A DNA stretch of 64,000 nt, taken from Saccostrea cucullata. Taxonomy: Eukaryota. The DNA lies in the NCBI RefSeq assembly GCF_032062105.1, contig NW_026928083.1, positions 62,001 to 126,000 of the forward strand, given 5' to 3'. The notes under the pieces are model-generated. The model was given only the letters and a program-made list of their open reading frames with translations, was not told the DNA's origin and searched no databases. Shown one piece after another: positions 1-64,000 of this stretch. Within the stretch, counting starts at the first letter, position 1, and each line of letters opens with the position of its first letter. The translations under genes were made by a program, and so were the position numbers.

Positions 1-169
1 ATAACTTAAATTTTAAAAAGTGAATATGTTACAGTTTTTTTTATTCCTATACGCAACTAATCTCGGCCAAGATTTGTTTAATTATTGGAATAAAAATACC
101 ATTTTTTTATGGCTGTTTTGATATTTTCGTAATTCAGTTATTAATACGATCATCTGCAAGCAACAAATG

Positions 170-204
<35 letters not shown>

Positions 205-559
205 AAGAAAAGAGACCTTTTACACGTAATTAATACATGCATACATATACATATTATATGTGTAAAAAATTATACATAGTGTATAAACAAAGTCATGTTT
301 TATTGCAATCTTAAACATGTTAAAGCAATTTATGATGTAAATGTATAATGAGTTAATGTCTGTAACAGTATTTTGTACATGTAGGCCTTTGAATAAATAT
401 ATGTATAAATGCATATTTATTAAATATGCATTTATACATATATTTATTCAAATATTAAATACCTGTAAAACATGTATTTATGCACTATGTAGTTATAGCA
501 ATGTATGAAATAGATGGATATAAGGAAAAACATTCAAGCTCAAAAGTCAATTAAGTACA

Positions 560-2060
560 AAATATGAGCATAGTAAACACGGACTTCCAAAACATCAGAG
601 GTGGGATCAGGTGCCATGGAGGAGTGAGCATCATTCGCCGACCGCTCATACCCGCCGTACCCTCCTTGCCATAATCGGGAAATAACGGGAAAATCCGTCG
701 ACAACTCAGTTTTTAAAAAATGGCCTAACAATCAGTTTGCTAATTGATAAACTTCAGTCAACATTTGACTCAATGGTAAAATGTATTTTCCGACAAAGTC
801 ATTGTATCGAACACAGAACTTAAGAAATGATGACTTTAAAAGAGACTGCTGATATTCTTGTTTCATCAATTTGTTTGTCAATAATTTACCTCGTTTAACA
901 AATTTTACATATGTAGAACATGCTCTTGCGTTTCGAATCAACTAAGAGATATAAACCACGTATGCAAAACTTAATGAAAAACGGGATTGCTCTAACTTTT
1001 CTGTCATCAACTTCCCTTACTTACGTAAAAATTTACCCTTCACACTTATACATGTATAGGGGGCTTATGTAACCTAACAAATTCTTTACGCAAGAACATA
1101 ATTACCCGAAAACAATTTATGAAATGAGGAAAACTATTGACAAACTAGTTGTTGAAACAAAATTACTAAAACAGAATATTCAAAATTTTGCAAATTCTAT
1201 GGAGCGACACAATGACCTGGTCAGCAAATACAATCTATCATTAATTAGGTCTAATGCTGACGTTTTTCATTCTAAATGTCAGGTAAATACTCACACACTG
1301 AATTGTTTTCGGGTTTTCCCGTATGTTGGATCATGATTTAAAGAGCACACAGCGGGATAGTCCGAAAAATCTGACGTTTTTCTGGCTTTTTTTTACGATT
1401 TTGATATTTTACATGCCAGGAAAACGTCAGAACCGGCGCCATTACGAAAACAGGGAATTTCACCGTCTCCACCCGAAGTTGATTTTCTACACTTGGGAAC
1501 CGAATTAGATGCCGAAATCACAATTTATCAATGGCACAATGCTCCTTGAACTCACCAATATCGATGAATAGAAATTACCACTCCACATTCCGATTCAGAA
1601 CTTGCACGATTTTAAAATGCACGAAATGAAAACAAATCTCAACAGTCAGATAAAATGTGTTCATCGGATTATATCATTTCATAAACGAAACATAAAAACG
1701 ATGTTGGTGAGTACTAAAGGTGTTGTACCATTGGTAAAATGTGAATTCAGCATTTAATTCGGTTTACAAGTATCGAAAATCAACCTCTGAATGCCGCCTC
1801 CGGTTGGAGGCGGCGATTTCCCAGTTTTCGTAATGGCGCCGGTTCTGACGTTTTCCTGGCATGTAAAATATCAAAATCGTAAAAAAGCCAGAAAAACGTC
1901 AGATTTTTCGGACTAACAGCGGGAGTGACCTTTCGACATGGGATGCTTACTCCAACAGGCACCTGATTCCACCTCTGATAATTTGGAGGTCCGTGGTTAC
2001 TCTGCTGGCAGGCAGTACTTTTTCAATGGATTTTTGAGCTTGAGCATGGTTCGTTATCTC
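560..2060. mobile_element. Degenerate Naiad 3' fragments in inverted arrangement (560-965 minus, ~985-2060 plus; the latter is interrupted by a MITE)
   Basis: Translations match the RT C-terminus of the 39.5-43.4 kb element (IRNARACSTY..KRGKLLTNKLMKQEYQQS) and its 3' UTR. Confidence 0.8.
1358..1915. mobile_element. Non-autonomous Academ-type MITE
   Basis: ~110-130-bp TIRs starting TAGTCCGAAAAATCTGACG and ending CGTCAGATTTTTCGGACTA. Perfect 9-bp TSD ACAGCGGGA (1349-1357, 1916-1924). Confidence 0.9.
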
Positions 2061-4294
2061 TATATCTCGTGAACTTTTCATGCGTGTCCTTATGGTGCAT
2101 GTATATATACATAAATATTTGAAAGTTCTTTTACACATAATTGTGCACATTGTAGTAACTGTCATGTAATTATACGATCTAAAAGCAACCAATAATAAAA
2201 CATATAAAATACAGTTAATGCATTATACATGATTAATTTTCAATGTTTCACTGAGTAATTATTTCATTTCAGAGGTGATGTCATAATTAAAGTGAAGAAA
2301 TACTTGTGTAATGGCGGCATCAAACAGTCTGCAGGCTTCGTCGTTGGAGCAGGTCATGGGAAGATTGGAGTTTCTCCATCCCTGTCAATAAACGTGTGTA
2401 TTATCACAAATAACTTCTTAAAAATATTTTGATAACTTCTTGTTAAGTTCACCATTTGTAAGTAAAAATTTCAATTGCGTAGTATCACTTCATGGGTGAA
2501 TTTCAAATATCTATAAAATGGGTAAAACTTGATGAGAATTTCTGATTTTAATTAATGCAAGTATCATTACAAGAAAGGATTTTTGCTTCCGTTGAAACCT
2601 TGTTCATTTCTTTTTAATGAATTAAGATTATTTTGAGAGAGACCTTCATTTAAACTGTCTAGCAGGATTTAAGAATATATGCACAAATCTTAAAACAAAT
2701 CAAGCCTAGAATTTCGACCAATGTCGTTTTTCTTATAAATCAATTTCCTTATCTTAAGGAGCTGATAAACATTTAATAAAGAAACATTCGATAGATATCA
2801 ATCTCTTATGCTAGCAGCCTAAAGTTACTGAAATTCCATTACATCCCCGACGACTCTCCGTACATTTAAAACATTAAAAACATATTTTATTTTTGTTGTT
2901 TTTAATTAGAATTTGATCGTCCCGCTTGTTAAATGATTTTTTTTTAATTCCGTTTTTCTTACCTGACAGTCCCTCCACGATCTCTTCATTCTGTTTTCGA
3001 TATATTCCACAATCCGCTTATTGTGTTGATTTAGTCACATGCACGACCTAATTATAGATCGACCGGAATGACGAAGTTAAATACTTACGGTCATACAATG
3101 TGAATATAAGATAAATATGTGAAAAAACATAAGTATCACATGTAAAACTGCGTACGCTTAAAAATATGTTGATACGCTAGTCCGCGTCTAAAAATTGATT
3201 GTTCAGTGAACTGCCTATCGATTTAGGTATGTAAAAAAGTAAGGTTACGCCTCGGGACAAAAAATAAATCGGAAAAGTTTGTTTACTTTTGTAAAAAAGG
3301 CTTTGAATAAAATAATGCCATTGGTGTAAACTTTAAAATATCTCTATAGTAAAACAGGGATACTATCATAAATACATGTATAAAACTTGTTTAAATAAGG
3401 GCTTAGATTGCATATTGTAATCTTTAATAATTTTTAGTAACCTATTAACTTTAAACATATTTTTTTGTCGCTGGAGGGTATAGAATTCTAATATTGTTTA
3501 TTTCCCTCGCTTAAAAAATGTCTGCTTAAGTTTTAAACGTCTATCTTCTTCACAACATATACAATATCTAAGTGTATCTAATTCACTATATGGGTTTGTG
3601 AAAACAGGAGCGGATCAAAAACATTTGCATGGCTAGCAAAGATGTTATTTTTCTATTTTATTTATTTATTATAATTTTTCTACACTTATGCCACTTCCTT
3701 ATTCCGAATTTGAAGTTAAATATAGTGAATAAATTATCACATGTACGTGTGTAATTTAGGTTCTCTTTTTAAAATGCGTAGTTCGTCTAAACGTCTATGC
3801 TATGAGATAATGAACTCTAATAAGGTCAAGTGGTTGTGCGAAGTGCAATGTATTTTGCCGTTCAATCTTGGTATGACTAAAATAAGGTTATGTATTTGGG
3901 CTATAAATTTTGTTGTCTCTTGTAAAGCAAATCAGACACAGACTCTAAATTGTACATTACATACTTAATCTAATTATTTAAAGCTAGGTATATTAAGTAT
4001 ATTTTTGGATATTACGTTGAGTAAATTTCCCTTCGCGCTATATTTGTTAAAACATTTCACGTAAGGTTTTTCAAATTGAATGTAGAATAATTTAATTTCA
4101 GTTGTATCACGCAATTTCATTGGCTGAATCATTCAGAGGAACATATAATATTATGTATAACATAATTGCCTACGTCACAATGAGTCACGTCAAAAACGTA
4201 TTGCTCCGCTTAACGTTACTTTTAAAATAATGCTCAATTTGAAGCCTTTTTCTGGAGGAAATATTGTCTCAATGTCTACACGAAAATTAAGTTA

Positions 4295-4454
4295 TAAGTA
4301 ATGAAGCTGATTTCAACTTAATATGTTATCCGATATAACAGAACTTGGGGCAGTTTACGCTTTCTAAAAAAACTGCTTCGCGGTTTATAAAGCGTAAACT
4401 GCCCCAAGGTATGTTATATTGGATAACATAAGTTTAAATAAGCTTCATTCCTTA
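4295..4454. repeat. 160-bp near-perfect hairpin (Crypton-like non-autonomous element end)
   Basis: TAAGTAATGAAGCT..AGCTTCATTCCTTA arms; CTTGGGGCAGTTTACGCTTT/AAAGCGTAAACTGCCCCAAG. Confidence 0.75.
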
Positions 4455-5523
4455 AATAATTCTGAAAATTAAATTCTTTAAAAAATCTGTTAAAGTGGTC
4501 GAGTAAGGTTATTTCGGAAAATCTAATGCAAAAGGTTACCCGACTAGGCTACAAAAATAATTTATAATCCTTTTTTTCACACAAGATTGTCTACTGATTT
4601 TCACATTAACATAAACAGGTCGAGACCACTAGATTTCCTGACGTCAGAATAAATTTGCATGTAAATTAGCTATATGTTTACTTTACCCACTGATGAATGA
4701 GTCGCAATGCATTGTGGGATACTACAGGTACTCAGCTGTGTTGAAAATAAAGGGTAACTTAAATTGTCCCTTGGAAACCTATTTTCAATTTTGTTTTGAG
4801 AATTGTGGAAGAAATATTTAAAATAATGTATAATCTTTCATGTCAATGCTCACATTTACAAAATTCCCTTTTTGAAGCCTTATATCAACTTATAAAACAT
4901 CGGCCTTAACCATTGCTCAAAGAGACGTAGACCTGTGTTACATGTATCGTGTCGATAAAACATTGAGTTTGTTTTCACGAGATATACGTGTACATAGTTT
5001 TAGCAGGTAGTATATAGGTCCTTGATTTTAGACAGCAGGAGAAGGTGTTTAATTATTATTTAACCCCTCAATATTATTTTATGTACATGCAGACGTCAAA
5101 GCGTCTGTACGGTATTCGAAGCAACTATTAATCATCTAAAACAACTCCAATATTAAATGTACTAGCATGGAGCAATGTCTTTACAATATAATCTTTCAAT
5201 TTTGGTCTGATAAAGTGATTAAGAAGCTCTACAGATTTTCTGGTGACGAGTTAAAAAATGTGTAGTAAACCGACGAAAACCACGTGTCGCCATTGAATCG
5301 TGAACACGTAGTAGAGTGTCATGCTTTGGGACTCATTCACTTGATTGGAGAACGGGTGTGACGAATACATCGTCACGTGTCGAAAATTGCCTTCCATATA
5401 AGGTAGCGATCTCGACCTGATAAACAAAACAAGGAGTAAACGGCCGTTTTTGGCCATTTTACACTATGAAAATGACGAAAAATAATGAAACACAAAAGTC
5501 CCTTTAAAAAAAACAGGTTAATT

Positions 5524-5681
5524 TAAACAATAAAATGCTTTCTTTGTTTGTTATTACTGGAATTAACGGAAGCAGCTGTTGCAGAAAAAATACATTTACG
5601 CGGGTTATGTAAATTTTTTCTGCAATAGCTGCGACCGTTAATTCCAGTAATAACAAACAAAGAAAGACATTTTATTGTTTA
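5524..5681. repeat. 158-bp near-perfect hairpin (Crypton-like)
   Basis: TTTCTTTGTTTGTTATTACTGGAATTAACGG/CCGTTAATTCCAGTAATAACAAACAAAGAAA. Confidence 0.75.
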
Positions 5682-6429
5682 TATTCATATCTGTTTAAAT
5701 AATCATTTAAAGAAGGATTAAAAAGTTTAATTATTGTATGATGCGAACGTCTTTATACGTTTCATTGATGGAACAGCCACTGATCAAGAAATCTGTATAG
5801 GCGACATCCCTAATGTAGTTCATGCAGTGATTAACGCAATGGGTTTCTTAAGAAATAAAAGAGAAAATATTCAGTGGATGTAAATATAGCAGATCAAACA
5901 CGGACTTCTATATACATCAGATGTGGGATCAAGATTCGTGGCAGAGTGCATTTCCCTTGTCATCCTGTCACACCCGCAAGTATGTTCATTATAATGATTC
6001 CGTACTTATATAGTATAAATACATGCACCGGTAACGGTATACAAATTGGTAAGGAATTAAAATTAAAAGTCAGTTACCAACGAATGATAGATTGTATTTG
6101 CCGTCAAGGGCATTGTGTCGAACCTAGAGCTTACTAAAAAAATTACTAAAAACAATACTATTAATATGCTTGTCAATATTTTGGTCAGTAGTGTGTTTCG
6201 TTTTAGAAATTATTCATCTGTAGAACATTTCTTTCGTATCAAATCAACTGAGAAATAAAATCCCCATTTGCAGATAGAAAAAAAGGTATATTGCTACATA
6301 AAGTTGACGATAAAAAAAATTATCGTAAAGTTTTCAATTGATTTTATATTATAACTAACGTCTTTTTTATTAAAATATCCCAATAGATAACAGTTCTGTG
6401 ATATCTTTTAATTCAAGTTTTATATATAT

Positions 6430-6839
6430 TAGGGATGTGCGATTTTATCGGTATACCGGTATATCGCGATTTTTTGTTGCGTGATACGTATCGTGATACG
6501 GAGACCTAAATACCGGTATTTGGGTACATATTATGAAGTCCAGAAATTATTCATTTATTTGTTCAATCATTTAAATTACAATTATAGTAAGTCTAAAAAA
6601 TGTTGTAAAAGGTGAAAAGAACAGCATCTTACCATCCAAACATGATCAATTGTATGTACATAAATATTTCAAAAAAGTGAAATTTTGTTTTTTTTTAGCA
6701 TATTCTAAAAAAAAATAATGACATTTCATTAAAAATCATTGTAAAATTGATTGTAAAAATATCATGATATTATCGTGATATTTTTGGGGGAAAATCGTGA
6801 TATATCGCGATACGTAATTTTTGGCGATACCCATCCCTA
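6430..6839. mobile_element. hAT-like MITE inserted in (TA)n
   Basis: TAGGGATG..CATCCCTA termini, ATATATAT on both sides, subterminal ATCG(C/T)GAT repeats. Confidence 0.75.
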
Positions 6840-9028
6840 ATATATATATATATAATTATAATATCGATCCCGCAGGTGAATAGAAATATAACTGCTATAT
6901 ATCTAAATGTCGTGTTGAAGACCACAGAAAGTGCTTTCTTCTCACGTGTAAGTTCTTAGATATATTCTGTTTCATATGAATAAAATAATAAGTCTGCCTA
7001 AACGGGCTGCTATTGGTCATCACCATCGGAACTTCATTAGATTGTTGGAAAATGCAATCTTCAAAAACTACATAGACCACGCAATAAAAAACTCAAGCAT
7101 CTGTTACATCAATTCCAACGTACTTTTGTATACAATTAGAGTGTTATAACAAGATAACTTTGCAAGTGAGCAATGACAATCATGGGGGTTTTTTTTAGGT
7201 CCGTTTGAAGTATACGCACCTGTTTATGCTGACAAATAGCCTTCAAAGTTGACATTAAATTATCGTGTTGAATGGTTGTATAAAGTGTTAATGATAGTCC
7301 TAAATTTTCTTTTTTACTGCTGTTTTTATTTTTGTGAAGAGAAAAAAAACCCCAGACGCAACGATTATTTATTGCGACCCTCTATGAATCCATGTTTTAC
7401 AGGAATTTTTAAGAAGTTAAGGAATCAAATATAAGTATGTTAATTCAAATTCCTTTTCATTGTTGAAGTTATTAAAATGATCAAAACTGACGTAATTTTG
7501 AAGGAATATCTACCTTTAAATTAAGTGGAACATTTTTAAAAGATAAAGTTCAAGCTGGAGATGGACTCTTGCTTTAGACGCTGGATCTTAAGATTTTTTT
7601 GGACATAGGATTGAAGTATGTTATTTTTCTGAGCAGGAAAATCCAAGTAACCATTTTTCTTACTTTGTCAAGATTGACTGCGATTCATGCAGATGTTCAT
7701 TACTGGAACTTTCATTAAATGAACAACTCTGTGTCCCTATTGATAGTATTCAGTATTTTTGATTGTTTAGTATGTTTTATCCAGGAGAAAATGGAATGCT
7801 GTGAACTGATCAAAGTTTATTTCAGACCTACATGATTTCCCAGACATTTTTATCTCGTTACTGTTTTATCGATTTTTCTTATCACAGTCTAATATTTGAA
7901 GGAGTTATGACTATCCTTTTTTACAACTTGTATAAATATCATAAACCTATTTTTTATCGGAAGGAAAGACCAATGTGACGTACAATACATATCAAGTTAG
8001 AAGGACTTATGAGTATAAAATCAACTCTTATGTAGTGATTTATTTCTTTCTATAACCAATGTGAACATTTTTTTTTATCCAACATAGCTTGTGCAGGTAG
8101 GTAAAACGTATCTAAACATTAATTTAAAAATATTTTTCTTTACTTAGGAATAAGAAAATATTCAGAAAGGATATCGTATGTATTAACAATTATAGATCTT
8201 TATATGTGTTATTCATCGTTAAAATTTTGTCGTACACAAACTTGAATGACCTTTTTTTGTAGGCTGCAGTCTATTGTAGGATTATAGTCTTGAGTTTTAA
8301 ATCCATACACGTTTAACATTGTAACACTCTTATCTGATAATATATATTTTTTAATGAGACAAAGCTACTTTATCTATTATGTCAATGGATATACTGTATA
8401 TTTGCATTTGTCCGTCATGTCATTTTCAAAACTTTATTAATGCTTAAAGATAAATTTTTATATTTCGTATTAGGCAACCATTAATATTTGAATATTTTAT
8501 TGGTCTTCACAAATTAATATGACAAGTTTGTCTTCTTTAAGTGTTAAATTTAAGTACTGTAAATCCATTGAGTACTGCAAACCCATAAAGTTTTAGTAGT
8601 AATGTTGCATCAATTTGACACAAGACGAATATGTAACACAAACATCTTTTTTTAAATGATGACACTAAAAAAAAAAAATAACTGAAAAATGATTACTGAC
8701 TTAAGACTGAATCTTTCAAATTCATAAATTACTACGGGTTTTTATTTATTTAGATAAAACTATGTCTTATTTTTGTTGTTTTATATCTCAAAAAGAGGAT
8801 GAGAGTAAAACAACTTTACTTTTACTTTTAAATTTATTTTGCGGCTGTGGGGTCATAACTTCCGGTCAAAACACTGGCAAAAGCTGACAATTGCTCTTAG
8901 AACAATAAGACAAGCTTAAAGTCGTTTAAATACATGAAACATTGTATTATTACTACACTCACAGTGTGGAAGCTGTTCCACATAATTTAAATCGGGTTCG
9001 ATATTCTACTTAGTTTGCATGCGCTCAT

Positions 9029-9038
9029 GAAAGTGAAA
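9029..9038 (+). promoter_or_regulatory. Candidate ISRE/IRF-binding element GAAAGTGAAA upstream of the cGLR
   Basis: Exact GAAAGTGAAA, just 5' of a candidate UTR-exon donor (AG|GTAGGA, 9057) that could pair with the acceptor at 9618. A short motif in AT-rich DNA, so it could be chance. Confidence 0.35.
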
Positions 9039-9672
9039 ATAGGAAATATGTTTTAGGTAGGATTTGTATCAGTATTATAAATATTAATTACATGCTCTTT
9101 TTTACCACAAAAATATTTGATACAAAGCAGCTCGTTTTTATTTTTTAAAAAGTCAATTCTTTATTTTATATAACACAAAACAGAAAAAAAAATTAATGCT
9201 GAACTCAAACAGTTAATTGAAATCGGACGCATTATAAACATGATAAAATTTTTATATTTAAAATTCATACATTAATTATTTCATGAAAGTTAAAAGTTCT
9301 TATAATCATTAAACGAAACGGTTTAAGCAAAAAGATTGCATAATATGCAATACCGCGTTATACAAGACTGTGTTCTGTGTATATAGATAGGTACCATACA
9401 TGTATAAACATAGTCATTTCCTTGGGACTTCAACGCCATTTCGATTAAGGTCTACCCCACACCAAACTTAAATGAGGAAAAGTGACCGGTTATAAAATAT
9501 GGGTTTTGAAAGAAATAATTCGTAATTAAATCATATTTCCAAATAAACGATCAATGTATCCCTTATCTGCTGATTTATTCATCTACATGTAATTATGGAA
9601 AATTTTATTTGTTTTAGGATAACCTCAGACTGTATTGTATGTTATTGATGCACCGTTCAAATATATTTAACT

Positions 9673-12477
9673 ATGGAAAAAGAAGTACCATTCACAGTAT
9701 ACATGCTACAGTTAGCCACCAAAAATTCTCTAGACGAAGAGGATATTGAAAGATCTTCCCCGGATTTATGCACGGAACTTCACCTTGCGATATTAAATAG
9801 GGATATAGATGCATGTCGTAGAGAGGTACAAAAAATCGAGCATATCAATAATAAAGATATAAGAGGCGATTCAGCACTTCATTTAGCAGTACGCTGGATA
9901 ACACCGATAGGGGAAGATTTAGCAAACAAATTGGTTTCTGCTGGGGCGAATGTTAATATTCGGAACAAATGGTGCCAGACTCCACTACACTATGCCGTCT
10001 TTGCTGGTTCTGGCCGCAATGTAAGTTGTTTACTGGCACAGACAAATATAGACGTGAATGCTGCTGATGTAAATGGTTACACACCCTTGCATTGTTGTTT
10101 TCGGTACAAATTAGACCATGAAGGAGAAAGTTTCGATAGAGGAGGAATTTTTAGGAATGAAGGAGATGATTTGCTAGAAATTGCAGACAAACTTATATTA
10201 GCGGGTGCAGACATTAATGCAACTACAAAATATGGAAACAGCATATTACATCTTATTGTTAGAAAAGATGACAATTCAGAACTTTTGAAGTTAATGTTGG
10301 AAAAGTACTTAGGATTCAATGTCTATATAAAAAATTATATGGGGGAGAATTTCTTGCATGTATATGTTACAAGTGAAGTTATTGAAAAGGTCATTGAAAA
10401 CATAGAGTTCATTTCCATAAACCTTTCCGAAGAGGCAGTAAAGACCTTGCTTAATGATAAAGACATATATGGAAGAGCACCTTGGGCAAACATGATAGAT
10501 ACAGGAAATATTGACGCGGATTCGCTCGTAAGGATGATAGAACTGGGCTCTGATATTTTTTCTGCAGATTGTATGAAAAACACAGCTTTACACAGGTTAG
10601 CTGGAGTAAGTTGGGGAATTTCTTTTCTTGATATATTGGAAATACTTATGAATGCAAATGTGAACTTGAACTCAAAAAATGTGTTCGGAGAATCAGCTGC
10701 GTTTGTTGTCTTTCAAGAAGAAGTGTTCAGTGTTTTGATGAAAGGAAATGTGGACTTCACTTTAAAAGATCGTTGGGGTAGATCTCCTTTGATGTCAGTA
10801 CTTAAGCATAGGCCCATACCTGAATTGATTAGGAGGCTTATTATTGAAGGAAATGTTGATGTCAACGCTGTTGATGAAAGCGGTTCCACTCCTCTTCATA
10901 TTGCGGCATATCACAATTTTGAAGAACAAGTAGAACTCTTACTAAGCCATGGCGCAAATGCCTTTGCTGAAGACAACTTAAAAGAAAGACCTTTGGAAAC
11001 TGTTAAGCGACACTGCAGTTACCGCTGTTACAAGCTTCTATCTCACACAGAAAATACCGAACTTCTTTATTCTCGCGTCAAATCGTTCGAAAAAATGCTT
11101 CTTGAAATGCCAAAACGCATTCAATGTTCAGTTATCAAATCAAAAGAAAGTATTGAGCATGCATTAGGTCTCCCAGAAAACCGTGCTGAAATATTTGATT
11201 TTCTAATGCATACATACTATGACAGAACACCGGAAAATGCGAACGAAATTTCTCAAATAAATCAAGAAATTGTAGGACTTGTACAAATACTGTGCAATAG
11301 TATTGCATCATATGATAAACGATTTAGCATGTCTATTTTTCGCACTGGCTCTTCAGAGGAAAATACTAAGGTTGGGCCTCCAGACGAATTCGATTTTGCT
11401 CTCTGCATTAATGAATTGCAAGAAATAACAACTATCGTTATGACAAAAGAATGCACAGAGAAAGGATTTGCATGTCTTAAATTTTGTAAGAATCCAATAC
11501 CCGAAGACTACGTACAGTTTTCAGACTTGGAAGGATATTTCTTAGCATTTCCATATCTTAGCCTATATAGAACCTATCTTAAGAGAGCTCTGAACGAAGC
11601 ATCAACATGGACCAAAGGAAATCTCCTTTTCAATTATGAAGACAAGATGGAAGTTATCAGTGGAAAGCCTGTTTTCAACTTTGAAGTTTACTGGATAGGA
11701 TGTGTTTACAAACAACTTAAAATCAGCATTGATCTGGTTCCTGTTGTTTACACACCGGGATGGTGGCCAAAGAATGTTAATTTCCCGGATTTTATTGAAA
11801 TGAACGAAGATGTTCAAAAGGCAGGTTGTTTTCTAATTCTTCAGACGAAGAGAAATGATTTTAATAGAAATAACCTTATAGCTGGCGATGATATATACGA
11901 GACATGTAACAACAATCGAGATGTGAAAACCCGAAGAATGCTTCGTGTGTCCGCAGCACCTGCAGAAATAACACTAATGAAAACGCTGCCAAATGTGTTT
12001 CGTTCCGCTTATATTCTTGCTAAGATTATGAAAAGCAAAGAAGTTTGTCCTAAAATTGAAATTGACCAGCTTCCATCAACTCTCTACGCTCATCAAAGTG
12101 CCTTCAAATTGCATAAGCCACCCCCTATTAACCCGTCTCATGTCATCAAAAGTTACATGCTTAAGAATTGTACATTTTATCTTTGGCTTGAATTGCACAA
12201 AAAAATCTTGGATGAAAATTTAAGCAGCACAGACATTGCTGGTCGTCTCTTTCAGTATTTGCTGAAATTCACAAATGTTCGGCAACTTAGCCCGTTTTTC
12301 CTTCCTTATTCGGACGTTTTCGAGTTTGAAAAGGATGAATATATATCTTCATACAATAAGTTTTTGCTGAATTTGAAAAGAGAGTTAAGCATAAAGACTA
12401 TTCTTGGTATATTAAAACACGACTTCCCGGAGGAATGCTTATCTATAAGTAACATTCTGACATTTTCAATAGATTAA
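9673..12477 (+). CDS. Ankyrin-repeat + Mab-21/cGAS-like nucleotidyltransferase (ANK-cGLR), 934 aa, single coding exon
   Basis: About 10-12 ankyrin repeats in aa ~33-460 (GDSALHLA, QTPLHYA, GYTPLHC, GNSILHL, NTALHRL, GRSPLMS, GSTPLHIAA). The C-terminal half has the Mab-21 signature TGSSEENTKVGPPDEFDF, a third acidic residue in ISIDLVP and the helix IKSYMLKNC. A splice acceptor TTTTAG ends at 9618, before the ATG. Confidence 0.9.
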   Translation: MEKEVPFTVYMLQLATKNSLDEEDIERSSPDLCTELHLAILNRDIDACRREVQKIEHINNKDIRGDSALHLAVRWITPIGEDLANKLVSAGANVNIRNKWCQTPLHYAVFAGSGRNVSCLLAQTNIDVNAADVNGYTPLHCCFRYKLDHEGESFDRGGIFRNEGDDLLEIADKLILAGADINATTKYGNSILHLIVRKDDNSELLKLMLEKYLGFNVYIKNYMGENFLHVYVTSEVIEKVIENIEFISINLSEEAVKTLLNDKDIYGRAPWANMIDTGNIDADSLVRMIELGSDIFSADCMKNTALHRLAGVSWGISFLDILEILMNANVNLNSKNVFGESAAFVVFQEEVFSVLMKGNVDFTLKDRWGRSPLMSVLKHRPIPELIRRLIIEGNVDVNAVDESGSTPLHIAAYHNFEEQVELLLSHGANAFAEDNLKERPLETVKRHCSYRCYKLLSHTENTELLYSRVKSFEKMLLEMPKRIQCSVIKSKESIEHALGLPENRAEIFDFLMHTYYDRTPENANEISQINQEIVGLVQILCNSIASYDKRFSMSIFRTGSSEENTKVGPPDEFDFALCINELQEITTIVMTKECTEKGFACLKFCKNPIPEDYVQFSDLEGYFLAFPYLSLYRTYLKRALNEASTWTKGNLLFNYEDKMEVISGKPVFNFEVYWIGCVYKQLKISIDLVPVVYTPGWWPKNVNFPDFIEMNEDVQKAGCFLILQTKRNDFNRNNLIAGDDIYETCNNNRDVKTRRMLRVSAAPAEITLMKTLPNVFRSAYILAKIMKSKEVCPKIEIDQLPSTLYAHQSAFKLHKPPPINPSHVIKSYMLKNCTFYLWLELHKKILDENLSSTDIAGRLFQYLLKFTNVRQLSPFFLPYSDVFEFEKDEYISSYNKFLLNLKRELSIKTILGILKHDFPEECLSISNILTFSID

Positions 12478-26895: not shown

Positions 26896-27569
26896 TAGAA
26901 CTTTGTAGTTTAATTTACATCGATATCTTTTTCAAGAACAATATGAAACAGATGTGTCAAATTTAGCTTATATAATTATGCTCGCTCCTTTCAATAAAAA
27001 CGTCTGAAGGTCTATGGGTTTTTAATTTATTTTTTTTTTTTTTTGCTTACGACGGCCTTTTTGGTAGTTGAAAATGGCACAACTGAAAATATATAAATGT
27101 GCCCTCATACTGAATTTGCTTCATACTGGCAAACATCTTGCTCAAATTTGAACTCCTTAAGAAGAAGATATCCATATAAAGATAAACAAATACAGCAAAA
27201 CTCGGTTATAACGAAGTCACGGGGACCTATGAAATTACTTCGCTATATCCGTAATTCGTTATAACTCGTTATTTTCTACAAAAAAAAAATTTACGTATCA
27301 TCATTTATTTATGAATTATTTGGAATCATTTAGACTTGCTCAAGTCTCTCTGTTTTAGTACTCTCTTTCATACTTTTTGATAATGTCAAACATAGAGAAA
27401 TTTCACCGACCAGAATACGGTCGGTAACGGGATCATATTACAGCACTGCAGTGTGCTGCCAGAGAATCGCTGATAAGTTGACAGGTGATGAATGGTTATG
27501 GGGGATTTCCTAAATGTTACAAAGTTGTACAAATTTTACACACATTTTTGTTAATCTTCTCTAAGTAAA

Positions 27570-29251
27570 ATGAACACAGAAAAAATATCTCAAGCAATAT
27601 CTGATGGATTAAAACAATTGTCTATAAGTGAATTAAAACTAAACCAGAAGAAAGTTATAGAAGCATATTTGAAGAAAAAGGATGTTTTCTTCTGTTCACC
27701 TACTGGAAGTGGTAAATCATTAACATTTGAGCTGGCGCCGTTTTTGTTCAAAGCATTATAAGTTCAGCTCATGATAAAACAATTGTGTTGGTCATTTCCC
27801 CTCTGACCTCTCTTATAAGAAGTCAGGTAGATGCATTGCAAAAGAAAGGACTTAGTGCACATCACCTTAGTGAATTAGGCGGAGAGTTTGCTGATCCTAC
27901 AATTATCTTTGCAAGTCCAGAATCGATATTGGGAACACAAAGAAAAATTACAGAGGATTTGGCAAAAAGAAACTTTATTAAAGCTATTTTTGTGGATGAA
28001 GCTCATTGCATTAAGAAATTGTAAGTACAGAATCTTTATATGGATACTTCTAAATGATAGTAGAAAAAAATATTAAAAATTGTGAATTATCATAACAGCT
28101 CTCCTCTTATTTTGTATGTCAGTTAAAAAAATCAATTCCTTAACTCCCAAATCACAAACACACCTCACAAACACAATGACATACATGTGAAATAAAACAA
28201 TATCTTTTGTTTTTCATGCAGTGGTGAAGATAAAAAGAAAAAACCAGCATACCGTCCATTTTATGGAAAACTTGGAGAAATAAGATCTCTCACAGGAGAA
28301 AATGTTCCAGTGATAGCATTAACAGCAACAGCTACCATTAAAACAAAGGATCACATCTATAAAAGTTTATCAATGAATAAAGTTGAAGAAATAATTGTCA
28401 GTCCAAACAAGCTGAATATTACATATTGGTGCATCAAGTTATAGCTCAGTAGCATAAGGAAAAATTTTAGATGGCTTGTTGAAGAGCTAAAAGCAAACAA
28501 AGAAAATACAACAAGAATGATCATATTTTTTAGGCAAATTAAGCATATATCAGAAGTTTATGAGCACCTGGAGGAATCACTAGGCAAGGCATCATATGTC
28601 AATTATCAGGAAGATGGCCCTAATGACGACCGTAATAGGCTCTTTGATATGTATCATCTAAAAACAGATGATGATGTAAAGGAATCTATCTGTTCATCAT
28701 ATCAGGATCCGACTGGTAATATTCGGGTAGTTCTTTGTTCAACATCCTTTAGCATGGGCCTGGATGTGAAGGCAGTTGACACAGTTGTTCATTATGGTCC
28801 TGCCAATGATATTGATGACTACCTTCAGGAGACTGGACGTGCTGGTAGAGATCCACTTATTCAAAGTCATGCAATACTCCTGTTGTATAAAAGATCCTTG
28901 GGTAGTCGTAATATAACTCCTCAAATGAAGGAATACACAAAGTCCAATCTGTGTCGAAGACAGTGTTTGTTAAAAATGTTTGAAAATAAACCAGAACCAA
29001 TATCTCCGATGCATAACTGCTGTGATAACTGCAGGAAAAACTGTTCATGTTCATGCAAATGCTCAGATGAATGTTCATGTGAGGAACCATGTAACAGTGT
29101 TAAATCTAAAATATTTGAACGAATTCTTTTGACGAATGAAGAGGACTCAGACGATAGTCAGACATCAGATGAAGGATTATCTGATGACAGTGAATTCATT
29201 AGATATTTGTCCACAAAACCAGTTCTAAACTACTCATCTGATGAAGACTGA
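27570..29251 (+). pseudogene. AcademH RecQ-like SF2 helicase (intron 28021-28221; frameshift ~27757; premature TAG 28442-28444)
   Basis: PTGSGKS (motif I), VISPLTSL, VDEAH (II), ALTATA (III), SFSMGLD (V), QETGRAGRD (VI), RecQ Zn-binding CRR..CCDNC. Confidence 0.88.
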
Positions 29252-29268
29252 TGCATTTTAACAACATA

Positions 29269-29350
29269 TTATCCATAAAAATGTTTCCTGTTATAATCTG
29301 AAAGCGAACCTGAAATCCAGTTGCGCACATCATCCATATCTAGTTGGAAA
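29269..29350 (-). pseudogene. Orphaned 3' end of the Academ transposase (FQLDMDDVRNWISGSLSDYNRKHFYG*)
   Basis: Removing the LINE and one TSD restores an open frame ...SKNPL-FQLD...FYG-TAA, ending 17 bp from the helicase stop. Confidence 0.85.
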
Positions 29351-29362
29351 AGGGGATTTTTT

Positions 29363-32300
29363 TTTTTTTTTTTTTTTTTTTGTAATAAGATTTTATTCAG
29401 TATTTTTTATAAATAACAACAATACATAAACAAAAATAATGATAGAGAAACATGAAAATCTATATGTTGTTAAATACATCAATTGTTTACATATTTATGC
29501 CAAGTTATTACAAAAATAAAGAGTAAATCCGATGTGTTCTCGATTATAGCATTTTTTTTATAGTGCATATACATATAATGGAATCATGTTTTTTTAAAGA
29601 CAAAGTGTTGCAGAGTATAAATATACAAAATATATACTGAAACAGAGTTGAACTAGAAATTATGGTCCACCGGGGTCCTAAAACCACAAAAAGTCCAAAC
29701 ACTCCCCAGTGGACGATGCTACTTGAGACTGTTCTCTCGAAGTAGCTGCCTAATTAAAAAAAAAAAAAACATGTATACATCATATTCTTAATGTTTCTGC
29801 AAATTTTGAAAAAATATGTTTATCACAATTCATAAGACGTAATACAGAAGAATATTGAATAAGTGCATTTTTGACATATTTTAACAAATCTATTTCAGTT
29901 TCTTTCAGAGATTCAATTCTACAGTACATTTTGTATTTATATATTTTATACGCTATAAAAGATATTAATAAATTCAAAGATTCAACCTTATCGTTCTTTT
30001 CTAGATAAAAGCCAAGAACGATGTGTTTCCATTTTATATCCATAGTTAAAAAAGTTCCTAATTTTTTCCAAATCTTTTCAACTATTTTACATTCAAAAAG
30101 TAAATGTTTTGTGGTTTCAGTTGTTTTGCATAAAGTACAGTTGTCCCCCTTGTCCTTTATCCATTTACTTAAATAGGTATTGTTGCAGAGAATATTATGA
30201 AGCATTTTATAATTAAATTCAGCGACTTTGTTGTCATTTATATCTTTGATTTTTCTCATGTATATATTTTGCCATAGATTTGAGTCGTTTACAGGAATTG
30301 AAAACTCTTGAGAAAGTTTAATTTGATAACACGGTTTAACGAATTTTTTATGTATCAAAATTTTATAAAAAAATTGGCATTTCTTACCATTTAGATTTGA
30401 ATCCCCTGTTGCAAAATGAAATCTCATTTCATTCTTTATGTTTAAATATTTGGCATTAGATAAGTCACATTTTTTACACAATGGTTTAATTGCTGATAAT
30501 AAAGTTTTATATTCACAAAGCCAGTTCGACTTTCTTTTAATAACAGTGGAAAGCATTTGTAGTGTTTTTATGTTTCCGTTATCATCTATTAAATCTTTTA
30601 AATAGAGAATATTACTGTTGACCCAGTTGTTGAAAAATAATGTTTCTCCTTTTATTTTGATATTATTGTTATTCCAAATGGGTTGTTTTAAAATATCATT
30701 AGGTGACGTATTTTCGAAGTTACACATTTTTTTACATTCGTTAAATGAGATTAGAATTTGTTTGTAGAAAAGCGGAAGCTTGCCTATTCTGTCAAGCGCT
30801 TTTAAACTAGTTTCTGAAAATTGTAAGACGTAATTCAGATTTAAATTCGATTTTTTCAAAAAACTCTCAAAGATTTCAAATACAGTGCCCTTAGAAGATA
30901 TCAGTCGCGGTATCCACGCTGCTTTCAGAGCCTTGAACTTGCATTCAATATCTGTAATTGATAAACCTCCGTCAGTTAAATCGCCGATCAGTGTATTTCG
31001 TTTGATTCTTTCCGATTTGTCCCATAAGAAATTAAACAAAAGTCTTTGGACCTTACAGATATATTTTTTATTTGGTATACACAATATAGATGCAACATAA
31101 ACTAGTTTTGAAATTGCTAATGTTTTGATTATACACGATTTACCAAAAACCGTTAATTTTCTACTCTTCCAAGATTCAAATAACTTTTCAATGTCGTGGT
31201 AGATTTTCATCCAATTTTTATTGTAGCATTCTTCTTTATCGTGTCCTATATAAATACCTAGACATCTTATTGCTTTATTTGTTGCTTTAATACCGTTGAT
31301 TTCATCATACATATCTTTGAGCCCCCCTAACAGGATACATTCCGTCTTGTTTATGTTGATTTTTGATCCGGCGTGATCGCAAAACTCGTTTATAATTTTC
31401 AAACTAAAATCGAGAGATTTCTTGTCATTCAGAGCAACTGTTAGGTCATCTGCATGTTGTATATTAATAATTTCTTTATCATTTATACTAATTCCTGATA
31501 TATTTGGTTCGTTTTTGATTTTTATGGATAAAATTTCAGCTACAAATAAGTATAGTAAAGCTGATATTGGACATCCTTGTCGGATTCCTCTCGTCATATT
31601 ACATGTTTTAGATAACCATCCGTTATTTTTCATTTTGAATTTAGGGTTTTTATATAATATCTCTACCCATGTAATAAATTGATCGCGAAAGCTTTTTCAA
31701 AGTCGAGAAATAATAATATGCCGTCTCTCTTCTCGGAATTACAATATTCAAAAATATCTAAGATTAGCCGAGCATTTTCACCTATGTATCTGCCTTTAAC
31801 ATAAGCCGTTTGATTTTTATTGATTGTATATGATAATATATTTTGTAACCTTTTAGCTAAAACACAAGCTATGATTTTATAATCAGTGTTTGTTAAGCTA
31901 ATTGGTCTATAATTTTTTAACAATTGTTTTTCGCCTTTCTTGTGTATTAAAGATATCACAGACAACTTTTGAGATTCAGACATTTCTTTTTGTTTAAAGA
32001 TTTCTTTAAGTGCGTCATAAAAAATGGGCCCTATAATGTTCCAAAAACATTGGTAGAATTCACATGGTATACCATCTAAGCCAGGAGACTTTTCTCCTTT
32101 CATTTCAAGTACGGCATTTTTGCATTCATCAAGTGTAGGGAATTCATCTAACATTAATTTGTCCTTCTCGTTCAGCATTGGTACTTCAATATTGCTTAGA
32201 TAACTCGAAATCTTAGCGGTTGGAATATTTGTAGTTTTAAACAGATTCGTATAATAATTATTCATTTCTCCGATTAATGAATTTGTAGTGTTTATTAAAT

Positions 32301-33743
32301 CGCCAGTAGGCGTTTTAAGTTCTTTAATTACATTAGACGTTTGATTTTGTTTTTCAAGATTTAAAAAATATTTTGTATTTTTTTCGCCGCTCTCTATCCA
32401 TTTTGCTTTTGATCTTATTTGTGCCCCTTTTATTTTTTTGTCATTAAGTTCATTTAAATTTGTGTATAGTGCCTTAAGTTTTCTATTATTTATATTGTTA
32501 CACTGGCTATTTTCCATATTTTCTATCTCTTTTTCAATAAGGGCTATTTTTCCTCTCATATTCTTTCGTTTATTTTTTGCGAAAAATATTGAAAATTCTT
32601 TAACTTTACGTTTAAAAAGTTCCCATTTGTCGATCGGATTTTGTACATTATCTACTTCATTAACTAAATTTGCAATATTTTCCTTGTATTCCTTATTCTC
32701 TAAATATGAAACATTTAATTTCCAATAATTCGGACCTCTTGAATTTTTAGAGATACTAAAATACATTTTTAAATATCTATGATCACTCATTCTTGTGCCT
32801 CGGGAATGAGTACCTGGTAACTTTCTCACTATAATTTTACCTACTTGAAAACAGAAATTATTATTCATAAAAATATAGTCTATTCTACTAAAAGGGATAT
32901 CTTGGGCATTACACCACGTTTCGCCTTTCAAATCAGGGTGTTCTCTATTCCAGACATCTACCATATCAAGCTGCTTTAATAGGTTAATCAGATAATTTTT
33001 ACTTTTGTCTTGTTTGTCATTGAGTCGACAATTAAAATCTCCACATAGAATTACGTTTTCATTTAAACAATTTTTGGTAATAAATGTATGCACTCTTTTG
33101 AAAAAATCAACTCTTTTGTTGATGTCGTTAGGTGCGTATATATTTACAATTGTAAAAATTTCATTATCATATTCAACATTTAACAACATTTTTCTACCAT
33201 CAATTGATTTTTTCACATTCAGTATTTCGATACTTAAATTCTTCTTAAAAAATATTGAAACGCCTTTACTATGTGACGAATCGCTGTATGAATGAAAACT
33301 TTTCCCATGCCATCCGGCATTATATTTATGTTCATTTTTTTCAATAAAATGTGTCTCTTGTAATAAAATAACATCACATTGAGATAATTTAAGCCATTCA
33401 TATAATTTTTGACGTTTTTCATCAGAATTAAGCCCCCTTACATTAACTGATATAATCTGTAGTTTGTCCATAGTATCGATGTTCTAGGTTAATGAAATAT
33501 AATATGGTAGTAAAATATTTAAGTATAAACATACCGGCATCATAGTCATGAGTTTGAATTCAAAAGAAGCAGTCTATTGGAGCATTACGTTTCCTCTTCT
33601 CCGTCCGTCTCGGATGAGATATCACTTCCGGATGCAGAATCGTGTTCCTGCTGACGGGCGCGCATTTCACTAATCATCACTGATATGTCGCGCTGTTTGC
33701 TGCTCTGTTTTGAGTTTTGCTTCTGTTGAGGACTGCTCCATTG
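29363..33743 (-). mobile_element. 5'-truncated Tx1/L1-clade non-LTR retrotransposon nested in the Academ transposase
   Basis: Poly(A) tail (T-run 29357-29381) with AATAAA just upstream. ~12-bp TSD AGGGGATTTTTT (29351-29362, 33744-33755). ORF1 C-terminal remnant 33743-33585; ORF2 with APE and RT. Confidence 0.92.
29780..33471 (-). pseudogene. Tx1 ORF2 (APE endonuclease - RT - zf-RVT), broken by a deletion/frameshift at ~31686
   Basis: NVRGL, LQETH, NIYAPN, GDFN, RIDY, SDH; KSPGLDG, YRPISL, LDFEKAF, GIRQGCPIS, QHADDL; CTLC..ETTKHLLFEC. Confidence 0.9.
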
Positions 33744-36700
33744 AGGGGATTTTTTGACTTTTGGAATGAAGGATCATGTTGTCTTCCAGGTATAATGGAA
33801 AAGAGGTCAAGTTTTTGATACTGTTTAACTAATTTCAAAATATCCTCAGTGAAATCTGCTGCTGTGTGTTTAGATGTTGCTTTTTTCACATGACAGTTTG
33901 TATCAAAGCATAGTACAACAGATTGTAATGAAAGTGCACTTCGGCTTACTCTGGACACTGTTTTCTCTGTAAAAGTACCCCTGAAACTATGTGCTTCATC
34001 CTTGAAAACCTTGTTGCAGTGTTCTATGTCTAGATCATTTGGATGATTTGAATCGAAATCTCCTCGGTGATTGACAGTTCGATTCCATATCAATCTGTGT
34101 GCCATCCTTTCCGTCAAAAGCACGTTTGTCTGAGCTATTGTCTCTAATAGCCCATAAGCATACTTCGGACAGTTGCAAGCTTTGTAAAACAGGACAAGAA
34201 ACTGATTAATTCGCATTATACGCTCACCATCTCCCATACGAATGGCATCGTTGTGGTTCATTCTAAGTAGCCCCAAATTCAACATTAATCGTGTATAGTT
34301 GAATACTCCATCATCTGAGGTCTCTGTCGTAATTTCTGTAATATTAGCATCTCCATACAATGGATCTGGATGACCATGAACATTCGCCTCATGCTTTCGC
34401 AGAGATTTCGGGCGCTTATATTCCTTATTGCAGTAACGACAGATCAAAGATAATGATTGGGGACCATGCTCTGGCAAAAGTGGTGTGTCAGGAACACAGA
34501 ACTGCTTAGCAAATTCAGATGCATGGTCTAAAAGATATTCACACATCTCTTTCTTGTTGCCAATAGCACCGCTATACATATTTTTGGTTGGGACCGTGTT
34601 CAAGGTGTCCATTCCAAAGTATTCAAGACCTCCAGTAACTATGTAGGCTAATGTGACTTTTTCTACCAGGTCAGAACAAGCATAAAAGTCTTGAGACGAA
34701 TGTTGAGTGACATTCCTCGAGTTCAAAGTATTTCTTGCAGCATACAAAGTTCCTTGGTTGCGGGCAGAACTGGTGTTATAAAGTAGTGTCCATATTACCT
34801 AATTAAAAATAATACAATGCATTTAATAATAAATAATATATTAATATATATGTCATACTTTTAATGTCTATTAAACAAAATAAATGTACAAGATATGGGA
34901 TGAAACTGAATTTTACCTTTAGCAATTCAGCTTGGTTATGAAACTCTTCCATTTTTGGAATTAGGCCCTGCAAACGCTTAGACGGGGTACGGCCATTTCG
35001 TTTTGACGATTGGGCTTGCTTGTGGCGCTCAAATGTGAGGTAGTCACCCCCACTTAATACTTTGTCAGGTTTCTTCTGCCAGTTATCAATTGTTTCATGC
35101 CCAGGAACAAAAGTGTGTAGAAATTCACAAATATCTGTCATATCTTCATTGTACTGCTCACATTTCATAAGTACTCCCAGGTTGATCTGGAAAATATATG
35201 GTTCATTGCACACTATTAAAATTTTTTCTATGCTGAAATTTTATTTTAATACAATTTTATCTTGAGAGAAAATATATTTCTTTGAAATTATTTATCTTTT
35301 TCCCCATGTAAGTAATAAAATTGCTAAAAGAAAATGTAGAAAAAGTCTACTTGCCCTGTTGGTTCGAGTTTTCATTTCTTTGAGATACTCATGACTGATG
35401 TATTTTTGCAGAACATTAATGTATGGCAAAAAATGAGGAATGTACTTTGACCATTGCTGTGCCACTAAGAAAGCTGCTTCAGATAAAAAACATTTTTTCT
35501 CATGTTCACCCGGTATGAAGTTCTTGAAATTGTATGTGTCAATGTTGGTCTTGGGTCCACTGTTATCGATATGGTTTCCAGAAACTCGATTTTCATAGGC
35601 ACAAATCTGGAACATGTGCTGATCTTTGTTTTGGTTGGTAATGGTCATATTCCTAACTTTTGTTCTCAGATCTACATTGTCACCAACAAAATAGTATCCT
35701 GGGTGCATAATTTTTCGATGTTGCTGTAGATCTTGTCTGCTGTAGATAATGCAAGTGTGAACTCAGGGTCTCTATCAACATCCTGATGTACTCTTACTAA
35801 TTCTTCATAAACATGCACACTGTTCATCAATTGATCTTCAGTTTCTCTATCCTGTTCAACAAAAACTTGCCAACTTCTGATATTTCGATCCCAGTCTGAC
35901 CCATAGCGATCTGCCAATGCTAAAGTTGCTGGATATGACAAGCAATCAAAAGTAGAATTTAACCTTCTAAAAGCTGACTTTTTACAGCCTCCTTTCAGCA
36001 ATATGATGCTATTGATGTGTTGAAAGAGACTAAGCTCTTGATTATGGATACTCAGTAACTTTGATCCCACTGACACAATACCAGGCAGTAAAGCGTCATC
36101 TTTTTTACACTTGTTTCTTGTTTGTGATGGATTTGACACTATTGTTTCCAGGATTTCGAGGAATACTGGGGCTTCTTTCTGCCATTCTTTTAATACTTTT
36201 TCTAAGGAAAATGACTGCACAGCCTGCTTATCTTTTCTTCTAAGCACAGAATTGAAGCCCTTTGAAACAATATTTCTTATTTCTGATTGTAGTATTTGGT
36301 AAATTTTATTTTTTAGACATTCAAGGACATTCGGAATTTGGAAAATTTTTTCTGAAAATTCCTTTATGTTTCCACATTCTAATAACTGGACAAGCTTTGC
36401 ATCACGGTTTTGAGAAGAATCTTTATTTTCCTAAAATAGTTTAAAGAATTAAAATAACAACTTGAGTTAAATTATAAAAAAAATATGAAAAGCACATAAA
36501 ACTTGTTTATGTTCAGATTTTGAATGCCTAGTGGACCCAGTTTTTCAATTTAAAAAATCAATGTTCTGAATGTGTATTGATTATTGTAAGTCTTATAATT
36601 TATTTTAAATTTATAAATAAAAAAAAAACAGACCTTGTAGTCATCAGTCTCAGAGAAAGGTTGAAAATATTGGTCTATATCTTCAGATCCAGTCTGATAT

Positions 36701-37140
36701 TCACCTGGAAACAAATTCCGCTTCTTCACAGATGTTTCTGGCTCTAGTGATGCTAATCTCTTTGATGTTTCCTGTCCATGAGATTCTAAAAGGCTACTGA
36801 TTGTCCGCTCATAATTAGACTTCAGTTTTAAAACAGTTTCATTCACTTTATTAATTTCTCTTGCACATTTGCGGCACACTGTATCTGTATGGGTATCTGG
36901 ATTAATGTCAATGTGCAAGTATTTTTCAATTAATACACAGTATTCTGTTTTAGATGATCCTTGGAATAACTTTCTTCTTAAATTACTATCCTCAGTTTTG
37001 TTTCCACACAATAAACAGATGAATTTCTTTGTTCTTGGTGTATATTTAATAAAACTAAAAAAAGTCGCCAGTTTTAGGAACTGATACCGGGAGTGTAATT
37101 GCCAGCTGAGCAAAAACAATTTAATTTTGTGAAAGGTCAT
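33744..37140 (-). pseudogene. Academ transposase (DUF6589-like DDE), multi-exon, frameshift ~35710, last 27 codons displaced to 29350-29269 by a LINE insertion
   Basis: N-terminal CLLC..CRKC Zn domain; catalytic-type motifs GDNVD, GGDYLT and DLDIEH; internal C2H2 finger CRYC..HEANVH. Introns include an apparent GC-AG (AGG|GCAAGT ~35354). Confidence 0.85.
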
Positions 37141-37479
37141 AAAAATGTCTCGTAGAGAGATACATGATGACAGATGTAATAGTGATGCTGATTAGCCCAG
37201 TGCAGGGTTTACAAGTCTCTATGTTTGATAACATTTAACATTGACAGAGAGCTGGGGACAGCAAAACAAATAAGAAAAAAGAATTTGTAAAACTATTTAT
37301 GAATATTAAACAATAAAAACATAGAGACTTGAGCAAGTCTAGGAATCATTGTCCGGTTTTAATTGTAGACTTGTATCTGATTTTTTTTTTGGTAAATGAC
37401 AATGTAAGATATGAAACGATCATTGCTAACAATTTTGCGTACCTCCCCGTTCCCATTGTCATTTAGCTTTCTGAAAAGA

Positions 37480-39240
37480 TAACATTGTATGTTTGTTTAT
37501 TTTTAGAATCGGGACAAAAAAGTTGCTTTTTCTGAGTCAACAAAGCAGAAGAAAAATATCAGGTAGATTTCATGTACATGTTTTATGATACTTTTTCACC
37601 TAGGTGTATTGCTGCTTTAATAGTTTGCATAATTGTCATGAAATGATATCATGTATGAGTTAGTACACTGTACATGTATCTTAATCACTTGTGGAAAGGC
37701 TCAACAAAACACTCCCTTGACATCATTCTACCGTTAAGCCATAATTTTAAGCCAATTTCTTATTCAAAATTTAAAGGAATGCTTCTCAACTATAAAGAAC
37801 AACCATAAAATAAAATATGAGACTTTCACACTCCTACACAAAATCTGTTATGTATGTTTAGAGTTTCCTGTTGCTGAAAATGACCATTATACTCACCTTC
37901 GGGTAGCACAGGGCGGGAGTTGTGAACTCCATGGTCGATGTTCCTTTTTTCTAAGTCTGCTTTGATAGTTTTCAAAATCCTGTGATTGCTGTCTGTTGAT
38001 CTGAAAAAAAAATTAAAATAAATTTCAGACATCTTTGAATATCACATACTAGAATAATAAGAGATAACTTTATGACTTTTTTTAATTATGAAAACCCTTC
38101 GACAAGAAAGTCCTACAAGAGACTGTTGATGTGTACCACGTCGTGTTGATGTCTTCTAAACCTGAAACATATTTCAATGGAGTAAGGGTAGCCCTTCTAA
38201 TAAATGGGCCCACGTCCCCTCAGATTCTTTTAATATACTGGCTCTTTGTTTCCGTATATAGCCTTTAACATTTTATCAATGTAAAATAGAGCAGGTAGAA
38301 AGAACTTTTCCCTAAATATTCCTTCCCTTTAGGCAGTAAAAGAATAGGGTTGATCCAAAAGTAATGTCACAACTTCGATAATTTGCTACACATTACAGTT
38401 AAGGCACACAATGGACAATAAAATAAGAATAGACAATATTCTGTAATTAAAAATTAATATTTTCATGGTTGGGATAGCAATTATTTAAGTACATTATTTA
38501 TATAGGTTAATTGTAATGAGGGTTTATCACTACATATCGGGGACGATTATGTTTTCGCTTTTTCTGAATGAACAAAGCAGGAGTGAAATGTTTGGGAGAT
38601 TTCATGTACATGTTTTATGATACTTTTCCAACGAATATTGCTGCTGAAATACACATGTAGGTTGAAAGATTATTATGAAGCGATATATATGTATAAGTTA
38701 GTACATGTATCTTATTCACTTGTGAAAGGGCTCAATATAACACACATCAAGAAATCATTTCAGACATCATCTTTGAATATCACATACTAGAATAATGATA
38801 GATAATAGCGTGTGTTCGTTTTTAAATACTATATAGCAATCCTTTAAAACGAATTGATATGAGAGACCTGAACGAGACTGATGTGTCTTGTTGATGTCTT
38901 CTTTTAATCTTTAAAGAATTTCAAGGGAGTACCATAAGCCTTTCGAATAAATTGGTTTGCTTCTTTCAGATGATATTTAAAAAAATTGGCTCTTTGTTTC
39001 CATATTCTTTGAGTTTTTTTCAATGAAAAATAGAGCAGTGAGAATGAACTTTTACTTAAATATTCCCTCCCTTTAGACAGTAAAATGCCAGGGTTGGTCC
39101 AAAAGTAATGTCACAACCTCGATAAAATTGCTACTATTTGACGTATCTATAAAAAGACTAGGAATCCGATACATTTAATGTTGAAACAGTTTTATTTTTA
39201 AGCAAGATATCTAGTTAAAATAACTTTTTGTTATCTTGAA
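37480..39240. repeat. Local diverged tandem duplication (37480-38390 similar to 38545-39135); third partial copy at 44075-44555
   Basis: Shared blocks GATTTCATGTACATGTTTTATGATACTTTT and CAGACATC..TTTGAATATCACATACTAGAATAAT in two copies; TAAATATTCC.TCCCTTTA and CCAAAAGTAAT..CACAAC.TCGATAA in all three. Confidence 0.75.
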
Positions 39241-39500
39241 GAGATATCTTTTTGATAAAGAATTGAAATGTTTGAAGAGTGGATCTAACTATAGTTTTCA
39301 AAAGCAATTATCGACCCAGCATGGGAGATAACTCATCAGCACTTGATGAAGTTTTTTCTACCTCGTAAATTTTGAAATAATATACATGCGGACCAGACTG
39401 GACTCTTTTTTACTAAATCAAAACGGTATCCTTAAAAGTCCTTGACATTTCTTTCTATATTGTGTGCTTGTTCTCTATACATTGGATACATTGTGTACGC

Positions 39501-42500
39501 TAAAAGAAGGATATGGAAATAACGAATATTATTCAATCTCAACGTCCATTTAACAAATATACAAAATAAGAGCAGAGCAAACACGGACCTCCGAAACATC
39601 ACAGGTGGGATCAGGTGCCATGGAGGAGTGAGCATCCCCTGCCGACCGGTCACACCCGCCGTGCGCTCGTTGTCATAATCAGGAAATAACGGAAAAAAAT
39701 CCGTGGTCAATTCAATGTATAAATAATGGACTAACAATTGGTATGAAAAACGTCAGTCAGCATTTCATTCAATGATAAATTGTATTTGCTGACAAGGTCA
39801 TTGTATCGACCATAGAATTTACGAAATGATGACTTTAAACGAGACTGTTGATATTCTTGTTTCATCAACTTGCTTGTCAATAATTTACCTCGTTTAAGAA
39901 ATTGTTCATACATAGAGCATGCTCTTGCGTATCGAATCAATTGAGATATAAATACTCCGTATGCAGGTGATGAAGATATATTGCTGCATAAGTAAGGGAA
40001 GTTGACGATAGAGAAGTTAAAGTCATCACGTTTATCATATAGCTTGGTTGTTAGATTACCATTAGTGTCTTTTTCAAGTAAAATATCCAAGTATGAAGCA
40101 GAAGTTTCGGACTCTGTGGTATCTTTTATCTCAAGCTCACCAGGATATATCGTATCGACGTAGGAATGGAAATTATCATTATTAATTGACAATACGTCGT
40201 CGATATATCTTAATGTCGAGTTGAAGGCCACAGCAAGTGTTTTTCTTCTTTTCACGTAAAAGATTTTGCATAAATTCTGCTTCATATGAATATAAAAATA
40301 AGTGTGCCAATAACGGAGCGCAATTTGTTCCCACGGGAATTCCAATAGATTGTTGGAATACCTGGTCTCCAAAAACCACATAGATATTGTCAATCAGAAA
40401 CTCAAGCATCTTCTTAATGTCATCTTCAGAGTACTTATGTGTGCAATCAGAATCTGTTTTAACAAAATAATTTTTCAAATGACCAATGACGAGGTAATTA
40501 AACTTACGAGTTCCATTTTTGTTGAAGAAGCAGCTGTCAATGATATCAAAAAGCCTGGATTTTAATTTGTCGTGGGGAATTGTTGTGTATAAAGTTGAAA
40601 AGTCATAAGTTTTTATACTGTTGATTTTTGTAAAGTCCTGTGATTTCAAATCGTCCAAAAGTTCTTTAGAATTTTTAAGTATCCACATCTGATTCACACC
40701 ACTTCTTGAATATATAGTTGTACAGTACTCTTGAAGTTTTTCCTTCACTCATGTCAATATTTTAGTGAGAAGTAACGAAAGAGGCTTGGTTGAACATTTA
40801 CTGGAACCTGCAATGTATCTTTGTTTGTAAGGATTCTTATGAAGTTTCGGAATCCAATATATATAAGGTAGTTCAAATTCATTTTGGCTCTGTGGAATAT
40901 TAAAAGTATTCAAAACTGACAGGTGATTTTGAAGAATTTCTTCCTTAGAAAGAGAAGAATATGTATAAGTAGGATTACCACTTGTAGAATTAAATCCAAG
41001 TTCTTCTAGAATGCAATTTATATAATGAGCCTTACAAACGAAGACAATGTTGTTACCTGCTTTGTCGGCAGGAACCAGTACGTACTGATCGTGTAATCTA
41101 TCAAATTCTTTTTTCACTTCTGGTTTATTGAACACAGAAGGATAGATGGTTTTCATTTTGCCCCTCAATCTTTTAATACGTGACTTTAACATGGATCTGA
41201 AACATTTAATCCATTCTGACAAGGTGTCAATGTCTTCTTTTTTATATCTAGCCCATCGTCTGGCGTAATTTTCAACAGAATCCATAATATTTATGAAATT
41301 CCGACGCAAGTTGAAGGATCGGGGTTCCCTATATTTAGGACCTTTTAAAATAAGTGATCTAAGGTCCTCATTACGAACTATTTTTACGTCACCTGTAATA
41401 ACGTGTCCAGCAGGACTATAGTTATAGGGCGAAGAAGAACATGAACACGAAAGGGGATTATTTTTCAGATAGTCAATATCCAGGCCATGTAAAGTGTTTT
41501 TGTAATTGAAAAGTTTGGAAGCAATGGTCGATGTATATTTGTAGGAAATACAAGGCGTAGTCTTTAACTTGAAATATGGTGGAATACAAGACTGGACCCT
41601 TTTGTGATTAAGAATATTACTTATATTATCTGCGTCAATTCCTTTATTGGCATATTGAAGTTTAAGGAAAAGACGGATTGTTTGAGCTGCATTTTCTTCC
41701 GTGAAACGTGGGGGTTTAAAAAGCCTGTGATGTGCAATATCCATAATCACAGAACCGAGACTACATTCAGGTGTCGAGGAATCTAAATTTGGATGTTCCT
41801 TGGTCTTTTCAAGAAGACTATTTAATAGTTTCAAGGCACAGAGTAAAGTTTGGTTCGAATATGATGTAGACCTAACTGTTGATTTACATAAGGTAGTAAT
41901 GAATCAAAAGAGACGTCGTGTATTGCAGGTTTATTGTATGAACAATGTCCATGACTACGCTTACGTCTCTGAGTATTGTTAAAAAGTCCAATCACATTTA
42001 CATTATTACACTGCGGGCTTGTGAGATTTCCAACACTATCAACATTGTCATTACACCCATAGGGAAAGGCTGTCCCTAGTTTCCTAATCCAGAATTCTTC
42101 ACGTTGTCTACGGAAAGGTGTACTCAACGACGGACTATTTGTGTGGTGATAAATCTTTTCCAGAATTCTAACTTTCATTGATAAAATAGAATGATCAGGT
42201 GAATTAAAATGTTTATATAAAAGCTGCTGACCACCATGATTTATTTGAAATCGATGACCTAATATTCTTTTGTTAAGCGATCCCTTGGTTTCACCGACAC
42301 AAATAAGTCCACACAGATTACATTCTATTCCATAAACAACATTAGAAGATTTGCAGTTCAGATTTTCCCAAGTTTTGGTATAGAAGCTCTGTCCAGTAAG
42401 ATTACTGGTGAAAAAAGTGTCAGTTATCAAAATGTCACAGGTTTTACAGTTTCGCACAGAACATTTTGAAACCAAAGACATTGGGTCGGAAAAGGAATCA

Positions 42501-43384
42501 TCCAATATATTTGTAATAGAAACTTTACACTCTTTCAATTTGGTATATGATGTATTGGTTTTATACCAAAACCGGGAATCTGAAGTCTGTACATATGACA
42601 TATGTTTAATATCCCCGAGGATTATCCGAGGGGCACCAAATGAACTCCATGAGTCTGTGTCCCTTAAAGACTCAAGGGAGTGACGCCTTTTTATACTGGG
42701 CGACGCGTCGCCTGCCAGTATCATTTCGTTATTATGTGTACTCATGCATGAATAAGTACCGAACAACAAGTATCCTCGGGAACAAATTGTCCACCAGCAG
42801 AGATACATGTTCGGTGGTTAAAAGAAGGATATGGAAATAACGAATAGTATTCAATCTCAACGTCCATTTAACAAATATACAAAATAAGAGCAGAGCAAAC
42901 ACGGACCTCCGAAACATCACAGGTGGGATCAGGTGCCATGGAGGAGTGAGCATCCCCTGCCGACCGGTCACACCCGCCGTGTGCTCGTTGTCATAATCAG
43001 GAAATAACGGAAAAAAATCCGTGGTTAATTCAGTGTATAAATAATGGACTAACAATTGGTATGAAAAACGTCAGTCAGCATTTCATTCAATGATAAATTG
43101 TATTTGCTGACAAGGTCATTGTATCGACCATAGAATTTACGAAATGATGACTTTAAACGAGACTGTTGATATTCTTGTTTCATCAACTTGCTTGTCAATA
43201 ATTTACCTCGTTTAAGAAATTGTTCATACGTAGAGCATGCTCTTGCGTATCGAATCAATTGAGATATAAATACTCCGTATGCAGGTGATGAAGGTATATT
43301 GCTGCATAAGTAAGGGAAGTTGACGATAGAGAAGTTAAAGTCATCACGTTTATCAAATAGCTTGGTTGTTAGATTACCATTAGT
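39501..43384 (-). mobile_element. Naiad-type Penelope-like retroelement (N-terminal GIY-YIG, CxC linker, C-terminal RT) with a 566-bp pseudo-LTR
   Basis: Direct repeats 39501-40066 and 42819-43384 (about 7 differences counted by eye). ORF pieces carry CSVRNCKTC, VVYGIEC..CVGET, HFNSPDH, REEFWI, SCSCS, PADKA, YWIPKLHK, YDFSTLYT, GIPVGTN and RYIDDV. Confidence 0.92.
39731..42808 (-). pseudogene. Naiad EN-RT ORF with frameshifts (~41833, ~40240) and an in-frame TGA at 40751-40749
   Basis: Four ORF-track pieces join into one GIY-YIG + RT polyprotein. Confidence 0.88.
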
Positions 43385-44635
43385 CAAACCTTTCGCTTTC
43401 CTCAATGATGTGTATAGTATACACACGTACACCACTGTAGGTCTAAAGATTGCACTGATGGTCAATAAAAACGGAAATATTCAATCATCATTAAAATTAA
43501 ATCGATAGCATACATCACTGACCAATACGATAACAATACCCCTCACTCAATACTGTAAATACATAATACACTTGTGTTATTACGAGATTCTACGATGGCT
43601 TGCAATCAAACCTCCTACTGTTGAGGGATTTGAACTAAGTTATGTTTTAGGAACTAGCTGGGAAGGATTTGGGAATACTCTTGTATTTCACTATTTGTAT
43701 AGGTAACGACCATTTGATTCGGGAGGGGGGTGGCAGACATTAGAGATTAATATGTCTTTGAAAATGTTGAAAAAAAAATACTCTGTCCACGATCTGATAT
43801 ATCAACACCCAAATCAGCTAGTGAAGAACAACAGAAAACATTCTGTTTTCTGTTTTATTAGGACAAAAGAGATTGAATAGAGGTATTCTATAGATATCAA
43901 AACCCCAACAGGCGGCCTGAAGTCAATTTAGAGGAAATAGAGAAACCAGAATATATTATTTATCACCATCAAGAATCGGCGGAGCTTAATCTTATTTTAA
44001 TTCTTTGGTGTTCAAAAGTGACGGTCCTGTTGTTACATCAATCATGAGAGACACTGCAAAATACACGCTGAAAATAACAAGAAAGTCCTTCACGAGATTG
44101 CTGTTGCGTACCCACGTCTTGTTGATGTTTTCTTTTAAACTAAAAGGAATTTCAAGGGCGTAGCATTAGCCTTTCTTTAAATAAGTATGCGCCCTGTCAG
44201 ATGTTTTTTAAGAATTTGACTCTCTTTTTCCGTATTTTTTGAGATGTTATCAATGTAAAATAGGGCAGTGAGAATGAACTTTTACCTAAATATTCCCTCC
44301 CTTTACGCAATAAAAGAATAGGGTTGGTCCAAAAGTAATACCACAACTTCGATAAAATTGCTACCAGTTGACATAAATAACAAAATTATAACTCATGAAA
44401 GCTTTATCTATATCATATCAAATCTGAAATTGTCAACGCAGTACAGTTAAGACAACATTTTCTATAAAAGGACACGGAATCCGATGTTTTTAAAGTTGGA
44501 CAGTTTTATTTTTAAGCAAGACACTCAAGTTAAAATAGTTTTATGTTATCTTGAAGATTATGTCCTTGGCTTTTCACATCGATATTTTTTGACATCATGT
44601 GACCCTCTAAAGTCACGTAGGCTCAAATTTTAGGT

Positions 44636-45230
44636 AAAACAGGAGGCTCAGTGGCCACATTGCTCTACTGAGCAATCGGCTAGGGTATAGCACATATCAG
44701 ATCAGAACAAAATGTTTACTGTGGCTTGGGGGCATGAATTTTTACCCCCAACCCCCACCCCCGGGGGAATCATGATTTGAAGAAACTAGAATTTACACTA
44801 CCTGAGGATAATTCCAAATAAATATCATTTAGCATGGCTTTGAAATACTTGAAAAGAAGATTTTAAAAGGTTTCCTTATATATTATTATGTTAATTTTTG
44901 ATCGGCCATTTTGGCACCATCTAACCCCAAGGGGTCATGATTTGAACAAACTTGAATCTAAACTACCTGACGATAATTCCATAGGAGTTTCATCTTTCCT
45001 GTCTCAATGGTTCTTGAAAAGAAGATGTTTAAAGATATTTCCTATTAATTTCTTTGTAAAACTTTGATCAGCCATTTTGGCCAGCCTGGGTAATGATTTT
45101 AACAAACTTGAGTTTACACTACCTGAGAACAATTCCGCATGAGTTTCATCTTTCCTGGACCAGTGGTTCTTGAGAAAAAGATTTTTTAAAAATGCCATTG
45201 ATTTTTCTCTAATTCATATTTATCTCCGCT
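44636..45230 (-). repeat. Degenerate HINE/satellite remnant related to 20671-22297
   Basis: AAACAGGAGGCTCAGTGGCCACATTGCTC end; TCATGATTTGAA..TACACTACCTG..GGTTCTTGA monomers. Confidence 0.7.
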
Positions 45231-45234
45231 TGTT

Positions 45235-45640
45235 TTTTTTAGGTTACCTGAGTAAACTCAGGTGACCTATTGCTATCCGTTTTCGTCCGTCGTCGTCCGT
45301 CGTGCGTCGTGCGTCGTGTGTTAACATTTGAACATTTTCAGCTTCTTCTCTGAAACCACTAAACCAATTTTGACCATAATTGGCACAAAGCATGTATGGG
45401 TGAAGGGGAACAAAAATTGTGAATTTCATGATCCCTGCCCCCCTGGGGCCTGAGGGGTGGGGCCAAAACCACTAAAATTAATGCAATCTTTAAAATTTTT
45501 CTTCTTTACTCCTGGACATCAAGCAGTCAATCTGTTTGCTTGATTGTAATCAGCATTGAGTCCTCTACCAAAATTGTGAAATTCATGGCCCTGGGGTCAG
45601 GGGTTCTAGTGCTAGGGCGGGGCTAAATAAGTTGGTAGTG

Positions 45641-45674
<34 letters not shown>

Positions 45675-46020
45675 GCTCCTGGGTATTAAATAAACCAACT
45701 AAGTACATAGTTATGATGAGCAAGAGTGCCTCTACCAAAATTGTGAATTTTATGGCCCCGGGGTCAAGGGTTCTGGTGTTAGGGCGGGGCTCTATTGATT
45801 ATATAGTGAAAATACATTATTTCTTTGAAAATCTTCTTCTCTGCTCCTGGGTATTAAATAAACTAACTAAGTACATAGTTATGATGAGCAAGAGTGCCTC
45901 TACCAAAATTGTGAATTTTATGGCCCCAGGGTCAAGGGTTCTTGTTTTAGGGTGGGGCTCTAATGATTATATAGTGAAATGCATGAATTCTTTGAACGTA
46001 CACCTTATCCTTTGCTCCTG
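45235..46020 (+). mobile_element. Second HINE family, truncated, with ~3 copies of a 168-bp monomer
   Basis: TAGGTTACCTGAG..CTCAGGTGACCTA hairpin, (CGT/CGTGC)n microsatellite, CTCTACCAAAATTGTGAA at ~45563, 45730 and 45898. Confidence 0.8.
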
Positions 46021-47289
46021 GTTAATATGCTAATGATCTAATTACACATTCAAAGGCCAGGATTTATTTTATTTTCAGTTTTATTAACCCTCCGCTCAAG
46101 GTTTAGAATTTTCAGAAAAAAACAATATTTTCTTTCCGATGTCAAATTTGAGTCGGGATCGAGATTTCGAATTTACAAAGTCGCACTTCCGGTTTTAAGA
46201 TGAAACGGCGGGTAAATAATGCTAGATGTATCTGAGAAGATAGCTTGGTTAAGTGTAAAATTCATCGATTCGAGTGCCATTCAAAACGTTTCACCCGTTC
46301 AAAGGACAAATAAAATGCTGACGACTTTGTTGCACAATGACATGCTGGTGAGATAATTATGTGTTAGTTTTAAAAGTATCTGTCTGTAAATTATTTTCCT
46401 CCCCCAGGTTTTAAACTGCCAGTGGTAGTTATTGCATATTGTCAGCGACATTGTTTAGATCTCTGTTATAGCTTACAGTCTAAGCATCATTCTTCAGAAA
46501 AGGGTTGCTTATGCATCAGATGTAATGAATAAAACTATGGGAGAAGTTTAGTCCATTTGAGGAAGAAATAAACAATAGCCTGAAGAAATATAGAAAAAGT
46601 TCAACTATTAAAAGGCAAAAATATACAAATATATACAGGCATGAAGTATCATTTGTATTAATCTCAGCGAGATGTCATAGGGACTAAAATATTTGGTCGG
46701 ACGTCCACTACGACATCTCAGACAGGTGCCATACAAATTGATTAGGGATTTTTTGCTCAGATTTCGGCCGCTTGTTTCAATCAATATGGGCTGAAATGAA
46801 TTATCTGCTCGCTTCAACTTTTTCCTTTGAACATCCCTTTAAGTCTCTAGCACAATAAAACTTTCCTTTCTTACCTTAAAAATGTTTAAATCCAACAAAA
46901 TATAAAGTTGTTTATTTTTCCTATGTAATGTCCTATTCATTTCAGAGTAGGAACTTTTTCGGTTTTTTTATGGTCAGCGGTCTATTCCTAGTCCATGATC
47001 CTTTCAAATACTAATTTCCAAAGATTAAAGCATGATTTTGTTGATGAGGTAGAAAAAGGTTGAGATAATGTCGTTGAAAATACTCCTTGAAAATTTACTA
47101 CTTACTTTATTATTTCAATATACATGTACATTTAGATGATATTTTTCTTCTCAAACCTTTAAATTATCACTATTTTACAATATACGATCATAAAAATGCT
47201 AATTTGGATAAATCTATATTTTAAAAACTCTAAAATACATCTTTAGAAAAAAATATTTTCTAACTAATACAAAAGGGCGATTTAGTAAT

Positions 47290-47900
47290 TGTTCTGTCTT
47301 GGGCACAGAAAGTTTCAACCAGTTCATTCAACAATTGACTTTTATTGAATAAATCAGGTAAAAAGCTACAATAAAAACAGGGCATATTCAAAATGGTTGT
47401 TTTCTATTGACAAACTCTTAGTTCAACTTAAATATGTAAAATGATATTGACACAAATGGCGTTCCATAATGATAAATCTTGACAAAATCGCGGGAATAGG
47501 AAAACACTTAATGTAAATAAATTCCTTACAAAATTAACATTTATGATATATACAAATATAAGATCTGACAAGAAGAACAAGAACTACAGAGTTAAATCCT
47601 ATAAAAATAAACCAAAAATTGCGCTGATGAAAGTAACATGTTGACAACATAACCGACCGTAAATTATCCGTATGCAATTTTCTGACTATAAAAACTTGCT
47701 GTAATAACACTCATTTTACTTAAACAACATAATAATATCAATAAATGGTAAATAAATGGTAAATACATACATTGTTGTGGCATACAAGTTTCAAAACGGA
47801 AAGTTCCAAGTGTGGCGCTTACACATGTTTACTTATAACAAAGGGAGGTAATTCTATTTTATACATATGGAACGCAATACCTGTAATGAAATCCACCACA
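47290..47900 (-). repeat. 3' LTR of BEL/Pao element
   Basis: Near-identical to 54157-54765; adjacent PPT at 47901-47910. Confidence 0.95.
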
Positions 47901-48047
47901 CTCCCCACCTGATATTGAAAATATCACTAATATATAAAACATGAATTAAAAAATTCACAAGTTTCTACTTGACATAAAGTAATAATCAAACAAATTACTG
48001 CAATACATATCATGTCAACAATTTTGTTTGTCCAGAAAAGTTTAGTC

Positions 48048-51000
48048 TCAGTCCTCATGAATCAAAAGAACCAGTTCTGATATTGGCCTTGTGTATGTCA
48101 TGGATTTGTCGTCCTTGACTATTTTCACCTCCACTTTACGCACTTTGTCGTCAGCACTTTTGATTGCGTTAGTAATGATTCCAAGCGGCCACTCACACCT
48201 TGCAGTGCTTGAGTCTTTCACAAGAACAATGTCTCCTACACAGAGATCAGGTAAGGTTTTTTGCCATTTACGCCTAACTTGAAGTGTTTGTAGGTATTCC
48301 TTTTTCCAGCGGTCCAAGAAAATATTAGCAAGATGTTGGACACAGCGCCACTGGGATTTATACATATCCTTGATGCTGAATGGTCCAAAATCTGTCGGAA
48401 TGTTGTAAGTCTTCCGAGTCAGCAACATGTTTGGGCTGAGAATCATAGGGGCTTCTGGGTCTGACAACACTGGGACGATTGGCCTGGAATTGACGATGGC
48501 ACATACTTCGGCCATAAGGGTCGTCAATACTTCATGAGTAAGATGTTTTGAATGTAAGTCCATGAGCATTGAGTCGAGTATCCTACGAGCAATCCCAATC
48601 ATCCGCTCCCACACTCCACCCATGTGGGAGGAATGTGGGGGATTGAAGATCCAAGTCACTTCTGGTCTGATAGAAATTCCTGAACTGGCTTGTCTTCAAC
48701 GCTTATGGCATTGACGTCTAGGTCATCAATCGCTCCAACGAAATTAGATCCACGATCAGATCGGATTTCTTTTACATTTCCTCTGAGAGAAATAAATCTT
48801 CTTAAGCAGTTGATGAAAGAAGAGGATGAAAGTTCTTCGATCACTTCTATATGAATGGCTCTAGTGTATAAGCAAGTGAAAAGTACAGCCCATCGCTTGC
48901 TGTTCGACACTCCACCTCTTGTTTTGCGAGTCGCAATTGTCCATGGCCCAAAGGTATCTAACCCAATATAAGTGAAAGGAGGGCAGGGTTGAATTCGGTC
49001 TGCTGGTAAGTCAGACATCAGTTGACTCTGGTATTTTCCACGTAGTCGACGGCACTTTACGCACTTGTGTAGCAGTGAGGATATTAAGCGCTTCGCTCCA
49101 ATAATCCAGAATCCTGCTGATTGCAGTGCCCCAGCTGTGAAATGTCTCCCTTGATGCTTTACCATTTCGTGAAAATGGCGTATTAGTAGGACAGCTGCGT
49201 AATGATTCTTTGGAATGATAAGTGGATGTCTCTCGTTGATACTAAGGTATCCTCTCTTCAATCTACCTCCTACACGTAACAAACCGTTTTTATCAATAAC
49301 TGGATTCAAAGAGATGAGGCTACTACTCCTTGGCAATGACCTATGTGATTGCAAGCACACAATCTCCTGCGCGAAAACCTGTCGCTGGACCATGCGTATA
49401 ATGAGGTCTTCCGATGAAAACAAGTTGTTTGAGGCTGCAAGATCCTTTGGAGAGTGATAACTCCTAGATAGTGTTCTCAATCTGTCTATGGATCTCACTA
49501 ATACTTTCCAAGTAGAGAATCTCTCAAGCCTATGAGTTATGCGAAATGCCTCAAGTTGATCCCCTTTGTCGTTGAAAGTTGTTTTAAGAGTTTCAACGTC
49601 TTTAGTCTTGCGAATTTCAACGTCATTCTCAGGATCACAGAGATGATATTCTGTATTGAGATTGTCTTCAATCGGTTCTCTGAGTTGAGGAGGTCCTAAG
49701 ATCCACCTGTCGTTGATAATGTCCTCAGCAGTCATATTTCTCGTACCAGAATACGCTGGGTTATGTTTAGTTGAAATATACTGCCATTGGTCAGGTGTTG
49801 TTGATTTTCTGATTCGGTCGACTCGGTTTTCTACGTACTTATAGAATCGTCTGCTTTGGTTATGTATATAACCCAGGACAACGAGACTGTCGGTATAAAA
49901 GCGAACAGAGTTAACGTTCATGTCAAGTTCTTCATTGATGATATCATATATCTGGACCGACATCACAGCCGCACAGAGTTCCAAACGTGGAACAGAATGT
50001 CCTTTCATTGGTGCAAGCTTACACTTTCCCAAAACGAATCCCACATGAACGTTGTTTGACACATCGACTGTACGTAAGTACGCCACTGAAGCTATGGCTG
50101 TTTCCGAGGCGTCTGAGAAAATATGGAGCTCTATGGACAAGGTCCCTTGTAGAGAGACTGGTGCATATGTTCTTGGGATATGCACATCTTCTAGGAGTTT
50201 TAAGGAGTCTTTCCAATTAGACCATCTGTCCAATAGATGAGGAGGTAAGGGGTCGTCCCAATTGTGTGAACCTCTTAATGAATCTCTCATCAAGACTTTT
50301 CCAGAGACTACGACTGGCACAACGAATCCAATGGGGTCAAATATCCCGTTAATTGTCGACAATAGTCCTCGCTTACTGAAAGGCCTTTCTCCCACTGATA
50401 AACGGTATGTGAATGAGTCAGATTTCAGCTCCCAGTTCAATCCTAAGCTTCTTAACGTAGGAAGTTCATCAACACTTAAGTCAATATCACTGAAGTCCTT
50501 TGCCCTGTCCTCAGGTGGAAATGCATCCATAACATGCTTGTCGTTTGATGCTACCTTATGTAAACGCAGATTACCACCCGCCTTAGGGGCAGCTTGTGTT
50601 CGTTCAAGCAAGTCGATTGCCTTATCAGCAGTTGGGAGAGAAATCAACCCGTCATCGACATAGAAGTTTAGACATACAAAGTCTGTCACATCAGGTCCAA
50701 AGGTATCCTCATTGGCACAGGCAGCCTTCCGGAGGCAATACACAGCAACGGCTGGTGAAGGTGAATTACCGAAAACGTGAACTCGCATTCGGAACTCTAT
50801 CAACTGGTTGTTTATGTCATTGTCTTTGTACCAGAAAAAGCGGAGGAAGTTCCTGTGTCTCTCGTCAACTAAAAAACAGTGAAACATAGACTCAATGTCT
50901 GCTGTTACAGCTACAGGTTCTCTCCGGAATCGCAAGAGTACACCGAGAAGTTCGTTGTTTAAATCTGGACCAGAAAGAAGTACGTCGTTAAGGGAAATGT

Positions 51001-54000
51001 TCTGAAACTTGGCAGAGGAGTCAAACACAGCTCTAATTTGCGACAGCTTTTTAGGGTGGTACACCCCGAAAATGGGTAGATACCAACACTCTTCTTTTTC
51101 TTTAAGAGGGGGTGCGATTTCTGCATGGTTGATGTCAAATATCTTTTTCATGAAGGACATGAAATGCTCTTGTTTTGTTGGGTCTTTCTGGAGACTGATA
51201 TCCAGATTTTGTGCTCGCTTGAGTGCGTAAGATCTGTTGTTTGGTAGCGGTTGTCGCTTTTCTCTAAATGACAATGGCGCTTCCCAATTACCTTCAAAAC
51301 TAAGATGAACATCTTGATCCATAGCTCTGATGAAGTCCTTATCGTCTACCGAGAGACCAACTGTATCATCATCCTTTCATTTCATGAAAATAGAAGAATC
51401 CAGATCTCGTGAATAGTGACCAGTATCTTTATTGTGGACTTCTACGTGTATGTTATTGGGACATGGCTGAAACATGGATGTCCTCCCGTTAGGAAGCAGG
51501 TAAGTTTTGTTCACTACAACTGAGTTTGGACGATGAACTTTGTTTAAACAAGATTCACCTACTATCACCCAACCCAATGTAAGTCTCTGCGCAAAGGGTG
51601 AATTTCTAGGACCTGTTCGCGGTTCTGCTACATGGTGTGCCTCTGGAATATCACGGCCAATCAAGATGAGAATCGGAACATTTTCATTAACTTCAGGTAT
51701 GTCGTCTGCAATGTTCTGAAGGTGAGTATATGATTTCGCTACCTCTGGTGTAGGTTTTTCATTCCGGATGTCTGGAATGTGGTTGCATTCTATGACAATG
51801 GGTATGTCAACTGATGATGATCCATCGAGAGATGAAACAGTGAGATTTAGGGCTTGTCTGCCTAGCATGTCAGTAACTCCAGAACAGGAAGTTAACTGAT
51901 AGTCAGTCATTTCACTTTCAATATAAAGCTGATCAAAGACTTCTGACTTTACTAGTATTCTGTTGCTTTGATCGTCTATTATTGCGTATGCCTTTAGTGT
52001 CTTACTTGGATCGTGGGTTTGGTGTAAGTTTACCAAAACTACTTTAGCACACGATTTCCCTGAGAATCCATCTCTGCATACCTGAGTGCATGCTGACGTT
52101 GTAGAATTATCACCCGTCTTCTCCCCACCATGCAAGACTGTGCGTGTTCCGATGTGAAGAGCTGATGGATGAGAGTGGCCTCCACACTGAGAACAACGAA
52201 TCTGAGCTGTACACTCCTTATACTTGTGTTCATCAGAATTACAGCATTTGAAACAAATCTTGTTGTCCCGCAAAAAACGTTTACGTTCCTCAAATGACTT
52301 GTCTCTGAAACCACGACAGTCATTCAGACTATGATTAGCTTTGTGAAGGGGACACACTGTACTAGTTGACTTCAAATTTTCTGAATTCTGCGTGACTCCG
52401 GTTTTCTTTGTGTCGATCCATTGTTTCACTTGATTGTTTCTCTGACCAACCTTTTCTTTCACTGTGTAAGAATTTGTTGCATTCTCAGTGGTGTACATGA
52501 ATCCAGGGTCATTTCTCATTTTGCTGATATCTTTCATGAATGAAACGAAACATGTGAATGGTGGGAAAACAACAGCATGTTGTTGTTTGTATTTGTACGC
52601 ATGAGTAATCCACTTCTCCTGAATGTTGTGTGGAAGCTTACACAGTATGGGCGCTATACCAGAAGAAGAATTGAAGTGGCTCAACAGACTTCTGTACTTT
52701 GGACTAGACATCAGTGACTCAATCTCACAAAGTAAGTCTAACAAATTATATAATTTCACATTGTCTCTGTTAGTGAGTTTAGGGAATGAAGACAATTTTG
52801 ACATCAACACAGATTCTAGCAGTTCAGGACTACCATATCGTTCGTCTAGACGTTCCCAGATTCTCTTAAGGGCTTCTGAGGGATCTGACACATTTGCTGA
52901 CCTGATGCTTGTGGCGTATTTCAATGGAGCTGGTCCGAGCCATTTTGTGAGGAGATCTAGTTCTTCGGTTTTTGTTGTTTCCAATTCTTTTATTATTTCT
53001 TGAAATTGCGCCTTCCAGAATATGTATGTTTGTGGCTGGTCATCAAATCGAGTAAGTCGAGATATGAGCAAGTCTTTCTTCAAAAGAAACTGAGTAAAGT
53101 AATTTATTTGGTCATGTCCATTCGCTGAAGTATCTGGAATATTTGGCTGTCTATGAAGAAAAGCTCTATCTTGTAAAGTAAATTCAGGAAAACGTGGTTG
53201 CCTTGGAAGAAAGGCTGGCGCGTATGCATTCAGTTCGGCTGCTGGTTTCGTTTCCGCCTCACGATTTATGACCGACTGTTCATGAATATAACGTTGGGTT
53301 CTCTCCATTGGGTCAATGGGTCTCAAAGCTTCCAATCTCTCCAAATCTCGCAGCATTGGTTTTCCATCTTCATTCTCTAGTGCTTCTGCTTCTGCTTTTG
53401 TTGCTGCTACTTCCTGTTTGGTGTTTAGGAGTCTCAATTCAGCTTCGAGTTCTTTTTGTTTCCTCAAGGATGCAGCTCGAGCTACTTCTTCTTGTTCAGC
53501 AATAACTGCTTTCTGTTTCAGTATTGATGTCTCTTGTTGTACAAAGTCTAGTCGAACTTTCGCTGCCTCTGCTTTAGCACGCATACGAGCAAGTTGTGAT
53601 GATGAATTCGAACTATGAGTGTTTTTTGATTGTGTTGATCTAGAGATTCTTGAACGACGTGAAGCGTATTCTAGTGCTGCTTGACGTGATTCGTTGATTT
53701 TGTCTATCACAGACATCACAGATTCCTTACATTTCTGCATGAATGAGGAGTGTTCTTGATTCTCTTTGATACTCTCTTCTGTTCTTGCCCTTGTCAGGAG
53801 TGACACAAATTTTGCGGAAGTTGAGCAATATTCTGCATAGGCTTTTGAAAGGTCACTTTCAAATGTGTTCAAGTAATCTAAGTTTGTGATGTTACTACTG
53901 AAGGAAGAGATAAGGTTTTCAACAACTGCCCATTGAGCCTCTGACTTTGTCTTATAATCTTCACGTTCCTCGTTGAAGAGTTCTGCCGCCTTTTCAGTCA

Positions 54001-54076
54001 TAGTTCGAATCCGTTTAGAATCCTCAGGATTGAACTCGCTCTCCATTGTTGAAATTGTGTAAGACATTAGATCCAA
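48048..54076 (-). pseudogene. BEL/Pao gag-pol polyprotein with one in-frame TGA (51379-51377) and one frameshift (~48658)
   Basis: Three Zn knuckles (CPLH..H..C, CFKCC..H..C, CSQC..H..H), protease IIDDQS, RT FYVDDG, RNase H FSDAS/YTDS, integrase HHCC + GLDTFG/SDRGSNF/WERMI. Confidence 0.92.
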
Positions 54077-54156
54077 TTATAGTGATCGACGTTTCCTTTC
54101 TGAGTGACGATCAAATGTGAATCTCTAAGTCCATGCTGTGGGAACAATCTTTTTAC

Positions 54157-54765
54157 TGTTCTGTCTTGGGCACAGAAAGTTTCAACCAGTTCATTCAACA
54201 ATTGACTTTTATTGAATAAATCAGGTAAAAAGCTACAATAAAAAAAGGGCACATTCAAAATGGTTGTTTTCTATTGACAAACTCTTAGTTCAACTTAAAT
54301 ATGTAAAATGATATTGACACAAATGGCGTTCCATAATGATAAATCTTGACAAAATCGCGGGAATAGGAAAACACTTAATGTAAATAAATTCCTTACACAA
54401 TTAACATTTATGATATACAAATATAAGATCTGATAAGAAAAACAAGAACTACAGAGTTAAATCCTATAAAAATAAACCAAAAATTGCGCTGATGAAAGTA
54501 ACATGTTGACAACATAACCGACCGTAAATTATCCGTATGCAATTTTCTGACTATAAAAACTTGCTGTAATAACACTCATTTTACTTAAACAACATAATAA
54601 TATCAATAAATGGTAAATAAATGGTAAATACATACATTGTTGTGGCATACAAGTTTCAAAACGGAAAGTTCCGAGTGTGGCGCTTACACGTGTTTACTTA
54701 TAACAAAGGGAGGTAATTCTATTTTATACATATGGAACGCAATACCTGTAATGAAATCCACCACA
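54157..54765 (-). repeat. 5' LTR of BEL/Pao element
   Basis: Near-identical to 47290-47900; upstream of gag on the minus strand. Confidence 0.95.
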
Positions 54766-55056
54766 GTCTTCCAAATATCAATGACGTTATGTGACGTAAT
54801 TCAGCGTTTTACAGCGTTATCCTTTTAGCATTGCATTATTTTCATTTGGAGTTTTAATTACAATTTAGAAGGTATATAATGAAATATTTGATATCAAAAT
54901 ATTCAGAAAGACAAGCTCTTTCAGAAACGGCGAAAAAACGATTTTCGAAAATTTGGTCACGAAGGTCCCTTTTCGCTTGACGCAACTCAAATGTATGAGA
55001 ATATATCTATTCAATACATAAGTAAGACGTATAAATATTTATTCTCTGAAAATTTT

Positions 55057-55126
<70 letters not shown>

Positions 55127-55695
55127 TTGGCAAACAAAGGGGGGTTTCAACCCCCGGACCCCCCCCCCTCTTCTAGATCCGCTAATCAGCAATCACGCAA
55201 CGAACAGCTGACAAACACTTCGGCGTTGTCTCAATTATAAGCTGTCACCAGTGTCTCCGTGTTTTCATCATAAATTGCCTTTATTTATCGAAATAGTAAA
55301 TTGAATGTAATTTTATCAAATTTAATACTTGATAGCAATTTAAGTGACTCGATGAAGTGTTTCCATCTGTCAGATCATCCATCTCTTTCCGGCGACCAAA
55401 ATTCCTTTTTATCATCGACAATCGCACCTGTTTTAATGTCTTTTCAGCACTGATTATCAATTTTCACGAAATATAAATTCCCAGACAACAATCTTTTTAC
55501 TATTACTGATCACAAGTAGCCTTTCACAAAATATTCCCTTCGAAAAAGAATCCTTCACATGGTAAATTCGAAGCGTATCCGACAATCAAGCCGATTTCCA
55601 CCTTGCGCCATTTTTCAAAATCTACGACGAACGGTTAGTGCAACAATTAATATTCAAAAATATTCAATAGTCTGCAGCTGTCTCAAAGGTATATA

Positions 55696-56948
55696 TACTG
55701 AAGGGAAAAAGAAACGCAGGGTAAACTTTTGAGGTGAATTGAATTAGTTTTTCTCAAAATACTTTTTAGTTTTCCTATCTAACTTTTAAAATCATCTTTC
55801 AAAAAGATATAACCAAATTCTAGGTTGATTTTGTGTAATTATTCATTAGTTATTGAAGCTCAAATGACGATACCCCCCAAAAAGGAAAATTTAAAACTCT
55901 CATTATCTTCAATATCCATCTCGTGCATCTGTCAGAGTCTTATTTCTCCTTTGAATGGAATTTCATCAGAGTGTTTATCTTTTAAACCCTGGCTATATTT
56001 AACATGGGTAACCACGCAAAGAAAAAATAAGTCAAACGACGCGCGCATGCGCCAGAGAGAGGAATACACCCGTAAGTTGACTGGCTCAAAAAACCAAATT
56101 GCATAATTGTTTTCTTTCAAATTTCGTGATAACAACGTGTTTGTTCACAAATCTTGTTGCATTATTTGATGCAGATGAGGTATGCACATCGTTTTTCAAT
56201 ATTAAGAGACATTATGAATCCCTTGCACTCTTGGCACAGTTTACGGGAGGTCAATGGGGTCTTGTTTTCGAATTGCCGAATTAATGAAAAGGGCAACAAC
56301 GGTTTACTAAGAAGTTTCTTGTAATTTTTCCCCATTAAACTTGTAACCTGTTGTCAGAGAGGGTCTGGAATGGTTTTCAATCAACCGTGACGATGACGTT
56401 AACGCCAAACAGAACCATGTTGCGAGCGGGTTATTCGTCCTGCCATCTCTTAAATCGCCACCTTATTACCATAAAAATAGCCATTTATATAGTAGACGAT
56501 TATAATCATTACATTCGTACGAAATTTGAAAGAAAACCATTCCACAACTTGATTTTATGAGCCAGTCAACTTACTGTTCTATTCCTCTCACTGGCGCATG
56601 CGTGCGCCGTTTGATTTATGTTTTTGCGTGGTTTCCTATGCCAAATATAGCCAGGGTTTGAGAGATAAACACTCTAATGAAATTCCATGCAAAGGAGAAA
56701 TAAGGCTCTGACAGATGCACGGGAAAGACTTTGAAGAAAATGAGAGTTTTCGATTTTCACTTTTGGGGGGTATCGTCATTTGAGCTTCAGTAACTCATGC
56801 ATTATTAGACAAAATCAAATGGGAATTTGATTATATCTTTTTTGAAAGATTGTTTAAAAAGTTAGATATATAAACTTAAACATATTTTAAGAAAAACAAA
56901 TTTAATTCACCTCAAAAGTTTACCCTGCGTTTCTTTTCCCTGTCAGTA
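55696..56948. mobile_element. Foldback MITE with ~430-bp TIRs and TA TSD (Tc1/mariner-type)
   Basis: TA|TACTG..GAAACGCAGGGTAAACTTTTGAGGTGAATT mirrored at the right end as CAGTA|TA. The arms extend to ~56127 and ~56519. Confidence 0.85.
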
Positions 56949-58955
56949 TAATTATTTTTATTTAAGACCAATAATATAAGACCAAAACTTATCCAAAATT
57001 ACGCCATGCATATGTCAAAATTAAATGTCTTCATGTACAACACGGCAATATGCTAAAAGATATGCTGCATGAACATATATAAAGGGCTTTAGAATTTTAG
57101 GGTTTTAATTTTTTTCTAATCGATTGAAAGATCAATCAATCAGTGAAACTTAGCAGAAGGATATGGAAATAACGAACAGTATATAATCTCAACGTCCATT
57201 AAACAAATATACAACATAAGAGCAGAGCAAACACGGTTTTGCAGATGAATTCGTGAAGAGGTTGGTTAATACTCAGCTTTCAAGGTTTATATTTCTAAAT
57301 AGTTTTCGCCTATTTCTTTTTCTTCATTGGACTGATTAAGGGCTTGGGTTAGTATAATATTTTCTTTCCTTATGTCTCCACTGTTTTCGTCTGAATTTAA
57401 TATCAATTATATTCAACTGGGTTGTTAAGTTATGATGTTTATATGAATATTTGTTCACTGTAGAGAAAAAGATCTATAAAAAAAAATTATTTTTCTAAAA
57501 ACGAAAGTAGGAATAATGTGTGGAAAACCCCCAATTAATTGTTTTGTCATAAATATATTTTGACCTCGCCAAATATCGGATAATTTTATAAAAAAAACCC
57601 ATGGATATCAATCTAGGTACATATACTACAGTAACATCATATTTAAGGCTTGTAAAAAATTAAATGCCGACCATTTCTACAAAATCAACAGTACTTGAGT
57701 ATCTCATTTGAAATGTATTTTGTACTTCAGGTTTTTACACTAACATCGATATCCTATCAAACACTAAATAAGAAACCCTAAGAGAAACACAATCTGATTG
57801 ATGATTCTCGGTTTTAGAAGAAGGCGTATAAATTATATCGATTAAAATTCGTCAGGGATCAACCAACCATAAGTGGACTCAGGACCTCTTAAGTTGCAAG
57901 CATATGCTGACTTCTACAGTCGACGTCTTACACTTTTTAATAGGGAAGCTCTTTTTAACTTTAAAGGAAAGATTGATTCAAAGTTGGCCTTATGCTATTT
58001 TCTGACAATAATCTGACGATTAGCGTTCAAAGTTTGATGATAATGATTTAAATCACAGGTATATCATAGTAATGACAAAATAAAACTCCAAAAAGGAGTC
58101 CATCAACAAACAATTAGGAGAAAAGCATGCTAAATATGCCCTGGTTTGGAAATTCAAATTGATATTAAGGAATAAACTTATAATTGAGATTACAGATAAC
58201 TTGAATTCGATTCACTCGATAGAAAAAATAATAAAGAATACAGATTTTGCTACTATAAATCATAGTGCTGAGTGCACTTTGATATCCTATAACCGGTCGG
58301 CAGGGGATGCTCACTCCTCCATGACACTTGATCCCACCTCTGATGTTTCGGAGGTCTGTGTTTGCTCTGCTCTTGTTTTGTATATTTGTTTAATGGACGT
58401 TGAGATTGAACACTGTTCTTTATTTCCATATCCTTCAATTAGGCAATAGTCTACTTTAAATCAAATGAATTGAATTACAATAAATGTACTTGGGCCTTAT
58501 TCTGTCGTTGAAAATCTGATTGGAAATATGATGGATTACATAGATGTTCAAGCATACGATCAAACAGCTATTGTTTCCAAACTTTAACATTTTTACAATA
58601 AAGTAGTGGACTTCTCATGACAATTTTCTTATCATTTCAAATGTTAAATCAAATTTACTGAATATACTTACCTATAAGCTGACTTTTTTACGGATTTAAC
58701 TTTGGTCCAAAACGAAAATTTAAAATAAAAAAAAAATAAAAACAAAACGTGAGCATAATTTTCCAAAGCCATAAATAGAAGAAATTTAGCTTGATATATA
58801 TTTTATCTTTTTATATTATCATTAAGCTGTCTTACTTGAATTAAGTGCAGATGTTATTCATTCAATTTTAGAAGGCTGTCTCAAATGACTTAGACGTCGA
58901 CCCTCCACGTCATGAATACCAAATGATTCAGTACCCGATTTAAAGTGCATCATCA

Positions 58956-60557
58956 GTGTTCACAATGTCGGTAAACACACGTTACTACTGTAAAACCTGT
59001 AAATACGATCTGTGTCCTCAGTGTAAAGAAAGCCATTTCTTTGATCTTGATACAATATGTCATGATGTTGTTATTTACCCTTCAATCATAGTAGAAGAGA
59101 CCTGCACGAAACACCCAGAAAAAATCTATGTACTGTACTGCATTTGGTGTGGGCTTCCTTCTTGTGTCATGCGTGAAGAACACAAAAATCATAATACAAT
59201 AGATATTAAAACAGCTCATAAAACTTATCTCCAGCAAGAAAGAGACATTTTCAACAACTTAAGGAGTGATATTCTCTTTAACAGATGTCATCTTCTCACA
59301 GGAATCAAAAGCGATTTAAACATTTGTCACACAGAAATCTCGAACGTCCGCTCACAGATGTCAAAAAAAGCCAAAAGACTAAAACGACTAATTGACACCA
59401 TAATATTGGATATTAAAATCGAACGGAAAAGCTTCATTTGTAAAACACAGCAACAGATTAGAAAAATGGTCAGCTATCTAGCTTTCATAGAAAAATATCA
59501 CTGTATAAATGAACAATCAGTGAAAAGATCTGTGAAATTTCTATTATTCCTGAAGAAGACGTATGTCCCTAAAATAGAAGTGATTCCTTATGTTCATGTA
59601 CTGTTTTCCAAGCCGATTGACGAAATCAGTGTGAGTGGTGAGATTAAGTTACTTAATAAAATCCAAATCATAGAGACAGGGAAAAGACAAATAAGGAATG
59701 AGTGCTTTTTAAAACTAATGTCTTCACCGGTGTTAATCAGAACTGTCACAGTGTTAGGTGTAACAAGTGTGACACACATTTCCTGCGTTGCACCAGACTG
59801 GGTCTGGGTTAGTGATAATAAAAATCTCCTTTTAACAAACACAGCAGGTGACACTCTGCATTGCTTGCTAGACGGACGTAAAAGTTACTGGGGTGTTCAT
59901 ACAATAAACATTCATTTCGATCTTATTTATATAGATAAATGTTATAACATTTGCAAGCTGTCTAACGATAATAGAACAAAGTCTACATTGAAAACACGAG
60001 TAAATAAATTAGACCCATGGATTCCACAGTGTGTCTACTGCTCCCTCATCACTGGCGATTTATTAGTTGGGATGTGGGATACAAATACATGGACTGGCAA
60101 GATAGTTCGGTACAACAACGGTGGACAACACATACAAACCATACTATACAGTAACACTGGTCGGGAATTGAATAGTTTGCCTAGATGTATCTCAGAAAAC
60201 AGAAATGGAGATGTTGTTGTTTCTGACTTACTTCTTGATGCTGTGGTAGTGACAGACCGTGAGGGAAAGCATCGATTCTCCTACACAGCACCGCCACCAA
60301 TGTCAAGACTATCACCACGTGGAATCTGTACTGATGTCCTATCACACATACTGGTCTGTGATTTCAACACAAACACAATACACATGATTGACAAGGACGG
60401 TAAATTTCTGTCCTTGATATTGACAGAACAGCATGGGATATGCGAACCACAGAGCCTTAGTTACGACGACAAAGCTCATCTTCTAATGGTTGGGTCACGG
60501 AACAGCAACAGAATGCGTACATATAGATACTTGAACAGACAGCCTTTAAATTATTAA
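58956..60557 (+). CDS. RING-less TRIM-like protein: two B-boxes, coiled coil, NHL-like beta-propeller; N-terminus probably frameshifted
   Basis: YCKTCKYDLCPQC..H..H and CTKH..CIWC..C..EHKNH; NHL-like repeats PRCISENRNGDVVVSD, PRGICTDVLSHILVCD, IDKDGKFLS. The first CSQC pair lies in a different frame just upstream. Confidence 0.8.
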   Translation: MFTMSVNTRYYCKTCKYDLCPQCKESHFFDLDTICHDVVIYPSIIVEETCTKHPEKIYVLYCIWCGLPSCVMREEHKNHNTIDIKTAHKTYLQQERDIFNNLRSDILFNRCHLLTGIKSDLNICHTEISNVRSQMSKKAKRLKRLIDTIILDIKIERKSFICKTQQQIRKMVSYLAFIEKYHCINEQSVKRSVKFLLFLKKTYVPKIEVIPYVHVLFSKPIDEISVSGEIKLLNKIQIIETGKRQIRNECFLKLMSSPVLIRTVTVLGVTSVTHISCVAPDWVWVSDNKNLLLTNTAGDTLHCLLDGRKSYWGVHTINIHFDLIYIDKCYNICKLSNDNRTKSTLKTRVNKLDPWIPQCVYCSLITGDLLVGMWDTNTWTGKIVRYNNGGQHIQTILYSNTGRELNSLPRCISENRNGDVVVSDLLLDAVVVTDREGKHRFSYTAPPPMSRLSPRGICTDVLSHILVCDFNTNTIHMIDKDGKFLSLILTEQHGICEPQSLSYDDKAHLLMVGSRNSNRMRTYRYLNRQPLNY

Positions 60558-60633
60558 CTTAAATTGTTGATATTTTAAATGATACATGTAAAAGTTCTTT
60601 AGACATAGGATTATCTGACGAGCATGCAATTGT

Positions 60634-60845
60634 TACCGTATAAGCAGAATTTTTAGCGAGGATTTAATTTTGGCATTATTAGCGAGGGTGCTGAGATCGC
60701 TAAAATTAATTGCAGTTTATTTGATATAGCTTCTTAAGTGAGCATTTTTAAATCGCTTAAATTATATCTCGTTAAGAATAAATTACCAGTTTTTAAGGAC
60801 AAATTGCTAAATTTACGTCTTGCTAAAATTTCCACTTATACGGTA
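60634..60845. mobile_element. Short Tc1/mariner-like MITE
   Basis: TACCGTATAAG..CTTATACGGTA termini with internal TAGCGA/TCGCTA repeats. Confidence 0.7.
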
Positions 60846-61144
60846 TTTGTTTCAATTCGTCTCATCCATAGCAGATATATTTACATTTGCAAATGTTTTC
60901 CTTTATATAACACTACTGAAAGCAATGCGTATCTATAACTGTATAAATACAGGTACGGGGTCAAGAGGTCATAGATTTGCGTGTAGATAAACGTTCGACG
61001 TAATTTCTCTGTGACGTCATAAAAGGTCGACGCGCATTCAGTTGATGACATACATGCCGTTGGGTTTTGAAAGATAACGCATTTCACACGTTAAAAGTCA
61101 CAATCAGGCAAATATGAAGTATGAATAAGTCACAAATGTTAATA

Positions 61145-61306
61145 TAAGTAATAAGGTATCATTTTAAAACATCTATCGGGCTATAAATACGGGTTGGTAC
61201 GAGATTAAATTCATCATAAAGCCCTTCGGGCTTTATGGAATTTAATCTCGTGACCAACCCGTATTTATATCCCGATAGATGTTTAAGAATGATACCTTAT
61301 TTCTTA
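61145..61306. repeat. 162-bp near-perfect hairpin (Crypton-like) with a CTTCGG loop
   Basis: AAGGTATCATT..ATCTATCGGG..TAAATACGGGTTGG..CATAAAGCCC-TTC-GGGCTTTATG, mirrored. Confidence 0.75.
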
Positions 61307-64000
61307 AGTATTATTACTTCTGTGTCACGTAATACACATTTACTCAGAAGGCGGGTGTAAAGACGAATAATGGCCCCCATAGAAAAATGAATGACCATTC
61401 TTCTACGGCGAAAAATAACCCCGGCCATTCTTTATCGTTAAGACATGACCCTGGTTATCATTCGGCGTCGAACAATGACATTTTGCCCGTAGAAAATTAA
61501 GCGTCATTATCCTAAATATTTGCACACTCAACGTGAGGTAAAAAATGAGAATAACCTCCCCTTGTGGATTAAAGTTGAAATTTTAGGGGGCAAAAAAAAA
61601 AATAATAAAGAGACGTATTGGACAAATTGCTCAACTGAGCTAAATTAAGAAATGAATTTAAGATATTTTGATCTCATTAAATAATAAAATTAAATTTCGT
61701 TAAAGCCAATTAGATGATTCAGAATGTAAAGGAGTAAAGGATTTATCGAGACGTAAGGGTTAGTTGAACATTATTTTGCGATGGCGAAAAATCATTGCTC
61801 TGACAAAAATGCTGCTATATCATATATTATTAAGAAGAAGGAGGTTATATAGTGATCGGGATGTTCTTCCGTCAATCGGTGTGTACCTCTGTCCCTCCGT
61901 CCGTCTGATTCGCTTATTGATACCAATCTCCTATCAACAACTCCTCTTATACCGCTGAATGAAATTCAATGAAACTTTCACGGAATATTTCTTAAATAGT
62001 GCCATTGTGCATCACCTACTTTACTTTTTGACCGGACACATACTGCAAGTAGTTTTAATTCCATGGTGCTAAATTTTCACGATTTCTTGAAAAGTGCCAA
62101 CCACGATGGTTTTAATTTCACCCTGCAAGAACTTAATTTGAATTCCGTCTGCGTATTTTTTTAAAAAACCAAAGATAGCATTTACCATGGACTTAATTTT
62201 GCGGATTTCCCATAACAAAATCTTGGGTATTGTCACTCTATCTTTAGTATTGAAGAGTTCCTATATGTCTTTTCTGCAACTCCTCCTATACTACTGAATA
62301 AAATGTAATGATACTTTCACATTTATTTTTCATGTCATTATGCACCACCTACCCGAATTTTTGATCTGACTCTCCTTTTGTTTTTCCTAGAGCAAAGCAT
62401 GGACTATGCCATTATAATAACCATATGGGAGGCGGGAGTATCACATAGTGAGCTAAGTGCTCACAGTACCATACCACCCTTATACTCAGTTCAGTGTATA
62501 TTTTTCAGAGAGTTTAGTAGGAAAATCAGAACGAACATTTTCATTTTTGTAAGGTTATATTCACACTGAAGCAAAATATGAAAAATTAATTGACAGTTCC
62601 TTTTTTTATGTGTACTTCTAATGTGTACCCGTGAAGTGTCTAGTAAACAAACCATACACACTCAAAACTAGAGGCACTGTAAGCTATGAGCTCACTAGAT
62701 GATACCCCTGTCTTCCATATGATTATAATGGCAACGTTCGTGTTTTGTTTTGTGAAACCCGAGATAAGTGTCAGATCATGAAGTGATGGTTGTGTTAAAA
62801 TGTCCACATGGAAATCGAGTGTTGTTTTTTTTATTGCCTCAATGAAGTAATTCTTTATTGATAAAAAACATAAAAGCCTGTGGCTATGTTTACAAAGATA
62901 TCTTAAGATTTGTCTTAAGATGTGTCTTAGGATATATGTCTTAAGACATATCTTAAGATGATCTTAAGACATATCTTATCATGTAAATCAAAGCTGTCTT
63001 AGACAGATCCTAAGTTACGATATCATAACTTTTGTCGGATTCTAATATATTCTTTGTTTCAAAAGTACATACTGTTAAACCATAGATTTCGATTTATGTT
63101 TTTAATATTTAAATCTAACTTATGCTATATCTAGCCAAGATTGTTGTTAATTATTACAATCTGCCGTTGAACTGACATAATTTAACTATAATTTAGACGC
63201 AAATCAAATGATTGCGGGATATCATTCTGTGTTAGACTAGATCCGCCGCATGTAGATATGTGTTTGTTATTGATATAGTTTCCTACTGACCAATTGTTAA
63301 CTATGAACTCGATCAAGCATGTGTAACCGGAAGTAGAACTCTTCAGTGTATAAATTACCAAAGTTACTAGCCAACTTGGCTGAAAGGAGTAAACTATCTC
63401 CAGTTATAAATGATCAACCCAGGTAAGGGGATTTCTGAACTATGGTCAACGCTAAATGAAAACACAGTTGTAAGTTTTATCAATTTAATAAAGTGAGAAT
63501 TAACCGTTGTAAATGATAACAAATAATAAATAATGATCAAAATTTAACAAACAGAAAAATCTTTGAAAATGGCACAGGATAAATAAAGCTTTAACAAAAA
63601 TGTAATTTAATCTGAAAAATGAATCTCAATAATCTCAATGAATAATCTCAATAAATAAATAATTGAAAAATGTAATGAAAAATGGGAGGAATGTGGCAAA
63701 ACTATGAAAAATAATCTATGTCCCTACTGAGCTGCCATACTTATCAAAAAGGTGAAAAATCCTAAAGAGATAAAAAAAAAATATAAAGGGAATGAGCTAC
63801 ATCACCCAATATGACTTCTATCAACACTCTAGAGTTGAACTGAAAATATCAATGCTAATTCTAGGCTCTAAAAATAACTTACCCAGAAAATAAACAACAC
63901 CCAACAATAAATAATAAATAGTGGTTCTAGAAAATAGACCTGTTATCTACATATCCCTAGACTAGGCTGGACTTGGAAAGGGAAACTTAATTTACTTTTA

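What the first reader, a model, noticed from the sequence alone, without database searches (positions are those of the whole stretch)
9673..12477. Intact ankyrin-fused cGAS-like receptor: candidate protein-sensing second-messenger synthase
Seen: an uninterrupted 934-aa ORF joining ~10-12 ankyrin repeats to a Mab-21 fold with all catalytic features (GS-x9-DEFD and the third Asp in SIDLVP). This contrasts with the damaged mobile ORFs nearby. Known: cGAS-like receptors make cyclic dinucleotides for STING and are expanded in bivalves; characterised ones sense dsDNA or dsRNA. Inference: the ankyrin array may be a protein/PAMP-binding or autoinhibitory module, giving an innate immune pathway with an unknown trigger and product. 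The vertebrate cGAS Zn-ribbon (H..CC..C before the SY.LK helix) is not evident.
Basis: partly seen in the sequence, partly recalled or inferred. Interest (0 to 1): 0.8.

Follow-up and report, generated by a model that had tools for sequence, protein, structure and literature searches.

The report
Ankyrin-fused cGAS-like receptor gene, oyster
This is a real, expressed and conserved oyster-type gene that joins twelve ankyrin repeats to a catalytically intact cGAS-like enzyme; the architecture was already catalogued in 2023, but what switches it on and what it makes have not been tested.

Summary
Window 9673-12477 (+) is one uninterrupted 934-aa ORF with 12 ankyrin repeats (about residues 29-460) and a Mab-21/cGAS-like nucleotidyltransferase (about 500-934).

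- **Active site:** G559-S560, E572-F573-D574 and D687 are invariant in 46 homologues.
- **Fold:** the predicted NTase fold matches oyster Cv-cGLR1 best (Z 26.7).
- **Selection and expression:** dN/dS against the Saccostrea echinata orthologue is 0.19. RNA-derived contigs cover only the exon and start at a splice acceptor.
- **Pathway context:** the genome also holds STING exons and at least 8 intronless ANK-Mab-21 paralogues. The scan had already noted some of these on other DNA of this genome (s1-710911, s1-703763).

The architecture is not new. Li et al. 2023 name ANK-cGLR fusions as a class, and their Table S2 lists members of this very family. Those I checked are absent from their biochemical screen table.

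Three observations bear on mechanism. The NTase is near-neutral (pI 6.2). The stretch aligned to cGAS's N-terminal spine helix is not basic. The ankyrin concave-face positions are more conserved than convex ones. Together these favour regulation through the ankyrin array, by a conserved partner or an intramolecular dock, over canonical nucleic-acid sensing. Trigger and product remain untested.

Verdict: a new member of a known but uncharacterised kind.

The parts
9616..9672 (+). Start of the coding exon: splice acceptor (polypyrimidine tract then AG at 9616-9617) and a short 5' UTR with an in-frame TGA at 9646-9648
   Evidence: The X1 contig lies on the window from 9616 and carries 27 unmatched letters upstream; depth is zero further 5'. 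Sequence read. Translating 9619-9690 shows a stop before the ATG.
9673..12477 (+). Single-exon CDS of 934 codons plus stop: the ANK-cGLR fusion protein
   Evidence: The orthologues in S. echinata and A. tenebrosa are also single uninterrupted CDSs.
9757..11052 (+). Twelve ankyrin repeats (about residues 29-460); a low-confidence insertion in repeat 4 (residues 150-163)
   Evidence: Pfam Ank families. AF2 model pLDDT is mostly above 90 here. Foldseek to 1n11 and 5y4f gives TM-score by target 0.85 and 0.84. Repeat anchors.
11053..11169 (+). Linker and N-terminal extension before the NTase core (about residues 461-499); pLDDT dips to 56 around 461-470
11170..12474 (+). Mab-21 / cGAS-like receptor nucleotidyltransferase domain, both lobes (about residues 500-934)
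   Evidence: PF03281. Family profile against PDB: cGAS 5e-17, Sp-cGLR1 (8gjy) 3e-13. VIA-align: Z 26.7 to Cv-cGLR1, 23.1 to Sp-cGLR1, 22.7 to mouse cGAS.
11347..11394 (+). Activation-loop and catalytic motif G559-S560-x10-D571-E572-F573-D574
   Evidence: G559, S560, E572, F573 and D574 are invariant in 46 homologues of 22-78% identity. It aligns to the cGAS GS...EFD motif.
11725..11742 (+). Third catalytic Asp D687 in S-I-D-L-V-P
   Evidence: Invariant. It aligns to the cGAS stretch S-V-D-I-I-L.
12151..12165 (+). S827-Y828-x-x-K831 helix motif of the C-terminal lobe
   Evidence: Invariant. It aligns to the cGAS stretch SYHVK.
12473..12488 (+). Two ATTAAA hexamers at and just after the stop codon: candidate poly(A) signals for a very short 3' UTR
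   Evidence: Sequence read. Oligo-dT RNA reads reach the 12402-12575 bin and none lie in 12576-12923. Inference only.

Best explanation
A functional, transcribed gene with an intronless CDS for an ankyrin-repeat-fused cGAS-like receptor (ANK-cGLR). It belongs to a subfamily found in oysters, mussels, clams, scallops and some cnidarians. The C-terminal domain is a catalytically competent Mab-21/cGLR nucleotidyltransferase. It most likely makes a cyclic (di)nucleotide-type second messenger read by one of the genome's STING proteins. Its activity is most likely gated through the 12-repeat ankyrin solenoid. The solenoid packs rigidly against the enzyme and offers a conserved concave face for a conserved partner. 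That partner could be the enzyme itself (autoinhibition relieved by a trigger) or a conserved host or microbial ligand. This differs from the basic nucleic-acid-binding groove used by cGAS, Cv-cGLR1 or Sp-cGLR1. Shown here: gene integrity, fold, active-site conservation, purifying selection, transcription, and presence of STING. Inferred: the product, the STING coupling, and the role of the ankyrin array.
For: ORF and domains. Family: more than 50 full-length ANK+Mab-21 proteins of 850-1050 aa in Saccostrea (78% identity), Mytilus, Mercenaria, Pinctada, Ruditapes, Pecten, Mizuhopecten and Acropora. Active site: G559, S560, E572, F573, D574, D687, S827, Y828 and K831 are invariant in 46 sequences. 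Sequence profile against PDB: cGAS E 5e-17, aligning all three motifs. Fold: the NTase model (pLDDT 85.3) matches Cv-cGLR1 at Z 26.7 (rmsd 3.3 over 335 residues), Sp-cGLR1 at 23.1 and mouse cGAS at 22.7. Bacterial CD-NTases score 15-18 and OAS about 15. Selection: dN/dS against the S. echinata orthologue is 0.19 (ANK 0.22, NTase 0.16). Transcription: contigs of run X1 cover 9616-12330 only, with an unmatched 27-nt leader at the AG acceptor. Oligo-dT RNA reads from three runs lie on 11010-12575. STING: STING_LBD exons above the Pfam cut-off at 5 or more loci of the same genome. Against canonical nucleic-acid sensing: NTase pI is 6.17 (family median 6.1), whereas Li et al. report above 8.5 for dsDNA- and dsRNA-sensing cGLRs. 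The stretch aligned to the basic N-terminal spine helix of mouse cGAS has net charge -1 (family median -2), against +6 in mouse cGAS. For an ankyrin interface: the full-length model has pTM 0.89, and NTase loops (about residues 655-664 and 725-754) are more confident than in the isolated domain. Canonical ankyrin target-binding positions are more conserved than convex helix positions (0.52 vs 0.33 mean pairwise identity, p 3.5e-4), most strongly in repeats 7-12.
Against: No biochemical data exist for any ANK-cGLR that I could find. Whole-domain pI and the charge of one helix are crude proxies, and some family members have a basic NTase domain (pI up to 8.8). I could not read the model's coordinates or PAE, so the ankyrin-NTase interface is inferred from pTM and pLDDT only. 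The groove-versus-convex comparison uses an approximate repeat register. RNA depth in the oligo-dT runs is low (1-7x), and those reads are 95-99% identical, so they come from divergent alleles or the second copy. X1 is labelled RNA only by guess. Many catalogued cGLRs were inactive in vitro in Li et al.'s screen.
Confidence: 0.6

Rival explanations
1. The NTase domain is still the sensor, for dsRNA, dsDNA or another polyanion. The ankyrin array only localises the enzyme or recruits downstream partners as a scaffold or adaptor.
For: All cGLRs with a known ligand sense nucleic acids. The closest solved fold is the dsDNA sensor Cv-cGLR1. Some family members have a basic NTase domain, pI 8.2-8.8. 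A conserved ankyrin groove would also fit a conserved host partner.
Against: The window protein's NTase has pI 6.17, and its spine-aligned stretch has net charge -1 against +6 in mouse cGAS. Li et al. place nucleic-acid sensors above pI 8.5. The high pTM suggests the two domains are not independent beads.
Confidence: 0.2
2. The ankyrin array is itself a small-molecule or nucleotide receptor, by analogy with the ankyrin domain of RNase L that binds 2-5A. The protein would then relay or amplify a nucleotide signal rather than detect a pathogen protein.
For: Only the analogy (my own knowledge of RNase L), plus the conserved concave face in repeats 7-12 and the coexistence of 25 or more Mab-21 loci that could supply signals.
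Against: No sequence or fold evidence links this array specifically to RNase L. The top Foldseek matches are generic ankyrin, AnkB and DARPin arrays.
Confidence: 0.07
3. A non-enzymatic Mab-21 scaffold, like MiD49/MiD51 or MAB21L1, that uses the fold only for protein or nucleotide binding.
For: MiD49 (Z 22.8) and MAB21L1 (Z 21.3) score almost as high as cGAS in the fold search.
Against: The full GS / E-h-D / D catalytic set is invariant across 46 homologues down to 22% identity. NTase dN/dS is 0.16.
Confidence: 0.06
4. A silent or decaying lineage-specific duplicate with no current function.
For: A co-linear second copy on contig C18470 (83-92% nucleotide identity) carries +4 and -5 indels and a stop. 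The surroundings are rich in transposons.
Against: The window copy is intact over 934 codons. It has a 78%-identical intact orthologue in another genus with dN/dS 0.19, and it is covered by transcript-like contigs and oligo-dT reads.
Confidence: 0.04

Closest known systems
ANK-cGLR fusion class catalogued by Li et al. 2023 (cGLRs are a diverse family of pattern recognition receptors; PMC9980059, Fig. 1C, Fig. 4C, Table S2)
   Same: N-terminal ankyrin repeats plus a C-terminal cGLR with a complete active site. Homologues of the window protein are rows of their Table S2: Mytilus coruscus CAC5388653.1, Acropora XP_029202789.2 and XP_031549647.1.
   Different: This gene and species are not in that table. 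No ligand, product or structure is given there for any ANK-cGLR. The three accessions I checked are absent from their table of synthesised enzymes.
Cv-cGLR1 (Crassostrea virginica; PDB 8gjw), a dsDNA-activated 2'3'-cUA synthase
   Same: Best structural match (Z 26.7, rmsd 3.3 A over 335 residues). It is a bivalve enzyme with the same catalytic motifs and no Zn ribbon requirement.
   Different: Only 16% identity. Li et al. place dsDNA- and dsRNA-sensing cGLRs, Cv-cGLR1 among them, above pI 8.5 with a basic groove. The window NTase has pI 6.2 and a non-basic spine stretch, and it carries a 12-repeat ankyrin array.
Vertebrate cGAS
   Same: Mab-21 fold. The GS...EFD, third Asp and SY..K motifs align. 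Z 22.7.
   Different: No Zn-ribbon insertion. The stretch aligned to the N-terminal spine helix is not basic. It has an ankyrin N-terminus rather than the N-terminal tail I recall for cGAS, which I did not test. It is not an orthologue.
Acidic 'auto-active' cGLRs, e.g. Pd-cGLR (pI 5.0), which Li et al. propose respond to non-nucleic-acid ligands
   Same: Low pI and a non-basic primary ligand surface.
   Different: The main text does not describe those as fused to other domains (I did not check their rows in Table S2). Here an extra 460-residue ankyrin module is present.
RNase L (ankyrin repeats + effector domain in the OAS pathway)
   Same: An ankyrin array is fused to an innate-immune nucleotide-signalling enzyme module. 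This rests on my own knowledge and is analogy only.
   Different: In RNase L the ankyrin domain receives the messenger and the effector is an RNase. Here the fused enzyme is on the synthase side. No specific similarity was found.

Membership tests
cGAS-like receptor (cGLR) family, in the sense of Li et al. 2023 | Bilobed Mab-21 / cGAS nucleotidyltransferase fold | tested here: met
   PF03281 E 2e-8. Profile against PDB: cGAS 5e-17. VIA-align: Z 26.7 to Cv-cGLR1, 23.1 to Sp-cGLR1, 22.7 to mouse cGAS, over model residues 48-461.
cGAS-like receptor (cGLR) family, in the sense of Li et al. 2023 | Complete active site: G-S activation loop, [E/D]-h-[E/D], and a third acidic residue | tested here: met
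   G559, S560, E572, F573, D574 and D687 are present and invariant in 46 homologues.
cGAS-like receptor (cGLR) family, in the sense of Li et al. 2023 | [quoted passage not shown] | not testable with these tools
   Needs purified protein, NTPs and TLC or LC-MS.
cGAS-like receptor (cGLR) family, in the sense of Li et al. 2023 | A STING receptor in the same genome | tested here: met
   PF15009 STING_LBD exon matches above the cut-off on contigs C13564, C8194, C10459, C1668, C4070, C2230 and C5634/C23783.
Nucleic-acid-sensing cGLRs (cGAS, Dm-cGLR1, Cv-cGLR1, Sp-cGLR1) | High pI (above 8.5) and a long basic primary ligand-binding surface | tested here: not met
   NTase pI 6.17, whole protein 5.52. 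The spine-aligned stretch has net charge -1 against +6 in mouse cGAS. Criterion taken from PMC9980059. These are sequence proxies only; no electrostatic surface was computed.
Vertebrate cGAS orthologue | Zn-ribbon insertion (H-x5-CC-x6-C) between the catalytic core and the C-terminal lobe | tested here: not met
   No such Cys/His cluster in residues 688-826.
ANK-cGLR fusion architecture (Li et al. 2023, Fig. 1C / Table S2) | Ankyrin repeats and a cGLR domain in one polypeptide, and homology to listed members | tested here: met
   One ORF. Ank plus Mab-21. Related at 25-50% identity to cluster representatives whose 90%-identity clusters hold CAC5388653.1 and XP_029202789.2, and at 53% to XP_031549647.1, all three listed in Table S2.
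Non-catalytic Mab-21 proteins (MiD49/51, MAB21L1/2) | Loss or non-use of the catalytic acidic triad | tested here: not met
   The triad is present and invariant. The fold similarity (Z 21-23) reflects the shared superfamily.
OAS family | OAS-type NTase fold as the closest relative | tested here: not met
   OAS1 and OAS2 score Z 14.8-15.2, well below the cGLRs at 20-27.

The most novel reading that the evidence does not exclude
The ankyrin solenoid is the true sensor. Its conserved concave face holds the NTase in an off state. It is displaced by a non-nucleic-acid trigger: a pathogen protein, a modified host guardee, or a small molecule. This would make the subfamily the first cGLRs with a defined non-nucleic-acid ligand and a guard-like logic. 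A separate open point is that the subfamily may have moved horizontally between bivalves and a sea anemone as an intronless gene.
Probability: 0.3. Interest if true: 0.8.

Novelty: new member of a known kind. Interest (0 to 1): 0.42.

Why it matters
cGLRs are a large animal receptor family, but only dsDNA and dsRNA are known as triggers. Li et al. 2023 explicitly leave open whether some respond to non-nucleic-acid ligands. ANK-cGLRs are a conserved, selectively maintained and expressed subfamily. Their enzyme domain lacks the sequence hallmarks of nucleic-acid binding and carries a dedicated protein-interaction module. That makes them a concrete place to test the question. This gene gives an intact, intronless coding sequence that is easy to clone, with a clear orthologue and paralogues for comparison. 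By itself it adds a member and some comparative evidence. It does not add a new kind of system.

Tried and rejected
1. **Part of a mobile element or an upstream-extended multi-exon CDS: rejected.** An in-frame TGA lies between the splice acceptor and the ATG. The orthologous CDSs are single blocks of the same length.
2. **Pseudogene: rejected for the window copy**. The co-linear copy on C18470 is broken or poorly assembled.
3. **Actinia tenebrosa homologue as simple contamination: not supported.** A genuine actiniarian GPCR lies 2.7 kb away with no gap between them.
4. **Organisms behind unnamed homologues P0010 and P0012: not identified.** Only run and assembly accessions came back.
5. **A paper characterising an ANK-cGLR: none found**. 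One apparent hit with many 'cGLR' matches is probably about CgLRSAM1, judging from its title and abstract.
6. **Domain-level dN/dS showed no sign of diversifying selection on the ankyrin array** (0.22). Site-level tests need more coding DNA than I fetched.
7. **Coordinates and PAE of the models could not be read**, so the ankyrin-NTase contact surface was not mapped.
8. **The careful tree search did not finish.** Only the quick IQ-TREE result was used.
9. **The big representative-protein search was not used**, because the word search and family scans settled the family.
Full report
**1. The observation**

Window 9673-12477 (+) is a single ATG-to-stop ORF of 934 codons. It is the only ORF of 100 aa or more between 8000 and 14500. 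Its G+C content (0.37) stands out modestly from AT-rich flanks.

Pfam finds ankyrin families across the N-terminal half (Ank_2 E 4e-33) and PF03281 Mab-21 at residues 563-708 (E 2e-8, above the gathering score).
- G559-S560, ten residues (not nine), then D571-E572-F573-D574.
- D687 inside S-I-D-L-V-P.

Between D687 and the S827-Y828-x-x-K831 helix there is no His/Cys cluster of the cGAS zinc-ribbon type.

**2. Gene model and expression**

A polypyrimidine tract and AG at 9616-9617 precede the ATG. An in-frame TGA lies between that acceptor and the ATG, so no upstream coding exon can feed into this frame.

Contigs of public run X1 lie on 9616-12330 only. Depth is zero in 8400-9443 (next to none, 0.13, in the 9444-9617 bin that holds the contig's first letters) and zero again in 12402-12749. 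The 5'-most contig carries 27 unmatched letters before 9616. This is the pattern of a spliced mRNA with a non-coding leader exon, not of genomic DNA, although the run's RNA label is only a guess.

Three oligo-dT RNA-seq runs (raw reads) put low depth (about 1-7x) on 11010-12575. That 3' bias fits a short 3' UTR after the two ATTAAA hexamers at 12473-12488. Those reads are 95-99% identical and share only some variants with the second genomic copy. They therefore reflect allelic diversity or both copies.

**3. Family**

The word search returned the window's own protein and more than 50 proteins of 850-1050 aa with the same Ank + Mab-21 make-up:
- Saccostrea echinata, 78% identity.
- Several Mytilus species, 40-50%.
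- Mercenaria, Pinctada, Ruditapes, Pecten and Mizuhopecten.
- Acropora, about 25%.
- One Actinia tenebrosa protein, 53%.

In an alignment of 46 full-length members, these residues are invariant: G559, S560, E563, T565, K566, E572, F573, D574, W674, K680, D687, S760, E765, Y780, K784, S827, Y828 and K831.

The S. echinata and A. tenebrosa genes are also single uninterrupted coding blocks. Against the S. echinata orthologue, dN/dS is 0.19 overall, 0.22 for the ankyrin half and 0.16 for the NTase half. Both halves are therefore under purifying selection.

**4. Fold**

With the family alignment, AlphaFold2 gives a full-length model of mean pLDDT 88.2 and pTM 0.89. The NTase-only model (residues 455-934) has pLDDT 85.3.

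The NTase model was aligned to about 48,000 PDB representatives:

| Match | Z | Note |
|---|---|---|
| Oyster Cv-cGLR1 (8gjw) | 26.7 | rmsd 3.3 A over 335 residues |
| Coral Sp-cGLR1 | 23.1 | |
| MiD49 | 22.8 | |
| Mouse cGAS | 22.7 | |
| Tribolium cGLR | 21.4 | |
| MAB21L1 | 21.3 | |
| MB21D2 | 20.3 | |
| Bacterial CD-NTases | 15-18 | |
| OAS | about 15 | |

A profile of the family's NTase domains hits cGAS chains in the PDB at E 5e-17. That alignment covers the GS...EFD motif, the third Asp and the SY..K motif.

The N-terminal half superposes on the 12-repeat ankyrin-R D34 (TM-score by target 0.85) and AnkB R13-24 (0.84). Twelve TPLH-like anchors can be read in the sequence.

**5. Genomic setting**

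- The assembly is 1.17 Gb in 23,869 contigs.
- Contig C18470 (4.2 kb) is co-linear with window 8561-12377 at 83-92% identity, including 1.1 kb of upstream non-coding DNA. It carries +4 and -5 indels and a stop. It is either a decayed duplicate or a divergent, poorly polished haplotig.
- At least eight further loci encode long intronless ORFs with ankyrin repeats plus the GSS-EGTK-PDEFDF motif. Seven of them also match Pfam Mab-21; L004 matches only the family's own NTase profile. A tandem trio lies on C13106.
- The scan's first readers had already flagged two such places in this genome (s1-710911, s1-703763).
- A family profile finds some 25-30 Mab-21 loci in all.
- STING ligand-binding-domain exons above Pfam's cut-off occur on at least five contigs.
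- The window's other ORFs are exons of unrelated genes (a neurotransmitter-gated channel, a tyrosinase, a B-box protein) and split retroelement ORFs. Nothing links the gene to a mobile element.

**6. How it probably works**

What is shown: an intact, conserved and transcribed gene; a cGLR fold; a complete and invariant active site; and STING in the same genome. From established knowledge of cGAS and cGLRs, such an enzyme is expected to condense two NTPs into a cyclic dinucleotide after a ligand-induced rearrangement of the GS activation loop.

Three results bear on what the ligand is.

- **Charge of the NTase domain.** Its pI is 6.17, and the family median is 6.1. Li et al. report pI above 8.5 and a long basic groove for dsDNA- and dsRNA-sensing cGLRs. 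They suggest that acidic cGLRs respond to other ligands.
- **Charge of the spine stretch.** The stretch that aligns to the basic N-terminal spine helix of mouse cGAS has net charge -1 here. The family median is -2 and the range is -5 to +3, against +6 in mouse cGAS.
- **The ankyrin array is not a loose appendage.** A pTM of 0.89 for a 934-residue two-domain chain implies a confidently predicted relative orientation. NTase loops around residues 655-664 and 725-754 gain 20-40 pLDDT points in the full-length context. The canonical ankyrin target-binding positions are more conserved than the convex helix positions: mean pairwise identity 0.52 against 0.33, Mann-Whitney p 3.5e-4. The effect is strongest in repeats 7-12, next to the enzyme.

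A conserved groove speaks against a fast arms-race interface. It favours a conserved partner, which may be the NTase itself (autoinhibitory docking) or a conserved host or microbial molecule.

My preferred reading, at about 0.6, is that the ankyrin array gates a cyclic-nucleotide synthase that signals to STING. The main rival, at about 0.2, keeps sensing in the NTase and makes the ankyrin array an adaptor. These steps are inference. The repeat register is approximate, and I could not inspect coordinates or PAE.

**7. Comparison with what is known**

Li et al. 2023 (PMC9980059) state that 87% of cGLRs are stand-alone enzymes, but that some carry TPR or ankyrin modules. They show ANK as a class in Fig. 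1C and mark ANK- and death-domain-fused cGLRs in Stylophora.

Their domain table lists CAC5388653.1 (Mytilus coruscus), XP_029202789.2 (Acropora) and XP_031549647.1 (Actinia). I showed these belong to this very family. None of these three appears in their table of synthesised enzymes.

Full-text searches found no paper that characterises an ANK-cGLR. The gene is thus a new member of a catalogued but functionally unexplored kind. It is not an orthologue of vertebrate cGAS, because it has no Zn ribbon. It is not a MiD- or MAB21L-type non-catalytic protein, because the catalytic triad is retained.

**8. Verdict**

The finding is real and correctly named. Its novelty is modest. Its value is as a clean, clonable test case for non-nucleic-acid sensing by cGLRs.

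- Interest: 0.42.
- Most novel reading not excluded: a guard-like, ankyrin-mediated, non-nucleic-acid trigger. Probability about 0.3; interest 0.8 if true.

Noticed in passing
L013:10001-12790 (Actinia tenebrosa WAHB01001390.1) and L013:15474-16565: The sea-anemone ANK-cGLR XP_031549647.1 is 53% identical to the oyster protein. In a quick ML tree it sits inside the bivalve clade, next to a Mytilus galloprovincialis sequence (SH-aLRT 98-100). Acropora ANK-cGLRs are only about 25% identical and lie far away. It is not simple contamination: a GPCR whose best hits are Actinia, Actinostola and Exaiptasia lies 2.7 kb downstream with no assembly gap. This is a candidate horizontal transfer of an intronless immune gene, unless the unnamed clade members are cnidarian.
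   Followed up: partly
G000:C18470:1-4198, co-linear with window 8561-12377: A second copy of the gene and its upstream region at 83-92% identity, with +4 and -5 indels and a stop. It is a decayed duplicate or a very divergent, unpolished haplotig. Some RNA-read variants match it.
   Followed up: partly
window 12924-13271: A short, very high-copy repeat just downstream of the gene. RNA and contig depth jump to 10-26x and over 1500x, with many loose read ends at 13069-13152. It behaves like a SINE/MITE-type element transcribed from many loci.
   Followed up: no
G000:C13106:126231-140698 (L006-L008): A tandem trio of intronless ANK-Mab-21 paralogues (899-1009 aa open frames, 28% identical to the window protein), all with the GSS-EGTK-PDEFDF motif. 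The scan had already noted it (s1-703763).
   Followed up: partly
window 29780-33471 (-) and 48656-54076 (-): A LINE-type endonuclease/reverse transcriptase split into two ORFs, and a BEL/Pao-type retroelement (Peptidase_A17, integrase, DUF1759) in two ORFs. There is also a DUF6589/zf-C2H2 ORF at 33677-34747 and a Helicase_C ORF at 28517-29251.
   Followed up: no
window 18687-19226 (+), 22749-24107 (-), 58956-60557 (+): Exon-sized ORFs of host genes unrelated to the finding: a neurotransmitter-gated ion channel, a tyrosinase central domain and a B-box zinc-finger (TRIM-like) protein.
   Followed up: no
window 10374 (X1 contig): An in-frame 9-nt deletion, plus many SNPs, in the transcript contig relative to the window, within ankyrin repeat 6/7. 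This indicates allelic length polymorphism in the ankyrin array.
   Followed up: no
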